A stretch of DNA of 64,000 nt, taken from contig PLXZ01000001.1 in the NCBI GenBank assembly GCA_003151615.1, positions 352,124 to 416,123 on the forward strand, given 5' to 3'. Source of the DNA: Candidatus Tayloriibacteriota bacterium. Lineage in GTDB: Bacteria; Patescibacteriota; Minisyncoccia; Phycocordibacterales; PALSA-1337. The notes under the pieces are model-generated. The model had not been told where the DNA came from and did no database searches. It saw nothing but the letters and a program-made list of their open reading frames with translations. A program made the position numbers and the translations under genes. Below are positions 1-64,000 of this stretch, in pieces (position 1 is the stretch's first letter; every line of letters begins with the position of its first letter).

Positions 1-688
1 ATGACGATGATGCAGACGAGGGTTATGCTATCGTTTGGCAGTTTTTCCCACAGGGTGCTAATGATCCGGGACAATTGGTCGGCAATGACCAGTTTTTTGA
101 AGAAGCCCCACATGATTCTCTCGAGACCCCTTCTGGCCTTTATCCAATTGAAGCTGTGGCCGAGCGAAAGTTGGGGAAGGAGATGCTGAGGACGTTCGAT
201 AGGTCCCGCGACAAGTTGGGGAAAGAACATGACGTAGAGGGCGTAGGTCAGATAATTTCGTTCAGGCTTGTATTTTTTCCGATACACCTCGACGATGTAG
301 CCGAGGCTCTGGAATACATGAAAAGAAAGTCCCAATGGCAGGACGATTTGAAGAAGAAACGGCGAATAATTAAAATCGAGGGCGTGCGCCAGAGCCGTGA
401 CGTTTTCGTTGAAGAAATTGAAATATTTGAAGAAGAAGAGCGTGCCGACGTTTGTGATGACGCTTATTACCACAAACCATTTTCTCTTTCTGCCATCGTT
501 GCGCTCGATGGCGAATGCCAGGAAATAGTCGACGGTAATGAGGAAAAAAAGAATCAGAATATACTTCGGAACGAACGACATGTAGAAATAACAGCTGGCG
601 ACGAGCAGAAATATGCGGCGGTAACCCGCGGGGATGATCCAATAGCAGATGAAGACGACGGGGAGAAATATTAAATATGAAAGTGAAT
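1..688 (-). CDS. MBOAT-family membrane O-acyltransferase (DltB/AlgI-like). N-terminal ~229 aa lie in the window; the C-terminus runs off the window start.
   Basis: Hand translation of the minus strand from the ATG at 686-688 gives MLFDSLSYLIFLPVVFICYWIIPAGYRRIFLLVASCYFYMSF...YVMFFPQLVAGPIERPQHLLPQL... with no stops to position 1. This is hydrophobic and multi-TM, with the FFPQLVAGPIERP stretch typical of AlgI/DltB MBOAT proteins. It is not in the supplied ORF track, presumably because it has no stop in the window. It starts 20 nt downstream of the SDR stop. Confidence 0.7.
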
Positions 689-708
689 CGAAAAGCATGC
701 AGTTGGTA

Positions 709-1476
709 TTATGGATTTATGGGAGTGTATTCCTCCGCGACTACATGAGTGAGGATCTGTTCGTCCTGCGCCGCATCACTGCAAAGATATGAAATTTTCT
801 CCGCAATATCAAGGTCGGAGGTCGTTTTTTTCGATGGATTTTTCAATCGGGCCATTTCCTTGAATGCCGCCGGAATGTCGCTGTTCATGCCTCCGGACAT
901 AAAGCCGGGCGCCACGGAATAGACCCTGACATTTGCCGATTTTAATTCCTCCTTCAACATTGTCAAGACTCCCTGCAATGCCCATTTTGCCGGAATATAT
1001 GCGCCAAGTCCGCGGCCAAATTGAGGCGAGATAACACCGACTGTCGTGATTCCGACGAGCACACCCGTTTTTTGTTTTTGCAAAAGTTTTCCGCACTGTG
1101 AAAGCACATTGAAACTGCCCATGAGATTCGTTTCCAGTTGACGTTCCATTTCATCGGCCGAAGTGTCGAGCAATGATTTTCTGTCGGGCTTCAAACCGGC
1201 GGCGTGCACGCATGCATAGGGAAGTCCCATCTCTTTTTCAATCAAGCCAAGGGTGGCGGCAACTTCCGAAGCATTTTTCATATCGCAACGATATGCGCGA
1301 TGACCTTCTCCCGCGAGTGTTTTGATAAAATGAGCGGCGTCTTTTTCCGTCGAATGATGAAACAATGTGACTATTGTCATGCCGTCCTGCGCCAGCCGCG
1401 TCGCGACGGCTTTGCCTGCATACCCCAGTGCTCCGGAAACAACGGCTATGCGATTTTTTCCGTTTACTTTTTGCAT
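709..1476 (-). CDS. Short-chain dehydrogenase/reductase (3-oxoacyl-ACP-reductase-like)
   Basis: 255 aa. N-terminal Gly-rich Rossmann segment VVSGALGYAGKAV and a YxxxK catalytic pair (AYIPAKWAL). Sits in an operon with the ACP and the FkbH-like gene. Confidence 0.7.
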   Translation of the reverse strand: MQKVNGKNRIAVVSGALGYAGKAVATRLAQDGMTIVTLFHHSTEKDAAHFIKTLAGEGHRAYRCDMKNASEVAATLGLIEKEMGLPYACVHAAGLKPDRKSLLDTSADEMERQLETNLMGSFNVLSQCGKLLQKQKTGVLVGITTVGVISPQFGRGLGAYIPAKWALQGVLTMLKEELKSANVRVYSVAPGFMSGGMNSDIPAAFKEMARLKNPSKKTTSDLDIAEKISYLCSDAAQDEQILTHVVAEEYTPINP

Positions 1477-1486
1477 GCCATTATTT

Positions 1487-1711
1487 TTATTTTTTCTGGC
1501 GGTCGACTATTTTCCGTATGTCTCCGATTGATTTGGCGTTCGTCACTTCGTCCATGGTAAAGGACACGCCGTATTCCTTTTCAAGTTCGGCTATGAACAT
1601 GAGGTAGTTCATTGAATCCCAGTCGGGAATATCCTGCGGAGTCAGGTCGTCGCGGATGACAGCAGGATCAATTTTCAGTATTTTTGACGCAATCGCATTA
1701 AATTTTTCCAT
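1487..1711 (-). CDS. Acyl carrier protein (DltC/ACP-like)
   Basis: 74 aa, acidic, with the DWDSMNYL motif containing the conserved Ser for phosphopantetheinylation. Its end overlaps the FkbH-like gene. Confidence 0.7.
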   Translation of the reverse strand: MEKFNAIASKILKIDPAVIRDDLTPQDIPDWDSMNYLMFIAELEKEYGVSFTMDEVTNAKSIGDIRKIVDRQKK

Positions 1712-2792
1712 GTTTTGTTTGTACCCAGCGCGGAGCCGAGATTTTATTTGTGACTTTTACCGTTCCGTTTTTAAAATTGGCCTCGATGAAGGTCTTGGCC
1801 GGGGCATTTTTCTCGCTTTCCTTGAAGGAAATTGAAATGTCAGAAGCCCCCTCATTGTATGCTTTCTTCATGATTTCCGCAAAAAAGGCGTCTTCCACGC
1901 CCCGCCCGAAGACGCGGCAACTCATAAGGAGCGATTTGATGTGCCAGTTTTTTCCATCAGCATTTTTGGCGCCGTCCTTTTTACCGTTCTTGTTTTTTTC
2001 AATCACCGCGGAAATAATCAAGCCGCTGTCGCCGAATTTGTCGGACAATTTTCCGTGCAAAACTGTGTGCGAAGGGTCGCGCATGAATTGCTTCATTTGT
2101 TCCTCCGTGAATGGCTGTTTGAGATTGTTGAATTGATTTGTCTTTTCGGAGAGTTGTGACAGGCGGGGAATGGAGCTCTCATCGTTTTCATGGATGAGCA
2201 GTTCAAGGTCCAGGGATTGGAGAAAATCTTCTTTGTTTGTGTGTGACTTTTCCTCTTCTTTTCGTAGGCGTTCTGTTACGTACAGATTTCCGCGCATTTT
2301 ATCCTCGTCAGTAATTACTTTTGAATCGAAGTAGGTGAGGGAATTAAGGAATCGCGCGTATTGGCGCGGATCGGCCGGCAGTTCAGGCACTTCAACTTCA
2401 GGGACAAGAGCCTTTACCATTTCGCGATTCGTGGAATCGTCATCAAGGAAAACCATGGAATCAAGTCCGATGTTCAGTTCCTTCGCCAGTTCGCGGATGT
2501 TGGCCGCCTTGTCGTTCCAGTTGATGCGATGCGCGGCAAAATGGTTCTCTTTCAGTATCATATTCGGGTGAGTTTTGATGACCTGCCATGCGTCGGCGGG
2601 ATTGTTGCGGCTGTTGATCGCCAAAATGATGCCGCGGTCATACAGGTCAAGTATCGCCTGCTGGAACGCCAAAAAACTGTTTCCGGGTGCGGTGACCGAA
2701 AGCTGGATATTTTCCATGCCGTCTTCGCCGATGATTCCTCCCCAGAGGGTGTTGTCCAGATCAAGAACCAGGCATTTTTTCATAGTTGCCAT
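1698..2792 (-). CDS. FkbH-like HAD-superfamily (IIIC) phosphatase / ACP-loading enzyme
   Basis: 364 aa. N-terminal LVLDLDNTLWGG, the HAD motif I characteristic of FkbH-domain proteins. Adjacent to an ACP. Confidence 0.65.
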   Translation of the reverse strand: MATMKKCLVLDLDNTLWGGIIGEDGMENIQLSVTAPGNSFLAFQQAILDLYDRGIILAINSRNNPADAWQVIKTHPNMILKENHFAAHRINWNDKAANIRELAKELNIGLDSMVFLDDDSTNREMVKALVPEVEVPELPADPRQYARFLNSLTYFDSKVITDEDKMRGNLYVTERLRKEEEKSHTNKEDFLQSLDLELLIHENDESSIPRLSQLSEKTNQFNNLKQPFTEEQMKQFMRDPSHTVLHGKLSDKFGDSGLIISAVIEKNKNGKKDGAKNADGKNWHIKSLLMSCRVFGRGVEDAFFAEIMKKAYNEGASDISISFKESEKNAPAKTFIEANFKNGTVKVTNKISAPRWVQTKHGKI

Positions 2793-2812
2793 ATTTTAAG
2801 GCAAAAATCAGG

Positions 2813-3169
2813 TTAAGGCAATTGCAGGGCGATCGCGCCGGCGATATTTTTGGTGTGTGAAATTGAAAGGGATACGTTGACGCGTTTTCCGTTTTTGTAT
2901 GCGACGGGCATGCCGCTTTTTTCATGACGGATTTCGATTTCGACGAAGGGATATTTGGCGGTGCCGAGCGCTTTGCTCGCCGCTTCTTTTGCCGCGAATA
3001 TACCGGCCAAATGCGTTTCAGGATTTTTATATGCGAAGCAATAGTCAATTTCGTGGGCGGAAAAGACTTTTTTCAAGAAGGCCGATTCTTTTGCGCGGGC
3101 ATGTTTTTTGAAACGGCTTATTTCCACGAGGTCAAAGCCGATGTTTCTTTTTTGCGTCATGATTTTCAT
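2813..3169 (-). CDS. acpS: Holo-[acyl-carrier-protein] synthase (4'-phosphopantetheinyl transferase)
   Basis: 118 aa. NIGFDLVEISRF N-terminal motif and the size typical of AcpS. Confidence 0.7.
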   Translation of the reverse strand: MKIMTQKRNIGFDLVEISRFKKHARAKESAFLKKVFSAHEIDYCFAYKNPETHLAGIFAAKEAASKALGTAKYPFVEIEIRHEKSGMPVAYKNGKRVNVSLSISHTKNIAGAIALQLP

Positions 3170-3183
3170 ATACTATCAGAAAT

Positions 3184-3963
3184 CTATTTTACGAACCAAA
3201 AACAGCCGCAGGCGTAGTGTTCGGCGTCGGCCATTTTTGGGTCGGCGTTGGCGATGAGACCGCCCGAACTTTCTTTAATAAGTGAAAATTCCTTCAACTT
3301 TAATGCATTCGGACCTTTCGTGAACATATCCATAATCTGGGCGTAGGAATAAATGCGGTGTGCATTGAATTCGATGATTGGCTTGCCGACGGGGGTGACG
3401 AAAAGAAGCGAACCGCCGCGGGCGACGACGCGTTTTAGTTCTTCAATTGCCTTTATGTCGCCATTCGGGTCAATCGGATCGCCGTAGCGTCCGAGGCCGA
3501 TATGTTCAACGGTATGCATGCATGAAATGGATTCAACGCTGTCGGCGGCGAAGGGAAGTTTCATTAAATCGCCTTTATGACTGGTGAGGCCGTCGAGCCC
3601 TGACAATTCTGCCGGGCGATAATCATAGAATTCAGTCGGAATGAATGCCGACATATGCGTGCAGAAATAGAGGCTCGAACTTATGTCGATATGTTTTTTC
3701 GGATTGATGTCGCGGACTTTTCGGATGGCCCATGCCGTATGATAGACATAGTGTCGATCGAAACTTGTCGTAATAGTTTTATCTTTTATTTGAGGATGCG
3801 CATCGCGGAGCGATAATTTGAAACGTTTTTCACCCGGAGCCTTTTTAAATCGTATATAGTCGCCGATAATAAACGGAGTCAGAATAATTCGCATCGATTT
3901 TTTTATGAAAGGTTTAAGTCGATTCATTTGCGTATTATTTAAGGGGAGTGTACTCGCGGACAT
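3184..3963 (-). CDS. Putative SAM-dependent methyltransferase (DUF268-like)
   Basis: 259 aa, resembling the DUF268 / class I methyltransferase family. Weak call from composition and context only. Confidence 0.35.
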   Translation of the reverse strand: MSASTLPLNNTQMNRLKPFIKKSMRIILTPFIIGDYIRFKKAPGEKRFKLSLRDAHPQIKDKTITTSFDRHYVYHTAWAIRKVRDINPKKHIDISSSLYFCTHMSAFIPTEFYDYRPAELSGLDGLTSHKGDLMKLPFAADSVESISCMHTVEHIGLGRYGDPIDPNGDIKAIEELKRVVARGGSLLFVTPVGKPIIEFNAHRIYSYAQIMDMFTKGPNALKLKEFSLIKESSGGLIANADPKMADAEHYACGCFWFVK

Positions 3964-4654
3964 TTATGTCGAGTACTCTCGCCGCCGTATCCTGATAAAT
4001 GGTATTCACAACGGTATTCGCAACAGGTTTGTATCCAATCGATTCCATGTACGGGTTGAAAATATCATCATAACGTTGGCCAAGTTCAGATCGTTTGTAT
4101 TCAAGTGTTTCGATCACGATAAAATGTGGTCGGTATTTGTTCCAATCATTGCTTTTCAAAACTTCCATATCGTAACCTTCGGTATCGAGCGTCATCACGT
4201 CAACGTTTTTTCCTGAAGGAATATTGTTTTTGAAAATAGTTGAGAGCGGCTTGACCGGAACATCAATCGTATCAATCAATTTGTGGCCCATGTTTTTGTT
4301 TTTCTCGGCAAAAGCATAATCGAATGTATTGAGAGTGTCCTCATCGAATCGGTAATATTTCATGGATGTTTCTTTTGGGCCCACACCAATTGCAAGATTT
4401 ATGTCTCGCGCGCGTTTCTTTTTGAAAGCACCGATTTTTTTAAGATTTGGTTCTATGTTGATGCCGTGCCAGCCGGATTTATATAGAAGATACGTATTAT
4501 TAAATTTTTTTGGATGATTCGCACCGATATCGATATACATGCCGTCCTTTTTTCCTTCAAGAAGCAGGGATAAGATCAAATCTTCTCCGAGTTGGCTGTG
4601 GATGATTTGTATTCCGAAGAGGCGGAAGATAACCTTGCTGAAGAGTGATGTCAT
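3935..4654 (-). CDS. FkbM-family methyltransferase
   Basis: 239 aa. YIDIGANHPKKFNNTYLL, the DIGAN.G motif of FkbM-domain methyltransferases. Confidence 0.6.
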   Translation of the reverse strand: MTSLFSKVIFRLFGIQIIHSQLGEDLILSLLLEGKKDGMYIDIGANHPKKFNNTYLLYKSGWHGINIEPNLKKIGAFKKKRARDINLAIGVGPKETSMKYYRFDEDTLNTFDYAFAEKNKNMGHKLIDTIDVPVKPLSTIFKNNIPSGKNVDVMTLDTEGYDMEVLKSNDWNKYRPHFIVIETLEYKRSELGQRYDDIFNPYMESIGYKPVANTVVNTIYQDTAARVLDINVREYTPLK

Positions 4655-4666
4655 GCGAGTATAGTA

Positions 4667-5614
4667 CTATTTCCGGCCGATTATCTCAAGAAATCTTTGT
4701 GCGCTCCGTATATCGGTTAGATTTTTCATACAGTATATTCGAGGGGTGAATTTCGGAAGTTGTTGCAGAAATTTTTTGAAGTCGGGTTTGAAATCGACAG
4801 CGGTTGTGAACGTCATTCCCGATTCCGGGCTGAGGTACGGTGAACTTATCAATGAATCCTTCCAAGAATATTTTTGATATTTCCAGACTCCCGGATTCCA
4901 GACGAGCGTCGGTACGTCGCGAATCCATGCTTCCTGAAGGGCAATGCCTTGGCTTTCGGAAGGGGAAAGGTAAATCATCCAGTCGGCCTTTTCAAGCGCA
5001 GAGAAATAATCAGATTGCCTGAAATTTCCGTATTCAAAAATGGTATGGTTTATTTTTTTTGCCTCAAGTTCGCGTGCGACCGTTTCTCTGATTTCAGGTG
5101 TAACTGATTTACAATAAATAATGCCATGGCCATTTTTTCGATTGCTTGCGGGGACATCTGAACGTACGCCGGCCGGCCAGACTTCAATTTTGTTTTTAAA
5201 ATAAGGGTCGATGCTGGAGAAAAAATCCTTCGTCCATTGGCCGGGAAATACAATCGTATCGATGAGAGGATTTTTGAGAATCGAATTATGGTCTTCGGGC
5301 ACGACGGATATTGCGGGTCCAGCGATGAGCCGAGCAATTTTACCTTTCCGTTTTAATTTTAAAGCCCATTGCAGGGTGCGTGCCCCGCTCACCACGTGGA
5401 CGATGAAATCTTTTTCGATTTGGTGTGGCATTGAGTGCGGAACGAAGAAAGGATTGAGTCGGTGCGGAACGCCAAGCTCAATGAGTCCACGTGATAGGCT
5501 TTGCGCCACCATTTCGGGTCCGCGTCGTTTGCCGGTGATTTTTCCGGCATAATATTTGAGCCATTCGCTGTTGAACGGATGGAAGCCAATCGGTTTTGTA
5601 AGAATTATTATCAT
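4667..5614 (-). CDS. Putative glycosyltransferase (GT-B-like), function unknown
   Basis: 315 aa. C-terminal SESQGIALQEAW resembles the E-x7-E region of GT-B glycosyltransferases. Sits in the glycan locus. Confidence 0.35.
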   Translation of the reverse strand: MIIILTKPIGFHPFNSEWLKYYAGKITGKRRGPEMVAQSLSRGLIELGVPHRLNPFFVPHSMPHQIEKDFIVHVVSGARTLQWALKLKRKGKIARLIAGPAISVVPEDHNSILKNPLIDTIVFPGQWTKDFFSSIDPYFKNKIEVWPAGVRSDVPASNRKNGHGIIYCKSVTPEIRETVARELEAKKINHTIFEYGNFRQSDYFSALEKADWMIYLSPSESQGIALQEAWIRDVPTLVWNPGVWKYQKYSWKDSLISSPYLSPESGMTFTTAVDFKPDFKKFLQQLPKFTPRIYCMKNLTDIRSAQRFLEIIGRK

Positions 5615-7350
5615 GAAAATTTTATTAGTTTTCTCCGTATCTTTTTTATTTTAAGATGCACCCAAATAGCCCAGACGCGTACATTTTGTGTGTAATGCAT
5701 TGAAGTAAACCGCCTTCTCCATGGATGAGGAAATGGATTTCTAAAGACATCCCGATAAATATCAATAAAATTATCCATCTGTTTATGAAGCTCATATTTT
5801 TCCGCAAACCTTCGCTTTGCTTTTTTGCGCATGTCTGCGTGGTATGCCGGATCATCAAAATGATGCTTAAGTTCAGTCGCGTAGGCGTCAACAGTATCAA
5901 CAACTTTTCCTGCATATCCGATGCATTCGGCATGGCCGTTGTTGACAGGGGAGATATGGCTTACGATCGGTGTTCCGAAATATAATGCCTCGGCCATAGC
6001 CTGCGAGTTGACTTCTCCGTCGCGTCTGCCATGTGCGTATACGTCCAATGTATTGAGGAATTTAAAAATTTTCTCCGAGTCACCGGTGGCCGGTAAGAAA
6101 AAAATATGCTTAATGCCGAGCTTCGTGGCCTGTTTCCGATATAATTCTGAACCCCCGAGCATAATATAAGCTGTTTTGTCATTTTCAATTCTGGCATATG
6201 CGGCGAGCGGAATTTCCGAATATGTATTATTGTCAGGTCGCTGGTGCATGCCAAAAATAAAGGTTTTCTCCAGACCCAGTTCTTTGCGGAAATTGCCGTA
6301 GTCTTTCGCCTCGATGCTTATAGGCAAAGATACAAGTACAATCCTGCTTTTATCACCCCCTCTTTTTATCCAGCCATCGGCGCTCCATTGGCAAATATGC
6401 ATAACACGGGAAATATTGAACTGATTATCAGAGCCGGATGCCAAGTGAAGCGAATCGACAATTGATGTTTTTCTGATCTTGGTAAAAGGGTATTCCTTGT
6501 GTCCTGCTTTACCTGTCTGGATAATATCATATTTTGTTTCATCAAATGTTTCCCAGAAATTAGTGTCAATCCATCGGTGTGTCGGCACAGTTATATCCTT
6601 GGCACCGACGTGGAATTCAATCAGATTGACTCCATGATCTTTCATAAATTGCACACGAAACGGATCGGTATCCATATGCCGATAATCAGAACCGACATAA
6701 GGCGCAGTTCCGCAATAATAGTAGTCGACTTCAAACTCGTTTTTTGGCAGATTGGCTGCGATAATCTGGAGAAATTTTTCCGTTCCACCCGCAGAGAGTC
6801 CACCGAATTTTATGAAGGCAATACGGATTTTTTTATTTTTCGTATTTTTTAACGAAGGTATTATGAAGTTAAGAGTCTCCAGTGGTTTATTCGCAGTTAT
6901 ATGGATTTGCGTGCCGATGCCGAAGTTTTTTGCCATTTGAAGGTCTTCTATGCTATCGCTGATAAATAATGACTGAGCAAGATCAATTGGATATTTTTTT
7001 AGGCATGTTTTAAGCATACCAGGTTTTGGTTTACGACAGTCGCATATATTTTTTTCATGTGGGCAATAAATGACATCAAGTAATTTAATATCATGTACTT
7101 CAAATTGTTTTTCCATATGACTATGGATTTTAAGTAAATCTTTTTCAGACATAAGGCCGCGGGCGATACCTCGCTGATTGGTAACAATGATAAATTCAAA
7201 ATTTTGCACTGCAAGATTTTTGAGTACCTCAATAATGCCAGGATTTAGGACGAAATCCTCGGTCTTGGTGATATAACAATGCGGTGCCGGAAGACGGTTG
7301 ATTACGCCGTCGCGATCAAGAAAGGCTATTTTTTTGCGGTTTTTTTCCAT
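5611..7350 (-). CDS. Bifunctional HAD phosphatase (GmhB-like D,D-heptose 1,7-bisphosphate phosphatase) fused to a glycosyltransferase-like domain
   Basis: 579 aa. N-terminus FLDRDGVIN...VTNQ...CDCRKPKPGML matches the GmhB/HisB-type HAD phosphatase, with the DxDGV motif and the zinc-binding CxC. The C-terminal ~400 aa is a separate sugar-transferase-like domain. Confidence 0.55.
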   Translation of the reverse strand: MEKNRKKIAFLDRDGVINRLPAPHCYITKTEDFVLNPGIIEVLKNLAVQNFEFIIVTNQRGIARGLMSEKDLLKIHSHMEKQFEVHDIKLLDVIYCPHEKNICDCRKPKPGMLKTCLKKYPIDLAQSLFISDSIEDLQMAKNFGIGTQIHITANKPLETLNFIIPSLKNTKNKKIRIAFIKFGGLSAGGTEKFLQIIAANLPKNEFEVDYYYCGTAPYVGSDYRHMDTDPFRVQFMKDHGVNLIEFHVGAKDITVPTHRWIDTNFWETFDETKYDIIQTGKAGHKEYPFTKIRKTSIVDSLHLASGSDNQFNISRVMHICQWSADGWIKRGGDKSRIVLVSLPISIEAKDYGNFRKELGLEKTFIFGMHQRPDNNTYSEIPLAAYARIENDKTAYIMLGGSELYRKQATKLGIKHIFFLPATGDSEKIFKFLNTLDVYAHGRRDGEVNSQAMAEALYFGTPIVSHISPVNNGHAECIGYAGKVVDTVDAYATELKHHFDDPAYHADMRKKAKRRFAEKYELHKQMDNFIDIYRDVFRNPFPHPWRRRFTSMHYTQNVRVWAIWVHLKIKKIRRKLIKFS

Positions 7351-7945
7351 CTTGTCGAATAATTAAGTCGTTAAAATAATCCTGAAAATATGAAGTGAGA
7401 AGATGGAGAATTGCATGATGGATGCTTTCAACCATTGCGTATGCTCCTTTTCCCGTCTTTACGACCACCTTGGCGTCCGCAAGCTGATTGAGTTTGCCGC
7501 CGTCAAAGCCCGATAATCCGATAACAGGCACATGATTTTTGTTTGCCAGTTCAACCGCCTTGATGACATTGCTAGAATTTCCGGAGCTGCTGATGGCAAT
7601 TAGACAATCTGTTTCCTGTAGATAATTTTGAAGTGGTCCGGCGAATATCATATCGAAGCCGATGTCATTAGCCCATGCTGTAATCTCAGTTTCTGTTGAA
7701 GGTAGTCGTACCGCTTGAAATCTTCGCATCTTTCGGTCAAGATTGTTACCGAATACTGTTTTATTAAAATCTCCTACCCAATGTGTTGCGATTGCTAGAG
7801 AACCTCCATTTCCGAATACATAAATTCGGCCATCCCGTTCGTAGACGGACTTGATAATATTGATGGCACGGGAGATTTCCTCCTTTGGCAGAGCGGCCAG
7901 ATGATGTGACAGTTCTTCTGTAAAATTTTCGATATAGTTAAGCAT
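7316..7945 (-). CDS. gmhA: Phosphoheptose isomerase (SIS domain)
   Basis: 209 aa. YVFGNGGSLAIATH, the SIS-domain signature of GmhA. Confidence 0.65.
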   Translation of the reverse strand: MLNYIENFTEELSHHLAALPKEEISRAINIIKSVYERDGRIYVFGNGGSLAIATHWVGDFNKTVFGNNLDRKMRRFQAVRLPSTETEITAWANDIGFDMIFAGPLQNYLQETDCLIAISSSGNSSNVIKAVELANKNHVPVIGLSGFDGGKLNQLADAKVVVKTGKGAYAMVESIHHAILHLLTSYFQDYFNDLIIRQDGKKPQKNSLS

Positions 7946-8957
7946 GATCGTTGTTGGCGGTATTGAAAAGCACGTCTGCCCCTGAATTGGTAAGCATGAA
8001 GTTAATCAGTCGGGAATCTTTAAGACCGAAAGATTCGGCGACAGAAGAAAGTTCCTGCCTGATCGCGGCATGTTTTTTCGGGGGGGCTAGGAAGAGTAGA
8101 CATCCTCCGCCCCCTGCGCCGAGAACCTTGCCGCCCCAGGCACCTTTTCGTAGGGCACTTTCATACAGAGCATCTATTTCACCACCGCTCATTTTCGAGG
8201 AAAGCTTTTTCTTCCATGTCCATGCATGGTGAAGCATTTCTCCAAGGGCTTTGAAATCTCCGGCGATAAGTTTATCCCTGAATTCATAAACGGAATCTGA
8301 CATTTTTTTGTATATTTCAAAATTTTCTTTAATTTTTGATTTTTGTTCCGAAAGAACGCTGCTCGCCGATCGCGTTATTCCCGTATAAAAAAAGAGCATA
8401 TGTTCTTCGAAGTCTGCCTGTGTCTTGAAATCAACAAAAACCGGTTCTACCGTTACCGTATCGTCTTTATTGAATTGAAAGATATTGAGACCACCGTACG
8501 CAACGGCATATTGATCCTGTTTTCCGATAGGTTCCTTAAGGATATCTATTTCTAGTTTACACGCCTCCCGGGCGACTTGCTCTTTGCTGATTTTTTTCCC
8601 TTTATTTGCATACAGTGCTTTTATTAAAGCAACTGAAAAGCTTGAGGATGATCCGAGCCCGGTTTTCGAGGGTAAATCAGCAAATGATGCGATTTCCATA
8701 CCGCCGCTTCTGATCCCGACCTCTTTGAGGGCTTCACGAAATCTGTTGTGTTGGATATCGTCAATATTTTTTACGATCTCGGTTTGAGAATATTTAAGCA
8801 TGAATTCATTAAGAAATTCAGCATGATTGATTACGACGTAGACATATTTATCTATCGTAGTTGAAATAACACGACCAGGGTATTCGCTATAAAAATCCTT
8901 TATGTCCGTTCCTCCTCCAACAAAACTGATCCTCAATGGAGCCCTAGAGATAAGCAT
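7938..8957 (-). CDS. hddA: GHMP kinase, D-glycero-alpha-D-manno-heptose 7-phosphate kinase-like
   Basis: 339 aa. N-terminal PLRISFVGGGTD and a GHMP motif region (SKTGLGSSSS). Confidence 0.6.
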   Translation of the reverse strand: MLISRAPLRISFVGGGTDIKDFYSEYPGRVISTTIDKYVYVVINHAEFLNEFMLKYSQTEIVKNIDDIQHNRFREALKEVGIRSGGMEIASFADLPSKTGLGSSSSFSVALIKALYANKGKKISKEQVAREACKLEIDILKEPIGKQDQYAVAYGGLNIFQFNKDDTVTVEPVFVDFKTQADFEEHMLFFYTGITRSASSVLSEQKSKIKENFEIYKKMSDSVYEFRDKLIAGDFKALGEMLHHAWTWKKKLSSKMSGGEIDALYESALRKGAWGGKVLGAGGGGCLLFLAPPKKHAAIRQELSSVAESFGLKDSRLINFMLTNSGADVLFNTANNDHA

Positions 8958-8999
8958 ATAAGGTGAATTATATGCTTGAGAAATGGCAATGTCAATTAA

Positions 9000-9665
9000 T
9001 TAGCGGCGCTTGAATACGAGAACGTTTGGTTCGAACCAAATGGTCACAAATTTTCCGGAAATTTCTGCCTGATGGATTTCAGATTTCAATGCTTTGGTCC
9101 GAGCCTCGTCGAGGGTAAAATTAACCCGTGCAAATTGTTTTTTCCACCATTCAGGCTTTTGTTCATTAACGTGAGCGGTGCCACCTTGTCCTGGCTGAGC
9201 GGCTGTAAGAACGACAGTGTCCGAAGCGTCAGTCAATATCTTTATATAGTTATTGGTATACAAACGGTCGACATGTTCAGCTACTTCGATCGAGATAGCT
9301 ACATTCCACTTTCGATTGAATGCGTATGGCTTGCGAAGATCGTGCATAACGACAAATTTTTTATCGACTGCTAGGGATTCGAATGCGTGCGGACTACCCT
9401 CCAAACCGAATACATCGGTGATACCATTTTCAAGACAATATTTTAGATAATGTCCCGTTCCGCATCCTATGTCCGCCAAACTGTGAAATCCTACAACTTT
9501 CTGCAGAGCTGGAATAAACCATCCGGCCATCTTCAAGCCTTCCAATTTGTTTTCTTTAAAAAATTCATTGTCGTAAATTTTGAGATTATAGTTATATCCA
9601 AAATGGGTAGACAGGTTGTAAAGTTTCTTTCTGACGTTATAAAAGTGTTGTTTAAGCGAAGTCAT
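9000..9665 (-). CDS. Class I SAM-dependent methyltransferase
   Basis: 221 aa. LADIGCGTGHYL SAM-binding motif I. Confidence 0.55.
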   Translation of the reverse strand: MTSLKQHFYNVRKKLYNLSTHFGYNYNLKIYDNEFFKENKLEGLKMAGWFIPALQKVVGFHSLADIGCGTGHYLKYCLENGITDVFGLEGSPHAFESLAVDKKFVVMHDLRKPYAFNRKWNVAISIEVAEHVDRLYTNNYIKILTDASDTVVLTAAQPGQGGTAHVNEQKPEWWKKQFARVNFTLDEARTKALKSEIHQAEISGKFVTIWFEPNVLVFKRR

Positions 9666-9673
9666 AAAATATT

Positions 9674-10435
9674 TTATTTAATAATGTTTCTTTCTATTAT
9701 ATCTTTATTTATTCGCCGAGCCAAATCTTGGGCTTCCTCATAACTTTTCGGTGTACCGATATCAAGCAAGGGTTCGTCAGTTGAGTTCATGAGATAGACA
9801 TATATCGGGATACCCGCTTCAAGTAGGTAAGGGAATACGTGATGACCAAAATCTAGGGGCGTCTGATTTCTATCAAGATAATCAAATATTGATTTGTTCA
9901 TAATGTATATACCCGCATTCGCATCGTGGGTTGTGATTTGTTCAGGTTTAGGTTTCTCAATAAATTGCAAAATTCGGTGATTCTGGTCAAAACGGATGAT
10001 ACCTTTCATTTCTGGTTTCGGTTCCTTATAGCTTGCAATCGTGACCATAGCGCCATGATTTTTATGTTCAATGAGCAGTTTTGTGTAATTGATGCCGGTG
10101 AGATTATCTCCATATGTAATGAAAAAATGATCCGTGTCTTTAAAAAAATCAATGTTACTGCGAAGTGTTCCGGCGCTTCCTAAAAGTTCTGGCTCAAATG
10201 ATGTTCGTATCAACATATCAGGGTTTTGCATAGAATAATTTTTGACAAAGTCATTAATCTGATCCGCAAAATAATGGGTGTTGATCAAGATTTCATTGAT
10301 TCCATGTTGGCGAAGGCTGTCGAGATGATACTGAAGCAAAGGAATTCCGGCAACAGGCAGCAGAGGTTTCGGGGTTGTGTTAGTAAGAGGACGCAATCGT
10401 GTTCCCAGTCCTGCAGCCAAAATGAGGGCTTTCAT
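9674..10435 (-). CDS. Sugar-phosphate nucleotidyltransferase (HddC-like heptose 1-phosphate guanylyltransferase)
   Basis: 253 aa. N-terminal MKALILAAGLGTRLRPLT, the NTP-transferase signature. Lies beside gmhA/hddA/gmhB. Confidence 0.6.
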   Translation of the reverse strand: MKALILAAGLGTRLRPLTNTTPKPLLPVAGIPLLQYHLDSLRQHGINEILINTHYFADQINDFVKNYSMQNPDMLIRTSFEPELLGSAGTLRSNIDFFKDTDHFFITYGDNLTGINYTKLLIEHKNHGAMVTIASYKEPKPEMKGIIRFDQNHRILQFIEKPKPEQITTHDANAGIYIMNKSIFDYLDRNQTPLDFGHHVFPYLLEAGIPIYVYLMNSTDEPLLDIGTPKSYEEAQDLARRINKDIIERNIIK

Positions 10436-10444
10436 AAATAAATG

Positions 10445-11431
10445 CTATTTTATATTTTTAAAAAATTCGTACGACGAAGACACCATGTCCTTAATGTCAG
10501 TGTGTATAGGTTTCCAATTCAGATTTATCTGGGCGGCAGTTGAATCAGCTACGAGGCTCGATGGGTCTCCTGGTCGGCGGGCTTTGACCGTGAACACCAC
10601 TTTTTTACCTGAAATTTTCTCAGCTGTCTTGATGAGTTCGAATACCGAAAAGCCCTTATTGATACCGAGATTATATTGCTCGACGAGGGTTTTTTGCTCG
10701 AATAGTCTTTTCATTGAAAGCGTGTGTGCAGTTGCCAAGTCAGAAACATGTATGTAGTCGCGGATTCCGCTTCCGTCTGGTGTGGAATAATCATCACCAA
10801 AAACAGTAAATTCTGAACGTTGACCTAGTAGTGTTTGTACGATGCATGGAATCGCATGAGTTTCCGGAGTATGATACTCGCCGAGCTTGGCTTCGTTGTC
10901 ACAGCCAGCCGCACAAAAATAGCGCAATGAAATGGAAGAAATTCCGTATGCTGTGAAATAGTTTTTAAGCATGATTTCGAACAATAGTTTCGTGTAACCG
11001 TAGGGATTTGTGGGATATTTTTGGTGATCCTCTTTTATAGTCGCCGATTGAGGTTCTCCGTAAACAGAAGCTGATGAGGAGAATACGATGTACTTAGTTT
11101 TGTGTGCTCGCATGCATTCGAGCACATTGAGTCCACCGACAACATTGTTTTCGTAGTATTCGAATGGTTTGATGATGGAATCAGGCACGCTAGCAAGCGC
11201 TGCAAAATGCATAACAGCATCAGGTTTGACTGAGGCAAAAATATCCATTAATGCTGATTTGTTACGGATGTCGCTCTGATGATACGAGATGGCTGGATCG
11301 TCGATAATATTTTTTCGTGACTGGCTAAAATTATCAACAACTACGATTTTATAGTCACCTGCCTTTTTAAGAGCATGCACTGCGTGTGCCCCTATATATC
11401 CCGCTCCGCCCGTAACGAGTATTGTCTTCAT
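10445..11431 (-). CDS. galE: UDP-glucose 4-epimerase
   Basis: 328 aa. ILVTGGAGYIGAH Rossmann motif and the length and architecture of GalE. Confidence 0.7.
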   Translation of the reverse strand: MKTILVTGGAGYIGAHAVHALKKAGDYKIVVVDNFSQSRKNIIDDPAISYHQSDIRNKSALMDIFASVKPDAVMHFAALASVPDSIIKPFEYYENNVVGGLNVLECMRAHKTKYIVFSSSASVYGEPQSATIKEDHQKYPTNPYGYTKLLFEIMLKNYFTAYGISSISLRYFCAAGCDNEAKLGEYHTPETHAIPCIVQTLLGQRSEFTVFGDDYSTPDGSGIRDYIHVSDLATAHTLSMKRLFEQKTLVEQYNLGINKGFSVFELIKTAEKISGKKVVFTVKARRPGDPSSLVADSTAAQINLNWKPIHTDIKDMVSSSYEFFKNIK

Positions 11432-11503
11432 AACGTGAGATTACTATAGCAAAGGTGATTGGTCATTACAATTACAATTCTTTCTTGTTTTCAGCGGGAC
11501 GGT

Positions 11504-12484
11504 TCACGATTTTCTGATTATTTTATTTTTAAGGCTGTTCAACTTTACCAAAATGGCCGGCGCAGTCCGGGGTTTCGGCTCGCGTCCCATTTCCTTCACA
11601 AAGCGTTCCCTGAATTCCGGAACATTCCATATTTGAAGCGGTTCGAAATATGCGATGCCTTTTTCGCCCTTTTCATTGAAAAAAGCAAACACGGCATCAA
11701 TATACCAGCCAGTCTCGGCATTTTTTACCGAATCAAGGCCTGTGATCCCGTCGAGCCACGCCGGAGGTATCGGCAGAGTCCGCGCGGATGGAGTGTCGAG
11801 TGTCTGCGAGTATTTGTTGTTGATGCGCCATGGCGAGCCGGTGTCCATGACATATTCGCGGCATCGCTGATATGCCTGTTTTGCCTGAAATCGTTCGAAG
11901 GGGACGAATTGAAAATGGAGAACGCCGCCTTCTTCGAGGGGAATCTTTGTCCACGTCTTCGATCCTGTGATATTTGTATTCGGTCCCGGCGTGCGCCCTT
12001 CATGAAGGAGCGTGTTGTCGAAAGAAATCGCAGAGTCGTCGCAGACAATGAAGTCTTTATATAAATTAGTCCACACAGATTTGTCATTCCGGTATACGCG
12101 CGGGTTTTTCCAGAGGCACAGCCATTGCAGGGCAAGTTTTTCTCCCGGCTTCATCCGCGCGAGCCGTTCGCGGAACGGAATGCCGCCGTTTTTTGTGCCA
12201 AGAAAATTTGTCGTGAAAGCCTCATCTGCGTCAAGCCAGATGAAGTGCGTGCCGCCGTGTTCGCGACCCCATTCAAGCACTTCTTTTCTCCAAGCCGAAA
12301 AATTTATTTTTTGTTCCTTTTGTTGTCTGACTTCAACGCCCATTGATTTCAAATATTCAATCGTGCCGTCCGTCGATCCCGCGTCAAGGCACAGAATTTC
12401 ATCCGCGAATTTTTTGAGCTGGGGAATGGTCGTCTCCAGGATCCATCTCTCGTTTTTTATGGGCATTAAGGCGATTATTTTCAT
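11504..12484 (-). CDS. GT2-family glycosyltransferase
   Basis: The ORF runs to 12562, but the more likely start is the internal MKIIALMPIKNE at 12484. It has the GT2 LDAGSTDGT motif. Confidence 0.5.
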   Translation of the reverse strand: MKIIALMPIKNERWILETTIPQLKKFADEILCLDAGSTDGTIEYLKSMGVEVRQQKEQKINFSAWRKEVLEWGREHGGTHFIWLDADEAFTTNFLGTKNGGIPFRERLARMKPGEKLALQWLCLWKNPRVYRNDKSVWTNLYKDFIVCDDSAISFDNTLLHEGRTPGPNTNITGSKTWTKIPLEEGGVLHFQFVPFERFQAKQAYQRCREYVMDTGSPWRINNKYSQTLDTPSARTLPIPPAWLDGITGLDSVKNAETGWYIDAVFAFFNEKGEKGIAYFEPLQIWNVPEFRERFVKEMGREPKPRTAPAILVKLNSLKNKIIRKS

Positions 12485-12503
12485 GTGTATTCGAAATGGG
12501 GAA

Positions 12504-13424
12504 TTACCATGCGTATATTTTATGGCTCGTGTGGAAATAACGGTAGTCGGGCCTGATGCCAAGGATTATATCCTGAATTTCCTTTGGATGCCGCGGATCG
12601 TGGTAGGTGCAGATGGCGAGACGCGGCTTGAACCGGCGAATCGTTTCCGCCGCGCCGCGTAATGCATCACATTCGGCACCCTCGATGTCCATTTTAATGA
12701 AGTCGATTTTCGGGATTTTTTCGGAGGCGACAACAGTGTCTATTGTTGTTACAGGAACTACAACTCCTTCTCCGGTAGAAACAGGAGAGGAACCGCCTGC
12801 ACTGTCGATCTGAAATTTGAATTCAATCGTGCCTGTTTTGTTTCCGAGGGCTTGCGGCATTGTTTTTATGACTGAAGACATTTTATTGAAGGACGCAGAC
12901 ACGTCGATGATGTCGCGGGCTTCCCGTATCGGCTCGAATGAAAATACTTTTCCGGTTGGTCCGATTTGGATCGCGGCATGGAGGGAAAATACGCCGATGT
13001 TCGCGCCGGCGTCGATGACCCAGTCGCCCTTGCTCAAGTTGGCACCGCCGACTTCGTATGATCCTTCCTCTACGATGACTGGCACGGGGAACATGACTTC
13101 GGTCGGATATATCACGTCATAATACACAGAGAGAAAGCCGAGCATGAACGTTTGCCGATCGTAAAGTTTTTTTGGAATTTTGAGCGAAAAATCACCGCAT
13201 GAAACCAGGATATCATTGTCTGGTTTTTTATTTTCGGGCGTCGGTGAAAAATATTTTTGAAGGTAGAGGTGCGTGCGCGAATAGCGCGTCTCAGCGGATA
13301 CGGTCAAATAGTCGAAAATATATTTCCAAGGATGTTTTCGAGGTTCGATAATAAGTGCCGGAACGATAATGCAGGTACTTGATGCAATCCAGGCGGCGCG
13401 GCGGGCTATTTTTTGTAAATTCAT
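12504..13424 (-). CDS. FkbM-family methyltransferase with an N-terminal TM segment
   Basis: 306 aa. IDAGANIGVFSL motif, with an N-terminal hydrophobic helix. Confidence 0.55.
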   Translation of the reverse strand: MNLQKIARRAAWIASSTCIIVPALIIEPRKHPWKYIFDYLTVSAETRYSRTHLYLQKYFSPTPENKKPDNDILVSCGDFSLKIPKKLYDRQTFMLGFLSVYYDVIYPTEVMFPVPVIVEEGSYEVGGANLSKGDWVIDAGANIGVFSLHAAIQIGPTGKVFSFEPIREARDIIDVSASFNKMSSVIKTMPQALGNKTGTIEFKFQIDSAGGSSPVSTGEGVVVPVTTIDTVVASEKIPKIDFIKMDIEGAECDALRGAAETIRRFKPRLAICTYHDPRHPKEIQDIILGIRPDYRYFHTSHKIYAW

Positions 13425-13451
13425 GTTATTTTCGTGGTTCGTGTTTGGAAA

Positions 13452-14294
13452 TTACAGCGAAAGGATTTTCTTCAATTTTGCCTTGAAACTCGACGGAAGC
13501 GTCCGGCTGAGGATTTTATAGAGTGGATTTTTTGTGAAGACAATTTCGCCACTGCGGTTTTCGAGGGCCTTTACGGTTCTTTCTTCGACGGCGTTTTCTG
13601 AATCATATGCGTTCGTGCTGATTTTATTGGTGATGAACAATGCTGAACCCGATTCGCCGGTGCCATCATTTTCCTGGTGTGCAACACGGAAACCTTTCTG
13701 TTCCAGGAAAGAGCGCAGATTGCCCGATGTCGTAGCCTCGTTATACGTGCGGTCGTCTTCATTTATTTCCAAAAAAAGGGATGAAGTGTTTGCGAGCAGG
13801 GGAATTGCACCTTTTAAGATAGGAAGTTCAAAACCCTGCGCATCAATCCAGAGAAGGTCTATGTGGATATTTTTCAGTTCGGCAATCGAATCGAGTCTCC
13901 TTACTTGGACGTTATGCGTTTTTTCAAGTTTGATGTGCGCATCCTCTTTTATTTTCAAAAGGGAATCGTTTCCGGTGATGTTTGCTTCATATAGAATGGC
14001 GGACCCGTTTTCCTCGCCACAGGCATAATCAAAACATTTTACGCGGGGATTATTGGAATAGCGTTCTTTAAGGTATTTAAAGTTTGTCGGGTTTGGTTCA
14101 AAGGCCCAGATTTTCGAATTCGGCCATTTCAAAAAGGATCGAATTTCATCGCCATGCCATGCGCCGACGAGCAGGACGTTCATGTCATCAGCCGGTTTTT
14201 TTGAAAGCATTGCGGGTAAATTGGCTTCGACGTCCATTTGGAAGAGTTCGTAATTGTAGATTTTTTTGCCTTGGAACGTTCTGGTTTTGTACAT
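13452..14294 (-). CDS. FkbM-family methyltransferase
   Basis: 280 aa. LLVGAWHGDE...AFEPNP, resembling the FkbM methyltransferase domain. Confidence 0.45.
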   Translation of the reverse strand: MYKTRTFQGKKIYNYELFQMDVEANLPAMLSKKPADDMNVLLVGAWHGDEIRSFLKWPNSKIWAFEPNPTNFKYLKERYSNNPRVKCFDYACGEENGSAILYEANITGNDSLLKIKEDAHIKLEKTHNVQVRRLDSIAELKNIHIDLLWIDAQGFELPILKGAIPLLANTSSLFLEINEDDRTYNEATTSGNLRSFLEQKGFRVAHQENDGTGESGSALFITNKISTNAYDSENAVEERTVKALENRSGEIVFTKNPLYKILSRTLPSSFKAKLKKILSL

Positions 14295-14309
14295 GTTTTT
14301 TTATTCGGT

Positions 14310-15275
14310 TTATTTTTTGAAGGCCCGCACGGTTTTCTTTGCGTATGGTTTGAGCAAATTCCATATTTGCCGTGTCATGAAAATTCTCCGGACCGTGTAT
14401 GCGTTCATTCCCTTATTAAACCACATTTTTTTGCGCTCCTCCAAAACTTTTGCATAGTCGGGAACATATTTTGAAACAGGGACCCATTGGCCGAATTCGA
14501 GAACGTTTGGAATATTGTGGGTTATAGCGCTTTTCGGGACAAGGGAGTAATCGATCTTGTCATATATGCCGTAGCGCAGTTCGATGGTGACGCGGTCCAG
14601 CGGCTGTTTTGAATTTGGGTTGGTGCTGAGCCCCTTTCCTTCGTTCAAAAAATAACCGAGCAATTCGGTCACGCATGCGCCTTTTGTATGGAATGCGAGT
14701 CGCACGGCCAAATCAAAATCGCCGCCCTGGATCAACTGTTCGTCGAAATAGCCGGCCTTTTCGCAGAGGGATTTTCTGAACATGAAGAAGGGGCCGACAA
14801 TGAATGAACGCGTCAGTTCCGTTTTTGGATAATGGGAACATTCAATGAGGCGGCCTTCCGTACTTCCGAACACGCGCACAATGCGGAAATTTCCGTAGAC
14901 CAGACCGACTGATGGATCTTTTTCCAGTTCATTGCACTGCAGTTCGATTGAATTGGGCGTGCGGAGGTCGTCGACATTCCAGGTCGTGAGATATTTTCCC
15001 GAAGATTCCTTTATGCATTTATTCCACGATACGTCGAGAGGGACGACTTTTTGGTTGATGAAGTGTTTGATTCGTCCCGGATATTTTTTTTGAAATTCGC
15101 GAACCCAGCCGATTTCCTCCTCGTCCGGTTCATTGTGGTCGAGGACGAGCTCGAGCCGGTCGAAAAATGTCTGCTTCGGCAATTCCTCAAGAAATTTTTG
15201 CAGATATCTTTTCATCCGAAAACATGACGTGATTGTACTGACGAGAATTGGCGGAGATGTTTTCATTTTTTTCAA
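14310..15275 (-). CDS. GT2-family glycosyltransferase
   Basis: 321 aa with N-terminal GT-A-fold features. Sits between the Wzx and FkbM genes. Confidence 0.5.
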   Translation of the reverse strand: MKKMKTSPPILVSTITSCFRMKRYLQKFLEELPKQTFFDRLELVLDHNEPDEEEIGWVREFQKKYPGRIKHFINQKVVPLDVSWNKCIKESSGKYLTTWNVDDLRTPNSIELQCNELEKDPSVGLVYGNFRIVRVFGSTEGRLIECSHYPKTELTRSFIVGPFFMFRKSLCEKAGYFDEQLIQGGDFDLAVRLAFHTKGACVTELLGYFLNEGKGLSTNPNSKQPLDRVTIELRYGIYDKIDYSLVPKSAITHNIPNVLEFGQWVPVSKYVPDYAKVLEERKKMWFNKGMNAYTVRRIFMTRQIWNLLKPYAKKTVRAFKK

Positions 15276-16568
15276 TTATAATATTGATTTGACTACTTTG
15301 TATGCGTGCGCGCGGATTGAACGCGAGGCGAGCATCGAAATCGGAATGATCGAATATGAAATGAGAGTGGCATAGGCCGAGCCCATTATTCCAAAGCGGG
15401 GAATGAAGACAAGGTTAAGTATAACATTCGAGATTGCCCCGGCGAGCGCGCTCATAAAAATGGCAACGCGATGATTTTCGGCGGTCAGGTAATTGGTGGC
15501 CGCCATGCCGATCGAATAGCCGATGCCGGCCCAGACGTATATGCTCAAAATGATCGCGCTTCCGGCGTATTTGCTTCCGTATAAAATCGATATGATGAAG
15601 CCCGAGAGGAAATGGATCGGCAATGCGAACAAAAGCGCAACCGCCGCGATTAGGATGAAAAAGTAAAAGAGCCGGCGCTCGTAACTCCCATTGTTCATGG
15701 TGCGTGCGTTTACGATGGCAGGGAAGAGTGAAGTTATGATGACGCCCGGAACAAAGTACCAGACTTCGGCGATGTTTTCTCCGACCGAATAAATGCCGAC
15801 GGCGGTGGCGTTGAGCATATGTTCAATCATGATTTGGTCGATGCGCGTATAAATGATTGAAAAGGCGGCTGCAATCATAAACGGCCACGAATCGCGCAGA
15901 AGAAGTGTTGCGGTCGAGCGCGTGCTTGTCCAATTTCGAACCGGTGCGTAACGAGAATATGCATATATATAGAAGACCGCATACAAAATCGGCTCAATCA
16001 ATGCCACCGCGGCCAGATAGTAAATGCCCTTATTGAAGAAAACAATGCCGATTTTCAGTATTGAAAGGATGACGACCGTGACGACCTGTACGATCGTTAT
16101 TTTTTTCGACACGACTTTTGCCTGGAAATAAAAATTTAAAGTCTGGAGCGGTGTAAAAACAAATGTTGCGCCAATGATGAGTACGAGAGATGAAATAAAC
16201 CAATTATGGTCGATGGTAAGAGTAGTGATGGCAAGTCCGGCATACGCGACGAGTCCGCCGAAAAATTTCAGCGTTATCGCGGAGCCGAGCAAGTCGGCTT
16301 CTTTTTCCGGATACTTGATCAGTTCGCGATAAATAATCTGATCAATACCGAGGTTCGCCACAAACGAAAAAAGTCCGACGATGCCAATCGCATAGCTCAA
16401 TAGTCCGTAGTTGTTCGGACCGAGATATCGCGCGACGTAGGTCGACACGAAAAAGGCGATGACCAGCGTGAATATCCGGCCGAGAAAAAGCCAGCTCGTA
16501 TTGGAGGCGTATCGCTTGAAACCGTGGGATTGGACGAAGCCCGAAGTCTTTTGTATAAGTTGTTCCAT
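15276..16568 (-). CDS. Polysaccharide flippase (Wzx / MOP superfamily)
   Basis: 430 aa with ~12 predicted TM helices. The N-terminal region is typical of Wzx/PST-family exporters. Confidence 0.6.
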   Translation of the reverse strand: MEQLIQKTSGFVQSHGFKRYASNTSWLFLGRIFTLVIAFFVSTYVARYLGPNNYGLLSYAIGIVGLFSFVANLGIDQIIYRELIKYPEKEADLLGSAITLKFFGGLVAYAGLAITTLTIDHNWFISSLVLIIGATFVFTPLQTLNFYFQAKVVSKKITIVQVVTVVILSILKIGIVFFNKGIYYLAAVALIEPILYAVFYIYAYSRYAPVRNWTSTRSTATLLLRDSWPFMIAAAFSIIYTRIDQIMIEHMLNATAVGIYSVGENIAEVWYFVPGVIITSLFPAIVNARTMNNGSYERRLFYFFILIAAVALLFALPIHFLSGFIISILYGSKYAGSAIILSIYVWAGIGYSIGMAATNYLTAENHRVAIFMSALAGAISNVILNLVFIPRFGIMGSAYATLISYSIIPISMLASRSIRAHAYKVVKSIL

Positions 16569-16608
16569 TTTTCCTGGCGTTTATTTACTATGCTATACTA
16601 TTTTGACC

Positions 16609-18825
16609 ATGAATACCAACACAACCAATAAGGTCTTGCGATACGTTATATATGTTCTTCTCGGTCTGACGCTTTTCGTACCGCTTGCCGTTGCGAATTG
16701 GATGTTTTTTCCTTTCATTACCGGCAAGGCTTTTATTTTCAGGGTTCTCGTTGAGCTGGCTTTTGCCGTGTGGGCCGTTCTTGCCTTGCGCGATCCGAGC
16801 GTTCGACCGAAGAGAACCCCTTTGTTTTGGGGCATAACAATTTTCACAATCGTCGCCTTTATTGTCGATATGACCGGAATGAATCCGATCCGAAGCCTCT
16901 GGTCAAACTTCGAGCGCATGGAAGGTTGGATTACGATCATTCATCTGTGGGCGTACTTCATTGTTTTTTCTTCGGTCGTTCAGACCCGAAAAATATGGCA
17001 TTGGTTTTTCAATATTTCATTCGTCGCGGCGGGCTTCATGGCGTTGCAGGGTGTCTGGCAATTGTACGTTGCGTGGCTGGCCCACCAGACTATGCCGCGT
17101 CTTGATCTTAATCTCGGCAACGCCGAATACCTGGCGGTCTACATGCTTTTCAATGCGTTTTTTGCACTCTATCTCGCGCAGGTGTCGTGGAAAAATGTCG
17201 CGGTCCGCGGCTGGACATGGCTCTATGCGATTCTATCACTTTTGTTTTTGATTATTATCGCCGGCTCTCTGACGCGAGGAACGATGCTTGGCGTCGCGGG
17301 AGGGGCAATCATTGCCGCCTTGGTCTACGGTATTTTTGCGAATAAGCCGGAACAAAGAATCGGTAGGACGATTTCCCTTGGCATCATCGGACTGCTTATT
17401 GTCGGCTCGCTCGGTTTTTATGCCATCCGAAATACCCATTTTGTCCAGAATCACAGCGTTTTGGAGCGTCTTGCTTCCATTTCCGTCAACAACGCTCGTC
17501 TGCAATATATCTGGCCGATTGCGTGGCAAGGCTTCAAGGTAAAGCCGGTTCTCGGCTGGGGCCAGGAAAACTTCAATTATGTTTTCAATACGTATTATGA
17601 TCCGAATGCGTGGGGCCAGGAACAGTGGTTCGATCGCGCGCACAATACCTTTATTGATTGGTCCATTGATGGAGGCATCGTAGGGTTTGCGGCATATGCG
17701 GCGCTCTTCGTTTTGTTGGCGATGGCGATTTGGAAGAAAGACGAAACAGGCGAGTATACATTTAACTTGCGCGAACGCGCCATCTGGAGCGGACTTTTTG
17801 TTGCATACATAATCCACGACATCTTCGTGTTCGACAACCTCGCCAGCTATTTGATGTTCTTCATCACTCTTTCGTTTTTCCAAAACCAGTGGCCGGATAA
17901 AAAAATCGCTATCGCTACGGGAGCAGCTGTGGCGACGAAGAGCGTACCAAAAAAACCGTATGTCATGAATCCGGAAGTCGTCTCATGGGTCATCACTCCG
18001 GTTGTCATTGTTATTGCGGTTTTTCTTCTTTACTTCATCAATTATCGTCCGTACGAACAAAACGTCGATTTGATTGTGAGTCTTGAAAATTGTCAGGGCG
18101 TTGGACAGCAGGGAGCTCCGGCTTTGGATCCGACGCTTTTCACGCAGGCAATCGACGTCGGTTCATATATTGGCAAGCAGGAAACGCGCGAACAGATTTA
18201 CACCTGCGCCGAGCAAGTCATCGGTTCGCAAAGCACTTCCAATCAGGACAAGTTAAATTATTACGAGCTGACATCAACCGAGGCCGCCGCGCAGGCCCAG
18301 TCGACCCCGAACGATCTCCGCGGCTTCCTTTTTGCCGGTTCGTTCTTTAACGATCTTGGCCAGTGGAGCCAGGCTCTTCCGTATTTGCAGCGCGCGTATC
18401 AATTATCACCAGTCAAGCAGAGCATTCTTTTTGCCCTCGGACAGAATTACATAACCGGTGCGACGTCAGCGGCAAGTTCAACCGAGGGTCTCGCGCTTTT
18501 GAAAAAAGCATATGACGAAGCTCCGGCATATACGCAGGCCCAGACGACGTACGCCGAAGGTTTGTTTGTCACCAGAAATTATATGCAGGCAGCGTCCATT
18601 TATGAGCAAATTGTTGCGGTGACGCCGACTGATTTGCAGAGCCGACTCGGTCTGGCGGCATCCGACGTCTATGACGGAAATAAAGCCGACGCGATCGCGC
18701 AGTTGGAGTATGTCGCTTCGAGTTCAGTGAATGAAGCCGGTCCGGCGCAAACATATATCACTGCGATTAAAGCCGGCAAGAATCCGTTCGCTCCTGCAGC
18801 GACATCGAGCGCGCCGGCGGCGTAG
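16609..18825 (+). CDS. Wzy / O-antigen-ligase-like polytopic membrane protein with a C-terminal TPR-repeat domain
   Basis: The ORF opens at 16459, but the MNTNTTNKVL start at 16609 avoids overlap with wzx. There are ~12 TM helices followed by a soluble ~300-aa region with TPR-like repeats (LQRAYQLSP..., LLKKAYDEAP...). Confidence 0.45.
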   Translation: MNTNTTNKVLRYVIYVLLGLTLFVPLAVANWMFFPFITGKAFIFRVLVELAFAVWAVLALRDPSVRPKRTPLFWGITIFTIVAFIVDMTGMNPIRSLWSNFERMEGWITIIHLWAYFIVFSSVVQTRKIWHWFFNISFVAAGFMALQGVWQLYVAWLAHQTMPRLDLNLGNAEYLAVYMLFNAFFALYLAQVSWKNVAVRGWTWLYAILSLLFLIIIAGSLTRGTMLGVAGGAIIAALVYGIFANKPEQRIGRTISLGIIGLLIVGSLGFYAIRNTHFVQNHSVLERLASISVNNARLQYIWPIAWQGFKVKPVLGWGQENFNYVFNTYYDPNAWGQEQWFDRAHNTFIDWSIDGGIVGFAAYAALFVLLAMAIWKKDETGEYTFNLRERAIWSGLFVAYIIHDIFVFDNLASYLMFFITLSFFQNQWPDKKIAIATGAAVATKSVPKKPYVMNPEVVSWVITPVVIVIAVFLLYFINYRPYEQNVDLIVSLENCQGVGQQGAPALDPTLFTQAIDVGSYIGKQETREQIYTCAEQVIGSQSTSNQDKLNYYELTSTEAAAQAQSTPNDLRGFLFAGSFFNDLGQWSQALPYLQRAYQLSPVKQSILFALGQNYITGATSAASSTEGLALLKKAYDEAPAYTQAQTTYAEGLFVTRNYMQAASIYEQIVAVTPTDLQSRLGLAASDVYDGNKADAIAQLEYVASSSVNEAGPAQTYITAIKAGKNPFAPAATSSAPAA

Positions 18826-18899
18826 CTTGCGCGGCGTAAGGGTAAAAGATCAGAGTTATCAACACGCATAAATAGTAGAGTGACAAAATTCGCGGTACA

Positions 18900-20435
18900 A
18901 TGATGGGCATGAAAACCACCTTGCGTTTCGGCGTTGCAGTGGCTTGCGTTCTCGGATTGTTTAATTATGGCGGAATTGCCCATGCGCAATCAACTCAATC
19001 CGTTCAGTCCGCTTCAAACACGAACGGAGGCGTGTTCACGGTCACTCCCACCGTCGAGCAAAATATAAAGCCGGACCCGGCGTTGGTGCAACAGTCCGCG
19101 AAAGTGGCGAGCGAACCTGCCGACACCTCAACCACCCCTCCTACAACCCTATTAAAACTCTTATCGAAGGGTTTTTCGCCTGTCGCTACCACGACCCCTC
19201 CGGCCGGCACGGTCAATTGCTTCGCCTACTACACCTTCGGTAGTGTCAGTGTGCAGTTGGCCAGCAGGGCCGGCATTTCCCCGGGACAAACCGCCACCAT
19301 TTCCGCCATCATCAGCAACAACAACCCGTATCCTCTCGTAAACGGACAACTCTACGTAAAGATATTCAGAAAACAGGACAACCAGTCCGATTTTATCCAG
19401 GGAGGCAACATCGTGGATCAATTTGTCGCCATTGATAACGTAACGCTGGACGCGCATCAGCAGAAAATCCTCAATTTTTCATGGACAGTGCCTTCGAACG
19501 CAGTAGCCGGGGATTACAAGATCGTCCCGTATTTTGAAACGGACAAGCGTTACAATCTCCTCGGTCTCTCTTTTACCGACGATGTCGCGGGAGTGCCCTA
19601 CGAATTTACGCTCAAGGGCGCGTCGGCTGAAGTATCTTTTGATAAGAATTCGATTTTGTTAAATAATATTCCTTATCAAGTCATCGCGGCTGCGCCGATT
19701 ATAGCGAGCACGACCAATCCTGAAATTGACGTCAATCTCGTGAATACGACGTCGAAAGCCGTCTCGGTTCCCATCGTGTGGAGGGTGTATTATTGGGACG
19801 GCCTTTTGGATGGCCATCTCCTGCATACGGAAAACCAAACGGTATCTGTCGGGCCGAATGCCAGCGCGAAAGCGTCGTACACCGTTACGGATAATGATCA
19901 CTCGGTCTATTTCGTGATAGCGGAAGCCGATAATGGAGACTCCAAGTCGATCGTGGACGTCCGTTTCGCCAAGGACGGACACCCCGAAGCGAGGATAAAC
20001 TTTCCATCGCTGACTTCGTTCCCGATCGAACAGGGAACCGGCACGTCTATATTCTCCTGTCTTCACAGCACGTCGGCCCAGACTATCGAAGGTGGCAAGC
20101 TCGTCCTCACGCTGACTGACCTGACCGACGGCAGTGTCATCGATACGCATGAATACGACGGACAGATCACGGGTGACATGATGGGCGTGGCTGACGCGTT
20201 CACTCCTAAAAAGACCTATGACAAAGTGATGCTTACCGCCGCCCTGTCCGTCGGGGGCGTACCGGTCGAAAGCGTATCGACTACTTATGACTGTTCGGTC
20301 ATTGATCCCGACAAATGTACCAAAAATAACGGTTGGAGCGGCAGTCCTATTATGCTTGCCGTAGCGTTTGGCGTATTAGTTCTTCTGCTCGCAGTGACGG
20401 CTTTAATAAAACATCTATGGTATACAAAAAAATAA
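18900..20435 (+). CDS. Secreted/surface protein with a C-terminal TM anchor, function unknown
   Basis: 511 aa with signal peptide MMGMKTTLRFGVAVACVLGLFNYGGIAHA, then a Thr/Pro-rich linker and a C-terminal hydrophobic helix followed by a KK stop-transfer. Confidence 0.5.
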   Translation: MMGMKTTLRFGVAVACVLGLFNYGGIAHAQSTQSVQSASNTNGGVFTVTPTVEQNIKPDPALVQQSAKVASEPADTSTTPPTTLLKLLSKGFSPVATTTPPAGTVNCFAYYTFGSVSVQLASRAGISPGQTATISAIISNNNPYPLVNGQLYVKIFRKQDNQSDFIQGGNIVDQFVAIDNVTLDAHQQKILNFSWTVPSNAVAGDYKIVPYFETDKRYNLLGLSFTDDVAGVPYEFTLKGASAEVSFDKNSILLNNIPYQVIAAAPIIASTTNPEIDVNLVNTTSKAVSVPIVWRVYYWDGLLDGHLLHTENQTVSVGPNASAKASYTVTDNDHSVYFVIAEADNGDSKSIVDVRFAKDGHPEARINFPSLTSFPIEQGTGTSIFSCLHSTSAQTIEGGKLVLTLTDLTDGSVIDTHEYDGQITGDMMGVADAFTPKKTYDKVMLTAALSVGGVPVESVSTTYDCSVIDPDKCTKNNGWSGSPIMLAVAFGVLVLLLAVTALIKHLWYTKK

Positions 20436-22468
20436 AATTTGCTGGTGTTTTTGTCTTTGTGTCTGCCCTGTTCGCTGGTGGATCCCATCAGGTGAATGCT
20501 TATTATAGCGGCGTGAGCACCTTTAAAAGCGCTTCTCAGACGATCAATGTGTCGGAGCTGGACTATATCTGGTCATGGTTGAACTGCAGTGGCTCGTACT
20601 GCAGATGGGTGGCTCCTGGAAACTCAGGAGTAGATATTGGCCTAGTGGGCGCATATGCAACGATAGGATATGCGGGTTATATCCAAAGGACTGATGTCAA
20701 TACCGGTATGACATCATGGATATCCAATACTTCAATTACGAATCTTAATGTCGGGGATACTCTTGTTATCAGTCCCGGCCCGCTTACCCAAGATCAGATT
20801 TATTGGAATGGAACTGGCGAAGCACAAGATTCTCCTTATGGTGCATGGGTAAGTGGTGCGGGCGATCCTTATTATCCTCTTTATAACTATAGCAATTTTT
20901 ACCTTAATACTAATACTATCGACGGGTATGGCTCCACTGTAGCGGATTATTTTCTACTATCTGTTGCACCTCCGGCAGTAACGATTTCAACTACGGGAAG
21001 TACTGCGGGATTGTCGTGCAATCCTCCCGACTCGACTGACAATGGTGCGGTAAGCTGTCTTATAACTTCTCCTGGTTCAGTTGCTGTGGCCTTTAATTAT
21101 GCGTCGACATACGGTCATTTCTATTTTGCTGACGCTGGCTGGTTCAACATGGGTGGTTTTTACGACACCGCAGATTCGGGCGATTACACTCTCCTCAATC
21201 CAATTAGTTACGTGACGAACAAGATTGGCGACAAGTTTTACGATATGAGTACAGCATCTACATATTATTTGCCTGTTGCAGCTAAGTCTATCACCGAGAC
21301 ATTTAAGGCCGTTAATTCATCCGCACCTCCAACCGCCCCTGTTATCACAGGTCCAACTACCGGATACATAAATACTCCGTACCAGTTCGGTTTTGTATCG
21401 ACTGATCCGGCTAATGAAAATCTCATATACCAAATCGATTGGAACGATGACGGCACGGTAGATCAAGTCCTTCCGGCCGATGTCACTCAATACTATCCTT
21501 CCGGTACGCAGGGAACTACGTCGCAGTCATGGGCAAGTCGCGGCAGTCAGACGTTTGAAGTTCGGGCGCAGGATGTCGACGGTAACGATTCGTCATGGAC
21601 GACATACACGACCGCTATTGTGAACCGACCGCCGACGGCGCCGACAATTAGTCCAGACCAATCTGATATGTTCCAACCAGGGAAACCGGAATCATTTCAC
21701 CTGCAATCAATGGATCCTGACAATGACCGTGTTACTTATACCGTGACGGATTGGGGAGACGGATCGGGTCCCAGCAGTCCATCAGGTGCAGTTCCTTCGG
21801 GCAGCTCCCAACGGCTTGTACACACGTACGCGAATGCCGGAACATATGTGATTCAGGCAAAATCGACCGATACATTTACTACACCGACGGATTCTCCGAT
21901 AGCCAGACTCACCATCGATATTACTCAGGGCGGAATCAATCCTCTAACCCCTTCCGTTTCTCTTTCGGTGGATCCGGATTCAATCACGACCGGAAATCAA
22001 ACGACGCTGTTGTGGTCGACGTCAAACATTGCGAGGTGCAGTAGTATCTCGTCATCATTGGCATCCAGTCCGTTTGGTACATCGGGGTGGGACGGTTCAG
22101 TGAATGGTTCGCTATCATCGGGTAATCATAGTATTGGTACCTTTAGTTCGCCAGCGTCTGTTACCTATACGTTGAATTGTACGGCTACCGCCGCGGCCGG
22201 AGGCGGTCCGATATCGCAACAGGCGGTGCTTGACGTTACGGGCACTACCGGTGGCAGTACATCGTCTTGTACTCAGATTTCCAATGCAGGTTTGTGTTCT
22301 GGTGAAGGCACCGCTTCCTCAGGCCTAAGTCCAAGTGTGGTAGTTTCCTCCTGCAACGCTTCGCCGCAGCCGACAATGTGCGAATTTACGTGTTCTTCCG
22401 GCTATCATATGGTCGGTAGCGGTTCATCGGCGAAATGCGTTGCCAGCAGTACTCTTCAAGAGCAATAA
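20417..22468 (+). CDS. Large secreted protein with PKD-like repeats
   Basis: Starts at MVYKKIKFAGVFVFVSALFAGGSHQVNA (a signal peptide), overlapping the previous gene by 19 nt. It has repeated DWNDDGTVD / DWGDGSG motifs, a PKD-domain signature, and is Ser/Thr/Gly-rich. Confidence 0.5.
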   Translation: MVYKKIKFAGVFVFVSALFAGGSHQVNAYYSGVSTFKSASQTINVSELDYIWSWLNCSGSYCRWVAPGNSGVDIGLVGAYATIGYAGYIQRTDVNTGMTSWISNTSITNLNVGDTLVISPGPLTQDQIYWNGTGEAQDSPYGAWVSGAGDPYYPLYNYSNFYLNTNTIDGYGSTVADYFLLSVAPPAVTISTTGSTAGLSCNPPDSTDNGAVSCLITSPGSVAVAFNYASTYGHFYFADAGWFNMGGFYDTADSGDYTLLNPISYVTNKIGDKFYDMSTASTYYLPVAAKSITETFKAVNSSAPPTAPVITGPTTGYINTPYQFGFVSTDPANENLIYQIDWNDDGTVDQVLPADVTQYYPSGTQGTTSQSWASRGSQTFEVRAQDVDGNDSSWTTYTTAIVNRPPTAPTISPDQSDMFQPGKPESFHLQSMDPDNDRVTYTVTDWGDGSGPSSPSGAVPSGSSQRLVHTYANAGTYVIQAKSTDTFTTPTDSPIARLTIDITQGGINPLTPSVSLSVDPDSITTGNQTTLLWSTSNIARCSSISSSLASSPFGTSGWDGSVNGSLSSGNHSIGTFSSPASVTYTLNCTATAAAGGGPISQQAVLDVTGTTGGSTSSCTQISNAGLCSGEGTASSGLSPSVVVSSCNASPQPTMCEFTCSSGYHMVGSGSSAKCVASSTLQEQ

Positions 22469-22494
22469 TTAAAAACAATTGGGGATAAAGCGCC

Positions 22495-22522
22495 TTGACT
22501 TTTAGCCCGAATCTGCTATATT
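22495..22522 (+). promoter_or_regulatory. Sigma70-like promoter (TTGACT, 16-nt spacer, TATATT)
   Basis: A near-consensus -35/-10 pair is seen directly in the intergenic sequence between the PKD protein and murB. Confidence 0.4.
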
Positions 22523-22602
22523 CCTAGCGTGTGAGTGCTAACAGGTTCTGCTTCGGCTGTAACCGAGTTGATGGCGACCAAATATAATTTGTCTGCGAAG
22601 AC

Positions 22603-22628
22603 CCCGGCCTCGGCCGGGATTTTCGTTT
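22603..22628 (+). terminator. Rho-independent terminator (CCCGGC-CTCG-GCCGGG stem followed by a T-tract)
   Basis: GC-rich hairpin followed by ATTTTCGTTT, about 135 nt after the stop of the upstream gene. Confidence 0.5.
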
Positions 22629-22783
22629 CACGCCGCGCTTCTTTTTTCCCGCGCATTTTCGTAGTATAATAACCGCCAGATTGTTCCAAGTAACGGCAAA
22701 CGGCTGTACTCACATTTTAACTAGACATTATATTTGGAGCTTTCACCCGTTTGCCATTAGTTGGCGCAATTATTCTCATTTTA

Positions 22784-23824
22784 ATGCTTCATATACGCGA
22801 ACATGTTCCGCTCCGTGATTTGACGACGTTCCGCGCGGGTGGTCCGGCGCGATTTTTCTGCGAAGTGACGAGCGAGGCCGAATTGGTTGAAGCCCTCGCT
22901 TTTGTTTCGCAAAAAAACATCAAAAAATTTTTTATTTTGGGCGGCGGCTCGAATATTTTGGTGGGGGATGCCGGTTTCGACGGATTGGTTATTTTAATGA
23001 ACATAAAAGGAGTTGATTTTGATGAAAATTCTGCGGTTGCGGAAGTTCTCGTCACTGCGGGCGCAGGCGAAAACTGGGATGATTTTGTCGGCGAATGCGT
23101 GAAGCGCGGCTTGACCGGTGTTGAAAATCTGTCGGGCATTCCCGGTACCGTCGGCGCGGCTCCCGTGCAAAATATCGGCGCGTATGGAGTTGAAATTTCG
23201 CATATAACTGAATCAGTCCGGGTTCTCGATACGCTTTCCGGCGAATTTATTTCATTTTCAAATAAAGACTGCAGCTTCGAATATCGCGACAGCGTTTTTA
23301 AAAAAGCAAAAGGAAGGTATGTAATTGTTTCGACTACATTTGCGCTGAAAAAATTTGTTTCGTCCGCTGAAACACCTCTCAATTTGAGTTACAAGGATTT
23401 GGCTAATTGCGATTGTCCGACTCCTGCCGATGTACGTGCCAAGGTTCTCTCAATCCGCGCCGCAAAATTGCCGGATGTGCGCGTTGTCGGCACCGCCGGT
23501 TCCTTCTTCAAAAATCCGATCATTTGCGACGATCATTTTTTCGGACTGAAGAAAAGATATCCCGATTTGCCCGGCTTTGTCGCGGGTGATGGCGTGATGA
23601 AGGTTCCTTTGGCCTGGATTTTAGATCATATCTGCGGATACAAGGGCGTGACGAAAGGGAATGTCGGAACGTATAAAAACCAGGCGCTCGTCATTGTAAA
23701 TAATTTTTCGGAAAAAACAGGCGCGACTCCGGCCGAGATACGAAAATTCGCCGATGAAATCGCCGTCGCCGTCAAAAAGAACACCGATATTGATATCGAG
23801 CCGGAAGTGCAATATATCGGATAG
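22784..23824 (+). CDS. murB: UDP-N-acetylenolpyruvoylglucosamine reductase
   Basis: LRDLTTFRAGGPARFF...ILGGGSNILV, the FAD-binding MurB signature. Start chosen at MLHIREH; the ORF opens at 22751. Confidence 0.75.
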   Translation: MLHIREHVPLRDLTTFRAGGPARFFCEVTSEAELVEALAFVSQKNIKKFFILGGGSNILVGDAGFDGLVILMNIKGVDFDENSAVAEVLVTAGAGENWDDFVGECVKRGLTGVENLSGIPGTVGAAPVQNIGAYGVEISHITESVRVLDTLSGEFISFSNKDCSFEYRDSVFKKAKGRYVIVSTTFALKKFVSSAETPLNLSYKDLANCDCPTPADVRAKVLSIRAAKLPDVRVVGTAGSFFKNPIICDDHFFGLKKRYPDLPGFVAGDGVMKVPLAWILDHICGYKGVTKGNVGTYKNQALVIVNNFSEKTGATPAEIRKFADEIAVAVKKNTDIDIEPEVQYIG

Positions 23825-23866
23825 AAAACACAAGTGCGCGTGGCGGAGTTAAGTGCCCCTTGTTCC

Positions 23867-23965
23867 TTCACTATCATGCAAATGCGAATTTAATATTGTT
23901 TTAGCAGAAAATACGGCTCTACATCAACGTCAAGATTTTCGCATTCGCATTTGCATGATAGTGAA
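23867..23965. repeat. Perfect 23-bp inverted repeat (TTCACTATCATGCAAATGCGAAT) with a 53-nt spacer
   Basis: Arms at 23867-23889 and 23943-23965 are exact reverse complements, in the murB-secA intergenic region. Confidence 0.8.
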
Positions 23966-24022
23966 GAAAAAAGACTCTGTTCGTAGCCATTTTACTCGAA
24001 AAACCCCGACAAGTGTGATATA

Positions 24023-26680
24023 GTGGCTCTCATCATGGCTTTTTCATTAAAAGCGCTCTTCAGCGGCGATCCGCATAAAAAGGCGCTCAAAACATACCAG
24101 CCGATTGTCGACAAGGTCAATTCGTTTGAACCGGCAATTTCTGCGTTGTCGGATGAGGGTTTGTGCGCGAAAACGGCTGAGTTCAAGGAACGCATCGCGA
24201 AAGCCTCGGCAATTTCTGAGGACGAAGAAAAGGCGATTTTGGACGAAATTTTGCCCGAAGCTTTCGCCGTCGTGCGCGAGGCTTCGAAACGAACTCTTGG
24301 TCAGCGCCACTTTGACATGCAGCTGATCGGCGGGGCAGTCCTTCACAACAACAGCATTGCCGAAATGCGAACCGGCGAAGGAAAAACACTCGTCGCCACA
24401 TTGCCGACATATTTAAATGCGCTCACCGGACGTGGCGTGCACATCGTCACGGTTAACGACTATCTTTCGCGACGCGACGCCGTATGGATGGGCCAGATTT
24501 ATTCGTTTCTCGGTTTGTCCGTCGGCGTTATCAATCACGAATCTTCGTTTTTGTACGACCCGACCCATTTGAACGCCGCTGATCCTCTCGAAAAGGAAGT
24601 CGATGAAAAAGGCTCATTCAAAGTCGTGCACGAATTTCTTCGTCCGGTTACGCGACACGAAGCGTACATGGCCGACATTACTTATGGAACAAACAATGAA
24701 TTCGGCTTCGACTATTTGCGCGACAATTTGGAGTATGATGCGGCGAAAACACGCCAGCGCGACTTCAATTTTGCGGTCGTTGACGAAGTTGACTCAATTT
24801 TGATTGACGAAGCCCGCACCCCTCTCATTATTTCCGCTCCGACTCAGGATTCGGAAAATTTGTATGCTATTTTCGCGAACATGGTGAAGAATTTTGCCAA
24901 AGATTACGATTATGAAGTGGATGAGAAGCGTAAATCGATCGCGATGTTGCCGGCCGGAATTGAAAAGGCAGAGAAGGCGTTGGGCGTCGAAAATATTTAC
25001 ACTGATAAAGGCATTAAATATGTGCATCATTTGGAAACTGCGGTCCGCGCGAAAGCACTTTTCCATCTGGACAAAGAATACGTCGTGCGAGACGGTTCAA
25101 TTGTCATTGTCGATGAGTTCACTGGACGATTGCAGCCGGGCCGACGCTGGTCGGAAGGTCTTCATCAGGCCGTCGAGGCAAAAGAAAACGTGACCGTGCA
25201 AAAAGAATCGCGCACGTTCGCGTCGATTACCTTCCAAAACTATTTCAGACTCTACCGAAAATTGGCCGGAATGACCGGAACCGCCGCAACTTCCAGTGAA
25301 GAATTTTTCAAAGTGTATGGTATTGATACGGTCATTGTGCCGACGAATCGCGATATAAAACGCATCGACGGTAACGACCTCATTTTCCGCACGGAAAAAG
25401 GCAAGTTCACGGCCGTTGCGCGAAAAGTAAAAGAACTGCACCAAAAGGGCCAGCCGGTTCTCGTCGGTACCGCATCCATTGAAAAAAACGAGGTCTTGTC
25501 GAAATTTTTGCAGAAAGAAGGCATTCCGCACGAAGTCTTGAATGCTAAAAATCATGAACGCGAGGGTGAAATCATCGCCCAGGCCGGTAAAAAAAGCGGC
25601 GTGACGATTGCCACGAACCTTGCGGGTCGCGGCGTTGACATTAAATTGGGCGGGAATCCGGCGCCCGCAGGAGCGCCGGAAGAAGTAAAAAATGCCGGCG
25701 GATTGTTCGTGCTGGGAACCGAACGACATGAAGCCCGCCGCATCGATAATCAGTTGCGCGGCCGATCGGGTCGACAGGGCGATCCGGGCGAAACGCAGTT
25801 TTTTGTCTCGCTCGAGGATTCGCTCATGCGCGTCTTTGCCGGGGATACCGTCAAAAATTTGATGAACCGCCTCGGCGTGGCCGAGGACGAGCCGATCGAA
25901 AACCGCCTCATTACACGCTCGCTCGAAAATGCCCAGAAGAAAATCGAAGGCTTCAACTTCGACTCGCGAAAACATGTTTTGGAATATGACGACGTTTTGA
26001 ATCATCAGCGAAAAACGGTGTATGAACGTCGCCGCAAAATTTTGAACGGTTCCGTCGAAGACGTTGCCGCAAAATTACAGGAAATCATCGACACGGTTCC
26101 GATGGAACATGAACCGGAAATTTCGGCGACCCTGTCCGATTTTTCCGATATTGCCGTTGCTGTTGAAACGCCTGACGCAAACGCTTCTTCCGGCGCGAAA
26201 CCGGTCAACAAAGGCCCGGTCCGCTTCGAAGTCGAAAAAGTGGTTGCCGACAAAATCGCTCAATTCGGCCGCGATGATTTTTACAAAGTCATCCGCCAGA
26301 TTTTGCTTCAAACGATTGACACATTTTGGGTCGAGCATTTGGAGGTAATGGATTACACGCGAAGCAGCGTGAATCTCCGCGCGTACGGCCAGCGCGACCC
26401 GCTCGTGGAGTATAAGCGCGAAGGTCTGCGCCTGTTCCGCGAAATGCAGGCCGCAGTCAACAATCAGGTCATCAATTTATTGCCGCACGTCGCCGGCGGC
26501 GTCATAACTCCCGCAACTCAGAAATTGAAGGAAACTCGCGCGGACGCGGCGGCGATTACTTCAACTCCGCAAAATCTACGAGTACAGGGCGGCAGTAATG
26601 CCAACGGCGCTCCGGCTCCTGCGGGAAACCGCCATCAGCGCCGGGCAATGGAAATCGCTGCAAAAAAGAAAAAACGCTAG
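24023..26680 (+). CDS. secA: Preprotein translocase ATPase SecA
   Basis: 885 aa with DEAD-like motor motifs (MRTGEGKTLVATLP, VDEVDSILIDEARTPLIIS, LAGMTGTA), the typical SecA architecture. Confidence 0.9.
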   Translation: MALIMAFSLKALFSGDPHKKALKTYQPIVDKVNSFEPAISALSDEGLCAKTAEFKERIAKASAISEDEEKAILDEILPEAFAVVREASKRTLGQRHFDMQLIGGAVLHNNSIAEMRTGEGKTLVATLPTYLNALTGRGVHIVTVNDYLSRRDAVWMGQIYSFLGLSVGVINHESSFLYDPTHLNAADPLEKEVDEKGSFKVVHEFLRPVTRHEAYMADITYGTNNEFGFDYLRDNLEYDAAKTRQRDFNFAVVDEVDSILIDEARTPLIISAPTQDSENLYAIFANMVKNFAKDYDYEVDEKRKSIAMLPAGIEKAEKALGVENIYTDKGIKYVHHLETAVRAKALFHLDKEYVVRDGSIVIVDEFTGRLQPGRRWSEGLHQAVEAKENVTVQKESRTFASITFQNYFRLYRKLAGMTGTAATSSEEFFKVYGIDTVIVPTNRDIKRIDGNDLIFRTEKGKFTAVARKVKELHQKGQPVLVGTASIEKNEVLSKFLQKEGIPHEVLNAKNHEREGEIIAQAGKKSGVTIATNLAGRGVDIKLGGNPAPAGAPEEVKNAGGLFVLGTERHEARRIDNQLRGRSGRQGDPGETQFFVSLEDSLMRVFAGDTVKNLMNRLGVAEDEPIENRLITRSLENAQKKIEGFNFDSRKHVLEYDDVLNHQRKTVYERRRKILNGSVEDVAAKLQEIIDTVPMEHEPEISATLSDFSDIAVAVETPDANASSGAKPVNKGPVRFEVEKVVADKIAQFGRDDFYKVIRQILLQTIDTFWVEHLEVMDYTRSSVNLRAYGQRDPLVEYKREGLRLFREMQAAVNNQVINLLPHVAGGVITPATQKLKETRADAAAITSTPQNLRVQGGSNANGAPAPAGNRHQRRAMEIAAKKKKR

Positions 26681-26743
26681 TCGTCTGGTTTTTTTATGTG
26701 TTAGTATTATTGCAGTATTTTATTAAATCTAATTATATAGAAT

Positions 26744-27238
26744 ATGTCAGAAAAAATTCCACAATTTCGAGATAAAGATGAGAACGAAGAAGAGGAGTCT
26801 TCTTCTAAAAAAGGAAGCGGCGCTCTTATTCCGGTAGTACTCGCGGCCGCGGTAGCCGGAAATATCGTCGTCGGTCTAGACATTGAAAGCCATAATGAAA
26901 CAAAAGATGCCGCTGAACACCATGAAGCAGTAGAAAAACAATTGCCCCCGGAACTGAAGGCCGATCTCGATGCGTATCATTCAAAAATTTATTGGCAATC
27001 CGGAACTGAGGTCATATCAGCTACGTTTAGTCACGATGAAGCGAAGGCGCGCGCAGTCGAGATTGCCATAGAAAAGGGCATAAGCGGATTCAATGAACCT
27101 GTAACATTCAAACAGACGAAGGAAGGAGTTCCTTTTGATATTTCGATTGGAACAAATTTTGTACCCTATAGTCCCGACAATTATAGTCCGGCGGAGCTGG
27201 TTTCCTTGAAATCAGAGGCAGAAAAAAGTACCCAGTAG
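26744..27238 (+). CDS. Hypothetical membrane-anchored protein
   Basis: 164 aa with an acidic N-terminus and one TM helix (GALIPVVLAAAVAGNIVVGL). Confidence 0.4.
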   Translation: MSEKIPQFRDKDENEEEESSSKKGSGALIPVVLAAAVAGNIVVGLDIESHNETKDAAEHHEAVEKQLPPELKADLDAYHSKIYWQSGTEVISATFSHDEAKARAVEIAIEKGISGFNEPVTFKQTKEGVPFDISIGTNFVPYSPDNYSPAELVSLKSEAEKSTQ

Positions 27239-27341
27239 CATGAACATTTATCTTTCGAGCACTCTCGACAGATAAAATTTTGATAAAGTTTTCGTGTTTT
27301 TTGGTCTTGCGTATTGCGATGCGGCTTGGTAATGTTCATGT

Positions 27342-27833
27342 ATGAATCAGAATTTACTTCTTACAATTAACACGATTCTTGTCGCGGTTGTCGGCTACTT
27401 TTTGAAAAAAACTTTTGACAAAGTCGAAGCTACCGGCAATGACGTTTCCGAAATGAAACCGAAACTCGACATTTTATGGAGGGATAAGATTGCCCCTTCC
27501 AGTTCGCCGCGCCAATTGAACGAACGCGGAACGGACATATTGAATACAAGCGGCATAAAGGGAGTCGTGGATCAGAAAAAAGATCTTCTGTTGAAACTTG
27601 TCAAAGAAAAGAATCCTGCAAATCCGTATGATGCTGAAATAGCTATTTCTGCCGTCATGATGGACCTGCCGAAACATTGTCCTGATATTGTTGATAAATT
27701 GAAGCAGGGCGCTTTTATGTCAGGTGTCGATATAAATACGGCTTTGTTCACGGGTTCTATATACTTGAGAAACCTCATATTTCAGGATCTCGGTTTTGAA
27801 TTGCAGGATCTTGATGTGCCGAAAAAAGCATAA
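27342..27833 (+). CDS. Hypothetical protein with an N-terminal TM helix
   Basis: 163 aa with N-terminal hydrophobic LLLTINTILVAVVGYFL. Confidence 0.4.
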   Translation: MNQNLLLTINTILVAVVGYFLKKTFDKVEATGNDVSEMKPKLDILWRDKIAPSSSPRQLNERGTDILNTSGIKGVVDQKKDLLLKLVKEKNPANPYDAEIAISAVMMDLPKHCPDIVDKLKQGAFMSGVDINTALFTGSIYLRNLIFQDLGFELQDLDVPKKA

Positions 27834-27895
27834 TCTTAAAAAAATCTGTTTAATTTGGCAGAGTGTGCTAGTATGAAAATCAAGATACACATTAT

Positions 27896-28996
27896 ATGGC
27901 ATTTATCGACGAACTCAGTTTTCACATTTCTGCCGGCAAGGGCGGCAACGGCGTGGAGCGCTGGCGCCATGAGAAGGGCAAGGAATTCAGCGGCGCGGCC
28001 GGAGGCAACGGCGGCAAGGGTGGCGACGTATACATGCGCGCGGTTCGCGACCTTGGCATTCTCGCCCGGTACCGCAATACGAAATCGTTTGATTCCCAGC
28101 CCGGCCAGGACGGCATGAAAAACAGCATGCACGGCGCGGATGGCAAAGACCTCATTATCGACGTGCCGATCGGTTCGGTCATCACCGACTTGCGAACCGT
28201 CGAAACTGGCGGTCCCGGAGTTAAAAAAGGCGAAGGCAGAAAAATAGCATTGCTGGCCGAAGGCGAAACGGTGCGAATTTTGAAGGGCGGCCGCGGCGGA
28301 CTCGGCAATGAACATTTCAAGGCTTCGACAAATGTTCGTCCGACCGAGACGACCGACGGCAGGGCCGGCGAAGAAGGGGATTTTAAAGTCGACGTCGAGC
28401 TTGTCGCTGATGCCGGTTTCATCGGTCTGCCGAATGCCGGAAAATCTTCGCTTTTAAATGCATTTACAAACGCCGATGCGAAAGTCGCGGCGTATCAGTT
28501 CACGACGCTCGAGCCGAACCTCGGCGCGATGCGCGGTTTCGTTTTGGCCGACATTCCCGGATTGATTGAAGGCGCGGCGGAAGGCAAAGGCCTCGGCCAT
28601 CGATTTCTCCGTCACGTGAAGCGCACGAAACGCCTCTATCATTTGATCTCGTTCGAAAATGTTGTTGTTGAAAAGATAAATAAAAAAACCGGTAAAAAAA
28701 CGGTGACGTTGAAAATGAGCGAACTGGCGAAAGTGTATAAAACAATCCGCGGCGAATTGAAGCAATACGGCGAAGGCCTGGCTGAAAAACCCGAAACAAT
28801 TATTTTGACAAAAACCGATGTCTTGCCGGGAGGTTCCAAATCGGATGCGAAATCAGTGAAAGAAGTCAAAACCGCAATCGCCGCCGCCAAAAAAGTGCTC
28901 TCGAAATTCAACAAGGATATTCTGGCCGTTACCATTTTGGACGACAAATCGGTCAAGGAGCTCTCGGACAACATCATCAAAAAATTGCGCGCATAA
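27896..28996 (+). CDS. obg: GTPase Obg/CgtA
   Basis: Gly-rich Obg fold N-terminus (GKGGNGVERW...GGNGGKGGDV) and a G domain (GLPNAGKSSLL). Confidence 0.85.
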   Translation: MAFIDELSFHISAGKGGNGVERWRHEKGKEFSGAAGGNGGKGGDVYMRAVRDLGILARYRNTKSFDSQPGQDGMKNSMHGADGKDLIIDVPIGSVITDLRTVETGGPGVKKGEGRKIALLAEGETVRILKGGRGGLGNEHFKASTNVRPTETTDGRAGEEGDFKVDVELVADAGFIGLPNAGKSSLLNAFTNADAKVAAYQFTTLEPNLGAMRGFVLADIPGLIEGAAEGKGLGHRFLRHVKRTKRLYHLISFENVVVEKINKKTGKKTVTLKMSELAKVYKTIRGELKQYGEGLAEKPETIILTKTDVLPGGSKSDAKSVKEVKTAIAAAKKVLSKFNKDILAVTILDDKSVKELSDNIIKKLRA

Positions 28997-29017
28997 CGAG
29001 TATGGTATAATACACGC

Positions 29018-29524
29018 ATGAAAAGAAGTACGCACAGAGGTTTTACCCTTATTGAGCTCATGGTTGTAATCGCAATTATCGCCATCTTGAGCGGCATTAT
29101 TATGGCGAGTTTCTCCGCGGCAAAGTCAAAGTCACGCGACGGCCAGCGCATTTCGGACATCGCGCAAATTCAGCTCGCGCTCGCGGGATATTTCAATCAG
29201 TGCAATACATATCCGGCAACGACGACTCTTCCATCGTCCGGAACGACTGGCACAGGTTGTCCCACGGGAGTAAATCTCGGGACGTTTATAGGAAAAATAC
29301 CGACGTCTCCGTCGGGCGCAAATCAAACGACATACGCATATTCCACCGGCACCTCGAATATAACCGGTTTAATTGTCGATTATGTCTTGGAGGCAAATCT
29401 TGAAAATAACAGCAGTGTCTCAGGCGAAAGTTTAAGCACTTTTCCAAGTACAAGCGGGATAACCTATTCGCCATCATCCTTGCCTTGCGATGCCACTACC
29501 CACTACTGCCTCGGTCCGAAATAA
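29018..29524 (+). CDS. Type IV pilin-like protein with a prepilin N-terminal methylation motif
   Basis: RGFTLIELMVVIAIIAILS class III signal peptide. Confidence 0.7.
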   Translation: MKRSTHRGFTLIELMVVIAIIAILSGIIMASFSAAKSKSRDGQRISDIAQIQLALAGYFNQCNTYPATTTLPSSGTTGTGCPTGVNLGTFIGKIPTSPSGANQTTYAYSTGTSNITGLIVDYVLEANLENNSSVSGESLSTFPSTSGITYSPSSLPCDATTHYCLGPK

Positions 29525-29557
29525 TTCCGTCGATAATTCGAACCGTGCTATAATTGC

Positions 29558-30376
29558 ATGATGGATTTTGAAACGACATTCATATTTTGGCTTCTTGCTT
29601 TCATTTTCGGCGCAATTATCGGAAGTTTCCTCAATGTCGTCTCTCTGCGTTTTAATACGGGCATGGGCGTCAACGGCCGTTCGAAATGTTTTTCGTGCGG
29701 AAAGGGCCTGGTCTGGCATGAGCTGATTCCCATCGTCAGTTTCGCCGCGCAAAAAGGCCGCTGTAAAAAATGCAAAAGCAAAATTTCGTGGCAATACCCG
29801 ATCGTCGAGTTTTTCTCCGGCGCGATTTTCGTCCTCATCTTCGTGAAGTTTCCGCCGGTCGACGTCGCATCGGCAATTACGACCGTCTTGTATCTTTTCA
29901 TTACTGCGATTCTCATTGTCATTACGGTTTATGACATAAAGCACAAGATAATTCCTGATTCGCTTTCGTACACATTTTCCGCAATAGCTTTGGCGGGTTT
30001 GTTTTTTGGCGGCGTAACGCTTTTCCATATTCCGCTTCTCATAAATCTGTTGGCCGGACCGTTGTGCGCTCTACCGTTTGCCGTTTTGTGGGCAATTTCC
30101 GGCGGTCGATGGATGGGTCTCGGCGACGCGAAATTGATGCTCGGCATCGGCTGGACCCTCGGATTTGTCGCGGCGATTTCGTCGATGGTTTTGGCGTTCT
30201 GGATCGGCGCGGTTGTGTCCGTGGCTTGGATGATGATTGCCTTCAAAAAAGTGAAGGGCAATTACGAAATTCCGTTTGCGCCGTACCTAATTTTGGGCAT
30301 GTACATTGTGCTTTTGACGGGCGTATCCGTCATAGATTTACGGCCGATTCTTGCTATAATAAATGTACAATCATGA
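29558..30376 (+). CDS. pilD: Prepilin peptidase (A24 family)
   Basis: Multi-TM, with the CFSCGKGL...CKKCK zinc-binding tetracysteine region. Confidence 0.7.
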   Translation: MMDFETTFIFWLLAFIFGAIIGSFLNVVSLRFNTGMGVNGRSKCFSCGKGLVWHELIPIVSFAAQKGRCKKCKSKISWQYPIVEFFSGAIFVLIFVKFPPVDVASAITTVLYLFITAILIVITVYDIKHKIIPDSLSYTFSAIALAGLFFGGVTLFHIPLLINLLAGPLCALPFAVLWAISGGRWMGLGDAKLMLGIGWTLGFVAAISSMVLAFWIGAVVSVAWMMIAFKKVKGNYEIPFAPYLILGMYIVLLTGVSVIDLRPILAIINVQS

Positions 30377-31035
30377 TGCGCGGTCTTTCAAAAAACAGCG
30401 GCTTCACCCTCATCGAACTGATGGTCTCTCTGGCCATTTTTGCGTTTATGACGGCGTTTCTGCTGGCAAAGTACGGGACGTTCAATCAGAGCACTTTGGT
30501 CACGAATCTTGCGTACGACGCGGCGCTGACCATCCGAAGCGCGCAGAGTTACGGTTTGAATGTGCAAAATGCCGTTAATTCGCAAGGAACCAATCTAACT
30601 TGTTCGGGTCAGACCGGATATACTTCAGGCAATGCTTGTTTCTATTATGCTTACGGAGTTCATTTTGGAGGGACGACTCCGACTAATCGATTTATTTTAT
30701 TCGTTGATTTAAATACGGGCCAATCGAATTCCGGCGTATATGTTCCGAATGACAGTCCGAATGTTGAAGACATAAGCACTTATAAAATGAATACCGGTTA
30801 CACGATACAAGGCATCTGCGCAATACAAGCGGGCTCGTCCGCGTGCACGCCTCTCAGTTCGCTTGATATTACATTCAAACGACCGAATCCCGATGCTATA
30901 ATTGACGGGACGTTGTTGTCGGATGGAACGACGAAGATAACGAATGCTCCGTACGCGAAGATTACGTTTGTCGCCAATAATACGACGTCGTCGGTTGTCG
31001 TGCAAAGCACCGGCGAAATTTCGGTCGGAAACTGA
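30373..31035 (+). CDS. Minor pseudopilin with a prepilin N-terminal domain
   Basis: Starts at MMRGLSKNSGFTLIELMVSLAIFAF, in an ATGA overlap with the pilD stop. The ORF frame is open from 30064, but that upstream part overlaps pilD. Confidence 0.6.
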   Translation: MMRGLSKNSGFTLIELMVSLAIFAFMTAFLLAKYGTFNQSTLVTNLAYDAALTIRSAQSYGLNVQNAVNSQGTNLTCSGQTGYTSGNACFYYAYGVHFGGTTPTNRFILFVDLNTGQSNSGVYVPNDSPNVEDISTYKMNTGYTIQGICAIQAGSSACTPLSSLDITFKRPNPDAIIDGTLLSDGTTKITNAPYAKITFVANNTTSSVVVQSTGEISVGN

Positions 31036-31733
31036 TGTCAAAATATAAAATGAAAAACACCGCTTCAACTTCGACAACCGCCGGCTTCACCCTCATCGAG
31101 ATCATCGTATCGATGGCGGTTTTCATCGTCGTCGCGACGATTGCCGTTGGGGCATTCCTAAAAATTCTCAGCGCGAACAAGCAGGCGCAGTCAATCGAGA
31201 CGGCCATGAACAATGCCGACTTCGCCCTCGATTCAATGTCCCGCGACTTGCGCGTGGGATACGGGTATACGTGTTACGATGATTACAATTATCCCAACGG
31301 TAATTCTATCTCAATCGGGAAAAATGCTTGTAATTCAATTAATTTGTCTATTTTGTTTGGATCATCGACAAATTTGACGACGTATCCAACGATTGCTTTT
31401 TATTCTTCAGAGAGCCCGAACGGGTGGAGTTGTTCGCAGCCGGCTATTCATGCGTATCGTTACAATCCAAGCACAAAAATACTTGAAAAGTCGGAAGAAA
31501 GCCAATGTAACGACACAGTAATTGGCGACGGTAATTCTCCGTTCGTGCCGCTCACCGCCACAAGTTCCGGTTTTGCCATTCAGACCTTTGGATTTTCTGT
31601 CGGAGGCGTCACTTCGCCTCAACAGCCGAAAGTTCTCATTTACCTGAAGGCGGCGGCCGGATCAAACCTGCAGAACCAAACGTCCTTTACGGTGCAGACA
31701 AGCGTGTCCCAACGCGTCATGAACGGATTATAA
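31035..31733 (+). CDS. Minor pseudopilin (PilW/GspJ-like)
   Basis: AGFTLIEIIVSMAVFIVV prepilin motif. Confidence 0.55.
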   Translation: MSKYKMKNTASTSTTAGFTLIEIIVSMAVFIVVATIAVGAFLKILSANKQAQSIETAMNNADFALDSMSRDLRVGYGYTCYDDYNYPNGNSISIGKNACNSINLSILFGSSTNLTTYPTIAFYSSESPNGWSCSQPAIHAYRYNPSTKILEKSEESQCNDTVIGDGNSPFVPLTATSSGFAIQTFGFSVGGVTSPQQPKVLIYLKAAAGSNLQNQTSFTVQTSVSQRVMNGL

Positions 31734-31736
31734 AAT

Positions 31737-32327
31737 ATGAAAAAAATATGCATACAATCAGGCTTCACTTTGATCGAAACGCTTGTCGCCATTGCCATTC
31801 TCATGGTTGCGATCGCCGGACCGCTTAATATCGCGGAAAAAGGTTTGACGACTGCGGTCGATTCGCGCGACCAAGTCGTGGCGTCGTATTTGGCACAGGA
31901 CATGATGGAATTCGTCAAAAATGTCCGGGATGACAATCTCGAGGCGAGTCCTGTGAGAGCGTGGCTCAATGGGGTAAGTCAATGCACGGTATCTTCGCCG
32001 TGTACTGCGGAAACCGCGACGGGCGATCCGAACAATCTAGGTACGACTGTTTCGTCGGCGCCGGCTTGTAATTTCTTTTCGTATCCGGTGGTTTTGGACA
32101 ATTCATGCCGGCTCTATGTCGACGTCCAACACAATCCGGGCGGCTACTACACATATAATTCGACGGGGAATAATCAGTCGACACAGTTTTACCGGACGTT
32201 TTACATAACTCAGCCGACTGGCGCTGACAGCGATACCGCATTGTTGAACGTCTCGGTATATTGGACAAACGGAACCATCCTCAATCATGTCATTGAGCAG
32301 ACTATGATTTTTAACACAACCAGATAA
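31737..32327 (+). CDS. Minor pseudopilin (PilV/GspI-like)
   Basis: SGFTLIETLVAIAILMVAIAGPL prepilin motif. Confidence 0.55.
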   Translation: MKKICIQSGFTLIETLVAIAILMVAIAGPLNIAEKGLTTAVDSRDQVVASYLAQDMMEFVKNVRDDNLEASPVRAWLNGVSQCTVSSPCTAETATGDPNNLGTTVSSAPACNFFSYPVVLDNSCRLYVDVQHNPGGYYTYNSTGNNQSTQFYRTFYITQPTGADSDTALLNVSVYWTNGTILNHVIEQTMIFNTTR

Positions 32328-32328
32328 T

Positions 32329-32892
32329 ATGAAAACTATGAGCACTTCGCATAGAAAATTTTTGGAAAATCGGGGATACGCGCTTTTGTTCGCGGTTTTG
32401 GTGTCGGCGGTGGTTCTCGGCGTCGGCGTCTCCATTTTGAATATTTCACGCAAGGAAATTCTCCTGACTTCCGGTGCGCAACAGTCGAAGTACGCCCTGT
32501 ATGCGGCTGACGCCGGATATGAATGCGTGCTGTATCAGGATTATCATAAGAATGCTTTTACCAGCACGAGCACGACTGGTTATACTTTTCCTTTATCCGA
32601 GTGCGGGGCTACCTATACCGGAACCACTCCCAATTCCTTCGCTCCGACGGTTACGGAAAGCAATCCGAGCGGAAATGTCTATCAATTCGTCTTCAGTATT
32701 CCGGTTTCGCAGGTAGGCTCGTGCGCAGCGGTGACGCTGACAAAAACGTATGACACCAGTCCGAGTACGGACATAACCGTTTCGACCCAGGTACTCTCCG
32801 ACGGATTCAATGTAGGATGGGAGGCGTCGCCCGGGGATTGCAATACTCCAAATCAGACAAAAGTAGAGCGCGCTCTTCTTGCGACTTATTAA
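32329..32892 (+). CDS. PilX-like pilus assembly protein
   Basis: N-terminal TM helix without the G-F-T-L-I-E motif. Last gene of the pseudopilin operon. Confidence 0.4.
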   Translation: MKTMSTSHRKFLENRGYALLFAVLVSAVVLGVGVSILNISRKEILLTSGAQQSKYALYAADAGYECVLYQDYHKNAFTSTSTTGYTFPLSECGATYTGTTPNSFAPTVTESNPSGNVYQFVFSIPVSQVGSCAAVTLTKTYDTSPSTDITVSTQVLSDGFNVGWEASPGDCNTPNQTKVERALLATY

Positions 32893-35028
<2,136 letters not shown>

Positions 35029-35037
35029 TATGTTATT

Positions 35038-35910
35038 GTGTATTTAAATATGAACCAACATACTCAAATTATTAAAGATCGTTTGACGAAAGCCGTCACA
35101 AGTCCAATTCTCAAAGGAATTATCGCTAAAGATTACTCGTCTACGTTTAATCAGTTGGGTGTTTCTCAGAATGAATCTGACATCATTTCGAAAAAAATCT
35201 TTGATTACATTATTGAATCAAAAACTTTTCAGGAAGTGGAAAATAAAGTCACTGCTCTATTTCGAGATTCAAAAGTCGGTGAAAAAAATATTTTCGACCT
35301 GATTCATTCCGGTCTTGCCGATAGAGTCAATAAAATCACTACGCAAGTTACGCCCTACCTTCGGGGAATTTCTGGCAAGGTATTTGATTATGGAATGGGT
35401 TCCGGTGAAATCACCCAGAAACTTAAAGACGAGCTCGGACTTGATATTGAAGGCGGGGATGTCAGAGATTTTCGTTCAACAAATGTTACCGTGCCGTTTG
35501 TTTTACTTAAAGATTCTGATGGTTTGAACGGAAAAATTGTTGATGTACCGAATCTCCATTACCAAGCTGCACTTCTTACAAATGTCATTTATCATGAAAA
35601 AGTGAACGAAGCCATTCTCAGGGAACTTGACCGAATTGTGGCGAAAAAATTGGTGATTATCGAAACTGTGCCTGTTGGAAAAACTCCTGAAGAGATTGCT
35701 TTGGATCATGAACGCACATTTGCCAACGATGTATTATGGAATCGTTTCTTTAATAATGCCGATATTCCCGTACCCGGCACCTACGAAACGCCCGAAGACT
35801 GGACTAAGCGTTTTGAATCATTTGGATGGAAGACTGCTCATTCTGAAGACTTGGGTTTTGACCAGAAATCTATCCGTGACGTGCATCATCTTCTCGTTTT
35901 CGAAAGATAA
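35038..35910 (+). CDS. Hypothetical protein, possible class I SAM-methyltransferase fold; AT-rich
   Basis: 290 aa. VFDYGMGSGEIT resembles SAM motif I. Its codon usage is markedly more AT-rich than the flanking ligA and gatC. Confidence 0.35.
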   Translation: MYLNMNQHTQIIKDRLTKAVTSPILKGIIAKDYSSTFNQLGVSQNESDIISKKIFDYIIESKTFQEVENKVTALFRDSKVGEKNIFDLIHSGLADRVNKITTQVTPYLRGISGKVFDYGMGSGEITQKLKDELGLDIEGGDVRDFRSTNVTVPFVLLKDSDGLNGKIVDVPNLHYQAALLTNVIYHEKVNEAILRELDRIVAKKLVIIETVPVGKTPEEIALDHERTFANDVLWNRFFNNADIPVPGTYETPEDWTKRFESFGWKTAHSEDLGFDQKSIRDVHHLLVFER

Positions 35911-35952
35911 TATTGTGTTGGTTCGACATATTTTTCATGCTACAATCACGGC

Positions 35953-36252
35953 ATGTCAGCAACTAAAATCACTGAAAAAGACATAGAAAACCTTGCGAAT
36001 TTGGCACGTATCAAAGTCGACGCGGCTGAAAAAACGCAGTTAGTCAAGGAAATCGACTCGATTTTGGCTTATGTTGACACGATAAAAAAAGCGTCAATCG
36101 GCGAGAGTGCCGCTGAAGACCGCGTCGGTGCCGTGAAAAATGTCGCGCATCCCGACGATGCGCGCGCTCTTTCTCATGAGGACCGCGAGAGAATTCTCGT
36201 CGAAGTTCCGGATCGTGAAGGCGATTTCGTCGCGGTGAAGAAAATTTTGTAA
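35953..36252 (+). CDS. gatC: Asp/Glu-tRNA amidotransferase subunit C
   Basis: 99 aa with the ITEKDIENLANLARIKVD N-terminus typical of GatC, located upstream of gatA. Confidence 0.7.
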   Translation: MSATKITEKDIENLANLARIKVDAAEKTQLVKEIDSILAYVDTIKKASIGESAAEDRVGAVKNVAHPDDARALSHEDRERILVEVPDREGDFVAVKKIL

Positions 36253-36267
36253 TTTTGCCTTCGATTT

Positions 36268-36291
36268 CCGAATTTGACTTTTGAAATTCGG
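36268..36291. terminator. Hairpin CCGAATTT-(8 nt)-AAATTCGG between convergent genes (possible bidirectional terminator)
   Basis: 8-bp perfect inverted repeat immediately after the gatC stop and downstream of the antisense 36360-36833 gene. The flanking T-tract is weak. Confidence 0.35.
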
Positions 36292-36359
36292 ATTTGCTAT
36301 ACTTGTTTCAGCATTTGGGGGGGATACCCAGGACGGCAATCAGCTGTAACCAAATGCGA

Positions 36360-36833
36360 TCAAAGTATATCACTCTCTTCGGGTGGTATTTTTTGTTTGA
36401 ACAGGGGAATGACGCTGAGAAATATTTTTTCGGTTCGTTCTGTTTGTTTAATTACTATTTTCAGGCGTATTTCATCGAGCATTGCAGTCAATTCATAATA
36501 TGTGACTTGTTGAATGGCAGTTTCTTTTCTGCCGTTTACGTATCTGTTTTCAAATCTTTGACGATATGTCTTGTTTTGCAATGTATGAGAATTTCCTATT
36601 ATTTTTATGGCGATAGGCAGGAGTCGCAGTCTCATATTCATGTCTTTCGACGTACGGACGGTATGTTTGTTTTTGAAACGGATATGGTCAAAGCCGGCAT
36701 CGGTGAAATGAATGTAATCTTTAAAATACGGGCAATAAACCCTGTCGATGCTTTTGTAAAAATGATCATCGGATTGTTCGTTTGAAAGTGAAATCGGGTT
36801 TTTATCCATAAGTTGAGTATACAAAACCGGCAA
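36360..36833 (-). CDS. Hypothetical protein (AT-rich), antisense between gatC and gatA
   Basis: 157 aa with no recognisable motif. Its AT-rich composition contrasts with the gat genes. Confidence 0.4.
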   Translation of the reverse strand: MPVLYTQLMDKNPISLSNEQSDDHFYKSIDRVYCPYFKDYIHFTDAGFDHIRFKNKHTVRTSKDMNMRLRLLPIAIKIIGNSHTLQNKTYRQRFENRYVNGRKETAIQQVTYYELTAMLDEIRLKIVIKQTERTEKIFLSVIPLFKQKIPPEESDIL

Positions 36834-36954
36834 TGAAGAAACGTTAAAAAAGTTATAAAATTTTGATGAAAATCTATAAAGAAACGGCGAAATTTTGCGT
36901 TTGTGCTATAATTTGCATAAATAAAGTGTGGAGAGACGTTTAAAATCAACGAAA

Positions 36955-38433
36955 ATGCCGAAAATTGATTTAAAAAATCTGACGATAACGAAAGCTCACG
37001 CGGCGATGAATGCGGGTGATTTTTCCGCTGTCGAGTTGGCGCAGGCATATTTGGATTCTGCCGCGGCGAAAAATTCGGGAGCGAACGGCGGTCCGGGGAT
37101 AAACGCGTATTTGGAAATCTACGACGATGTCATCGAGCAGGCGAAGGAAGCCGACGCTCGCTTTAAGGCGAAAAAGGCGACTTTGCTCACCGGAATTCCA
37201 TTCGCAATCAAAGACAATATTTTAATAAAAAGCCGCGTCGCCAGCGCCGCATCGAAAATGTTGGAAAAATATCATGCGGTATATGACGCGACAGTCATTG
37301 AGAAACTTAAAAAAGAAGGGGTAGTTTTCATCGGCCGGGCGAACATGGACGAATTCGCCATGGGAGGCTCGACGGAAAATTCAGCGTTCGGCGTGACAAA
37401 AAATCCGCACGACACAACGCGCGTGGCCGGAGGGTCGTCGGGCGGATCGGCTGCGGCAGTGGCGATGGACGGCGCGCTCGTGGCTCTCGGTTCCGACACG
37501 GGCGGTTCGATTCGCCAGCCCGCTTCGTTTTGCGGATTGGTCGGTTTGAAGCCCACATACGGAGCAGTCTCGCGAAACGGCGTCATGGCCATGGGATCTT
37601 CGCTCGACCAGATAGGGCCTTTTGCAAAAACGGTTACGGATGCCGAAATAATTTTCAATGCCATTCGTGGTCTGGATCCGCTCGACAGCACCACGATTTC
37701 GGACAAAACATATTCGCCCAAAAAATCTGATGCCGGTGCCGGAACAAAGCCAGTTATCGGCGTACCGCGGCATTTCCTCGGCGGAGATGGCATCGACAAA
37801 ACGGTGCTGGAAAATTTTAATGAATCGCTCGAAAAATTGAAGAAGCTTGGCTATGAGATTCGCGACATTGAACTGCCGAATATCGGCTATTCGCTCGCGG
37901 TATATTACATCGTCATGCCCGCCGAAGTTTCCTCGAATCTTTCGCGTTTTGACGGAGTAAAATATGGTTTGCATGTTGACGGAAAAACCGGCATTGACGA
38001 CTATTTCGAAACACGCGCTGCCGGATTTGGAAGGGAGGTTCGCCGGCGTATCCTGCTTGGAACGTACGTTTTGTCATCCGGTTATTACGATGCATATTAC
38101 AACCGCGCGAACGCTGTGCGTCGCATCATCACCGAGGACTTCAACAAAGCTTTCGAAAAAGTTGATATAATTGTCACGCCGACGACGCCGGCTCCGGCTT
38201 TCAAAATTGGCGAGAAAACAGCGGATCCAGTGGCGATGTATTTGGAGGATATTTTTACGGTAACCGCAAACCTAACAGGAATGCCGGCGATGACGGTGCC
38301 TTCGGGATTTTCGGAAGTGGCTGGCGGCGCGAAATTGCCACTCGGTTTTCAAATGACTGCGCGACACGGCGACGAGGCGACATTGTTTGAAGTCGGCAAG
38401 GATTTTATGGATGAGTCGAATTCCACAATATAA
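36955..38433 (+). CDS. gatA: Glutamyl-tRNA(Gln)/Asp-tRNA(Asn) amidotransferase subunit A
   Basis: Amidase signature (GGSSGGSAAAVA, GSDTGGSIRQPA). Start chosen at MPKIDLK; the ORF opens at 36928. Confidence 0.85.
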   Translation: MPKIDLKNLTITKAHAAMNAGDFSAVELAQAYLDSAAAKNSGANGGPGINAYLEIYDDVIEQAKEADARFKAKKATLLTGIPFAIKDNILIKSRVASAASKMLEKYHAVYDATVIEKLKKEGVVFIGRANMDEFAMGGSTENSAFGVTKNPHDTTRVAGGSSGGSAAAVAMDGALVALGSDTGGSIRQPASFCGLVGLKPTYGAVSRNGVMAMGSSLDQIGPFAKTVTDAEIIFNAIRGLDPLDSTTISDKTYSPKKSDAGAGTKPVIGVPRHFLGGDGIDKTVLENFNESLEKLKKLGYEIRDIELPNIGYSLAVYYIVMPAEVSSNLSRFDGVKYGLHVDGKTGIDDYFETRAAGFGREVRRRILLGTYVLSSGYYDAYYNRANAVRRIITEDFNKAFEKVDIIVTPTTPAPAFKIGEKTADPVAMYLEDIFTVTANLTGMPAMTVPSGFSEVAGGAKLPLGFQMTARHGDEATLFEVGKDFMDESNSTI

Positions 38434-38437
38434 AAAT

Positions 38438-39130
38438 ATGGACGACAAAGAAGAAAAAAGCGGAGGGGGATGGGGCGTATCGACGGAAATCGAGATTTTT
38501 ATCGCGATCGTTGTTGTCATTATTCTCGTTCTCTTTTCCGGAGTTCTCTCGCATGTCACATGGCTGACCGATCCGGTCGTCAATTTTTTCACCAGTAAAA
38601 AAGACCAGGCTCTTTTGAGCGGCGGTTTGAAAACATTTGTCGGTTCACTCGTCGGACTTTCGATTCCGGTTTCGGTGATGCTTTTTATCGGCATTGTCAT
38701 ATCGGTCGAGCGTTTGAAAAGAATCCGCCGCAAGGAGCATGAAATGTACAATGCCCATGTCGAAGAAGCTTACGTCGCGCCCGCATCCGGCGCAGTCGCG
38801 CAGACAAACCAGGACAACATTGTCCGATGGCGAAAAATTCTGACCATGGTCGATTCGACAAACCAAAACGACTGGCGCCAAGCAATCATCGAGGCAGACA
38901 TCATTTTGGATGAGATTGTGACGGCCGCGAATTATGCCGGCGAGGATCTGGGAACAAAACTTCGCAATGCCACCGAGGCCGATCTCAAAACCGTGAAGCT
39001 TGCCCGGGAAGCCCATTTCATCAGAAATCGAATTGCCCATGACGGCGCCGCCTATCCAGTGAGCCAGCACGAGGCCAAGCGCGTGGTCAATCTCTACAAG
39101 CAAGTGTTTGAAGAATTCTATTACATTTAA
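38438..39130 (+). CDS. Hypothetical membrane protein (2 TM plus a cytoplasmic domain)
   Basis: Starts at MDDKEEK just after the gatA stop, with two hydrophobic helices and then a soluble ~130-aa domain. Confidence 0.45.
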   Translation: MDDKEEKSGGGWGVSTEIEIFIAIVVVIILVLFSGVLSHVTWLTDPVVNFFTSKKDQALLSGGLKTFVGSLVGLSIPVSVMLFIGIVISVERLKRIRRKEHEMYNAHVEEAYVAPASGAVAQTNQDNIVRWRKILTMVDSTNQNDWRQAIIEADIILDEIVTAANYAGEDLGTKLRNATEADLKTVKLAREAHFIRNRIAHDGAAYPVSQHEAKRVVNLYKQVFEEFYYI

Positions 39131-39186
39131 AGTAGTGCCGCCGGCTCTTGCTTTTTCCTCCTAAAATGTTACTATGTTAATCCCAT

Positions 39187-39258
39187 AGCGGGGTAGAGCA
39201 ACGGTAGCTCGTCAGGCTCATAACCTGAAGATTGCCGGTTCGATTCCGGCCTCCGCAA
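39187..39258 (+). tRNA. tRNA-Met (anticodon CAU; elongator-type, or Ile2 if lysidinylated)
   Basis: Hand-folded cloverleaf with D-stem GAGC/GCTC, anticodon arm TCAGG-CTCATAA-CCTGA and T-arm GCCGG-TTCGATT-CCGGC. The acceptor AGCGGGG/CTCCGCA has an A1:A72 mismatch and no encoded CCA. Confidence 0.55.
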
Positions 39259-39359
39259 CAAGCAAGGTAGATGCGAGTGCCTCATATTCTGAGTCATTTT
39301 CATCGGAAAACATCGAACACAAAAGCAGAGAAAAATCTCTGCTTTTGTGTTACTGGAAG

Positions 39360-40682
39360 TTATTCCGCGATCAGTTTCTTGTCTTTGAGCAGTATCTTGC
39401 TTTTGATGCACGACAGCACTTCTCGCTTTTCTAAAAGAGTCCCGTGCTGAAGCATGTACTTGGCGAATATCTTGATGCTTATGTCCCTATGCTTTTTTGA
39501 TTGCGGCAAATCCTGCTTGAGTACTCCAGTTTGAAAGAGTGCGTATCGCGCGATTTCTTTTTCTAGTTTTTGTCGTAGCTCTGATTTATCCAAACTCATT
39601 GTGTCGATGATAGGCAACATCTCGGCGATCAATATCGTTTCGCTCACAGACTCATTCGGGCAGTCTCGGTTTTTTACTTTGGTACAGCGATAATAGATAT
39701 GCGCGTTCGAGCCGCCGTTTTTGAGTTCCTTGATTTTCTCTTCAGCTGTTATACCCGAATCGCAGTATGCACAGTGGAGCATTCTCGTGAAAGCGAACTC
39801 ACGGCCGTAGGCCTTTTTCTTCTCGACTTTCAGTTTTTCCTGCACTATATCGAAAACCTCTTTTGTAATGATCGGCGTATGTTTGCCAGTATACCAATCG
39901 CCGCTACCCTCGGGATATTCGAAAACACCATAGTAGAAGGACATACGCAATATGCGGTATATATTGCCGAGCGTTACGTACTTGCCGTATCTGTTTTTAA
40001 ATTCCGTTTCCTTGAGCCATTTGCATATCTTTCTGCCGGAGTATCCCTCGTATGCCACCTTGTGAAATATATCCCTTACGATCGGCGCTCTTTGGTGATC
40101 GACAATGGCTTGGCATTTTTCATCCTTATTCTTGCTGTTCAAATACCCAGTCGGTGCCATCGATGGTCTCAGCCCCATCGCCGCACGCGTTCGCAGTCCG
40201 CGTTTGACGTTGATGACCTTGTTATCGTTTTCAAGCTTAGCCTGTGATCCCAGAATCATGAGAAGAAATTTCTCATTTGGATTGTTCGTGAACTTCTGTC
40301 CGCCGTAGGTGCGTATCTCGACCAGTAACTTTTGATCCATGAGGTCAACGATCCTACCGAGGTCGCCCGCGTTGCGACTGATACGATCGGGTGCCCACGT
40401 CAGTATGCCGTTGTACTTGCCCTGCTTCAGCTCCGCAATAATCTCATTGAACACCGGCCGTTGGCCCGCTTCCTTAGCTGAGTGCGATTCCTGTTTTCTG
40501 TCTACTATTTCCAGTCCTTCATTGACCGCCAGTTTCTCCATCTCGGCGATCTGGCTGTCGATTGAAAGTATCTGCTTGTCCTCCTGCTCTGTACTTTTGC
40601 GTGCGTAAAGGCAGTATTTCACCTTTACGGGGACTGCTACTTTGGCCGCAGTTCCCAGTGGCGCTTCTGTTTTATATGTCAT
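39360..40682 (-). CDS. Large serine recombinase (phage-type integrase)
   Basis: 440 aa with an N-terminal resolvase catalytic domain (YARKST...SIDSQ) and a recombinase-domain/zinc-ribbon C-terminal extension. Lies adjacent to tRNA-Met. Confidence 0.7.
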   Translation of the reverse strand: MTYKTEAPLGTAAKVAVPVKVKYCLYARKSTEQEDKQILSIDSQIAEMEKLAVNEGLEIVDRKQESHSAKEAGQRPVFNEIIAELKQGKYNGILTWAPDRISRNAGDLGRIVDLMDQKLLVEIRTYGGQKFTNNPNEKFLLMILGSQAKLENDNKVINVKRGLRTRAAMGLRPSMAPTGYLNSKNKDEKCQAIVDHQRAPIVRDIFHKVAYEGYSGRKICKWLKETEFKNRYGKYVTLGNIYRILRMSFYYGVFEYPEGSGDWYTGKHTPIITKEVFDIVQEKLKVEKKKAYGREFAFTRMLHCAYCDSGITAEEKIKELKNGGSNAHIYYRCTKVKNRDCPNESVSETILIAEMLPIIDTMSLDKSELRQKLEKEIARYALFQTGVLKQDLPQSKKHRDISIKIFAKYMLQHGTLLEKREVLSCIKSKILLKDKKLIAE

Positions 40683-40722
40683 ACATCTTAATCAATGACG
40701 CAGACCCGCCGAGGAGTCTAGG

Positions 40723-40769
40723 CTCCCTAGTTGGTAAACTGTAGGTAACTTATCTTTCAAAAAAGGCCT
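40723..40769. repeat. ~47-bp imperfect direct repeat, copy 1 (core CTCCCTAGTTGGTAAACTGTAGGTAACT)
   Basis: Matches 41576-41622 with 26 of 28 identities in the core and identical spacing to a conserved AAAAAG(G/A)CCT tail. Confidence 0.7.
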
Positions 40770-40848
40770 GAAAATGCTAATATTTTAGGCACGTTATGGC
40801 TAACAAAAATCTCACAAACGAGAGGGTATTCAGAGTAGAAAACGACTT

Positions 40849-41544
40849 ATGAAACTACTATATAAATATATTGTATATACTCTTATTTTAATAGTTTCTT
40901 TTTTGAGTGCATGGTTATTACCTCTAGAGGCAACTATGAAAGGAATAGTTGCGTTCCCTGGAGTGGGTGTCTTATTTCTCGCTCTGTATCAATTATTACG
41001 AGATGGATGGCAACATGATAGAAATTTAAATCTTCAGTATAGACAACAAGATTTTATACTTTCTACTTCGTCACACATAGCAGATGTTGTTTACGACAGG
41101 CACGTCCTTTTCTGTGAGGAATATATTGATAGAGTTCAGAAAGGTAGGCAGGAATTATTAAGAGATGGTGCTTCACCAAAAGCATTGAGTATTGGTGGTG
41201 ATCTTGTAAGGATACGGCAAAAACATTCCGCATGGTTAACAGATAAAATTGAGAACAGCTTGAAACCCTTTGAGCAGGCCTTGATAAAAATTGGTGCTGA
41301 TGAACAACATCTCAGAACGACAGCGACGCAAGACATTGATGATAGAAAGAGAGATATTATCGATAAATTATATAGATCATTTGGGTTGGTATTGGGTCAC
41401 GAGAAACCCATGAATGACATGGAGGCAGAAATTCATATAGATAAAATAATTGATAAAATTAGAGACATTCTCGGGATAAAAACTATGACTGAGTTAAGAT
41501 CAGAGGCGATTTGTGTGACTCTTAATAGATTAAAAGGTCATTGA
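40849..41544 (+). CDS. Hypothetical membrane protein (2 N-terminal TM helices plus a cytoplasmic domain)
   Basis: 231 aa, very AT-rich, flanked by the two direct-repeat copies. Confidence 0.45.
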   Translation: MKLLYKYIVYTLILIVSFLSAWLLPLEATMKGIVAFPGVGVLFLALYQLLRDGWQHDRNLNLQYRQQDFILSTSSHIADVVYDRHVLFCEEYIDRVQKGRQELLRDGASPKALSIGGDLVRIRQKHSAWLTDKIENSLKPFEQALIKIGADEQHLRTTATQDIDDRKRDIIDKLYRSFGLVLGHEKPMNDMEAEIHIDKIIDKIRDILGIKTMTELRSEAICVTLNRLKGH

Positions 41545-41575
41545 TTAGTGTTTATGGAATTTCGCTTGAATAGTC

Positions 41576-41622
41576 TCCCTAGTTGGTAAGCTGTTGGTAA
41601 CTCGACTACACAAAAAGACCTA
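41576..41622. repeat. ~47-bp imperfect direct repeat, copy 2
   Basis: See copy 1. Confidence 0.7.
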
Positions 41623-41736
41623 TCTAAGCTAGGGTACATGGACTGATAGCCAGAATTGAGCTATCATAACCAGTGACAATTTAATATGTTTTTATGGCCT
41701 AACCCTCTTGGTTTTCCAGGAGATATGGTCAAAATT

Positions 41737-41880
41737 CCCGCTAGAGATCAAAAGACTCCTCGTCAGAGTCACTCTAGCGGGTCGTAACTGGAAACGGTTA
41801 CGGGCAGGGCCGAAAGGTTCTGTCGCGATGGCGAGGAGCCTTTTGCTACTCGGTTCTCACCATTCTTAAACCCCGCTAGA
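41737..41880 (+). promoter_or_regulatory. Structured 5' leader with three copies of CCCGCTAGAG/CTCTAGCGGG allowing alternative pairings; the last copy abuts the start codon
   Basis: Direct at 41737-41746, reverse complement at 41773-41782, direct at 41871-41880. There is a nested GACTC/GAGTC hairpin, a CGTAAC/GTTACG hairpin (41785-41804) and a GAAA-tetraloop hairpin CAGGGCC-GAAA-GGTTCTG. Confidence 0.4.
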
Positions 41881-41884
41881 GTTT

Positions 41885-42856
41885 ATGAAAAAATATTTTC
41901 TTATATTCGCATTTATTGCGTTGACCCCATCGATCGCATCCGCCGCTTGGTGGAACCCGCTTTCGTGGGGTATTTTTTCTTCAATACTCCAGGATAGCTC
42001 TCCGAAACAGACCGAGGTTATCACCGCCCATCCGACGAACAATCTTATAGCAACTTCAACTGATCAATTTGCCACGACCACTACTCAGGCTAACATTAGT
42101 ATTTCCTCTACAACCAAAACATCACCTGTAGTTAATACGTCCAAGACGGATTCAAAGACTGTTAAATCTGTTGTTAAGAAACCTCAGCAGACTCAGCCTA
42201 CTGGTGATCTTTGTAATGGTACATATTGGAATGCTTGTCCAACGGGGCAAAAGATGATTTGTCCGCAAACTGGAAATGCTTACTGTCAGCTTCCAGTACA
42301 GCAACCACCGATTGTACCGGCTACTACAACGTTGACAACAACACCCATCGCTACGACTACAGTCGATAAAGGCACTCCTTACAAAGGCCAAGACGGTAAT
42401 TGGTATTACCCGAATGCATATGATGCGAATGGTAAAACCTTGCAGGTTATAGTACCTGATCCAAAAGTGATCGTTACTATCAATCCATCGAGTGTTGATT
42501 ATGGTGGTACAGCGACCCTCAGTTGGACAGCTAATGGAGCTACATCATGTACCCTAAATTCATCCCCAGTGCTACTTGCCCCGACAGGTTCACAGACGAC
42601 GGGAACTCTTTCAACCTCAACAACTTACACCGTCTCTTGTACGGATAAGGATGGAACGGCATCTAGTAGTGTTACGGTAAATGTTCCACAATCCTCTATC
42701 AATTACGCCGCCGCCGCGAAAGATTGTTATGTAGGTGGTGGGACATTATATTCTCAATTTCCTTGCCTTGATGAGAGAAATTATGCAGGCATATTGCCAT
42801 CAAACATATTCCCATATAGTTCTTCCCAGTTCGATGGCCTACCACCTCCTTTTTAA
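41885..42856 (+). CDS. Secreted Thr/Cys-rich protein, paralog 1
   Basis: Signal peptide ...PSIASA, then AAWWNPLSWGIFSS, followed by a Thr-rich low-complexity region and a Cys-containing C-terminal domain. Confidence 0.5.
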   Translation: MKKYFLIFAFIALTPSIASAAWWNPLSWGIFSSILQDSSPKQTEVITAHPTNNLIATSTDQFATTTTQANISISSTTKTSPVVNTSKTDSKTVKSVVKKPQQTQPTGDLCNGTYWNACPTGQKMICPQTGNAYCQLPVQQPPIVPATTTLTTTPIATTTVDKGTPYKGQDGNWYYPNAYDANGKTLQVIVPDPKVIVTINPSSVDYGGTATLSWTANGATSCTLNSSPVLLAPTGSQTTGTLSTSTTYTVSCTDKDGTASSSVTVNVPQSSINYAAAAKDCYVGGGTLYSQFPCLDERNYAGILPSNIFPYSSSQFDGLPPPF

Positions 42857-42883
42857 TTCCACACGGAAGGGGTAATTAAATAT

Positions 42884-43810
42884 ATGAATCAAAAAAATAA
42901 AATGAAAAAATATCTTATCGCACCCATAGCTCTAGCTTTCATTCCCTCAATTGCTTTCGCCGCTTGGTGGAACCCGCTTTCGTGGGGTATTTTCTCATCG
43001 CAAAGCTCTCTACCACCTGTACCAATAGCACAATTGGTAAATTCTACAAGTACATCGCAAAATGATTTTTTTATATCGACAACGACGGTCGCCAATGCGT
43101 CCTCAACTGCCGCAGTGGGAAGCACCACAAATCCTTCCGCTATAATTTATAAACATACGGTCAAAAAATATGTTCTGATACCTATTACCGCAGGCTCGTC
43201 TACGCAGATGGAGACTCCGCCAATTGCTACAACATCATTGACATCTACTGCTCCGTCGCCTTGCTTGCCAGACTATAAATATTCGGCAAATCTTGGCTGT
43301 ATTTCTGCCAATCTGCCCACTGGTTACGTTTCAAGTTCTAATGCCAATTCCTCTAATCAGCAGAACGAAATGCAAGCCGAAATAATGGCGAAAAATAACA
43401 TCAGTGCTTCTACAACAAGTCAGTTTAATTATGTAAATGGAGTGATGGTACCTACAGGAGAAAATACTGGGACACCAAACTATGCATCACAAAATCCTTG
43501 CGATTCAGCACCATTATTTAGTTCTTCGCCAAATTGCGTTCCAGCGAGTGCACAACAGCCGCAATACCCTTCCTGTTCAGATAATGATGGTGATCCTTGT
43601 GAACTTCCAGAAGGAAGTAATTCTTGTCCAAACGGATGGCAAATGACTACGTCAATATATGGTAGCACTTGTTCGCCGCAACCAACCAGTGAGGCGTGCC
43701 TATCAGATGTAGAAAAATGGAATGAATGGGATGGAGCTACTAACCAGCAATTACAAGACGAAGGTGAACGAGACTGTAATGGAACTACAGATGAGAATTA
43801 TTTTAATTAA
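42884..43810 (+). CDS. Secreted Ser/Thr/Cys-rich protein, paralog 2
   Basis: Signal peptide ...PSIAFA, then the identical AAWWNPLSWGIFSS. The C-terminus differs from paralog 1. Confidence 0.5.
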   Translation: MNQKNKMKKYLIAPIALAFIPSIAFAAWWNPLSWGIFSSQSSLPPVPIAQLVNSTSTSQNDFFISTTTVANASSTAAVGSTTNPSAIIYKHTVKKYVLIPITAGSSTQMETPPIATTSLTSTAPSPCLPDYKYSANLGCISANLPTGYVSSSNANSSNQQNEMQAEIMAKNNISASTTSQFNYVNGVMVPTGENTGTPNYASQNPCDSAPLFSSSPNCVPASAQQPQYPSCSDNDGDPCELPEGSNSCPNGWQMTTSIYGSTCSPQPTSEACLSDVEKWNEWDGATNQQLQDEGERDCNGTTDENYFN

Positions 43811-44894
43811 AATCATAAAAAAATATTTGATTGTCGGAATCGTCGCCATATTTTTTCCGATCACAGCGTCGGCGTCAACTGTGTCAACTACCGACCAACT
43901 CGAAGGTATTTTCTATATCTCTCCTGCTTACCTGACTGCGGGCATTAACGACCTTCAGACAAATGTGCCGTCGGGGGATATTGTTGCTCCGCAGACATAC
44001 AGTGTTGACTCCAACCTCGAAGCTACCGGCTCAGTCCCTGAACAAATCATGGAAATTACAAAATCGAAAGGCGTTAAAGTCATGCCTCTCATTACGAATG
44101 GCGATAATTTTAGTCAGTCGTTAATGAACGACTTGCTCGCATCGACAACGGCACAGAACAATGTCATTTCGTACCTCATATCCGAAGCGCAGAATAATGG
44201 CTACATCGGTTGGCAATTCGACTTTGAACATATGGAAGCTAGCGACAGCGAACCGTATACTGCTTTCGTGAAGAAAGCCGCCACGGTACTTCATCAGAAC
44301 AATCTCATTCTATCGGTCACAGCGGTGGCACGTACAGACGATGCTACGTCAACTCCATTTTACCAAAATTGGGCGGGCGCATATGACTATGCTCAATTGG
44401 CAAAGTATGCCGACTTCATCAGTTTAATGACTTACGACGATCCGAAAACAATCGGCCCGACCGCTTCAATCCCTTATGATACGAGTGTTCTGAATTATCT
44501 TTCGGATAAAGTACCGACGGATAAAATATCTCTCGGTATTCCGCTCTACTATTACGGCTGGGACATAACGGCGACTTCTAGTCAGATAGACTTGTTTTAC
44601 AACGTTCCATCTTCCGATTTCGGAGAAGTGATCAACTACGGCGGCACATATACCCGATGGCAATATGACCGAGAAAATTATGGTCTCAACGAACTATTTG
44701 ATTCCGGTCTCGGCTCGCCTTACTCGACCTACTATTTAAACGGTCATGAATATCAAATTTGGTACGACGACTCGACAAGCATGCAAATGAAGCTTGACAT
44801 GGCGCGATTGTTCCATTTACGTGGCTTTTCGGCATGGGCTTTGGGACAAGAATTTCCTGACGTGTGGGATGCTTTTGATAAAAATAATAAATAA
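43791..44894 (+). CDS. GH18-like glycoside hydrolase (chitinase/lysin-like), secreted
   Basis: Start chosen at MRIILIKIIKKYLIVGIVAIFFPITASA (signal peptide). GWQFDFEHME resembles the GH18 DxDxE catalytic strand with an incomplete motif. Confidence 0.4.
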   Translation: MRIILIKIIKKYLIVGIVAIFFPITASASTVSTTDQLEGIFYISPAYLTAGINDLQTNVPSGDIVAPQTYSVDSNLEATGSVPEQIMEITKSKGVKVMPLITNGDNFSQSLMNDLLASTTAQNNVISYLISEAQNNGYIGWQFDFEHMEASDSEPYTAFVKKAATVLHQNNLILSVTAVARTDDATSTPFYQNWAGAYDYAQLAKYADFISLMTYDDPKTIGPTASIPYDTSVLNYLSDKVPTDKISLGIPLYYYGWDITATSSQIDLFYNVPSSDFGEVINYGGTYTRWQYDRENYGLNELFDSGLGSPYSTYYLNGHEYQIWYDDSTSMQMKLDMARLFHLRGFSAWALGQEFPDVWDAFDKNNK

Positions 44895-44898
44895 AAAA

Positions 44899-45336
44899 AT
44901 GAAAAAAATAATCGGAAATGTCGAAGATATTTTATCGAGAAATCGGAAGATTCTTGAGTATAGAAAAACACATATGCAAAAGGAAACCGCTAAAAAATTT
45001 GTTCGTTCGGCTGAAAGAATTAGGCAAATAGAACATTTAAAAAAATGTAATATTCACGATATTCAATATTATGACAAGTGTCCTTCTTGCATAAATTCCG
45101 TAGAGTTAAAAAAATATGCAAAGTTTGTTGAAAATTTGGATCAGAAATCTTTGATGGAGGAAGTCTCTAAAGAAGCTGAGAACAGAAGAAGGGATTTTAT
45201 TTCTACACAAAAGAGAGTTTGTCTTATAAAAATCTTGAAAGAAAATTACGATTTCCCTTTAAAAGAAATCGCGAATTATCTCAAAAGAGATAGAACAACA
45301 GTACGTTATCTTGATAATATGTATTTAAAAAAATAA
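44899..45336 (+). CDS. Small HTH DNA-binding protein
   Basis: 145 aa starting at MKKIIGNV. C-terminal LKEIANYLKRDRTTVRYL is a classic helix-turn-helix. Confidence 0.45.
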   Translation: MKKIIGNVEDILSRNRKILEYRKTHMQKETAKKFVRSAERIRQIEHLKKCNIHDIQYYDKCPSCINSVELKKYAKFVENLDQKSLMEEVSKEAENRRRDFISTQKRVCLIKILKENYDFPLKEIANYLKRDRTTVRYLDNMYLKK

Positions 45337-45418
45337 CTTAAAAACAAAAAAAATATAGGGTTCGGGAGGTTTCTCTAGGGCATAGGATTTAAAAGATTTA
45401 ATTTGAATATATAAAATA

Positions 45419-46552
45419 ATGAAAAACAACATAATAAATACAGTATGTCCTAAATGTAAAAAATCAATATCAATATCAATTGATGAAGTTTTGACAGATC
45501 AAATTCAGGCAAAATTAAGTAAGGATTTTGAGGAGAAAGAAAAAAAGCTAAAGGACTTTCTTGAAAAATCAAACCAAATAATTCTTGCGAAAGAGGAGGA
45601 AAAACTTAAAAAGAAAATCAAAGAAGACGCAGAGAAAGAGGTTAAATCAGAAAAACGTTTTCTAGAGGAACAATTAAAGGAAAAAGATGAAAAGTTAACA
45701 ATGGCAAATAAAGAAAAAAAAGCTTTTGAACTTGAATCAGCTAGAAAAATGGATAAGATTCAAGAAGATGCTTCAAGAAAGGCTACCGAGGCTCAGCAGT
45801 CAATCATTGATCAATTGAATAAGAAACTTTCTGACGCTACAAAAGCGAAAGATGAGTTGGCAAGAAAATTGGAGCAAGGTTCTCAGCAGACACAGGGAGA
45901 AGTACAAGAAATTATCCTAGAGAAACTTCTCGGGAATGAATTTAAATTTGATGATATTTCACCTGTGCCAAAGGGTATAAATGGTGCTGACATAATACAG
46001 ACTGTTAAAAATAGGCATGGTATGGAGTGCGGAAAGATAATATGGGAATCAAAAAAGACAAAGTCGTGGACAAATGGGTGGATACAGAAACTAAAAGATG
46101 ATCAAAGGTCTATTAAGGCCGAAATGGCAGTTATTGTATCTTCAGTACTTCCTGAAGGGGTTGAGGGTGGAACCCTACGAGAGGGTGTGTGGATCTGTGA
46201 TATGAGATCGGTATTATCGATTGCTACGGCATTACGGTACACACTTGAGACAATTTCGAATCAAAAGAGAATGCTTGCTGGGAAAGATGACAAAAAAGAA
46301 ATTCTCTATAATTATCTTACAGGAACAGCTTTTACACACAAAATTCAGGCAATTGTGGAGACTTTCCTGCGCATGGAGAGTGATCTCGTCAAAGAGAAAG
46401 GCATGCAGGAAAAGATATGGGCTGAACGAGAGAAGGGTATTAAAAAAATCAAGTCAAATATAACTGCGATTGTTGTTGATCTCCATGAAAATGTTCCGTT
46501 GCAAAAGATTGATTTTCTAGAATTGCCAGATTCTTCTTCACGGGGAAAATAG
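45419..46552 (+). CDS. Zinc-ribbon / long coiled-coil protein with a C-terminal globular domain (DUF2130-like)
   Basis: 377 aa. N-terminal CPKCKK, then a ~150-aa KE-rich coiled coil, then a C-terminal domain (GEVQEIILEKLL...GADIIQ) reminiscent of a PD-(D/E)xK-like core. Family assignment is from memory. Confidence 0.45.
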   Translation: MKNNIINTVCPKCKKSISISIDEVLTDQIQAKLSKDFEEKEKKLKDFLEKSNQIILAKEEEKLKKKIKEDAEKEVKSEKRFLEEQLKEKDEKLTMANKEKKAFELESARKMDKIQEDASRKATEAQQSIIDQLNKKLSDATKAKDELARKLEQGSQQTQGEVQEIILEKLLGNEFKFDDISPVPKGINGADIIQTVKNRHGMECGKIIWESKKTKSWTNGWIQKLKDDQRSIKAEMAVIVSSVLPEGVEGGTLREGVWICDMRSVLSIATALRYTLETISNQKRMLAGKDDKKEILYNYLTGTAFTHKIQAIVETFLRMESDLVKEKGMQEKIWAEREKGIKKIKSNITAIVVDLHENVPLQKIDFLELPDSSSRGK

Positions 46553-46562
46553 TGGAACAAAA

Positions 46563-47024
46563 ATGAAAAAGAATAAAGACAAAGAAATAACCATCGCCGA
46601 TCTGATTCCGGATATGAAAAAAGATATCCGCGAAATACAAAAGGAGCAATCCGAAGTAAAATTTTATGACAGGCTTCTTGATGAAAATATCGATGATTTG
46701 TCCAAACTAATAGGCAGAAAACTCACCCGGGACGAAAAGAAGAAAGTTTTTCGGATCGTCGATCGCTATAGCCCGAAATACAGCGACGGAGACATCATAG
46801 ATTATTTCCCGTTCGATTTGGCTTGGAGGATATATAAAATCTTGAAGAAGAATGATTTCGACGAAGGGTGCCTTAAGAGCCGGTATTTGAGCGAGGATGT
46901 GTTTGAAATAGCAAAAGAGAATGATCTGAGCTTGGCGGAGGCCGAAGAGCTCCATGAGTTTATTGAAGAGAACGATTACAAGGACGCTTTTAAAGCCTAT
47001 GAGGCTTGGAAGTCGGAGCACTGA
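46563..47024 (+). CDS. Hypothetical acidic protein
   Basis: 153 aa with no recognisable motif. Confidence 0.35.
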   Translation: MKKNKDKEITIADLIPDMKKDIREIQKEQSEVKFYDRLLDENIDDLSKLIGRKLTRDEKKKVFRIVDRYSPKYSDGDIIDYFPFDLAWRIYKILKKNDFDEGCLKSRYLSEDVFEIAKENDLSLAEAEELHEFIEENDYKDAFKAYEAWKSEH

Positions 47025-47070
47025 GAAAAGACTCGAGTAAAGGTTACCCGATCTGAAGATGATATGCCTA

Positions 47071-48357
47071 TTATTCCTTCTCTTGATTTTTAGTCGGTGT
47101 CACCGGCCTGTTCCGGTAACTTTCTTTTGCTTCCGTCCACACCCTCATTATTTCTCCACTAGGCGGATGTTCTCGTCTCGATTCTGCAGGAATACGCCTC
47201 TGTTCGTCTGTCCATTTGCGGTACCATTCGGCGAGATGGGTTAGCATATATCGGTATTCCGCGATACTCGATATCATCTCCGATTCAATTTCCACATTGC
47301 CGTAATATCGCCGGTACGCCGCATCGTCTTCGACCGTAAAGCGTTTTCGCGGCTTGACGATGGGTACGGATATGACGAAAGGTTTCATGTGATCGACGAG
47401 GGGTTTCTGATACTCCACGTCTCTCTCTGGTCCGTAGCGGGAACGCAGTTCGTCAGATATTTCCACGTGACTGTCATCGTTATCCGTGCCGTTTTTGTTC
47501 CAGCCGAGAATTTTCAGCAAAAATTCCCGAGTCCAGACCCCGCGCGTGAAGTGACTTTTCATTTCTCTGATGCTGTCGAGATTGGGGAACCGTCCCGGCC
47601 ACATGATGCGCCGCTCGTCATCCAGGAGCGGGTACGTTCGGAATATGCCGGAAAGGTTTCCTTTGCGGATCTTTTCTTTCAGCCGCATGAGAAGCGAGTC
47701 GGGGCAGACAAGGTTACCGAGAACGATGATACGCGTTCCCTTGCTTCCGAGCGGCAATATCTCGCTCGTGAGTCTCTGCCATGCGTTGTTGCGGTTGACT
47801 TCGTCCTTGGCCGTCGAAGTGTCCTCGATGTCGTCGCAGACAATGAGGTCGGGACGGATTGTCCCATATTTGAGTCCGCGGATGCTCTGTTCGAGAGATA
47901 CCGACTGGATTTTCGATTCATGGTATTCCAATTCAAGCGACATCTTTTTCCACTCGGCCTCATGGTCGGTAAACGGCCCGAAGTCTGATCGCAGAAGAGC
48001 GTTTGAGATAAGCTCGTCCCTGATGCCCACGAAATGACTTTTGGCCTGATCCTGCGTCTGGCTTACGACGACCACGAACTTTTTCTGCGGCTTGCCCAAG
48101 ATCGACCAAAGGACATTGCCCATGTTCATGATGGTCGATTTACCCGACTCCCGAAAGGCCATGACGGCGATAAACTGACGCGATGAATCTTTCAGGATAT
48201 GACCCATCTCCCGATGAAACGGAGCAAGCGGATACGAAAGATGATGCCGCAGATATATGAGGCAGAACCATAACGGATCCTCGTATGCCAATTTTCTTCT
48301 CAAGACCGGATCATCGAGCGCCTGTTTCAATTTTTTGATATCGAATTCATTCGGCAT
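47071..48357 (-). CDS. Phage terminase large subunit-like ATPase
   Basis: Walker A AFRESGKST and Walker B LIVCDDIED. Preceded in transcription order by a small HTH TerS-like gene with overlapping stop/start. Confidence 0.5.
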   Translation of the reverse strand: MPNEFDIKKLKQALDDPVLRRKLAYEDPLWFCLIYLRHHLSYPLAPFHREMGHILKDSSRQFIAVMAFRESGKSTIMNMGNVLWSILGKPQKKFVVVVSQTQDQAKSHFVGIRDELISNALLRSDFGPFTDHEAEWKKMSLELEYHESKIQSVSLEQSIRGLKYGTIRPDLIVCDDIEDTSTAKDEVNRNNAWQRLTSEILPLGSKGTRIIVLGNLVCPDSLLMRLKEKIRKGNLSGIFRTYPLLDDERRIMWPGRFPNLDSIREMKSHFTRGVWTREFLLKILGWNKNGTDNDDSHVEISDELRSRYGPERDVEYQKPLVDHMKPFVISVPIVKPRKRFTVEDDAAYRRYYGNVEIESEMISSIAEYRYMLTHLAEWYRKWTDEQRRIPAESRREHPPSGEIMRVWTEAKESYRNRPVTPTKNQEKE

Positions 48358-48775
48358 GGTCTGGTGTGACTGATGTTCCTGGCGACGGTTCGAGGAATTC
48401 CTTGAAGAGCTTTTCTTCTTCCGGCGTAAGTTCCGCCGTATTTATGATCGGCTTCCGTACCGACTTGCCGCCGTAGCGCGGGTGGTTGTTCTTGAGCCAC
48501 ATGGCGATGGCAGGCATTTTCTTTTCCTTTATGAGGGTGATCAACTGCGACTCGCTCATATCACTCACGAATTCGATGCCTTGGTTGAGAGCGTCCTCGC
48601 TCTCTTTCCGGAACACCTTGTCATCACGTCGCCAACGGTAGTAGGTGTCCCGGGAGATGCTTGCACGTTTGCAAGCGGCTTCAATGATGGGCAGTTCCTT
48701 CAAGGTGGCGACAAGTTTGACTTTGAAATCGGCCTGACGTTCATCAATCGTTTGGTCGTAGGTGTTTTCAGCCAT
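48347..48775 (-). CDS. Terminase small subunit-like HTH protein
   Basis: 142 aa. ACKRASISRDTYYRWRRD HTH, located immediately upstream of the TerL-like gene. Confidence 0.45.
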   Translation of the reverse strand: MAENTYDQTIDERQADFKVKLVATLKELPIIEAACKRASISRDTYYRWRRDDKVFRKESEDALNQGIEFVSDMSESQLITLIKEKKMPAIAMWLKNNHPRYGGKSVRKPIINTAELTPEEEKLFKEFLEPSPGTSVTPDHAE

Positions 48776-50096
48776 GGATTTTTTTCGCCTTAAGACCTGT
48801 TAATTTTTCCCATCGCTTCTTGATCACCTCGGCGTACACGGGTGACTTTTCCATGAGGTAACAGCGTCGGTTCATTTTCGTTGAAGCGATCAGTGTCGAT
48901 CCGCTTCCGCCGAAGGGTTCGATGATGAGGTCATTTCGCTTCGTCAATACCTTTATGTACGGAATGAGAAGCTCTAACGGCTTTGTGCCGAAGATAATTT
49001 CCTGTCCCGACGAAGCCTTGTCCGCGGCGGTGTGGCTGATGAAATCCGTCGGGCATATCTTTTTGCCTTTCTCGTAGCTTTCCCAGTGCGGTTTGCCTAA
49101 CGTGGCAAAGAGCGCGTTTTCATATTCGTTTTGGAACAGTTCTTCCTCGGGTTCTATATTGAGAGCGATTTTCCCGCCGGTACCGACGAGAGCTATGTCA
49201 GTCTTGTTGAAGAACTTGTACTTGGCCGAAAATCCTTGCATGCGGTTACCCACATGCCACGTAATTGTGTTACGATACTTCCAGTGTTTCTCGAGTTCAT
49301 TCCAAATAATTCGAAGATTTTTCGGATTCTCGAAAATAATAATGGAGAAGTCAGGTTTCTGCACTTTTGCGACATTCGCCATCCATAACTCCGTGAAGTT
49401 ATCCGGAAGGATGTCGGTCTCGAGGTATCGGCGATCGCGCTTGTTGCCGAAGCCCGTGACGGCATCGCCTTTCTTCTTTTTACCCTTGAGGTAATCGAGT
49501 ATATATGGCGGGTCGGTGAGACACATGTCGGCTTTCACCCCATCCATTAGTTTGAGCGTATCGGCTTCGACAGTGCTGTCACCGCACATGAGGCGCGAGC
49601 CGTTCAGGTCGTACACGTCTCCCTTTTTGATGTCAATGCTATCGATCTTTAGCTTTTTAAGCTCTTTTTCGAGATCAAACTGCTCGGGCGTTTCTTCGAT
49701 TGCGAATATATCGTCGAGGTCTTCCGACGAGAAGCCGATGCCCGACAGGAATGTTTCGTCGAATTTTGCGAGCAGATCCCAGTCAAATTCGCCCGTGTTT
49801 TTGTTGAGGCGAATATTCAACTCCTTTTCCTTTTCGATGTCGGGAATGTTGATATATACGACTGGAACTTCGGTGATGCCGAGCTCCTTGATTACTGACA
49901 AACGAAAATGTCCGCCGATGACGACACCCGCGCGTTCCGGCGCGGAGTTGACGAGAAGCGGATCGACGAGGCCGAAACGCTTGATACTTTCTTTCAACTG
50001 GTCACTGGCTTCCTTGTCCCATTTTCTAGGGTTATACGAAGCCACTTTTAATACGTCGACTGAGACATGCTCAATTTTGATTTTTTCTGAATTCAT
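48768..50096 (-). CDS. ParB-like nuclease domain fused to a DNA methyltransferase (DPPY motif)
   Basis: N-terminal ParB/Srx fold (VVIGGHFRLSV) and a C-terminal amino-methyltransferase with CLTDPPY and FGGSGST motifs. Confidence 0.6.
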   Translation of the reverse strand: MNSEKIKIEHVSVDVLKVASYNPRKWDKEASDQLKESIKRFGLVDPLLVNSAPERAGVVIGGHFRLSVIKELGITEVPVVYINIPDIEKEKELNIRLNKNTGEFDWDLLAKFDETFLSGIGFSSEDLDDIFAIEETPEQFDLEKELKKLKIDSIDIKKGDVYDLNGSRLMCGDSTVEADTLKLMDGVKADMCLTDPPYILDYLKGKKKKGDAVTGFGNKRDRRYLETDILPDNFTELWMANVAKVQKPDFSIIIFENPKNLRIIWNELEKHWKYRNTITWHVGNRMQGFSAKYKFFNKTDIALVGTGGKIALNIEPEEELFQNEYENALFATLGKPHWESYEKGKKICPTDFISHTAADKASSGQEIIFGTKPLELLIPYIKVLTKRNDLIIEPFGGSGSTLIASTKMNRRCYLMEKSPVYAEVIKKRWEKLTGLKAKKIHG

Positions 50097-50456
50097 TATG
50101 TTTAATTTATGAAGAACTGATTAATACTGCAGTTTTTTGCAAAGCAAAAAAGCGCCCAGTTTTTGATTGCGGGACGGATTGGTTGATGGATAACATCCGG
50201 TCACCTTGTACAGGTTATGAACCCTATTCGGTTGTTCTTCTTTTCAGAAGATTTTGATCAGCTTTTACAAGCAAATCGGAGATGCGCGAGAGAGTGGAAC
50301 CAGACCCTTTTCAGGAATCCCTCTCAGCCTTTATCAGGCATTTTTCCGCTGTCATGCGGAGGAATTGATGTAAATGATATATCGTCCGTGGAAAAAGTCA
50401 ATATCACTGTCTCTTATGGATGTGAATATCTATCGTGGTGTATAATTTGTTGTGTC

Positions 50457-50606
50457 ATGAAAAATCCAAAGGCAAAAAAACCAAAAAAATATACGGAAGC
50501 GCAAAAAGCATTTATTGACGATGCGGCTCAGCAGTATGCTGACCTTATTGTGCAAGTCATTGAACAAAATCACGCTGCTAAAAAAGTCGAAAAGGAGGGA
50601 GAATAA
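50457..50606 (+). CDS. Possible small basic protein (49 aa)
   Basis: MKNPKAKKPKKYTEAQKAFIDDAAQQYADLIVQVIEQNHAAKKVEKEGE, the only protein-like part of the 50217-50606 ORF. Confidence 0.25.
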   Translation: MKNPKAKKPKKYTEAQKAFIDDAAQQYADLIVQVIEQNHAAKKVEKEGE

Positions 50607-50844
50607 GACACAGGGTAGAGGTGCCTGAGTGCTGTCTTAAATGTCTTATTCGCATATGGTTGAGCCATGCTTCGACACGCTTGAAACACTTGTCTTATTC
50701 GTAAATCGGAAAAATGACCCCCTATGCGTCTGGGTCATCGTACCTATTATGGTGTCGCTTAAAAACCCTTACACGGTCTTGCATCACTCCGTCTGAGACG
50801 CGTCAGGGCAACAAGTCAAGACGGTTTTGGAACCGCTGCAAAAA

Positions 50845-50866
50845 AGTCCCAGAAACGGGGCTTTTT
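50845..50866 (+). terminator. Intrinsic terminator-like hairpin (GTCCC-AGAAAC-GGGGC followed by TTTTTT) inside the nrdD leader
   Basis: Stem-loop plus T6, preceded by an A-tract, located 140 nt upstream of the nrdD start. Confidence 0.4.
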
Positions 50867-51007
50867 TGTTGGTTGAAAGTTTGCCTCAACTCGTGCTTGT
50901 CACTGCCAGAGGGCGTTATCCACATATTTCATGATTGCGAAACATTGAAACTAGAGCGATAATGGAACAATATCACTCGTTTAATAAATTTTTTTAATAA
51001 TGCACAC

Positions 51008-53197
51008 ATGTTTATGACAATAATAAAGAGGGATGGTACGGAGGTTACGTTTGAAGAAGGCAAAATTGCGCGGGCGATCGCTCAGGCAGGCAGGGCGACC
51101 GGCGAATTCGACGAGACCGAAGCGAAAAAACTGACGGAGAGCGTCATCGCCGCCGTTTTGAAAAAAAGAGACGGCGATCCGGCGCAACACGTGCCCCGCG
51201 TCGAGGAAATTCAGGACGTGGTTGAGCAGATACTCATGCGTTCGCGATTCAAATTGACGGCAAAAGCCTATATTCTCTATCGAGCCCAACACGCGGAAAT
51301 GCGAGCTTTCGCCACGGCGGCGTCGCTTGGCCTTGTCGATAATTATTTGGAAAAGCTCGACTGGCAGGTGAAGGAAAACAGCAACATGGGCTATTCGCTC
51401 CAGGGCCTCAACAACTATATTTTTTCCGAAGTCAGCAAAACGTACTGGCTCAATAAAATCTATCCGAAGGAAGTTCGCGCGGCGTACGAATCGGGCGACA
51501 TGCACATCCACGATTTAGGCACACTCTCCATTTATTGCGTCGGCTGGGATCTGATGGACCTTCTCACGGAGGGATTCAAGGGCGTTTCGGATAAAATTGA
51601 ATCCGCTCCGCCGAAGCATTTCCGTTCGGCTCTCGGCCAGATCGTCAATTTCATGTACACCTTGCAGGGCGAGGCCGCCGGCGCCATCGCATTTTCAAAT
51701 TTCGACACGCTCCTCGCTCCGTTCATCAGATACGACGGTCTGACCGCCGATGAAGTCAAGCAATGCATGCAGGAATTTGTTTTCAACATGAATGTGCCGA
51801 CGCGCGTCGGTTTCCAGACGCCGTTTTCAAACATAACCCTCGATTTGACTCCGTCGGTCAACTTCAAAAATCTGCCGGTCATGATTGGCGGCAAACCGCA
51901 ACGCGAAAAATATTCCGAATTCCAGAGGGAAATGGATATTTTGAATACGGCATTGTTTGCCGTCATGAGCGAAGGCGACGCCGCCGGCCGGGTCTTCACA
52001 TTCCCGATTCCGACGGTCAACGTCACGAAGGATTTCGATTGGAACAATCCGAATTTGAAGGGGCTTTGGGAAATCACCGCGAAATACGGCGTGCCGTACT
52101 TCAGTAATTTCGTCAATTCCGACATGAAGCCGGAAGATACGCGTTCGATGTGCTGTCGTCTGCGTCTGGATTTGCAGGAGCTTGATCGACGCGGCGGGGG
52201 ACTCTTCGGCGCGAATGCCTTGACCGGTTCGGTCGGCGTCGTGACGATAAATATTCCACGTCTCGGATATATGGCCAGAAACAAGGCCAAAACGGCGAAA
52301 GAAGCCAAAGAAAAATTCCTGAAACTTCTCGCGGAGAAAATGGATATTGCGCGCGAAAGCCTCGAAATCAAGCGAAAAATGATCGAACGTTTGACCGACG
52401 CCAATCTGTATCCGTACACGAAATTTTATCTCAGAAAAATAAAGGAGAGCCTCGGCGAATATTGGAAAAATCATTTTTCGACAATCGGTTTGGTTGGATT
52501 GAACGAAGCGGCGGTCAATCTGATTGGTCATGACATTGGTTCGGCTGAAGGGCAGGCATTCGCCGGAGAGGTTCTCGACTTCATGCGCCAGAGGCTCGTC
52601 TCGTATCAAAAAGAAACCGGCAATCTGTACAATTTGGAGGCGACGCCGGCGGAAGGTACGGCGTACCGTTTGGCGTTGAAGGACAAAAAATTGTATCCGG
52701 ATATTATTGTCGCGAACGAAGCGGAATTCGCGAAAGGGGCCCAGCCGTTTTACACGAATTCGTCGCATGTGCCGGTCAATTATACAAGTGACATTGTCGA
52801 GTTGCTCAATATTCAGGATAATCTTCAAACGAAATATACCGGAGGAACGGTCATCCACCTGTTTCTCGGCGAACGCATCGCCGATCCGTCCGCCGTGCCG
52901 GCCCTCGTGAAAAAAATCTGCGAGAATTACCGTCTGCCGTATTTCACCCTGACGCCGACATTCAGCGTCTGTTCGTCGCACGGATATATCAAGGGCGAAA
53001 AGCCCCTCTGTCCGACATGCCACAAGGAGTGCGAAGTATATTCCCGCGTCGTCGGTTACTTGCGTCCCGTCGGCCAGTGGAACGAGGGCAAGCAGGCTGA
53101 ATTTTCTCTGCGCCGAAAATTCACGCCGGAATTCATCGAAGTCGGCGGGGCTCGGGTCGAAGCCCTGTCGGCAGTTTCCGCCGATCCTTCGGCGTAA
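51008..53197 (+). CDS. nrdD: Anaerobic ribonucleoside-triphosphate reductase (class III)
   Basis: 729 aa with an N-terminal ATP-cone (IIKRDGTEVTFEEGKIARAI) and a C-terminal Zn-ribbon CPTCHKEC. The glycyl-radical region was not verified by eye. Confidence 0.8.
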   Translation: MFMTIIKRDGTEVTFEEGKIARAIAQAGRATGEFDETEAKKLTESVIAAVLKKRDGDPAQHVPRVEEIQDVVEQILMRSRFKLTAKAYILYRAQHAEMRAFATAASLGLVDNYLEKLDWQVKENSNMGYSLQGLNNYIFSEVSKTYWLNKIYPKEVRAAYESGDMHIHDLGTLSIYCVGWDLMDLLTEGFKGVSDKIESAPPKHFRSALGQIVNFMYTLQGEAAGAIAFSNFDTLLAPFIRYDGLTADEVKQCMQEFVFNMNVPTRVGFQTPFSNITLDLTPSVNFKNLPVMIGGKPQREKYSEFQREMDILNTALFAVMSEGDAAGRVFTFPIPTVNVTKDFDWNNPNLKGLWEITAKYGVPYFSNFVNSDMKPEDTRSMCCRLRLDLQELDRRGGGLFGANALTGSVGVVTINIPRLGYMARNKAKTAKEAKEKFLKLLAEKMDIARESLEIKRKMIERLTDANLYPYTKFYLRKIKESLGEYWKNHFSTIGLVGLNEAAVNLIGHDIGSAEGQAFAGEVLDFMRQRLVSYQKETGNLYNLEATPAEGTAYRLALKDKKLYPDIIVANEAEFAKGAQPFYTNSSHVPVNYTSDIVELLNIQDNLQTKYTGGTVIHLFLGERIADPSAVPALVKKICENYRLPYFTLTPTFSVCSSHGYIKGEKPLCPTCHKECEVYSRVVGYLRPVGQWNEGKQAEFSLRRKFTPEFIEVGGARVEALSAVSADPSA

Positions 53198-53207
53198 TTT
53201 CGCCGCC

Positions 53208-53897
53208 ATGAAATTCGGCGGGCTCGAGAAAATCACGCTCATTGATTATCCGGGGAAAATTGCGTGCATGGTGTACACCATCGGCTGCAACTTCCGCTGT
53301 CCGTATTGCCACAATCCGGAACTCGTCGACGAAACGGTGGTAGACACGATTTCGGAGAGAAAAGTCCTGGAATTTCTCGACGGGAGGCGCGCAATGCTCG
53401 ATGCAGTCGTCGTCACCGGCGGGGAACCAACCATGCATGGCGAGGCTTTGCTGTGCTTTCTCAAAAAAGTCAAAGCGAGAGGCTTTTTGGTCAAGCTCGA
53501 TTCGAACGGCACCAACCCGGAGATTTTGAAAAGGGCGATTGACGGAAAATTGGTCGATTATGTCGCCATGGACATTAAATCACCAATGTCGAAATACGCG
53601 CAGGTCGTGGCCCGGCCGGTCGACGTGGCCGCAATCCGCGCGAGTATTGAGTTGCTGATTTCTTCACCCGTCGAATATGAATTTCGCACGACGGTCATAA
53701 AGGCCTTGTGCTCGCCGGAGGATATCGACGAAATCGGGCGCGAAATTCGCGGCGCTCGGCGATATTTTCTTCAAAAATTTGTTCCGACGAAGTTGCTTAA
53801 TCCGCAATTTTTGAAGAAAGTCACGTACAGCGACGCGGAGTTTGAAGCTTTCCGGAAAAAAATGAACACATATGTCACATATTGCGGTATCAGATAA
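53208..53897 (+). CDS. nrdG: Anaerobic RNR-activating radical SAM protein
   Basis: CNFRCPYCHN radical-SAM cluster motif, located directly after nrdD. Confidence 0.75.
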   Translation: MKFGGLEKITLIDYPGKIACMVYTIGCNFRCPYCHNPELVDETVVDTISERKVLEFLDGRRAMLDAVVVTGGEPTMHGEALLCFLKKVKARGFLVKLDSNGTNPEILKRAIDGKLVDYVAMDIKSPMSKYAQVVARPVDVAAIRASIELLISSPVEYEFRTTVIKALCSPEDIDEIGREIRGARRYFLQKFVPTKLLNPQFLKKVTYSDAEFEAFRKKMNTYVTYCGIR

Positions 53898-55134
53898 AAA
53901 ACATAAACGCAGCGTCTATCTTGACCATGCGGCGTCGACGCCGATTGATAGGTCGGTGCTTTTGAAGATGCTTCCGTATTTCGGCGGAGAATACGGCAAT
54001 CCGTCGTCGATGCATTCCTCCGGCCGCCGCGCCGGTCAGGCTATTGACCGCGCCCGCCGGGAAATTGCCGACATTCTCGATTGCTTGCCCGAAGAAGTTA
54101 TTTTTACCGGCTCGGGCACCGAGTCCGACAATCTGGCCTTGCGCGGAGTGGCGCATGCGTACCGGCATGCCGGCGACCACATCATAATTTCAGCCATTGA
54201 ACACAAGGCAGTAACTGAATCGGCGAAACTTCTCGAAAAGCAAGGATTCAAGGTCAGCATTGCGCCGGTCAATGCGTATGGTTTCGTCGATATTCCGGCA
54301 TGCGTCCGGTTGATTACCGAAAAAACAATTTTAATTTCGGTCATGTACGCCAATAATGAAATCGGCACGATCGAGCCGATACGGGAACTTTCAACGGCGA
54401 TCCGCGTATGGCGCATGGACAACGGCGGTCGCTCGTTTCCGTTTATCCATACCGATGCATGCCAAGCCGCCGGATTTTTGCCGCTCAACGTCAACGAGCT
54501 CGGCGTCGATCTCATGACGATTAACGGTTCGAAAATATACGGACCGAAAGGCATCGGCATTTTGTATAAAAAAAGAGGCATCAGTCTGGCGCCGATAGTG
54601 GTCGGCGGCGAGCAGGAGAAAAATTTGCGCGCCGGGACGGAAAGCGTGGCTCTCATCGTCGGTTTTGCGAAGGCTCTGTGTCTCGCCGACAGTTTGAAGG
54701 AAGTCGAAAGCGCCCGCCTGATTGAACTTCGCGATTATTTTTTCGAAGGCTTGTTGCGTTCGATTCCCGGCTCGATTAAAAACGGCCATCGCATGATGCG
54801 TTTGCCGAACAATGTCCATATTTCCATTCCGAATATAGAGGGCGAGTCGATTCTTCTCATGCTCGATAAACTGGGAGTTGAAGCTTCGACCGGTTCGGCC
54901 TGCTCCGCATATGATTTGAAGCCTTCGCACGTATTGCTCGCCATCGGACAGACCTCCGAGTTCGCGCACGGAAGCATCCGTTTTTCAATGGGCAGAAGCA
55001 CGACGAAAAGCGACGTCGATTATGTTTTGTCGGTATTTCCGTCGATTGTCCGGCAATTGTCGGGAATTTCTTCACTCACTGCGAGCATCAAACCCCGGCA
55101 TATTTCCGCCACAGCAAAAATTTCAAAATCATGA
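53872..55134 (+). CDS. Cysteine desulfurase (NifS/IscS family)
   Basis: 420 aa. The PLP-dependent class V fold (SGTESDNLALRG) and the active-site region SGSACS were found by eye. Confidence 0.7.
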   Translation: MSHIAVSDKKHKRSVYLDHAASTPIDRSVLLKMLPYFGGEYGNPSSMHSSGRRAGQAIDRARREIADILDCLPEEVIFTGSGTESDNLALRGVAHAYRHAGDHIIISAIEHKAVTESAKLLEKQGFKVSIAPVNAYGFVDIPACVRLITEKTILISVMYANNEIGTIEPIRELSTAIRVWRMDNGGRSFPFIHTDACQAAGFLPLNVNELGVDLMTINGSKIYGPKGIGILYKKRGISLAPIVVGGEQEKNLRAGTESVALIVGFAKALCLADSLKEVESARLIELRDYFFEGLLRSIPGSIKNGHRMMRLPNNVHISIPNIEGESILLMLDKLGVEASTGSACSAYDLKPSHVLLAIGQTSEFAHGSIRFSMGRSTTKSDVDYVLSVFPSIVRQLSGISSLTASIKPRHISATAKISKS

Positions 55135-55604
55135 AAAAAATAAAAACAAAAATATCGCCAAAAACAAAAGGGCAAAAGACAAAACTGTGCGACGTTCAGG
55201 ATTGGCTGTACAGCGATATTGTGAAGGATCATTTTTTCAATCCGCGCAATATTTTGCTCGACGAGACGAATTATGTCGCCGACGGCGTGGGCGTTGTCGG
55301 TTCTCCGGCCTGCGGCGACATGATGGCGGTATGGATAAAAGTCGATCCGAAAACCAAACGCATTGCCGAATGCAAATGGCGTACCTTTGGCTGTGCATCG
55401 GCCATTGCGTCGACGTCAATGATGTCGGTTATGGCCACCGAAAACGGCGGTATGACGCTCGCGCGGGCGAAGAGACTGTCGCCGGAAGAAATTATCGAGC
55501 GGCTCTCCGGTCTGCCGAACCGGAAGTATCATTGTTCGGTGCTCGGGCAGAACGCTTTGCGCGAAGCAATCGAGGACTATCAAAAAATGTTTCGTGAAAA
55601 ATAA
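55131..55604 (+). CDS. Fe-S cluster scaffold (NifU/IscU N-terminal domain)
   Basis: GSPACGDMM, ...KWRTFGCASAIAS... conserved Cys-containing motifs. Confidence 0.65.
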   Translation: MKKIKTKISPKTKGQKTKLCDVQDWLYSDIVKDHFFNPRNILLDETNYVADGVGVVGSPACGDMMAVWIKVDPKTKRIAECKWRTFGCASAIASTSMMSVMATENGGMTLARAKRLSPEEIIERLSGLPNRKYHCSVLGQNALREAIEDYQKMFREK

Positions 55605-56349
55605 TACTATGACCGAAGAAATACGAAAAACATACCGGGTTGTTGAAAAAGTGACGGAGGCGCCGTCGGTTTCGACGATCAAACTTGTCATTGATGATGG
55701 TGTGAAGAAAAATATTGTTCCGCCGTTTCATCCGGGACAATTCATTAATGTATATTTCCCGGAACTCGGAACTCCGGAAGGGAAGGCATACAGCATATCG
55801 AGCTCACCGTTGGAAAAGACGCTCAATATTACGGTGAAGGCAATGGGTCAATTTTCGAATAAACTCTGCGCACTCGAAAAAGGCGACATGATTACGGCGT
55901 CATTGCCGTACGGATATTTTTACAGCGAATCGGACGAGACGTCGATTGTCATGATTGCCGGGGGTATCGGCATCGCTCCGTTTCGAAGCATGATTTTTGA
56001 TGCGGCCGCGCGAACTCCGCAAAGAAAGCTGAGGCTTTTTTGCAGTTATCGCGCGGCCGCCGACATCATTTTCAGGAAAGAACTCGACGCGCTGTCGGCG
56101 GCCGCGCCCTGCGACTTCAAGGTTTTTTATTTCGTCACCCGCGAAGAATGCCGCGATCCGGCAGTCATTTCCGGACGCATGTCGGTCAATGACATCATCG
56201 GCAACGCAAAAAAAGGCCGCAAAAACATAGCCGGAAGGGAATTTTTCATGTGCGGCTCCATCCAGTTCGTCGGCAGTTTCTGGAAGGCCCTCCGCAAGCA
56301 GGGTGTTCTCGAGGAAATGATGTGCACCGAATCGTTTTTCTCGCATTGA
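55594..56349 (+). CDS. FAD/NAD(P)-binding oxidoreductase (ferredoxin-reductase-type, PyrK-like)
   Basis: 251 aa with the R.YS.SS FAD-binding motif region and a GGIGIAPF NAD-binding motif. Confidence 0.5.
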   Translation: MKNNTMTEEIRKTYRVVEKVTEAPSVSTIKLVIDDGVKKNIVPPFHPGQFINVYFPELGTPEGKAYSISSSPLEKTLNITVKAMGQFSNKLCALEKGDMITASLPYGYFYSESDETSIVMIAGGIGIAPFRSMIFDAAARTPQRKLRLFCSYRAAADIIFRKELDALSAAAPCDFKVFYFVTREECRDPAVISGRMSVNDIIGNAKKGRKNIAGREFFMCGSIQFVGSFWKALRKQGVLEEMMCTESFFSH

Positions 56350-56397
56350 ATTTTTTTGGCCGGGCGTATATACTGCTAGTATATAATTATCGAAACT

Positions 56398-56736
56398 ATG
56401 AAATCAAAAATACTTTCAAAAAAACAAAATCCGCTGTCGCCGCTGCCGAAGGAAGCCTACGAAAAAAACGCCCTTATTTACAAAATCCTTTCCAATTCGA
56501 AACGGCTCGAGATCCTGAACATTTTGAAGAAAAAAGAAACATCGGTCGAGACGCTCCTCGGCATTACGCGTTTACCGAAGGCTAATCTCTCCCAACACCT
56601 CGCATTGATGCGGCATAACGGCCTGGTCGTGCCGCGTCGCGACGGCCTCAACATTTTCTACAGCATCGTCGATCCGCGCATCGTCGAGCCGTGCAAAATT
56701 CTCCACCAGCTCCGCCATCAGTCGCGTGTGATATAG
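56398..56736 (+). CDS. ArsR/SmtB-family transcriptional regulator
   Basis: ILSNSKRLEILNIL...ETLLGITRLPKANLSQHLALMRHNGLV winged HTH. Confidence 0.65.
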   Translation: MKSKILSKKQNPLSPLPKEAYEKNALIYKILSNSKRLEILNILKKKETSVETLLGITRLPKANLSQHLALMRHNGLVVPRRDGLNIFYSIVDPRIVEPCKILHQLRHQSRVI

Positions 56737-56740
56737 CACA

Positions 56741-57754
56741 ATGAACATCATATTTTTCGAAACGACAAAAGAGGAGCAGTCAGCCTTGTCCGCGCTGGTG
56801 TCAGGCGCCGACTGCACTTTTGTGTCCGAAAAATTGGATGCGAAAATTGCCGCTCTCCATCCTGACGCCGAAATTATTTCGACGTTCATCAACTCCGAAA
56901 TTTCAAAGGAAGTGATTGACGCATTGCCGAAACTGAAACTCATTTCAACTCGCTCGACCGGCTACGATCACATCGACGTCGAATACGCCAAAAGCAAAGG
57001 CATAGCCGTTTCCAACGTTCCGTCATACGGCTCGCGAACCGTCGCCGAATTCGCTTTCGCTCTCATGCTCGATCTCTCGAGAAAAGTTTCAGATGCGAAC
57101 CGGCAGATACGCCAGGACGGCAGTTTCGACATCACCAATTTTCGCGGCTTTGACTTGTTTGGCAAAACTCTCGGCGTCATTGGCACCGGAAAAATCGGCA
57201 AAAATGTCATCAAAATCGCCAAAGGTTTCGGCATGAACGTCGTCGCGTTCGACGCTTTTCCCGACGCGCAATTCGCCGCCGAAGTCGGCTTCACCTATAT
57301 GCCGCTCGCAGGCCTTCTCGCCGTATCCGATATCGTCACCATCCACACTCTATATAATAAAGACACATTTCATTTGATAAACAAGGACAATGCGAAGCTT
57401 TTCAAAAAGGGCGCATACCTCATCAATACCGCGCGCGGCGAAATTGTAGATACGGAGGCCCTCATCTGGGCCATTGAACAGAAAATCCTGGCTGGAGCCG
57501 GCCTCGATGTTCTCGAAGGCGAGCGAAAATTGAAGGAAGAAGCGGAATTTTTGTTCAACAGCAGAAATGCCGCTGACGACCAGAGTTTCAGAACCCTCAT
57601 CGAAGACCACATGCTTATGGACATGCCGAACGTCATCGTCACTCCGCACATCGCTTTTTCTTCGCGCGAAGCCGAAGCGGAAATTTTGAAGACGTCCGCG
57701 GAAAACGTCATGGCTTTTGCCAAAGGCTCGGTCATAAATTCCGTCATAAAATAA
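56741..57754 (+). CDS. D-isomer-specific 2-hydroxyacid dehydrogenase
   Basis: GVIGTGKIGKNV NAD-binding motif and the catalytic RGE...H region. Confidence 0.65.
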   Translation: MNIIFFETTKEEQSALSALVSGADCTFVSEKLDAKIAALHPDAEIISTFINSEISKEVIDALPKLKLISTRSTGYDHIDVEYAKSKGIAVSNVPSYGSRTVAEFAFALMLDLSRKVSDANRQIRQDGSFDITNFRGFDLFGKTLGVIGTGKIGKNVIKIAKGFGMNVVAFDAFPDAQFAAEVGFTYMPLAGLLAVSDIVTIHTLYNKDTFHLINKDNAKLFKKGAYLINTARGEIVDTEALIWAIEQKILAGAGLDVLEGERKLKEEAEFLFNSRNAADDQSFRTLIEDHMLMDMPNVIVTPHIAFSSREAEAEILKTSAENVMAFAKGSVINSVIK

Positions 57755-59022
57755 TGACAACAAAATGGATACACAATTTCGAAGAACTGGCGACAACTGA
57801 AAACAGGAAATTGGCTTTGAACATAGCCGAAGCCGGACTCGACGCGATTAACACCGAGAAAATCATACGGGCGTCGGTCAAGCTCGACGGAAATATATTG
57901 TCGGTGCAGAGTGCGCAATTCGATCTCTCGAAATTCAAGAGAATCAAAGTCATCGGTTTCGGAAAAGCTTCATGCGAGGCGGCGCACGCTCTCGAACAAG
58001 TCATGGGTCCGAAAATAAACGAAGGCGTGGTCATCGGACTGAATGCCATCAAATGCGATTACATAGAAACGTTTGCGGGAAGCCATCCGAAGCCTTCGTT
58101 CGTCAACATTGCGGCCGGCCGGAAAATTTTTGAAATAGGATCCGGTTCGACTGCGGATGATTTGGTCATCGTCATCGTTTCCGGCGGCGGCTCGTCTCTC
58201 CTGTGCTGGCCGGAAAGTGAATGTGATCAGGAAATAAAACTCTACGACAAATTCATCGACCGCGGCGAAAACATCATCGAATTGAATACGGTCAGGAAAC
58301 ATATATCGCATTTGAAGGGAGGGGGGTTGGCAAAACTTTTGTATCCCGCGACGGTTGTCGGCCTCATTTTTTCCGACGTCGCCGGTGATCATTTTGAAGA
58401 TGTCGCATCCGGTCCGACATACAAGGATTCCTCGACAATCGCCGACGCCGAAAAAATCATACAAAAATACAATCTCGGTGCTTTTGAACTGGTCGAGACG
58501 ACAAAAGACGATATGTATTTTAAAAACGTCACAAATTTCGTGCTCGTATCGAACCATACGGCGCTCGCCGCGATGAAAAAACAGGCCGAAGATTCCGGCT
58601 TTGCCGTCGAAATCATTTCATCGGAATTGTTCGATGAGACAGGTATTGCCCTGCGAAAAATGTTCGAAAAAAAGAAGCCGGGTACGGTTGTGCTGGCAGG
58701 CGGGGAAACGCTCGTTGTCGGGGATAAAACGGGCGGAAGCGGCGGCAGATGCCTGTTTATGGGCATTAACGCCCTTGATCTCGTCGGCGACGATTCCGTG
58801 TTCATACCGCTTGCCTCCGACGGAATCGACAACAGTCCGGCGGCCGGAGTCGTCGTCGACCGCGAGACTGCGGCGCAAGCAAAAAGTCTGTCGCTCGACA
58901 AAGCCGATTATATCCGGCGTTTCGATTCGTATGAATTTTTCGAGAAGACCGGCGGCGTCATTTCCACCGGTCCGACGAATGCGAACGTTTCCGACCTGAT
59001 GATTTTATTAACCCAAAAATAA
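57754..59022 (+). CDS. Glycerate 2-kinase (MOFRL family)
   Basis: 422 aa. DLVIVIVSGGGSSLL and the two-domain MOFRL architecture. Confidence 0.55.
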   Translation: MTTKWIHNFEELATTENRKLALNIAEAGLDAINTEKIIRASVKLDGNILSVQSAQFDLSKFKRIKVIGFGKASCEAAHALEQVMGPKINEGVVIGLNAIKCDYIETFAGSHPKPSFVNIAAGRKIFEIGSGSTADDLVIVIVSGGGSSLLCWPESECDQEIKLYDKFIDRGENIIELNTVRKHISHLKGGGLAKLLYPATVVGLIFSDVAGDHFEDVASGPTYKDSSTIADAEKIIQKYNLGAFELVETTKDDMYFKNVTNFVLVSNHTALAAMKKQAEDSGFAVEIISSELFDETGIALRKMFEKKKPGTVVLAGGETLVVGDKTGGSGGRCLFMGINALDLVGDDSVFIPLASDGIDNSPAAGVVVDRETAAQAKSLSLDKADYIRRFDSYEFFEKTGGVISTGPTNANVSDLMILLTQK

Positions 59023-59035
59023 TTCAACATACACC

Positions 59036-59839
59036 ATGCAAACAAAATCACAAATCGTAGCGACCATCGGACCTTCATCGCAGGACAAGGATATTTTGAA
59101 GCAAATGATTTCGCATGGCATGGCTGTGGCGCGTCTCAATTTTTCATGGGGAAGTTTGGAGGAACACGCACAATATATGGAGCATATCCGCGCGGCCGCC
59201 GGCGAGACCGGGGCAGAAGTTCTCATCATGCAGGATCTCTCCGGTCCGCGGGTGCAGAATGTTTCGGGACATACGTTCAACGTCAATGCGAAGGAAACGA
59301 TAACGCCGAAGGATTTGGTCGATCTGCAATTTGGATTGGAACAGAAGGTTGATTATGTGGCGATGTCGTTCGTCGGATCGGCGAGGGACATATTGGAATT
59401 AAAATCGATTATAGCGAAAGCGGGAAAGACAACTCCGGTCATCGCCAAAATCGAACGCGAAATCGCCGTCAAAAATATCGATGAAATTATCGCGGTTTCC
59501 GACGCGATCATGATTGCCCGCGGCGATTTGGGCAACGACGTGCCGATTGAAAAAATTCCATTCATCGAGCGGACGATTCTCGATAAGTGCAAAAAAGCCG
59601 GTAAACCCGTCATTACCGCGACCCAAATGATGCTGTCGATGGTTTCGAGCGAAATGCCGACGCGAGCCGAGGTCACCGACGTCGCTTTCGCAATCCTGGG
59701 CGGTTCGGACGCAGTCATGCTCTCCGAAGAAACTGCAAACGGAAAATATCCCGTCAAAGCCGTCGAAATGATGGAAAAAATTATCGCCGAAGCGGAACTG
59801 CATTTGAAAGGGAGTGCGCAATTCAATCATTTAACGTAA
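59036..59839 (+). CDS. pyk: Pyruvate kinase, short form lacking the C-terminal domain
   Basis: IVATIGPSS...VARLNFSWG...IAKIEREIAV...ARGDLGNDV...MLSEETANGKYP are the PK barrel-domain motifs, but the protein is only 267 aa. Confidence 0.6.
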   Translation: MQTKSQIVATIGPSSQDKDILKQMISHGMAVARLNFSWGSLEEHAQYMEHIRAAAGETGAEVLIMQDLSGPRVQNVSGHTFNVNAKETITPKDLVDLQFGLEQKVDYVAMSFVGSARDILELKSIIAKAGKTTPVIAKIEREIAVKNIDEIIAVSDAIMIARGDLGNDVPIEKIPFIERTILDKCKKAGKPVITATQMMLSMVSSEMPTRAEVTDVAFAILGGSDAVMLSEETANGKYPVKAVEMMEKIIAEAELHLKGSAQFNHLT

Positions 59840-60960
59840 TGAAGGATTTCGCCGTCGGCGTGCGCAATTCGATAATCCGCGCTTGTTATCGCTGGATCAT
59901 GAAACCGTTTTTTTTCCGGCACGACGCCGAAATGGTGCATGACAGGGTGACATTTATCGGCGCGAAGCTTGGCGAATACACGGTTGCGCAATGGGCGACG
60001 AAAGTATTCTTCGGATATTCGAATAAAAAACTGGAGCAAAAAGTGCTCGGCATTTCGTTTGCCAATCCGGTCGGATTGGCGGCGGGCTTCGACAAGGAGG
60101 GTCAGTTGACCGACATTATACCGAGCGTCGGTTTTGGTTTCGAGGAAATCGGATCGGTCACCGGATATCCCTGCGCAGGCAATCCGAAACCGCGCCTCTG
60201 GCGGCTCAAAAAATCAAAAAGTCTCGTCGTGTATTACGGGTTAAAAAACCGCGGTTGCGAGATTATCGCCGCGCATTTAAAAACAAAAACATTCAAAAAC
60301 CGCATCGGTACGAGCGTGGCTATGACAAATTGGGCGAAAAATAACGACATTGCTGTTGCGATCGAGGATTATGCAAAAGCTTTCAAAGCTTTTGCATTCA
60401 TCGGTGATTACTTCACTATCAACATCAGCTGTCCGAATACGCAGGGGGGACAGCCGTTTCTCGATCCGGCCAGTTTGGACCATTTGCTCGATGCTTTGGA
60501 AAAAATAAATACGAATAAAGCCGTTTTCATAAAATTATCTCCTGACATGACGGTTTCCGCGGTCGACGCCATTCTCGACATTGCCGAAAAACACCGCGTT
60601 CACGGAATCATCTGCGCCAATCTGACTAAAAAAAGAAATGCGGACAAAATTGCCGATAAAAACGTTCCCAAAGTCGGGGGACTGAGCGGCAAACCCGTTT
60701 CCGGAATGTCCGACAGCCTCATCGCTCATATATATCGCAGATACAAAGACCGCTTCGCAATCGTCGGCGTCGGAGGAATTTTTTCGGCGGAAGACGCGTA
60801 TCGGAAAATGAGGCTCGGGGCGTCGCTCGTGCAATTGATCACCGGCATGATATTTGAAGGTCCGCAGATCGTGAGCGAAGTCAATCGGGGCCTGGTCAAA
60901 CTTTTAAAACGCGATGGTTTCGCGAATATAAGCGAAGCGGTCGGCGTCGATGCCGTATAA
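59839..60960 (+). CDS. pyrD: Dihydroorotate dehydrogenase (class 2, quinone-type)
   Basis: FANPVGLAAGFDKEG motif, with the class-2 N-terminal extension. Confidence 0.7.
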   Translation: MKDFAVGVRNSIIRACYRWIMKPFFFRHDAEMVHDRVTFIGAKLGEYTVAQWATKVFFGYSNKKLEQKVLGISFANPVGLAAGFDKEGQLTDIIPSVGFGFEEIGSVTGYPCAGNPKPRLWRLKKSKSLVVYYGLKNRGCEIIAAHLKTKTFKNRIGTSVAMTNWAKNNDIAVAIEDYAKAFKAFAFIGDYFTINISCPNTQGGQPFLDPASLDHLLDALEKINTNKAVFIKLSPDMTVSAVDAILDIAEKHRVHGIICANLTKKRNADKIADKNVPKVGGLSGKPVSGMSDSLIAHIYRRYKDRFAIVGVGGIFSAEDAYRKMRLGASLVQLITGMIFEGPQIVSEVNRGLVKLLKRDGFANISEAVGVDAV

Positions 60961-60989
60961 TGAACGTGAAATAATCACCACGATACAGT

Positions 60990-61643
60990 ATGCAAACCAC
61001 AAACACAAAAATGGGAAAATTAGTTTTAATTCGACATCATGAATCGGAGTGGAACAAGCTCGGCAAATGGACGGGATTGACTGACGTACATTTGACACTG
61101 TATGGTTTCGAGGAGTCGGAAGAAATGGGGAAGCAGATCGAAGACATTTGTTTCGATTGCGCGTTTGCATCGATGCAGGTGCGTTCGATTGAAACGCTCG
61201 CTTCGATTTTAACCATATGCAAAGCCGATCCGAAATTGCCGGTCGAACATGTTGCCGCGTTGAATGAGCGCGATTACGGCGACTATACCGGAAAAAACAA
61301 ATGGGAGATGGAGAAAATTCTCGGCGAAGAAAAATTCAACGAATTGCGCCGCGGCTGGGATTATCCCGTGCCTCACGGTGAGACGCTCAAAATGGTGTAC
61401 GAACGCGCAGTGCCGTTTTTTCTGGAGCGAGTGTTGCCAATTTTGCGCGAAGGCAAGAACGTTCTTGTCGTTTCCCACGGCAACACCATTCGTACGCTCA
61501 TCAAATATATAGAGAACGTTTCCGACGCTGATGTGGCACGGATCGAAATGCCATTTGGCGGCATTCTTATATATGATCTCGACGCCGACGGCCATATTGT
61601 GCACAAGGAAATGAGAATGGTCGCATCGACGGTGAATGCCTAA
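60990..61643 (+). CDS. gpmA: Phosphoglycerate mutase (histidine-phosphatase family)
   Basis: LVLIRHHESEWN catalytic His motif. Confidence 0.65.
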   Translation: MQTTNTKMGKLVLIRHHESEWNKLGKWTGLTDVHLTLYGFEESEEMGKQIEDICFDCAFASMQVRSIETLASILTICKADPKLPVEHVAALNERDYGDYTGKNKWEMEKILGEEKFNELRRGWDYPVPHGETLKMVYERAVPFFLERVLPILREGKNVLVVSHGNTIRTLIKYIENVSDADVARIEMPFGGILIYDLDADGHIVHKEMRMVASTVNA

Positions 61644-61733
61644 CGTTTCCCTCACGCAATACCGGTCGTGGCGGCCTTTGACACCCCCAGACGGCGGTGG
61701 TAGTCTTCAAACAGACGGTCAAAAAAGAAAATT

Positions 61734-62696
61734 ATGAAAACAAATGTATTTGCAAACAGCGACGCACTCAAGCGGCTTTTGAGCCCTGATAACGTCGCAC
61801 CGCTCATCCAATTGCCCGAAGACCTCAACCCTTTTTACGCCGACGGCGTCGAAATTTGGGCGAAGGTCTACGGCGGAAACCAACACATTAAATTGGTAAC
61901 CGCCATTGGCATGCTCGAATCCGCACAGCAACTGGGCAAGCTCGACGGCGTCACCACGCTCGTCGAGGCCTCGTCGGGCAACATGGTCCACGCGCTCCAT
62001 ATCGTGAAGGATTGGTTCGGGATCAAGGAAGTCATTCCCGTCATCCCTCGCGACATTGCTCCCGGCAAGCTTGAAGTGATCCGCCTTCTGGGAATGGATC
62101 CGGTATTTTTCAAGGACAACGGAGTCGCTTTGGCTGAAGAGCTCGGCAAACGGCCCGGTCATTTGAACCTGAACCAATACCACAATGCCGCAAACCCTGC
62201 GGCGCACGAAAAACATACCGGCCCGCAGATTTTCGATCAGACCGAGGGTCACGTTCGCATTTTTGCGGCAGGTCTCGGCACTACCGGCACGATGGAAGGC
62301 GTCTGCCGTTTCCTCCGCGGACAGCTTGGGCCGAAAATCACGACGGTGGGCATTGTCTGCAAAGAAGGCAATCCCATTCCCGGCATACGCTCGTTTAAAA
62401 AACTGCGGGAAATCGGCTTCGCTTGGAAGGTGTGGAGCGATCATCTCATCGAGATGACCACGCCCGAAGCCTATTTGGCGAGCCTCAATATGCAGAAAAA
62501 AGGCATTTCCGCCGGACCAAGTTCGGGGGCAGCTCTACAGGGTCTGATTGATTTTATCCGCAAGGAAAAATCATCCGGCAAGCTGGACAGTTACCGCGGT
62601 CCCGACGGGAAAATCGTGGCGGTCTTCATATGTCCCGATGCGTGGGAAAAGTATATTGAGAAATACACCATGGCCCTCGATTCATTTCAGATCTGA
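61734..62696 (+). CDS. PLP-dependent cysteine-synthase-family enzyme (CysK/CysM-like)
   Basis: 320 aa. SSGNMVHAL PLP-binding region and GTTGT loop. Confidence 0.5.
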   Translation: MKTNVFANSDALKRLLSPDNVAPLIQLPEDLNPFYADGVEIWAKVYGGNQHIKLVTAIGMLESAQQLGKLDGVTTLVEASSGNMVHALHIVKDWFGIKEVIPVIPRDIAPGKLEVIRLLGMDPVFFKDNGVALAEELGKRPGHLNLNQYHNAANPAAHEKHTGPQIFDQTEGHVRIFAAGLGTTGTMEGVCRFLRGQLGPKITTVGIVCKEGNPIPGIRSFKKLREIGFAWKVWSDHLIEMTTPEAYLASLNMQKKGISAGPSSGAALQGLIDFIRKEKSSGKLDSYRGPDGKIVAVFICPDAWEKYIEKYTMALDSFQI

Positions 62697-62725
62697 TTGT
62701 TCAGATTTGGTTTCAATCGTATGGC

Positions 62726-63871
62726 GTGTCCTTTGCACAAAGGCGCGCCATTTTTTATTGCTTTTATTGCCGCCGCATGGAGTGCATGATAAAATCAAGC
62801 GGCGCAAGCTTCATTTTTATGGAAAAACCTCTTACGTATGCGGATATGAAAAGCCAAACCGGTTTGACTGTTTTTTACGTGCCGCGCGAGGACGGGGGAG
62901 CGATTCTTCGGGCTGTGGCCGACGGTTCGCCGACAATCGAGGCCACTTTTTCACGTTCCAGAATCGATGAAGCCCACATTTTATATACTGAAGTCACAGA
63001 ACTTTTGGATTCGCGCGCGGCTTTACATGAAAGTCCTGCAAAAATCCGTGCAGTTGTCGAAAAATTATTCGCGGTATTTCGCGGAGAGAAAGTTTTTTTT
63101 ACTTCTGAAGACGCGGCTGGAGGTTCTTCTTCCGCTCCAAAACCCATCCGCAAGCCTTCCGGAGAATTTGTTGCCAATCCGGGTAAAAAAATTGAAATTG
63201 ATGTCGATGGCGTGATGTATCAACGCCTGCCGGTGCGTACGCGGCTCATAACCTTGCGCGATACCGATATTGTGCCGATTCTTGAAGAATATGTGAAGCC
63301 TTGGTTGAAGTCCGGCGATTTGTTATTTGTGAGCGAAAAAGCCCTCACCATTACGCAGGGGCGGGTTGTAGATATGAGTGAAGTCAAACCGTCGGCTCTT
63401 GCCCGATTTTTCGCCCGAAATATCGGCAATTATTACGGCTCAAGCAAGTTCCGCGGTTTCGGTCATGGCACCACGCTCGCCATGCAGTTGTTTATTGAAG
63501 AAGCAGGGTACGCGAGAGTTCTTTTTTCAGCGGCTGTTTCGGCTATCACTCGGCCATTCGGCATCCGAGGCATGTTTTATCGAATTTGCGGCAAGCGGGC
63601 GAAATCGATTGATTGCCCAATGTCTTTTTTGATTCTCGACTACGCGCACGCGGCAAAGCTCGCTCCGAATGATCCGAATGGCGTCGCACGTGAAATCCGC
63701 GGAAAACTCGGTTGCGAAACCTTCATCCTCGACGCCAACTATCGCGGCGCATTCACGCTCGGCAAATCGACGCGCTCGGTTTCCGAAGCATTCATCGGCA
63801 AACTGTTCGCCGACAATCCTCTTGGCCAATCCGACGAAATGACGCCGTTTTGCATTGTGCGGAGGAAGTAG
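62726..63871 (+). CDS. CofE-like (F420-0:gamma-glutamyl ligase family) protein
   Basis: Weak resemblance of the C-terminal half to the CofE/F420-ligase fold. The true start may be the internal MEKPLTY. Confidence 0.3.
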   Translation: MSFAQRRAIFYCFYCRRMECMIKSSGASFIFMEKPLTYADMKSQTGLTVFYVPREDGGAILRAVADGSPTIEATFSRSRIDEAHILYTEVTELLDSRAALHESPAKIRAVVEKLFAVFRGEKVFFTSEDAAGGSSSAPKPIRKPSGEFVANPGKKIEIDVDGVMYQRLPVRTRLITLRDTDIVPILEEYVKPWLKSGDLLFVSEKALTITQGRVVDMSEVKPSALARFFARNIGNYYGSSKFRGFGHGTTLAMQLFIEEAGYARVLFSAAVSAITRPFGIRGMFYRICGKRAKSIDCPMSFLILDYAHAAKLAPNDPNGVAREIRGKLGCETFILDANYRGAFTLGKSTRSVSEAFIGKLFADNPLGQSDEMTPFCIVRRK

Positions 63872-63901
63872 TGTGATAAAATGGACGCACGTTAGAGAAA
63901 T

Positions 63902-64000
63902 AAATGTCTAAGTTTCAACTCAAGCCAAAAGTCAATTCGTTACGAAAGTCAGGAAAAACTATTCGAGAAATTCAGAAAATAACCGGTCTATCAAAAAGCA
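63902..64000 (+). CDS. Hypothetical protein, 5' fragment (runs off the window)
   Basis: ORF MSKFQLKPKVNSLRKSGKTIREIQKITGLSKS..., possibly an HTH. Confidence 0.3.

What the first reader, a model, noticed from the sequence alone, without database searches (positions are those of the whole stretch)
1..3169. Dlt-like carrier-protein O-acylation cassette in which an FkbH-type loader replaces the D-alanine ligase
Five co-directional, tightly spaced genes form a self-contained unit at the distal end of the glycan locus: AcpS (phosphopantetheinyl transferase), an FkbH-like HAD enzyme, a dedicated ACP, an SDR, and a DltB/AlgI-type MBOAT. The MBOAT is missing from the ORF track because it runs off the window; I recovered it by hand translation. 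In the canonical Dlt system, DltA charges DltC and the MBOAT DltB passes the acyl group across the membrane to a surface polymer. Here the adenylating ligase is replaced by an FkbH-type enzyme, a family known to derive a glyceryl unit from 1,3-bisphosphoglycerate and tether it to an ACP. An SDR is present that could oxidise or reduce the tethered C3 unit. The inferred function is decoration of the co-encoded heptose-containing surface glycan with a glycerate-derived (glyceryl, lactyl or hydroxy-acyl) ester, rather than D-alanylation or acetylation. To my knowledge this combination is not a characterised pathway.
Basis: partly seen in the sequence, partly recalled or inferred. Interest (0 to 1): 0.72.

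Follow-up and report, generated by a model that had tools for sequence, protein, structure and literature searches.

The report
Carrier-protein glycan acylation cassette, FkbH-loaded
A candidate-phyla (Patescibacteria-like) bacterium carries a conserved operon that most likely takes a three-carbon acid from glycolysis, loads it on a small carrier protein, and passes it through a membrane enzyme pair onto a surface sugar polymer; this works like D-alanylation of teichoic acids, but both the loading enzyme and the acyl group are different and have not been described in this role.

Summary
Window 1-3169 (minus strand) encodes AcpS, an FkbH-domain enzyme (TIGR01686, 302 bits), an ACP, an SDR and the first 232 residues of an MBOAT.

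The order AcpS-FkbH-ACP-MaoC-SDR-MBOAT-SGNH recurs in many Patescibacteria. Three MBOAT homologues that I picked without regard to context all sit in this same cassette. FkbH-ACP-MBOAT linkage also occurs in Thaumarchaeota, Alphaproteobacteria, Acidobacteriota, Bacteroidota and Leptospiraceae.

Most likely mechanism (inferred, not shown):
- MaoC and the SDR convert it to lactyl-ACP.
- The MBOAT passes the acyl group to its C-terminal Tyr, then to the SGNH Ser, then to the glycan.

I found no description of this combination in the papers I could search. I rate it a new variant of a known kind.

The parts
2813..3169 (-). AcpS-type 4'-phosphopantetheinyl transferase (118 aa). It would convert the dedicated apo-ACP to holo-ACP.
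   Evidence: TIGR00516 acpS 63.3 bits (cut-off 59.8), TIGR00556 70.8 bits, PF01648 52 bits. An AcpS gene lies directly upstream of FkbH in 20 of 81 related loci, including the closest ones, L002-L005 and L009, and also in L082, L084, L085 and L087.
1698..2792 (-). FkbH-domain loader (364 aa): an N-terminal HAD-IIIC phosphatase plus a C-terminal GNAT-fold acyltransferase domain with an invariant Cys292. It lacks the FkbH_N domain (PF21211) found in longer homologues. It has a 12-residue insertion (KNGKKDGAKNADG) relative to its relatives.
   Evidence: TIGR01686 FkbH 302 bits (cut-off 146.65) and TIGR01681 HAD-IIIC 82.5 bits. D11/D13/T15, S61, K95, D117-D119 and C292 are invariant among 18 homologues. 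The SCR motif is present in 81 of 81 loci, although it was not part of the scan pattern. The HAD part matches PDB 3SLR (B. fragilis BF1531) at E 1e-42. In the AF2 model, residues ~190-360 (pLDDT 80-95) match GNAT folds (Foldseek E ~3e-5, TM to target 0.55-0.73).
1487..1711 (-). Dedicated acyl carrier protein (74 aa). Ser33 in the WDSM motif is the presumed phosphopantetheine site. The gene overlaps the FkbH gene by 14 nt.
   Evidence: PF00550 25.7 bits (cut-off 20.8). Best solved relatives are ACPs (2LML, E 8e-8), not DltC. An ACP lies within 9 kb of FkbH in 75 of 81 loci, usually immediately downstream.
709..1476 (-). Classical SDR, ketoreductase-like (255 aa). It is proposed to reduce the dehydrated C3 unit on the ACP (pyruvoyl or 2-hydroxyacryloyl) to lactyl.
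   Evidence: PF13561 103.6, PF00106 85.7 and PF08659 (KR) 38.4 bits. FabG models score about 111 bits, below their cut-offs. G15, G21, Y160 and K164 are invariant, with Thr/Ser at the catalytic serine position, in 8 cassette SDRs. An SDR is adjacent in 38 of 81 loci.
1..698 (-). N-terminal 232 residues of MBOAT1. The full protein is 487 aa and continues 765 nt beyond the window edge (L001 12095-13558). It ends in the acyl-shuttle motif FIYFKF.
   Evidence: Open frame; coordinates and identity to L001. Full-length PF03062 98.3 bits. TIGR04091 DltB 163 bits over 5-386, below the cut-off of 375. DltB structures 6BUG/8JEM at E 2e-28, with WHMSLS and GLWHG histidines aligned. The C-terminal FxYxxF motif is present.

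Best explanation
This is a carrier-protein-dependent MBOAT/SGNH system for O-acylation of a surface glycan. An FkbH-type enzyme takes the place of the adenylating ligase DltA.

Proposed steps:
1. AcpS primes the dedicated ACP.
2. The FkbH enzyme (HAD phosphatase plus a GNAT-like transferase domain with a catalytic Cys) captures 1,3-bisphosphoglycerate from glycolysis, removes the 3-phosphate and transfers glyceryl to the ACP.
3. The MaoC dehydratase, encoded just outside the window, removes the 3-OH. This gives 2-hydroxyacryloyl/pyruvoyl-ACP.
4. The SDR reduces that intermediate to lactyl-ACP.
5. The MBOAT takes the acyl group from the ACP at the cytoplasmic face and passes it to the Tyr of its own C-terminal FxYxxF motif on the outer face.
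6. The membrane-anchored DltD-like SGNH protein takes the acyl group on its Ser and esterifies a hydroxyl of the Wzx/Wzy-made, heptose-containing, methylated glycan encoded alongside.

What is shown: the identity of the families, the conserved catalytic residues, the fold of the partner, and the conserved operon linkage in both directions.

What is inferred: the substrate, the identity of the acyl group (lactyl about 0.45, unmodified glyceryl about 0.25, other about 0.3), the ACP-to-MBOAT hand-over, and the acceptor polymer.
For: -
- MBOAT1 and MBOAT2 end in FIYFKF and FIYFQF. This is the motif shown for PatA and DltX to carry the acyl group (PMC12148441).
- Linkage from the FkbH side: the closest loci, L002-L005 and L009, have AcpS-FkbH-ACP-MaoC followed by an SDR in all but L009, where the only SDR detected lies about 7.5 kb upstream. 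An MBOAT follows in L002 and L004. L082 and L084 carry the whole set.
- 31 of the top 120 FkbH hits and the top 120 MBOAT hits share a longest-contig length.
- An MBOAT lies within 9 kb of FkbH-ACP in 19 of 81 loci from very different phyla. Of their 19 MBOATs, 14 have an FxYxxF-type C-terminal motif under the pattern used, and two more (L053, L066) end in a variant, IVYKxF.
- In L082 the cassette stands outside any glycan locus and has no other acyltransferase to unload the ACP.
- FkbH enzymes make glyceryl-ACP from 1,3-BPG (PMC7489565) and 'stand in place of A domains' in NRPS modules (PMC8949500). FkbH loading modules are tabulated as giving D-lactate-ACP (PMC7901079).
- MaoC has the hydratase-2 motif FSRVSGDVNPLH.
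- The SDR has an intact YxxxK.
Against: - There is no biochemical evidence of any kind.
- The ACP-to-MBOAT hand-over rests only on gene linkage and on the lack of another acyltransferase.
- The ACP resembles fatty-acid-type ACPs, not DltC.
- The MBOAT has the architecture of acetyl-CoA-using PatA/AlgI enzymes, with the fused motif. It could therefore be an ordinary O-acetyltransferase.
- Most FkbH-ACP loci (62 of 81) have no MBOAT nearby and use other outlets: GNAT, Antibiotic_NAT-like or FabH-like enzymes.
- L085 has MaoC but no SDR, so the route to lactyl is not universal.
- Only 14 of 27 MaoC hits match the strict hydratase motif.
- The HAD half of the FkbH model is of low confidence.
- The second MBOAT gene is interrupted by a 1-nt frameshift.
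- The acceptor polymer is unknown.
Confidence: 0.65

Rival explanations
1. Two unrelated tailoring modules happen to lie side by side. The FkbH/ACP/MaoC/SDR genes would make an acyl-ACP for a cytoplasmic transfer, for example N-acylation of an amino sugar or nonulosonic acid. The MBOAT/SGNH pairs would be ordinary O-acetyltransferases using acetyl-CoA, like PatA/PatB or AlgI/AlgJ.
For: - The MBOATs have the fused C-terminal FxYxxF motif typical of acyl-CoA-using systems.
- Most FkbH-ACP loci lack an MBOAT and are followed by soluble acyltransferases next to NeuB, CMP-sugar synthetase and Maf genes.
- C. jejuni cj1302 is an FkbH-domain gene in a flagellin glycosylation locus.
Against: - No soluble acyltransferase is encoded in the cassette here or in L082, L086 or L087, so the acyl-ACP would have no outlet.
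- MBOATs of this subfamily that were picked blind are all embedded in the cassette, with gaps of a few nucleotides.
- In the window's contig, the MaoC gene sits between the two MBOAT/SGNH pairs. The two sets are therefore interleaved rather than merely adjacent.
Confidence: 0.17
2. The same machinery transfers unmodified glyceryl (2,3-dihydroxypropanoyl), or both glyceryl and lactyl through the two MBOAT/SGNH pairs. Under the glyceryl-only version, the SDR and MaoC would act on something else, such as a sugar nucleotide or a proofreading step.
For: - Glyceryl-ACP is the only experimentally established FkbH product.
- Many FkbH-ACP-MBOAT loci outside the Patescibacteria lack an SDR and/or MaoC: L038, L053, L070 and L074 lack both, and L059 lacks MaoC.
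- Some loci have a SAM methyltransferase between FkbH and the MBOAT, which suggests O-methyl-glyceryl.
- There are two MBOAT/SGNH pairs here and two SGNH paralogues in L082.
Against: - MaoC and the SDR are part of the conserved core order ACP-MaoC-SDR-MBOAT in the closest relatives.
- Both keep their catalytic motifs.
- Glyceryl-ACP is formally a 3-hydroxyacyl thioester, the natural substrate class of a MaoC dehydratase.
Confidence: 0.15
3. The cassette is a fragment of a polyketide, tetronate or methoxymalonyl-ACP pathway.
For: FkbH with a dedicated ACP is the hallmark of those pathways.
Against: - No KS, AT, FabH-like, FkbK-type (HCDH), FkbI-type (acyl-CoA dehydrogenase) or FkbG-type gene lies within 10 kb on either side.
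- The neighbours are glycosyltransferases, Wzx, Wzy_C, heptose-nucleotide genes and methyltransferases.
- The likely host is a small-genome Patescibacteria-like organism.
Confidence: 0.02

Closest known systems
Dlt pathway (DltA, DltB, DltC, DltD, DltX) for D-alanylation of teichoic acids
   Same: Both have a dedicated phosphopantetheinylated carrier protein encoded next to an MBOAT and a membrane-anchored SGNH protein. The MBOAT's best solved relatives are DltB, with the histidines aligned. DltD is among the best structural matches of the partner. Both use the Tyr-containing FxYxxF shuttle motif.
   Different: There is no DltA-type adenylating ligase; an FkbH HAD/GNAT enzyme stands in its place. 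The acyl group would be a C3 hydroxy acid from glycolysis, not D-alanine. The shuttle motif is fused to the MBOAT instead of sitting on a DltX microprotein. The carrier is ACP-like, not DltC-like. The MBOAT scores 163 bits against the DltB equivalog model, whose cut-off is 375. The partner is not detectable as DltD by sequence. Tailoring enzymes (MaoC, SDR) act on the loaded carrier.
Acetyl-CoA-dependent MBOAT/SGNH pairs: PatA/PatB (peptidoglycan), AlgI/AlgJ/AlgX (alginate), WssH/WssI (cellulose)
   Different: [quoted passage not shown] Here an ACP, its AcpS and an ACP-loading enzyme are built into the operon.
FkbH/OzmB-type glyceryl-ACP formation (methoxymalonyl-ACP, tetronates, NRPS/PKS loading modules)
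   Same: A full FkbH domain above the curated cut-off, the HAD motifs, the invariant Cys, and a dedicated ACP immediately downstream.
   Different: The product is not handed to a KS, FabH-like or condensation enzyme. There are no FkbK/FkbI/FkbG equivalents. The context is a glycan locus. The protein lacks the FkbH_N domain (PF21211) found in longer homologues.
FkbH-DH-KR-ACP loading modules of trans-AT PKSs proposed to give a D-lactate starter (bryostatin BryA, FR901464; recalled from my own knowledge, supported only indirectly by the table entry in PMC7901079)
   Same: The same four activities are present (FkbH, dehydratase, ketoreductase, ACP). They would convert 1,3-BPG to lactyl-ACP.
   Different: Here they are discrete proteins (a MaoC hot-dog and a classical SDR), not PKS domains. 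The product would be transferred to a glycan, not extended.
FkbH-domain genes in nonulosonic-acid/flagellin glycosylation islands (C. jejuni cj1302; Clostridium moutaii locus L034)
   Same: An FkbH-ACP(-MaoC) module is used to tailor a glycan.
   Different: The outlet there is a soluble GNAT-type N-acyltransferase acting in the cytoplasm on a sugar precursor, not an MBOAT/SGNH pair acting outside the membrane.

Membership tests
Dlt D-alanylation system | Phosphopantetheinylated carrier protein encoded with the MBOAT | tested here: met
   ACP with PF00550 25.7 bits and a DSM serine motif; AcpS in the same operon. It is of the ACP type, not the DltC type.
Dlt D-alanylation system | DltA: an adenylate-forming D-alanine-carrier protein ligase | tested here: not met
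   No AMP-binding enzyme appears among the called genes within 10 kb on either side. An FkbH-domain protein occupies the loader position.
Dlt D-alanylation system | DltB orthologue (TIGR04091 equivalog) | tested here: not met
   163 bits against a cut-off of 375. It is a homologue, not an orthologue. The catalytic His motifs are conserved.
Dlt D-alanylation system | Membrane-anchored SGNH protein DltD with a catalytic Ser | tested here: met
Dlt D-alanylation system | Separate microprotein DltX carrying the FxYxxF motif | tested here: not met
   The motif is fused to the C-terminus of both MBOATs: FIYFKF and FIYFQF.
Acyl-CoA-dependent MBOAT/SGNH acylation (PatAB, AlgIJ type) | MBOAT with a fused C-terminal FxYxxF motif plus an SGNH partner | tested here: met
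Acyl-CoA-dependent MBOAT/SGNH acylation (PatAB, AlgIJ type) | Acyl-CoA donor, with no carrier protein in the pathway | not testable with these tools
   The operon encodes an ACP, AcpS and an ACP loader, and this linkage is conserved. That argues against an acyl-CoA donor, but donor use needs biochemistry.
FkbH family (glyceryl-ACP-forming HAD phosphatase/transferase) | FkbH domain above the curated threshold | tested here: met
   TIGR01686 302.2 bits against a cut-off of 146.65, positions 2-316 of 323.
FkbH family (glyceryl-ACP-forming HAD phosphatase/transferase) | HAD catalytic motifs (DxDxT, S/T, K, DD) and a conserved Cys in the C-terminal domain | tested here: met
   D11, D13, T15, S61, K95, D117-119 and C292 are invariant. 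SCR is present in 81 of 81 loci. The C-terminal domain has a GNAT fold. That this Cys is the acyl-carrying residue is taken from my own recollection of the OzmB work; I did not verify it here.
FkbH family (glyceryl-ACP-forming HAD phosphatase/transferase) | Uses 1,3-bisphosphoglycerate and yields glyceryl-S-ACP | not testable with these tools
   Known for characterised members (PMC7489565; PMC8949500). Here it is an inference.
Methoxymalonyl-ACP / tetronate subclusters | FkbK (HCDH), FkbI (ACAD) and FkbG (OMT), or FabH-like tetronate-forming enzymes, plus a PKS | tested here: not met
   None of these is among the genes of L001 or the window's neighbouring 16 kb.

The most novel reading that the evidence does not exclude
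FkbH-ACP-MBOAT-SGNH cassettes define a second, phylogenetically broad class of carrier-protein-dependent envelope acylation, seen in Patescibacteria, Thaumarchaeota, Alphaproteobacteria, Acidobacteriota, Bacteroidota and Leptospiraceae. It would draw its acyl group directly from the glycolytic intermediate 1,3-bisphosphoglycerate and install O-lactyl, O-glyceryl or O-methylglyceryl esters on surface glycans. Neither the biosynthetic route to such esters nor the gene set has been described. The SGNH component would be a large protein family (about 3,900 clusters at 50% identity) that has no model in Pfam or NCBIfam.
Probability: 0.5. Interest if true: 0.8.

Novelty: new variant of a known kind. 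Interest (0 to 1): 0.68.

Why it matters
Current mechanistic work treats Dlt as the one MBOAT/SGNH pathway that uses a carrier protein and regards all others as acyl-CoA dependent (PMC12148441). A conserved, widespread cassette that combines a PatA/AlgI-type MBOAT (fused shuttle motif) with a dedicated ACP and a non-adenylating loader would change that picture in several ways.

- The donor side of these machines would be shown to be modular.
- It predicts a new class of glycan esters made from a glycolytic intermediate without ATP-dependent activation.
- It gives a function to a large unannotated SGNH family.
- It offers a rare handle on cell-surface chemistry in candidate-phyla bacteria, whose episymbiotic lifestyle depends on surface contacts.
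- It is directly testable in vitro with five small soluble proteins, and in culturable carriers of the related gene set.

Tried and rejected
- **First structure job.** I reran it without that row.
- **Partners downstream of the linked MBOATs outside the Patescibacteria.** hhalign of the partner profile against the Sphingomonas and Leptospiraceae proteins gave no significant match. I therefore do not claim that those proteins belong to the same family.
- **Gellan lead.** I considered a link to the L-glycerate ester of gellan, because Sphingomonas rustica carries ACP-FkbH-MBOAT. The literature search gave nothing usable, and I leave it as an untested lead.
- **Literature searches.** I searched FkbH+MBOAT, FkbH+polysaccharide (word-start and anywhere), FkbH+Campylobacter, MBOAT+ACP+DltD+AlgJ, and FkbH+lactyl+dehydratase. 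None found a paper describing this system. The two FkbH+MBOAT papers concern unrelated steps of suomilide and aeruginosin biosynthesis.
- **Schultz et al. 2023 (PMC10664464).** The paper is not held, so I could not check whether it mentions such operons.
- **PKS hypothesis.** Rejected on gene content.
- **Organism name.** The taxonomic placement rests on named homologues only.
- **FkbH model.** The HAD half is of low confidence, so I drew no active-site geometry from it.

Full report
**1. What is in the window.**
On the minus strand of window 1-3169 there are five co-directional reading frames.
- AcpS, 2813-3169: TIGR00516 63.3 bits (cut-off 59.8); PF01648 52 bits.
- A 364-aa FkbH-domain protein, 1698-2792: TIGR01686 302.2 bits (cut-off 146.65), covering profile positions 2-316 of 323. 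It also matches TIGR01681 HAD-IIIC at 82.5 bits.
- A 74-aa ACP, 1487-1711: PF00550 25.7 bits (cut-off 20.8), with a WDSM serine motif.
- A 255-aa classical SDR, 709-1476: PF13561 103.6, PF00106 85.7 and KR 38.4 bits. FabG models score about 111 bits, below their cut-offs.
- A stop-free frame of 232 codons from 698 down to base 1 that reads as the N-terminus of an MBOAT. The fragment alone gives PF03062 21.7 bits and DltB TIGR04091 41.5 bits.

The MBOAT frame begins at 698, not 688.

**2. Extending the contig.**
An exact look-up of the FkbH protein found a 333-kb metagenome contig (ENA ERZ27254241 k141_1209207; locus L001). Its reverse complement is identical to the window over all 12,792 shared bases. 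Beyond the window edge it encodes the following genes.
- The rest of MBOAT1 (487 aa; PF03062 98.3 bits).
- A 383-aa protein with no family hit.
- A 142-aa MaoC dehydratase (PF01575 73.4 bits) with the hydratase-2 motif FSRVSGDVNPLH.
- A second MBOAT, split into two frames.
- A 380-aa paralogue of the 383-aa protein.
- A GT11 and a GT2 glycosyltransferase.
- On the other strand, a SWIB-domain gene and a TrwB-like gene.

Gaps within the run from AcpS to the second 380-aa gene range from -14 to +23 nt. The split in MBOAT2 is a single missing G in a G-run (TGGG-ATTC where TGGGGATTC would restore ...AWGFFKKMVVAD...). It may be an assembly error or a real frameshift. The cassette therefore has about ten genes, is not confined to the window, and is not the distal end of the glycan locus.

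**3. The partner protein is a DltD-like SGNH protein.**
The 383-aa protein has no match in Pfam, NCBIfam or PDB sequences. The word-indexed search found 41 relatives, all unnamed or 'hypothetical', one from Candidatus Nomurabacteria. In their alignment S80 (in GTSR) and H340 are invariant, and D337 and N98 are nearly so. This is the Ser / Asn / DxxH pattern of SGNH enzymes.

The 380-aa protein after MBOAT2 belongs to the same family (hhalign E 1e-54). A full HMM search of 1.84 billion cluster representatives finds 3,885 members at E <= 1e-3 and 1,300 at E <= 1e-30. This is a large family without a curated model.

**4. The MBOAT.**
The best solved relatives of MBOAT1 are the DltB structures 6BUG and 8JEM (E 2e-28). 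The WHMSLS and G(L/F)WHG histidine motifs are aligned. Against the DltB equivalog model it scores 163 bits over nearly the full length, far below the cut-off of 375. It is thus a DltB homologue, not an orthologue.

It is about 80 residues longer than DltB at the C-terminus and ends in FIYFKF; MBOAT2 ends in FIYFQF. This is the FxYxxF 'acyl shuttle' motif. According to PMC12148441, the motif sits on the microprotein DltX in the Dlt system and is fused to the MBOAT in PatA and other pathways. [quoted passage not shown] The present cassette combines the fused motif with a dedicated carrier protein.

**5. The loader.**
Among 18 homologues at 62-70% identity, the following are invariant: the HAD motifs (D11-x-D13-x-T15, S61, K95, D117-D119) and C292 in MSCR. 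The SCR motif is present in all 81 related loci, although it was not part of the scan pattern.
- The HAD half matches the uncharacterised B. fragilis protein BF1531 (PDB 3SLR, E 1e-42).
- In an AF2 model the C-terminal half (pLDDT 80-95) matches GNAT acyltransferase folds (Foldseek E ~3e-5, TM to target 0.55-0.73). The HAD half is poorly modelled.
- The protein lacks the FkbH_N domain (PF21211) that longer homologues carry.

[quoted passage not shown] In NRPS modules they 'stand in place of A domains' (PMC8949500).

**6. Is the linkage conserved?**
The FkbH protein has more than 7,994 homologues at E < 1e-20. The closest named ones are 'HAD-IIIC family phosphatase' from Patescibacteria. A scan of one genome per species returned 80 loci, which I annotated with jackhmmer profiles seeded from the cassette proteins.

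Genes found within 9 kb of FkbH:

| Gene | Loci (of 81) |
|---|---|
| ACP | 75 |
| SDR | 38 |
| MaoC | 26 |
| AcpS | 20 |
| MBOAT | 19 |

- **Closest loci.** L002-L005 and L009 (Patescibacteria, Saccharibacteria, Paceibacterota) have AcpS-FkbH-ACP-MaoC, followed by an SDR in all but L009, whose only detected SDR lies about 7.5 kb upstream. An MBOAT follows in L002 and L004; L003 and L005 are short contigs.
- **More distant MBOAT-linked loci.** These come from Nitrosopelagicus (L030), Micrarchaeota (L008), Phenylobacterium, Sphingomonas rustica, Reyranella, Kiloniella spongiae, Acidobacteriota, Ignavibacteriaceae, Leptospiraceae and Bacteroidota.
- **C-terminal motif.** Of their 19 MBOATs, 14 match the FxYxxF-type pattern used, and two more (L053, L066) end in the variant IVYKxF.
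- **Full cassette in two more homologues.** L082 and L084 carry AcpS-FkbH-ACP-MaoC-SDR-MBOAT-partner. In L082 the cassette sits between a D-Ala-D-Ala ligase, a surface protein and G6PD, outside any glycan locus. It has one MBOAT and two SGNH paralogues (hhalign E 2e-55 and 2e-60).
- **Reverse test.** I took three MBOAT homologues at 52-53% identity, chosen only because they lie on long contigs that were not in the FkbH hit list. All three are embedded in the same cassette. One of them (L085) has a long FkbH and lacks the SDR.
- **Shared contigs.** 31 longest-contig lengths are shared between the top 120 FkbH hits and the top 120 MBOAT hits. Of the 25 partner-family contigs of at least 6 kb, 14 are shared with one of those lists.

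The linkage is therefore strong in both directions within this clade, and it recurs across distant phyla.

**7. Other outlets of the FkbH-ACP module.**
Where no MBOAT is present, different enzymes follow FkbH-ACP(-MaoC).
- In Clostridium moutaii (L034): a GNAT next to CMP-sugar synthetase, NeuB and a Maf-like gene. This is a flagellin glycosylation island.
- In a Staskawiczbacteria locus (L020): an Antibiotic_NAT-like protein plus a methyltransferase.
- In Parabacteroides (L062): a FabH-like enzyme.

C. jejuni cj1302 is annotated as an FkbH-domain gene in the flagellar glycosylation locus (PMC7099621). FkbH-ACP is thus a general glycan-tailoring donor module, and the MBOAT/SGNH pair is one of several outlets.

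**8. Mechanism proposed.**
The steps are listed under 'best explanation'. Shown here are the families, the catalytic residues, the partner fold, the motif and the linkage. The chemistry is inferred.

The argument for lactyl runs as follows. Glyceryl-ACP is a 3-hydroxyacyl thioester, the substrate class of MaoC dehydratases. Dehydration gives 2-hydroxyacryloyl-ACP, the enol of pyruvoyl-ACP. An SDR acting either as a ketoreductase or as an enoyl reductase then gives lactyl-ACP. The cassette SDRs keep G15, G21, Y160 and K164, with Thr/Ser at the catalytic serine position.

The same four activities are fused in PKS loading modules proposed to yield a D-lactate starter. That is my own recollection of the bryostatin and FR901464 work. 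The only support in the held library is a table entry '1,3-bpg + ACP -> D-lactate-ACP' in PMC7901079.

The acceptor is most simply the glycan encoded alongside. The window carries the following genes:
- Wzx (15276-16568, minus strand) and a Wzy_C/TPR protein (16459-18825, plus strand).
- Several GT2 glycosyltransferases.
- A GDP-heptose-type gene set: SIS isomerase, GHMP kinase, HAD phosphatase fused to GT1, nucleotidyltransferase and epimerase.
- At least five methyltransferases.

However, the stand-alone cassette in L082 shows that the acceptor need not be encoded next door.

**9. Rivals.**
- **(a) Adjacent but independent modules, with the MBOAT/SGNH pairs using acetyl-CoA.** This is possible because the MBOAT architecture is of the PatA type. 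It would leave the acyl-ACP without any transferase in several loci, and it does not explain the interleaved and conserved order.
- **(b) Glyceryl rather than lactyl transfer.** A real possibility, especially outside the Patescibacteria.
- **(c) A polyketide fragment.** Excluded by gene content.

**10. Novelty.**
Within the searchable library, no paper connects FkbH with an MBOAT in glycan acylation. The most recent mechanistic paper on MBOAT/SGNH systems describes Dlt as the only carrier-protein-dependent one. Subscription-only papers could not be searched, and Schultz et al. 2023 is not held, so prior mention cannot be excluded.

All the parts belong to known families, and the logic is that of Dlt. 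What is new is the combination: loader type, acyl group, on-carrier tailoring, and a fused shuttle motif. I rate it a new variant of a known kind, with interest 0.68.

Noticed in passing
window 41696-41824 (+): Rfam LOOT RNA (RF03000) matched at 82.4 bits against a gathering score of 46.4, over the full model length. It is unrelated to the cassette.
   Followed up: no
window 5611-7350 (-): A single 579-aa ORF fuses a GmhB-like HAD phosphatase (PF00702/PF08645) to a GT1 glycosyltransferase domain. It lies within a GDP-heptose-type gene set: SIS 7316-7945, GHMP kinase 7938-8957, nucleotidyltransferase 9674-10435 and epimerase 10445-11431.
   Followed up: partly
L001 15170-16659 (off-window, ~15766): The second MBOAT gene is split into two frames by one missing G in a G-run. 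The restored protein would be full length and end in FIYFQF. This could be an assembly error, a pseudogene or a slippage-prone site.
   Followed up: partly
L034 (Clostridium moutaii), L020 (Staskawiczbacteria), L062 (Parabacteroides): FkbH-ACP(-MaoC) modules without an MBOAT are followed by other acyl-transfer candidates. In a flagellin-glycosylation-like island these are GNAT + CMP-sugar synthetase + NeuB + Maf. Elsewhere they are an Antibiotic_NAT-like protein plus a methyltransferase, or a FabH-like enzyme plus a glyoxalase-fold protein.
   Followed up: partly
L038 11135-12085 (Phenylobacterium), L058 9864-10757 (Bacteroidota): A SAM-dependent methyltransferase sits between the FkbH gene and the MBOAT. 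This suggests O-methylglyceryl variants of the transferred group.
   Followed up: no
L070 (Sphingomonas rustica HF-S3) 8798-14854; L075 (Kiloniella spongiae): Cultured alphaproteobacteria carry ACP-FkbH(625 aa, with FkbH_N)-MBOAT(FIYFNF) followed by a ~360-aa unannotated protein. A possible link to glycerate esters of sphingan-type polysaccharides was considered but could not be tested.
   Followed up: partly
L001 13563-14714 and relatives: The DltD-like SGNH partner family has about 3,885 cluster representatives at E <= 1e-3 but no Pfam or NCBIfam model.
   Followed up: yes
window 3184-3963, 3935-4654, 9000-9665, 12504-13424, 13452-14294 (all -): Five methyltransferase genes lie in one glycan locus: DUF268/Methyltransf_11, three of the FkbM family, and one Methyltransf_23. 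This points to a heavily methylated glycan.
   Followed up: no
L085 4215-9671: This variant cassette, AcpS-FkbH(574 aa)-ACP-MaoC-MBOAT-partner, has no SDR. If MaoC acts on glyceryl-ACP, the transferred group there would not be lactyl.
   Followed up: no
L001 19511-21095 (-), just past the glycan locus: A SWIB-domain protein (77 aa) and a TrwB/DUF87-type ATPase with a long proline-rich tail flank the locus.
   Followed up: no

Follow-up and report, generated by a model that had tools for sequence, protein, structure and literature searches.

Several described elements offer points of comparison for the locus reported here. PICIs, including SaPIs, are integrated islands of ~10-15 kb with an integrase at one end and no capsid, tail or lysis genes; they carry terminase-subunit genes able to redirect packaging, and accessory or defence cargo. 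The PLEs of Vibrio cholerae (PMC6002521) are satellites that rely on a large serine recombinase (LSR) for integration and excision, with no structural genes and an anti-phage role. cf-PICIs and marine VEIMEs (PMC9618062) may carry terminase homologues or 'motor-like ATPases', and some have serine recombinases and RM or Abi cargo. SCCmec (CcrAB) is a cassette mobilised by LSRs. It inserts at the 3' end of a conserved housekeeping gene; the common core is short, the cargo varies greatly, and the chassis encodes no self-transfer. In Lactobacillus prophage Lj771, a ParB-type DNA methyltransferase is followed by TerS and TerL, and phi29 combines a nuclease-free packaging ATPase (gp16) with a structured RNA of ~130 nt (pRNA). 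Each of these systems resembles the present locus in the respects named. The LOOT RNA motif, also found here, was described by Weinberg et al. 2017 (PMC5737381); Rfam files it (RF03000) as an sRNA without an assigned role.

The window analysed comprises 64,000 nt from Candidatus Tayloriibacteriota bacterium (GCA_003151615.1 PLXZ01000001.1:352124-416123), a tiny Patescibacteria/CPR bacterium. An island of 11,553 bp occupies window positions 39263-50815, its ends set by comparison with the related genome L260. A sequence-only reading had placed the element at 39360-50096; the ORFs lie exactly where it put them, and the true ends lie outside that range. The features of the island and its borders are as follows.

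39187..39259, plus strand: tRNA-Met (CAT), the integration target (ARAGORN; Rfam tRNA, 63 bits); its 3' end abuts the island
39255..39262, no strand: proximal 8-bp common core GCAACAAG, the last 5 nt of the tRNA call plus AAG; integrase-side att junction
39263..39297, no strand: element-side arm of the proximal att site, CAAGGTAGATGCGAGTGCCTCATATTCTGAGTCAT, conserved in relatives
39316..39351, minus strand: terminator-like hairpin 3' of the recombinase gene, a 16-pair stem and then a T run
39360..40682, minus strand: large serine recombinase (integrase), 440 aa, intact, with Resolvase, Recombinase and Zn_ribbon domains
40849..41544, plus strand: 231-aa membrane protein (ORF), between recombinase and conserved spacer
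41573..41690, no strand: conserved spacer upstream of LOOT, with DNA matches in 9 loci
41696..41824, plus strand: LOOT RNA (Rfam RF03000), heading the cargo operon and divergent from the LSR side
41885..43810, plus strand: two paralogous secreted proteins of 323 and 308 aa, with a common N-terminus AAWWNPLSWGIFSS and reciprocal phmmer matches
43722..44894, plus strand: GH18 glycosyl hydrolase with an N-terminal membrane anchor (Pfam Glyco_hydro_18, 1.9e-24)
44794..45336, plus strand: small sigma-70 region-4-like HTH protein (Sigma70_r4, 1e-5; 145 aa in the source record's call)
45419..46552, plus strand: DUF2130 protein (PF09903, 8.7e-61), zinc ribbon at the N-terminus, coiled coil
46563..47024, plus strand: 153-aa acidic protein, convergent with the TerL-like gene; same-position homologues in L002, L009, L019, L026 and L057
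47071..48357, minus strand: TerL-like packaging ATPase, short form, 428 aa (PHROG 38, E 9.5e-40)
48347..48775, minus strand: 142-aa all-helical HTH protein, possible TerS, overlapping both neighbouring genes
48768..50096, minus strand: ParB_N and N6_N4_Mtase fusion, 442 aa, with a DPPY motif (Pfam)
50457..50606, plus strand: 49-aa basic protein, divergent from the module (gene call; 43% identical to a same-place ORF in L009)
50711..50807, no strand: distal end block including the element-side arm GAGACGCGTCAGG, conserved with L258-L260
50808..50815, no strand: distal copy of the common core GCAACAAG; nrdD-side att junction
50838..50868, plus strand: Rho-independent terminator just outside the island, read from the sequence

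Comparison with relatives indicates that the block is one mobile island, inserted by the large serine recombinase directly 3' of tRNA-Met and before the terminator of that gene. The tRNA-Met and its flank are conserved in L258-L260, a comparison of the kind the sequence-only reading had proposed for locating attL and attR, and GCAACAAG is found at each end of the island, in L260 as in the window, and marks the points where the two islands begin and cease to be homologous. The att junctions of the element that had been placed beside tRNA-Met, with its serine integrase, are now defined. attL and attR have only the short (8-bp) core in common, and core and arms recur in L260 around other cargo. 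The arm CAAGGTAGATGCGAGTGCCTCATATTCTGAGTCAT occurs once in the window; it lies directly 3' of tRNA-Met in L260 and of tRNA-Arg in L256, and part of it follows tRNA-Glu in L255. The distal block and the corresponding end of the L258-L260 island, which is otherwise unrelated, are 74.5% identical. Rebuilt from both island ends, attP reads ...GTCAGGGCAACAAG joined to CAAGGTAGATG..., and a search of it for dyad symmetry found none that was significant. The terminator at 50838..50868 is probably that of tRNA-Met, displaced by the insertion; L260 has a terminator of different sequence at the equivalent position. The neighbours on either side are housekeeping genes (left: MurB, SecA, Obg, pilins, LigA, GatA; right: NrdD/G, NifS/U and others).

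The recombinase has a resolvase catalytic domain (PF00239, 8e-22, residues 25-170), with a YARKST motif containing the nucleophilic serine in the translation, and a C-terminal Recombinase domain (PF07508, 6.5e-16). Zn_ribbon_recom (PF13408, 3.9e-5) scores 24.4 bits, just below the cutoff of 25.3, and LSR homologues have all three domains. The protein matches the PHROG 95 integrase at 1e-59, and its homologues form more than 120 clusters at 74-97% identity. Its best NCBIfam match is CcrB (1e-31, 110 bits vs a cutoff of 900), and at this score it is not an equivalog of Ccr. The hairpin that follows the gene is identical over 34 nt in L260, and an opposite-strand tRNA follows the LSR in more than 15 loci.

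The plus-strand cargo (40849-47024) has a GC content of 0.27-0.46, compared with ~0.50-0.55 in the flanks and in the minus-strand module, and the contrast between an AT-rich cargo at 40.8-47.0 kb and a GC-normal module described earlier is borne out by both ORF positions and GC values. The 231-aa membrane protein has no family match in Pfam, PHROG or NCBIfam scans, nor have the paralogous secreted proteins in Pfam or PHROG scans. The GH18 gene also adjoins the TerL-like gene in a 79% relative (L043), and the 153-aa acidic protein is a semi-conserved companion of the module.

The LOOT RNA at 41696-41824 was missing from the sequence-only reading. It scores 82.4 bits against a gathering threshold of 46.4 (E 1e-14), covers model positions 1-121 of 121, and reaches 146.6 bits under a covariance model built in this analysis. 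Among 33 copies, 36 of 40 pairs show compensatory double changes, and 96.4% of cells are paired, vs 31-42% with the partners slid. Its context is fixed, with a divergent LSR gene on one side and a cargo ORF 35-80 nt downstream (55 nt in the window); judged by eye, a signal peptide or membrane helix stands at the N-terminus of ~25 of 36 such ORFs. The cargo operon has LOOT as its 5' leader or first transcript. The conserved spacer upstream matches DNA in L009, L010, L014, L017, L020, L021, L031, L050 and L051; the match runs right up to the start of the recombinase in L010, L021 and L031. Because the spacer lies between LOOT and the recombinase start in these relatives, it is probably a divergent promoter region; a promoter-like TGGACT-17-TATCAT at 41639-41667 is placed accordingly, its support being positional only.

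The far end of the island is formed by the three-gene module. Its best-conserved gene is the ParB-methyltransferase (E 1e-180 to 1e-250 across loci). Full-length homologues of ~30% identity lie upstream of TerS and TerL in phages, and Lj771 has the order methyltransferase, TerS, TerL, portal, protease; the fusion is phage-typical, as had been claimed. The HTH protein lies directly upstream of TerL and overlaps its start. It matches PF13022 (9.5e-5, below cutoff) and a PHROG TerS (1.3e-5) weakly, and a profile search of PDB sequences found no match; its structural model (pLDDT 74.8) has 2ao9 as best Foldseek match (E 0.38), with Sf6 TerS at E 4. The small gene upstream of TerL is where it had been reported, and these weak matches make its product a possible TerS.

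The TerL-like protein has no Pfam match and is hit below cutoff by the NCBIfam T7-type TerL (E 9e-19). Walker A reads AFRESGKST and Walker B RPDLIVCDDIED; the family alignment has 36 invariant columns. The structural model (pLDDT 87.5) has TerL ATPases as top Foldseek matches. Motifs and model together point to an active ASCE packaging ATPase, and the PHROG, NCBIfam and fold matches identify it as a terminase rather than a P4-type primase/helicase. The terminase ATPase with Walker A/B described by the sequence-only reading therefore stands; what is absent is the nuclease domain. From residue ~285 onward the protein diverges from the long form P0120, which there runs on into its C-terminal Terminase_6C (nuclease) region, and the predicted model has few strands and long helices. 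Neither Terminase_6C nor a nuclease HMM made from long forms matches the window's protein; in intact long-form relatives the same HMM scores E 1e-38 to 1e-74 and Pfam Terminase_6C is also detected. The RNaseH-type nuclease appears to have been lost in the window's TerL clade and kept in more distant family members.

The operon is homologous to the genes that open tailed-phage morphogenesis operons, and it always ends after TerL. No portal, capsid or tail gene was found in the island or in 22-59 kb of flanks, in keeping with the earlier statement that the block lacks them; the flanks hold no structural genes just outside the range first given. One conceivable explanation is a full prophage that has decayed, losing its capsid, tail and lysis genes, a possibility raised by the sequence-only reading. 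In its favour, a typical morphogenesis operon begins as the module does, TerL lacks its nuclease and the composition is mosaic. However, 92 loci are cut off at the same point directly after TerL, with intact, overlapping genes and invariant catalytic motifs; among 120 cargo ORFs neighbouring the module no head or tail family is found repeatedly; and the island ends are precise and common to a different island. Decay is hardly credible on these grounds, and we rejected it.

Because packaging genes are present and virus-particle genes absent, the island most likely rides in the capsids of another phage. A phage-satellite-like element is the best reading of the gene content, held at a confidence just short of even. 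The LSR would excise the island as a circle, the TerS-like HTH protein would mark island DNA, and the TerL ATPase would dock on the portal of a helper phage and pump that DNA into helper capsids. Pre-methylation by the methyltransferase could allow the DNA to survive restriction in the next host. As the nuclease seems lost from TerL in this clade, DNA cutting must come from elsewhere; it may be supplied by the helper terminase or another nuclease, possibly the ParB/Srx-like domain. LOOT would most likely act in cis on the cargo transcript, or control the divergent recombinase region. Counted against the satellite reading are the lack of a replication gene and of a recognisable repressor or activator, unlike known satellites, a window TerL that cannot cut DNA alone, the weak TerS call, and the want of significant dyad symmetry in the rebuilt attP.

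Pfam, PHROG, NCBIfam and PADLOC scans found no primase, helicase or Rep in any island ORF, and Pfam, PHROG and NCBIfam scans found no Stl repressor or AlpA activator, the neighbours of the integrase being the membrane protein and LOOT. The lack of replication genes would suit a non-viral role, in which three exapted phage parts, namely DNA translocase, DNA-binding protein and ParB-like domain, serve a DNA transaction of the island itself: maintenance or segregation of its excised circle, processing in uptake or export, or cell-to-cell transfer among these episymbiotic hosts. ParB_N is related to Noc/Spo0J/ParB, the ATPase motifs are strictly conserved, and the module is chromosomal in many complete or near-complete genomes. 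Yet phage packaging operons have the same gene order and the same three families, the fusion partner of ParB_N is a methylase and not the HTH and dimerisation domains of a partition ParB, and no membrane channel, relaxase or coupling protein recurs in the family cargo. We consider such a role quite improbable.

The ParB-methyltransferase/HTH/TerL operon recurs in the 92 loci across all major classes of Patescibacteria, with the methyltransferase and HTH genes upstream of TerL in 73 of 76 and LOOT in 38 of 92. Of 44 loci that span 17 kb or more, 32 have an LSR within 10 kb of the module. None of the 80 control loci has one, and LSR, LOOT and module are all missing from 1.03 Mb of control sequence. 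Gene orientation rules are constant across the family. Its backbone has the LSR at one end, a usually divergent, LOOT-headed variable cargo, and the module operon at the far end. Surface or secreted proteins make up part of the cargo, together with restriction-modification systems, DGR reverse transcriptases and further defence genes (type IIG/III RM, DGR RT with Avd, AbiEii-like, McrB-like, SNF2 with PLD, Shedu SduA_C, Schlafen AlbA_2). Related copies keep LSR and module and exchange the cargo between them (L041/L051, L049/L050), and in two minimal Gracilibacteria units of 5.3 kb (L062/L063) LSR and module are the entire element. No two module loci have flanks in common with the window, and several MAGs carry 2-3 copies of the family. 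Its 23 members in IMG/VR may owe their place there only to terminase marker genes. One IMG/VR contig of 12,396 bp (L248) wraps around, with a 438-bp terminal overlap of 93% identity; it is possibly a free or tandem form, the overlap being imperfect and tandem copies equally likely. The island family is widespread and apparently undescribed.

The chassis is also found where there is no module. In L258-L260 an LSR 91% identical to that of the window lies at the same tRNA-Met, between the same flank genes, but the island content is wholly different. What these islands have in common with that of the window is limited to the LSR end and a distal block of 106 bp, and they contain neither module nor LOOT. 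Because of this same-site island, and because the module is absent from all five sampled LSR homologues (0/5), it is an optional part of LSR islands, and not the defining core of this integrase's elements. A small LSR element might have come to lie beside a separate, independent ParB-MTase/HTH/TerL element at a tRNA hotspot. LSR homologues are usually without the module, L002 has the module and no LSR within 10 kb, and L035 and L038 have only a 4.1-kb LOOT-to-TerL block in common. Set against this, LSR and module lie together between the two att junctions of the window, as a single unit, and a module-less island has the same distal end block; the LSR frequencies at module and control loci, the constant orientation rules and the one unbroken block common to L062 and L063, from the ParB-MTase to the LSR stop, likewise make juxtaposition very improbable.

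That the LSR/att chassis occurs without the module is also counted against the satellite reading, since the module could be cargo with another role. Specifically, the packaging-like operon may be anti-phage or interference cargo, its nuclease-less TerL and HTH protein a decoy or poison subunit against the motor or terminase of an infecting phage and its methyltransferase serving self-marking or anti-restriction, on an SCCmec-like LSR cassette that moves by other routes. Defence genes abound in island cargo, a TerL that has lost its nuclease but kept its ATPase would suit a dominant-negative role, and terminase-directed interference is used by known satellites (PMC9618062). But many family members have a complete TerL with nuclease, like a working terminase and not a decoy; the 5.3-kb Gracilibacteria units are as expected if the module serves the element; and PADLOC scans of the TerL-like and HTH proteins gave only chance-level, fragmentary matches (E ~0.007). 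We judge an interference role unlikely.

Extended to the family, the satellite reading would make these islands a phylum-wide satellite class of Patescibacteria, with a tRNA-targeting LSR chassis and its own packaging motor (TerS-like protein plus TerL, a nuclease-less ATPase in one large clade), and with LOOT controlling a cargo/recombinase switch or joining in packaging. This wider proposal is tentative and rather doubtful. If true, no satellites of CPR bacteria would have been described before these, which would also be a main vehicle in the exchange of defence and cell-surface genes among these episymbionts.

The island differs from each of the systems introduced above. With respect to phi29, LOOT occurs also with nuclease-bearing TerL forms and beside one LSR without a module in the available sequence (the contig ends ~1 kb beyond); the TerL-like model matches phi28 gp11 more weakly than the T7, T4 and HK97 TerLs (Foldseek), and there is no terminal-protein system. 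In Lj771 and temperate siphophages, portal, protease, scaffold and capsid genes directly follow TerL, where the island operon ends, and the TerL of the window's clade lacks the nuclease domain. cf-PICIs encode capsid, portal and connector proteins that are absent from the island, and VEIMEs are defined by recovery from virus particles (PMC9618062), whereas the island family is recognised by its genes. PLEs are without terminase genes, have their own RepA replication module and are restricted to V. cholerae and ICP1 (PMC6002521); their sequence relationship with the island is limited to the LSR superfamily, and general Pfam and PHROG scans of the island found neither replication nor nicking genes. 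PICIs have Stl/AlpA-type regulators and a primase-replicase with ori, none of which was found in the island, and encode only TerS (or Rpp/Ppi). The island, in a different host phylum, has a TerL homologue, a ParB-methylase, LOOT and a large serine recombinase. By most PICI criteria the 'PICI-type' label put forward in the sequence-only reading does not apply; the satellite-like lifestyle that came with it is kept, as what we infer to be the best reading. Compared with SCCmec, the island targets the 3' end of a tRNA gene rather than rlmH, and combines a single LSR with a packaging-like operon and LOOT.

The island, which lies within the window, is composed of a large serine recombinase (LSR, 440 aa), the structured RNA LOOT, a block of AT-rich cargo and a three-gene module.

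Features of the island (window coordinates)
39360-40682, minus strand: LSR with Resolvase, Recombinase and zinc ribbon domains; PHROG integrase match at 1e-59
40849-47024, plus strand: cargo block, GC 0.27-0.46 vs ~0.5 elsewhere
41696-41824, plus strand: LOOT RNA (Rfam RF03000), 82.4 bits vs a gathering score of 46.4; found via a conserved intergenic stretch
47071-48357, minus strand: TerL-like ATPase, matched by terminase profiles
48347-48775, minus strand: HTH protein, from domain and profile scans
48768-50096, minus strand: ParB_N-N6/N4 methyltransferase, from domain and profile scans

The module genes overlap by 8 and 11 nt. Cargo products are a membrane protein, two paralogous secreted proteins, a GH18 hydrolase, a sigma-r4-like protein, a DUF2130 protein and a 153-aa acidic protein. 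All ORFs of the sequence-only reading were found at its coordinates, and its claim that capsid and tail genes are missing agrees with the annotation: no virion genes accompany the module, and the DNA just outside encodes housekeeping functions rather than phage structural proteins (left: MurB, SecA, Obg, pilins, LigA, GatA; right: NrdD/G, NifS/U). The window is contained in a 333-kb metagenome contig (ENA ERZ27254241, k141_1209207), and homologues of its genes belong almost entirely to Patescibacteria/CPR genomes. A few kilobases left of the island (29558-32892), a prepilin peptidase gene is grouped with several pilin-like (N_methyl) genes, a cluster also kept in the related locus L259. The secreted paralogues are adjacent (41885-43810) and have a common signal peptide and AAWWNPLSWGIFSS segment; the hairpin CCCGCTTTCGTGGG is identical in their 5′ coding regions (41956 and 42973).

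The island boundaries were obtained from an LSR homologue instead of nrdD relatives, the closest of which (74-79% identical) share synteny over nrdDG-nifSU but differ on the tRNA side, and were rejected as a source of the empty site. The homologue, P0243 of loci L258-L260, is 91% identical to the window LSR and adjoins the same tRNA-Met, with the same flank (left-flank gene w247, GatA, GatC, LigA, pilin). Its 6.2-kb island carries other genes and neither module nor LOOT; the sole parts common to the two islands are the LSR end (window 40753-39185, 82% identity) and a 106-bp block (50711-50815). Comparison of these whole elements defines both att junctions by copies of GCAACAAG, present at each island end in both genomes (39255-39262 and 50808-50815 in the window), the proximal copy consisting of the last 5 nt of the tRNA plus AAG. 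By this alignment the island is 39263-50815 (11,553 bp), because the repeats bound sequence that is conserved inward in both islands, and sequence beyond the distal repeat diverges, yet contains a rho-independent terminator in each. The range first proposed, 39360-50096, does enclose the LSR and module, but its ends move to 39263 and 50815. A common core of 8 bp is in keeping with the lengths known from other large serine integrases. The empty site would be tRNA-Met, ACAAG, terminator and nrdD promoter. The predicted junctions are …GAGACGCGTCAGGGCAACAAG|CAAGGTAGATGCGAGTGCC… for attP and …GGCCTCCGCAACAAG|TCAAGACGGTTTTGG… for attB.

No direct or inverted repeats with a match score ≥11 were found between the island ends, the true core being just 8 bp, and the dyad symmetry of the reconstructed attP (10 matches) is not above the shuffled null (11.6 ± 1.1). 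The proximal arm (consensus YAAGGNNGATGYG) also lies directly 3′ of tRNA-Arg in L256 and, in part, of tRNA-Glu in L255; it is not a general feature after all LSR genes, as only these two loci and L258-L260 have it. The distal block common to L258-L260 (50711-50807, ~100 bp) is far longer than an att arm requires. It holds a conserved hairpin (ATGACCC…GGGTCAT), overlaps a 51-codon ORF and gave no match in an Rfam scan; candidate roles are a small RNA, a directionality-factor binding site and a promoter.

Judged by these comparisons, the window block is a precisely bounded, LSR-mobilised island adjoining a tRNA, and its LSR/att chassis is common in Patescibacteria. The LSR is much commoner and better conserved than the module, with at least 8000 homologues at E ≤ 1e-30 and more than 120 clusters at 74-97% identity. 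In all five LSR homologues sampled on long contigs, the module is absent within 10 kb and an opposite-strand tRNA follows, 144 bp to 6 kb past the LSR stop. L256, a minimal unit that spans ~2 kb and ends at tRNA-Arg, comprises an Xis-like HTH_17 protein, a 108-aa ORF and the LSR. In L054 (~16805-16942), a 30-nt copy of the tRNA-Gly 3′ part lies ~34 nt inside the element, beside an intact tRNA; from this duplicate, some lineages of window-type LSR may integrate inside the tRNA gene and bring a replacement 3′ end. A second, distinct serine recombinase (~525 aa, E ~1e-50 to the window LSR) is found in six loci (L009 5927-7504, L010 6064-7074, L013, L015, L023, L026), on the same strand as the ParB-methyltransferase and 0.7-3 kb upstream; L009 and L010 also have the usual LSR downstream.

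The module is of a kind found at the start of phage morphogenesis operons. The proposed ParB-methylase fusion typical of phages is borne out by full-length homologues in 229 phage records (~30% identity), one of which, in prophage Lj771, lies just upstream of TerS-TerL-portal-protease-scaffold genes. The module is indeed the leading part of such a morphogenesis operon. The ParB-methylase region yields two distinct matches in one family branch (L030, L052, L061, L077, L172, L176, L182, L185, L188, L249); gene calling in L249 splits it into two genes, with a Pfam MTase match in the second only. The HTH protein stands directly before TerL, as a TerS would, but its identification as TerS stays positional, because fold matches of its all-helical model (built with database homologues; pLDDT 74.8) are not significant: the best, at E 0.38, is to 2ao9 of phage phBC6A51, a protein regarded as a small terminase, and Sf6 TerS follows at E 4.

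The terminase claim holds for the ATPase part of the protein. Terminase profiles match the TerL-like protein only over residues ~12-280, this ATPase part, and its confident AlphaFold model (pLDDT 87.5) is closest over that part to the T7-like PhiV-1, T4, HK97, P74-26, D6E and Sf6 terminases in the PDB, rather than indicating a P4-type primase/helicase. Walker A (AFRESGKST), Walker B (RPDLIxCDDxED) and LGNL are invariant across 34 homologues. Past REYLLK the family shows a short linker, then the small motif Q-PL-x-QM-x-F-I and finally a variable tail; past the same point the long-form relative P0120 (540 aa) has a C-terminal region with a weak Pfam Terminase_6C nuclease-domain assignment. More distant members (~490-555 aa) do have Terminase_6C: of the ten tested, eight match at E 1e-6 to 1e-8 and two more weakly, below the Pfam cutoff. 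In an exhaustive homologue search, nearly all matches span query residues ~10-285, most subjects being 470-570 aa long. An HMM of the nuclease domain sorts the family into two clear-cut groups, long forms that bear the nuclease and short forms that lack it; the window protein is one of the short forms. L172 (3014-6318) has a tandem pair of full-length long-form TerL genes between the HTH gene and LSR. Because full-length and nuclease-less TerL proteins occur naturally in the same architecture, the family offers a ready series for testing how a packaging ATPase works once its nuclease is gone.

The TerL-like protein has 1349 homologues at E ≤ 1e-5, and 244 at E ≤ 1e-30 among 50%-identity representatives. 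Ninety-two family loci were gathered from genome and viral collections; ParB-MTase and HTH genes precede TerL in 73 of the 76 with enough upstream DNA, and a window-type LSR is within the locus in 51/92 (32/44 of those ≥17 kb). Genes of this family (ParB-MTase, HTH, TerL-like or LSR) are absent from 80 control loci (1.03 Mb), and the window flanking genes from every other module locus. Several MAGs carry two or three module copies each. On these comparisons, a large subclass of LSR islands bears the phage-derived operon at its LSR-distal end, without virion genes. Related copies retain LSR and module and swap the intervening cargo, and a single 5.3-kb block from ParB-MTase to LSR stop makes up the entire unit in Gracilibacteria. 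A conserved 18-nt motif, AGCA(G)ATGTCGTAGGAAAA, precedes the homology start by 40-50 nt in compact Gracilibacteria elements (L062 ~7440, L063 ~7440, L071 ~7390) and may be an end or operator sequence.

The 120 ORFs that separate module from LSR in 31 elements include no recurrent head, portal or tail family. Recurrent cargo includes type IIG/III restriction-modification systems and methylases, AbiEii-like, McrB-like, SNF2 + PLD, KAP NTPase, E2/ThiF and trypsin-like proteins. Diversity-generating retroelements likewise travel on these islands, because reverse transcriptase occurs in six of the 31 elements and bAvd in three (alignment A4). A decayed prophage, one of two readings first offered, is ruled out, because the module family recurs in 92 loci without virion families and with its cargo exchanged, down to 5.3-kb minimal units. 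Whole-contig loci lack terminal repeats except L248 (IMGVR_UViG_3300009694_001303), where 1-438 and 11959-12396 form a 438-bp imperfect overlap, both ends lying in the HTH gene; this implies a putative unit of ~11,958 bp, either circular or tandem. As cargo it carries a type IIG-like methylase, Bro-N, Schlafen AlbA_2 and RNase H.

With a covariance model made from eight LOOT copies, 38 copies were detected in family loci and none in canonical-terminase and control loci. In the structure 96.4% of cells are paired (slid controls 31-42%), with compensatory changes in 36 of 40 pairs. All but three copies (L061, L065, L180) lie between LSR and module, divergent from the LSR and often just 100-160 nt from it, and a same-strand ORF follows at ~35-80 nt. 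By eye, ~25 of 36 such ORFs open with a signal peptide or membrane helix; those of L021 and L050 begin with N-termini resembling the window secreted paralogues. The ORFs form more than 20 unrelated clusters, which excludes a leader for a single gene family. LOOT belongs to the LSR-side backbone, because it occurs with both TerL forms and beside one LSR with no visible module, on a contig ending ~1 kb further; the same occurrences, with nuclease-bearing TerLs and without a module in the sequence at hand, reject a phi29-pRNA-like motor RNA. A programmable guide was also rejected: GAAA-type tetraloops cap two hairpins, and the CUCGUCA loop is invariant. LOOT does not look like a packaging RNA; it looks like the leader of the cargo operon or its first transcript. 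The orphan RNA thereby gains a genomic context, with a serine recombinase divergent from it and a cargo operon behind.

We infer that the module-bearing islands are phage-satellite-like and would use the module for packaging into helper-phage capsids. The operon is strictly conserved and of phage origin, many members have complete terminases, minimal elements consist of module and LSR alone, 23 members are in IMG/VR, and one 12.4-kb contig (L248) wraps on itself at 93% identity. Against the satellite reading, the other one first offered, the window TerL, without its nuclease, is predicted to be unable to cut DNA, the TerS evidence is weak, no replication or regulatory genes were found in the island, no helper phage was identified, and the LSR chassis is independent of the module. 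In the main rival reading, the module would be interference or defence cargo; a PADLOC scan of the TerL-like and HTH proteins, however, gave no meaningful match. A non-viral DNA-handling role is a smaller possibility.

The mobile elements of Patescibacteria, ultra-small bacteria that are mostly uncultured, have been charted poorly, and the present islands are a recurrent type with exact tRNA 3′-end att junctions that shuttles restriction-modification systems, diversity-generating retroelements and surface proteins. Their compact 440-aa tRNA-targeting integrases, many 75-97% identical at different tRNAs, could aid the study of LSR target choice. The part of the literature covered, on LOOT and on CPR serine-recombinase/terminase elements, holds no description of the element family or of the LOOT context. 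We rate the islands as LSR cassettes combined with phage-satellite-like islands, both of which are known kinds of element.

What the first reader, a model, noticed from the sequence alone, without database searches (positions are those of the whole stretch)
40723..41622. Membrane-protein gene flanked by ~47-bp direct repeats immediately next to the serine recombinase
Copy 1 (40723-40769) lies in the divergent region between the integrase start and the 40849 gene. Copy 2 (41576-41622) lies just after that gene. The core CTCCCTAGTTGGTAA(A/G)CTGT(A/T)GGTAACT is 26 of 28 identical, and both copies share a spaced AAAAAG(G/A)CCT tail. Directly repeated sites flanking a single gene beside a serine recombinase are the geometry of a resolvable or excisable cassette (developmental excision, or an on/off switch by deletion). 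Alternatively, the repeats are a duplicated operator or promoter for an island-encoded regulator, for example the HTH protein at 44899. The enclosed protein (2 TM plus a cytoplasmic domain) resembles small abortive-infection or superinfection-exclusion effectors.
Basis: seen in the sequence. Interest (0 to 1): 0.55.

Follow-up and report, generated by a model that had tools for sequence, protein, structure and literature searches.

The report
Duplicated integrase control site around inserted gene
The two repeats are real: they are two copies of a short conserved DNA site that related phage-like elements of tiny "CPR" bacteria carry once, just upstream of their integrase gene, and here the copies bracket a single membrane-protein gene that was inserted into that control region.

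Summary
Observation confirmed. The repeat is 51 nt at 78% identity (about 64 nt with one indel), the 28-nt core is 26/28 identical, and there are two copies in 64 kb against none expected.

The core is not private to this locus. Read on the minus strand it is AGTTACCWACAGYTTACCAAC, two half-sites 11 nt apart. About 14 IMG/VR relatives of this large serine recombinase (LSR) carry this site, mostly 65-70 nt upstream of the LSR start codon, followed by conserved CTRGACT and TTGCGTCATT boxes.

In several relatives the site lies in a roughly 170-nt spacer between a divergent LOOT RNA gene and the LSR. The window equals such a spacer (L107) plus an 852-bp insertion: the 231-aa gene and a second copy of the block.

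The layout [site]-[one gene antisense to the LSR]-[site]-LSR recurs with unrelated cargo (KAP NTPase in L106, a 183-aa membrane protein in L120). L116 carries a HepT-like gene there but keeps only the distal site. L119 and L120 are an empty/occupied pair.

The site has no dyad symmetry and no hairpin. The integration junction appears to lie on the tRNA side of the LSR. It is therefore best read as a duplicated operator block at a cargo-insertion hot spot. A recombinase-driven excisable cassette is not excluded but is unsupported.

The parts
39187..39259 (+). tRNA-Met (CAT), convergent with the 3' end of the recombinase gene. It marks the likely integration side of the element.
   Evidence: ARAGORN; Rfam tRNA 63.2 bits. 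Relatives have a convergent tRNA (Gln, Ser, Asp, Trp) downstream of the LSR.
39316..39351 (-). 16-bp perfect hairpin followed by a T-run. Terminator-like, just after the recombinase stop.
   Evidence: (I2)
39360..40682 (-). Large serine recombinase (LSR), 440 aa.
   Evidence: Pfam Resolvase 78 bits, Recombinase 59 bits, Zn_ribbon_recom 24 bits. PHROG 95 integrase, 1e-59. 43-62% identical relatives in about 50 IMG/VR contigs.
40683..40729 (-). Proximal control region of the LSR gene: CTAGACT box (40715-40721) and TGCGTCATT box (40694-40702). Present only next to copy 1.
   Evidence: Conserved as CTRGACT ... TTGCGTCATT ... ATG upstream of LSR relatives.
40719..40782 (.). Repeat copy 1: the 51-nt repeat plus a weaker tail.
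40730..40750 (-). Tandem half-site element of copy 1, AGTTACCTACAGTTTACCAAC. It starts 68 nt upstream of the LSR ATG.
   Evidence: 28.6 bits against a PWM built only from IMG/VR LSR-upstream sites; the next best hit in the window scores 14.1.
40776..40784 (+). Extended -10-like TGCTAATAT, 65 nt before the 231-aa gene. Candidate promoter of the cargo gene (read from sequence, not tested).
   Evidence: Sequence. The simple scan did not list it.
40849..41544 (+). Cargo gene: 231-aa protein with two N-terminal TM helices and a helical bundle. No known family.
   Evidence: 72 homologues at 37-71% identity, all from Patescibacteria-type MAGs. AlphaFold pLDDT 85, all-helical. No Foldseek match with E below 0.6. 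No Pfam, PADLOC or PHROG hit.
41571..41634 (.). Repeat copy 2.
41582..41602 (-). Tandem half-site element of copy 2, AGTTACCAACAGCTTACCAAC.
   Evidence: 29.2 bits, PWM built without the window.
41603..41695 (+). LOOT-side part of the spacer, with the conserved CTAAGCTA box and promoter-like TGGACT-17-TATCAT (41639-41667).
   Evidence: Conserved with L106, L107 and L116. Promoter-like match.
41696..41824 (+). LOOT RNA gene, divergent from the LSR.
   Evidence: RF03000, 82.4 bits. Same family beside LSR relatives in 8 IMG/VR loci.
41885..47024 (+). Older cargo block antisense to the LSR: two secreted-protein paralogues, GH18, a sigma-70 region-4-like protein, DUF2130 and a 153-aa ORF.
   Evidence: GC 0.30-0.43 against about 0.50 in the flanks.
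47071..50096 (-). Phage backbone genes co-oriented with the LSR: TerL homologue (47071-48357, ATPase part only), TerS-like HTH (48347-48775) and ParB-N6/N4 methyltransferase (48768-50096).
   Evidence: Same order (MTase, HTH, TerL, site, LSR) in IMG/VR loci.

Best explanation
The repeats are two copies of a conserved cis-acting block of a phage-derived integrative element. The core of the block is two 10-11-bp half-sites in tandem (AGTTAYCWAC, twice) on the strand of the large serine recombinase (LSR) gene.

Related elements carry the block once. It begins about 65 nt upstream of the LSR start codon and is followed by promoter-like boxes. In several relatives it lies in the middle of a roughly 170-nt spacer between the LSR gene and a divergently transcribed LOOT RNA gene.

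In this window an 852-bp segment was inserted into that spacer: the 231-aa membrane-protein gene plus a second copy of the block. The LSR keeps copy 1 with its own promoter-like boxes. LOOT keeps copy 2 with its own upstream region. The cargo gene points the same way as LOOT and sits behind the duplicated LOOT-side part of the block.

Shown: the block is conserved, the window is an interrupted spacer, and the same layout recurs with unrelated cargo genes.

Inferred: the block is a protein-binding operator of the LSR/LOOT control region, kept at both positions by selection. The spot is an accessory-gene ('moron') insertion hot spot, not a pair of LSR crossover sites.
For: 1. A PWM was built from nine LSR-upstream sites of IMG/VR relatives, with the window excluded. 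It scores copy 2 at 29.2 bits and copy 1 at 28.6 bits, both on the minus strand. The next best hit in 64 kb scores 14.1.
2. In about 14 of 51 LSR loci the site lies at -62 to -101 from the LSR ATG, mostly -65 to -70, followed by CTRGACT and TTGCGTCATT boxes.
3. I joined copy 2's LOOT side to copy 1's LSR side. The composite aligns colinearly with the uninterrupted LOOT-site-LSR spacer of L107: 169 nt against 174 nt, 93/169 identical, with the conserved boxes in register. L135 has the same uninterrupted layout.
4. The layout distal site, one gene antisense to the LSR, proximal site, LSR recurs with unrelated cargo. L106 carries an 899-aa KAP NTPase. L120 carries a 183-aa membrane protein. L116 carries a 329-aa HepT-like protein with only the distal site.
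5. L119 and L120 are two LSR modules of one viral contig. L119's single site has the left flank of L120's distal copy and the right flank of L120's proximal copy.
6. In L120 the 21-mers are 100% identical while the flanks are far weaker. In the window and in L120 weak similarity extends beyond the site (p about 0.01-0.035). This fits a longer duplication in which only the site is held constant.
7. As single strands the repeat regions are unstructured (z-scores -1.6 and +0.8).
8. tRNA genes lie convergent with the 3' end of the LSR in the window and in 11 relatives, so the chromosomal junction is on that side.
Against: - No binding protein is identified, and no transcription start is mapped.
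- The promoter-like boxes are poor sigma-70 matches.
- A purely regulatory role does not explain how the duplication arose, nor why in L120 exactly the 21-mer is identical, which is also what crossover within a recombination site would leave.
- In L106 the two sites are different sequence variants, which suggests joining of DNA from two sources.
- In the window the homology between the copies ends at the centre of a 14-bp near-palindrome (GGAGTC|TAGGCTCC, 40713-40726). That would suit a crossover point.
- Only three clear double-site cases were found among about 50 loci.
Confidence: 0.55

Rival explanations
1. Cassette capture and excision. The tandem site is a site-specific recombination site, analogous to attI/attC. 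Single-gene cargo circles, each carrying one site copy, are integrated at it next to the recombinase gene, by the LSR itself or by another enzyme, and can be excised again by recombination between the two direct copies.
For: - Recurrent site-cargo-site-LSR layout with unrelated cargo genes.
- Empty/occupied pairs.
- In L120 exactly the 21-mer is duplicated at 100% identity.
- Cargo is divergent from the recombinase, as in integrons.
- In the window, homology ends at the centre of a near-palindrome with a central TA.
Against: - The site is made of tandem direct half-sites with no dyad symmetry, unlike every characterised serine-recombinase site (established knowledge of the family).
- It forms no hairpin.
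- The site is present once, at a fixed distance from the LSR ATG, in about 11 loci without flanked cargo.
- The chromosomal attachment site of these elements appears to be on the tRNA side.
- Weak similarity extends beyond the site into the flanks of both copies, which a minimal-site cassette would not show.
- No circular or deleted form was observed.
Confidence: 0.2
2. Neutral scar of module shuffling. The second copy is a by-product of illegitimate or short-homology recombination between two related phages that both carried the conserved spacer. It has no function of its own.
For: - L106 combines two different site variants. The distal one is of the LOOT-linked type and the proximal one is of the TerL-linked type.
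- Several viral contigs carry two LSR modules that could recombine (L099/L104, L119/L120, L121/L122, L141/L142).
- The 5' flank of L120's proximal copy resembles the flank of the distal copy (0/1000 shuffles reach the score).
Against: The core is much better conserved than its flanks in both the window (26/28 against about 50% beyond) and L120 (21/21). A decaying scar would not show this. Copy 2 scores as high as bona fide single sites.
Confidence: 0.15
3. Transcription roadblock or packaging signal. The asymmetric site, which in uninterrupted elements starts 2-44 nt (mostly 2-18) after the TerL stop codon, could be a repressor-bound 'stoperator'-type block against read-through from the late operon into the LSR gene. 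Alternatively it could be a small-terminase binding site. It would be duplicated so that both the cargo and the LSR are shielded.
For: - The site follows the TerL or TerS-like stop codon by 2-44 nt in L072, L093, L095, L101, L117 and L124, and there is no terminator between.
- Its orientation is always that of TerL and LSR transcription.
- A TerS-like HTH protein is encoded nearby in the window, L072 and L120.
Against: Only one or two copies occur per element rather than many spread over the genome. The fixed spacing to the LSR promoter-like boxes argues for local control of the LSR. Nothing links the site to DNA ends.
Confidence: 0.1

Closest known systems
Phage morons and accessory-gene hot spots next to integrase or att (for example the P2/P4 hot spots that carry defence genes)
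   Same: A single gene lies between conserved backbone genes (TerL and integrase), opposite to the backbone's direction. A candidate own promoter is seen in the window and an own terminator in L120. The gene is absent from close relatives. Different cargo occupies the same spot, including defence-type proteins (KAP NTPase, HepT-like) and small membrane proteins.
   Different: Here the insertion point lies inside the integrase's upstream control region. In three elements the conserved 21-nt site is present on both sides of the cargo. I know of no such feature described for moron hot spots (own knowledge; not checked in the literature).
res sites of Tn3/gamma-delta resolvase
   Same: A site sits immediately upstream of a serine recombinase gene, in a divergent promoter region. 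Two direct copies flanking a segment would be a deletion substrate. In Tn3, res doubles as the operator of tnpR and tnpA.
   Different: The enzyme here is a 440-aa large serine recombinase, not a roughly 185-aa resolvase. The site is about 21 nt of tandem direct half-sites, not about 120 bp of three dyad-symmetric subsites.
Integron platform (intI, attI, cassette, attC)
   Same: The recombinase gene is divergent from an adjacent insertion point that holds single-gene cargo of varied function, bounded by a repeated site.
   Different: The recombinase is a serine, not a tyrosine, enzyme. The sites do not fold into attC-like hairpins. At most one flanked cargo gene was seen per element. No evidence of recombination at the site.
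Tandem direct-repeat binding sites of phage regulators and directionality factors (P2 Cox boxes, lambda or L5 Xis sites) and mycobacteriophage stoperators
   Same: Short asymmetric sites phased by about one helical turn, next to the integrase gene or in intergenic gaps, oriented with transcription (own knowledge of these systems).
   Different: No Cox- or Xis-like protein has been tied to the site. Only one or two copies occur per element. The attachment site does not appear to be adjacent.
Tycheposons of Prochlorococcus (10.1101/2020.12.28.424599)
   Same: Integrative elements that sit at tRNA genes and build cargo-rich islands. I saw only this preprint's title and the start of its abstract in a literature search and did not read it; that some tycheposons use large serine recombinases is my own recollection.
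   Different: Different hosts and different proteins. The duplicated control site described here is not a partial tRNA repeat.

Membership tests
LOOT RNA (Rfam RF03000) | Covariance-model score at or above the curated gathering score (46.4 bits) over the full model | tested here: met
   41696-41824 (+), 82.4 bits, model positions 1-121 of 121.
Large serine recombinase (phage-type serine integrase) | N-terminal resolvase catalytic domain, then a recombinase domain and a zinc-ribbon domain | tested here: met
   PF00239 78.3 bits. PF07508 58.9 bits. PF13408 24.4 bits, just under its 25.3 cut-off. PHROG 95 integrase 1e-59.
LSR attL/attR pair flanking an excisable element | Each site has imperfect dyad symmetry around a central dinucleotide; attL and attR share only half-sites | tested here: not met
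   The copies align in direct register at 26/28. The core is two tandem direct half-sites, and only the outer AGTT...AACT is symmetric (sequence).
LSR attL/attR pair flanking an excisable element | The recombinase gene lies inside the element bounded by the two sites | tested here: not met
   The LSR (39360-40682) lies outside the 40719-41634 interval.
LSR attL/attR pair flanking an excisable element | Recombination between the sites is catalysed by the LSR | not testable with these tools
   Needs an in vitro or in vivo assay, or junction reads.
Tn3-type res/resolvase system | Small resolvase (about 185 aa) with a C-terminal HTH | tested here: not met
   440 aa with Recombinase and zinc-ribbon domains.
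Tn3-type res/resolvase system | res of about 120 bp with three dyad-symmetric subsites | tested here: not met
   The conserved core is 21 nt of tandem direct repeats.
Integron gene cassette | attC site that folds into an imperfect hairpin as single-stranded DNA | tested here: not met
   As ssDNA, copy 1 folds at -10.4 kcal/mol (z -1.57) and copy 2 at -4.5 kcal/mol (z +0.80). Neither has a hairpin across the repeat.
Integron gene cassette | Tyrosine integrase IntI next to attI | tested here: not met
   The adjacent enzyme is a serine recombinase.
Phage moron / accessory-gene hot spot | The gene is absent at the same position in related elements, whose backbone is otherwise colinear | tested here: met
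   L107 and L135 have an uninterrupted LOOT-site-LSR spacer, and the window composite aligns with L107. L119 against L120 is a second case.
Phage moron / accessory-gene hot spot | Different, unrelated cargo genes occupy the same position in different elements | tested here: met
   A 231-aa 2-TM protein (window), a KAP NTPase (L106), a HepT-like protein (L116) and a 183-aa membrane protein (L120). There is no similarity between the window and L120 cargo. Antisense genes lie between TerL and the LSR in about 20 of 51 loci.
Phage moron / accessory-gene hot spot | Own promoter and terminator | tested here: inconclusive
   An extended -10-like TGCTAATAT lies before the window gene (sequence). A hairpin terminator follows the L120 cargo. 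No terminator was seen after the window gene.
Operator of the LSR/LOOT control region | Conserved sequence at a conserved distance from the regulated gene across relatives | tested here: met
   The site lies at -62 to -101 from the ATG, mostly -65 to -70, in about 14 loci.
Operator of the LSR/LOOT control region | A specific DNA-binding protein occupies the site and changes transcription | not testable with these tools
   Candidates only: the 142-aa HTH (48347-48775), the sigma-70 region-4-like protein (44794-45336) and the LSR itself.

The most novel reading that the evidence does not exclude
The 21-nt tandem site is a genuine cargo-capture site. It would be a serine-recombinase-linked, integron-like platform in phages of Patescibacteria (CPR), in which single-gene cassettes (defence genes, membrane proteins) are inserted and removed next to the integrase gene, possibly under control of the neighbouring LOOT RNA.
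Probability: 0.12. Interest if true: 0.8.

Novelty: new variant of a known kind. Interest (0 to 1): 0.5.

Why it matters
- **A concrete cis element.** The work pins down a conserved 21-nt site in the control region of a widespread clade of serine integrases from phages of Patescibacteria. These hosts are uncultured, and essentially nothing is known about lysogeny control in them.
- **A recurrent landing pad.** The same spot repeatedly receives accessory genes, including defence-type genes. That helps in finding cargo in CPR prophages.
- **A testable context for LOOT.** The LOOT RNA is an orphan Rfam family known, to my recollection, only from metagenomes. Here it gets a reproducible genomic context: it is divergently transcribed from a phage integrase gene across a shared spacer of about 170 nt. 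This makes its function experimentally approachable, for example as an immunity or integrase-control RNA.
- **A possible second capture platform.** If the site proved to be recombinogenic, it would be a second, serine-recombinase-based way of building gene-cassette platforms.

Tried and rejected
1. **attC-like or terminator-like structure.** Folding eight repeat regions as ssDNA gave no significant structure.
2. **Origin from the neighbouring tRNA.** Gapped local alignment of the window repeats, both strands, to tRNA-Met and its flank was no better than shuffles. By contrast, L027's upstream copy and a 19-nt stretch in L008 are displaced tRNA-Gln 3' ends. Those belong to a different story (see Noticed in passing).
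3. **Scan of IMG/VR for the core TTGGTAANCTGTNGGTAAC.** It gave 18 hits. Most lie in a shared conserved, coding-looking context, and none shares the window's flanks. The scan is uninformative.
4. **Are the repeats a feature of the 231-aa gene family?** Flanks of about 60 family loci were compared. Most have no flanking repeat. Close relatives have a different roughly 30-nt element after the stop codon (consensus GTTCCAACTTCGTACCAAAC). I could not establish its relation to the LSR site: 5 of 12 instances exceed the 95th percentile of a null, but only one lies within 5 edits.
5. **Function of the 231-aa protein.** Pfam, PADLOC and PHROGs gave no hit. The AlphaFold model is confident (pLDDT 85), but Foldseek against the PDB found only generic helical bundles with E above 0.6.
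6. **A coding reading of the family's roughly 30-nt element** (the element of item 4, not the window repeat). It shows apparent 3-nt periodicity, but its frame relative to the preceding stop differs between loci (reading).
7. **A third site copy after the TerL-like stop (about 47030-47070).** None found.
8. **Literature on LOOT.** Only two papers in the held library mention it. Neither gives genomic context, and the supplement of the discovery paper is not held.

Full report
**1. The observation**

The repeat is real. The repeat finder reports 40719-40769 and 41571-41621: 51 nt, 78% identical, 852 nt apart. The 28-nt core occurs exactly twice in the window (40723-40750 and 41575-41602). None was found in 100 dinucleotide-preserving shuffles, even allowing three mismatches. 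With a single-base indel the similarity continues to about 40782 and 41634.

Copy 1 lies between the start of a minus-strand recombinase gene (39360-40682) and the start of a plus-strand 231-aa gene (40849-41544). Copy 2 begins 26 nt after that gene's stop.

**2. The neighbourhood**

- The recombinase is a large serine recombinase (LSR): Resolvase, Recombinase and zinc-ribbon domains, and PHROG integrase at 1e-59.
- A tRNA-Met (39187-39259) is convergent with its 3' end.
- A LOOT RNA (Rfam RF03000, 82.4 bits against a gathering score of 46.4) sits at 41696-41824, about 75 nt after copy 2.
- From 41885 to 47024 there is a plus-strand block of accessory-looking genes with low GC.
- It is followed by minus-strand phage backbone genes. 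These are a TerL homologue retaining only the ATPase part (40% identity to the L101 terminase), a TerS-like HTH protein and a ParB-methyltransferase.
- The source is a Patescibacteria (Paceibacterota/Minisyncoccia-type) MAG contig.

The region 39260 to about 50100 therefore looks like a decayed prophage or phage-derived integrative element.

**3. The enclosed gene**

The 231-aa protein has two N-terminal TM helices and a helical bundle (AlphaFold pLDDT 85). It has no informative structural neighbour and no Pfam, PADLOC or PHROG match.

It belongs to a conserved family: 72 hits at 37-71% identity. The family sits among very different neighbouring genes. Strikingly often it lies 0-2 kb downstream of a tRNA-Gln.

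Most family loci have no flanking repeat. The repeat is therefore not a property of the gene family.

**4. What the repeat core is**

IMG/VR holds relatives of the window LSR at 43-62% identity. Upstream of their start codons there is a conserved arrangement:

- a tandem element AGTTAYCWAC-NN-TTTAYCWAC, two half-sites 11 nt apart;
- then a CTRGACT box;
- then TTGCGTCATT;
- then the ATG.

The window core, read on the minus strand, is this element. A position weight matrix built only from nine IMG/VR sites scores copy 2 at 29.2 bits and copy 1 at 28.6 bits. The next best position in the whole window scores 14.1.

In about 14 loci the element lies at -62 to -101 from the LSR ATG, mostly -65 to -70. 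Copy 1 sits at exactly that position (-68) and keeps the downstream boxes (CTAGACT at 40715-40721, TGCGTCATT at 40694-40702). Copy 2 lacks them.

**5. The LOOT link and the uninterrupted ("empty") configuration**

LOOT RNA genes lie beside LSR relatives in eight IMG/VR loci: L072, L102, L104, L105, L106, L107, L116 and L135. None occurs in 20 more distant loci.

In L107 and L135 the layout is LOOT (antisense to the LSR), about 70-100 nt, the tandem site, then the LSR. The LOOT 5' end is 174 nt from the LSR ATG in L107 and about 160 nt in L135. The stretch between LOOT and the site is also conserved, including a CTAAGCTA box, between the window's copy 2 side and L106, L107 and L116.

I joined copy 2's LOOT side to copy 1's LSR side at the repeat. 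The composite is 169 nt and aligns colinearly with L107's 174-nt spacer: 93/169 identical, with all boxes in register.

The window is therefore an L107-type spacer interrupted by an 852-bp insertion. The insertion consists of the 231-aa gene plus one extra copy of the 51-64-nt block.

**6. Recurrence**

The same architecture occurs with unrelated cargo.

- **L106:** LOOT, distal site (703), an 899-aa KAP-family NTPase antisense to the LSR, proximal site (3370), LSR.
- **L120:** two identical 21-mers 688 nt apart around a 183-aa membrane protein and a hairpin terminator.
- **L116:** LOOT, site, a 329-aa HepT-like gene, LSR. The proximal copy is lost.
- **L119**, a second LSR module in the same viral contig as L120, has a single site. 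Its left flank matches L120's distal copy and its right flank matches L120's proximal copy. This is an empty/occupied pair.

More generally, antisense genes lie between TerL and the LSR in about 20 of 51 loci. The TerL-LSR junction is an accessory-gene hot spot.

**7. How it most likely works**

Shown: the conserved block, the interrupted spacer, and recurrent cargo at the same point.

Inferred: the tandem site is a protein-binding operator in the divergent LSR/LOOT control region. Four things support this inference.

- Its spacing to the LSR start and to the promoter-like boxes is nearly fixed.
- Half-sites one helical turn apart are typical of regulator, Xis or Cox-type binding (own knowledge).
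- It is unstructured.
- In the duplicated cases the 21-mer is held far better than its flanks: 26/28 in the window and 21/21 in L120. Weak similarity continues beyond the site (p about 0.01-0.035). This suggests a longer duplication in which only the site stays under constraint.

After the insertion, the LSR and the LOOT RNA each retain a copy. The cargo gene sits behind the duplicated LOOT-side part, where an extended -10-like TGCTAATAT is found at 40776-40784.

**8. Why not LSR crossover sites**

- Serine recombinase sites are dyad-symmetric around a central dinucleotide, and attL and attR share only half-sites. Here the copies align directly, and the core is a tandem direct repeat.
- The LSR gene lies outside the bracketed interval.
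- The element-chromosome junction appears to be on the other side of the LSR. A tRNA (Met, Gln, Ser, Asp or Trp) is convergent with the LSR 3' end in the window and in 11 relatives, usually near the end of the viral contig.

Three observations keep the cassette reading alive at roughly 20%:

- the exact 21-nt duplication in L120;
- the heterologous site variants in L106;
- the homology between the window copies ends at the centre of a 14-bp near-palindrome (GGAGTC|TAGGCTCC, 40713-40726).

No deletion, circle or inversion product could be looked for with these tools.

**9. Comparison with known systems**

The closest match in behaviour is a phage moron or accessory-gene hot spot next to the integrase. 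The unusual twist is that the landing point lies inside the integrase's control region and the conserved site ends up on both sides of the cargo.

It resembles Tn3 res (a site upstream of a serine recombinase gene that doubles as operator) and the integron platform (a divergent recombinase gene beside a cargo insertion point). It fails the defining tests of both (see the membership table).

I rate it a new variant of a known kind, of moderate interest. The reproducible LOOT-integrase linkage is a useful by-product.

**10. A caveat on a side trail**

In tRNA-Gln-linked islands, the close relatives of the 231-aa gene are followed, 2-40 nt after the stop codon, by a different conserved element of about 30 nt (GTTCCAACTTCGTACCAAAC...). 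In L002 there are four copies of it separating single ORFs.

Like the LSR site, it has 11-nt-phased half-sites. One instance (L008, 7070) matches LSR sites closely. Overall, though, the relation is not statistically established, and I leave it open.

Noticed in passing
window 41696-41824; L072 1385-1512; L102, L104, L105, L106, L107, L116, L135: LOOT RNA (RF03000) is reproducibly linked to this clade of phage serine-integrase genes. In six of the eight IMG/VR loci (and in the window) it lies upstream of the LSR on the opposite strand; in three (L107, L135, L104) the two face each other across a 160-175-nt spacer with no gene between, while cargo or backbone genes intervene in L106, L116, L072 and the window. 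In L102 and L105 it lies just downstream of the LSR on the same strand. This gives an orphan RNA family a genomic context.
   Followed up: partly
L002, L005, L008, L012, L013, L014, L026, L027, L033, L045, L046: The 231-aa protein family sits 0-2 kb (6 kb in L026) downstream of a tRNA-Gln on the same strand in at least 11 independent loci. In L012, L013 and L033 it follows the tRNA directly. In others, small inserts lie between. L008 has an exact 19-nt duplicate of the tRNA-Gln 3' end just before the gene, and L027 has a decayed one (2/300 shuffles reach its score). The gene looks like the standing right-hand neighbour of a tRNA-Gln integration hot spot.
   Followed up: partly
L002 5413, 5951, 6732, 7230; L005 5942, 6717; L008 4653, 7070; L026 6922; L027 5347; L028 6179; L071 about 1709: A conserved, unstructured element of about 30 nt (GTTCCAACTTCGTACCAAAC plus CCAGCAAA) lies 2-40 nt after stop codons. 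It is co-oriented with the genes. In L002 it forms an array of four copies separating single small ORFs. Its function is unknown and its relation to the LSR site is unproven.
   Followed up: partly
L026 3-74 and 14-1525: A second, distantly related LSR (503 aa, 34% identical to the window LSR) lies convergent with a tRNA-Gln, and its called ORF overlaps the tRNA gene. The family gene lies 4.7 kb further on, behind an island with HTH, DUF2726 and AAA_15/AAA_21 ATPase genes.
   Followed up: no
window 41885-41982 and 42902-42999: Two adjacent genes (323 and 308 aa) share a 98-nt repeat at 76% identity. It covers their signal-peptide region and an identical AAWWNPLSWGIFS motif. They are paralogous secreted proteins within the cargo block.
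   Followed up: no
window 40713-40726: A 14-bp near-palindrome, GGAGTC TA GGCTCC. Its centre coincides with the point where the similarity between the two repeat copies stops.
   Followed up: partly
window 40680-40699 and 41537-41556: A 20-nt inverted match (80%) links the LSR start-codon region (GTCATTGATTAAGATGTATG on the minus strand) and the stop-codon region of the 231-aa gene (GTCATTGATTAGTGTTTATG). It is probably chance, since similar pairs are common. It does involve the conserved GCGTCATTGATT box.
   Followed up: no
window 47071-48357: The TerL homologue aligns with a full-length terminase only over its N-terminal 280 residues and has no Pfam hit. The element (39260 to about 50100) is therefore probably a decayed prophage rather than a functional phage.
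   Followed up: partly
IMG/VR contigs of L099/L104, L119/L120, L121/L122, L141/L142: Four viral contigs each carry two paralogous LSR modules. The L119 and L120 LSRs are 63% identical, while the short sequences directly flanking the shared site look more conserved (by eye: roughly 85% on the left side, 48 of 50 nt on the LSR side).
   Followed up: partly
window 45001-46000: The lowest GC of the window (0.305), with strong positive GC and AT skew, over the DUF2130 gene and the sigma-70 region-4-like gene.
   Followed up: no
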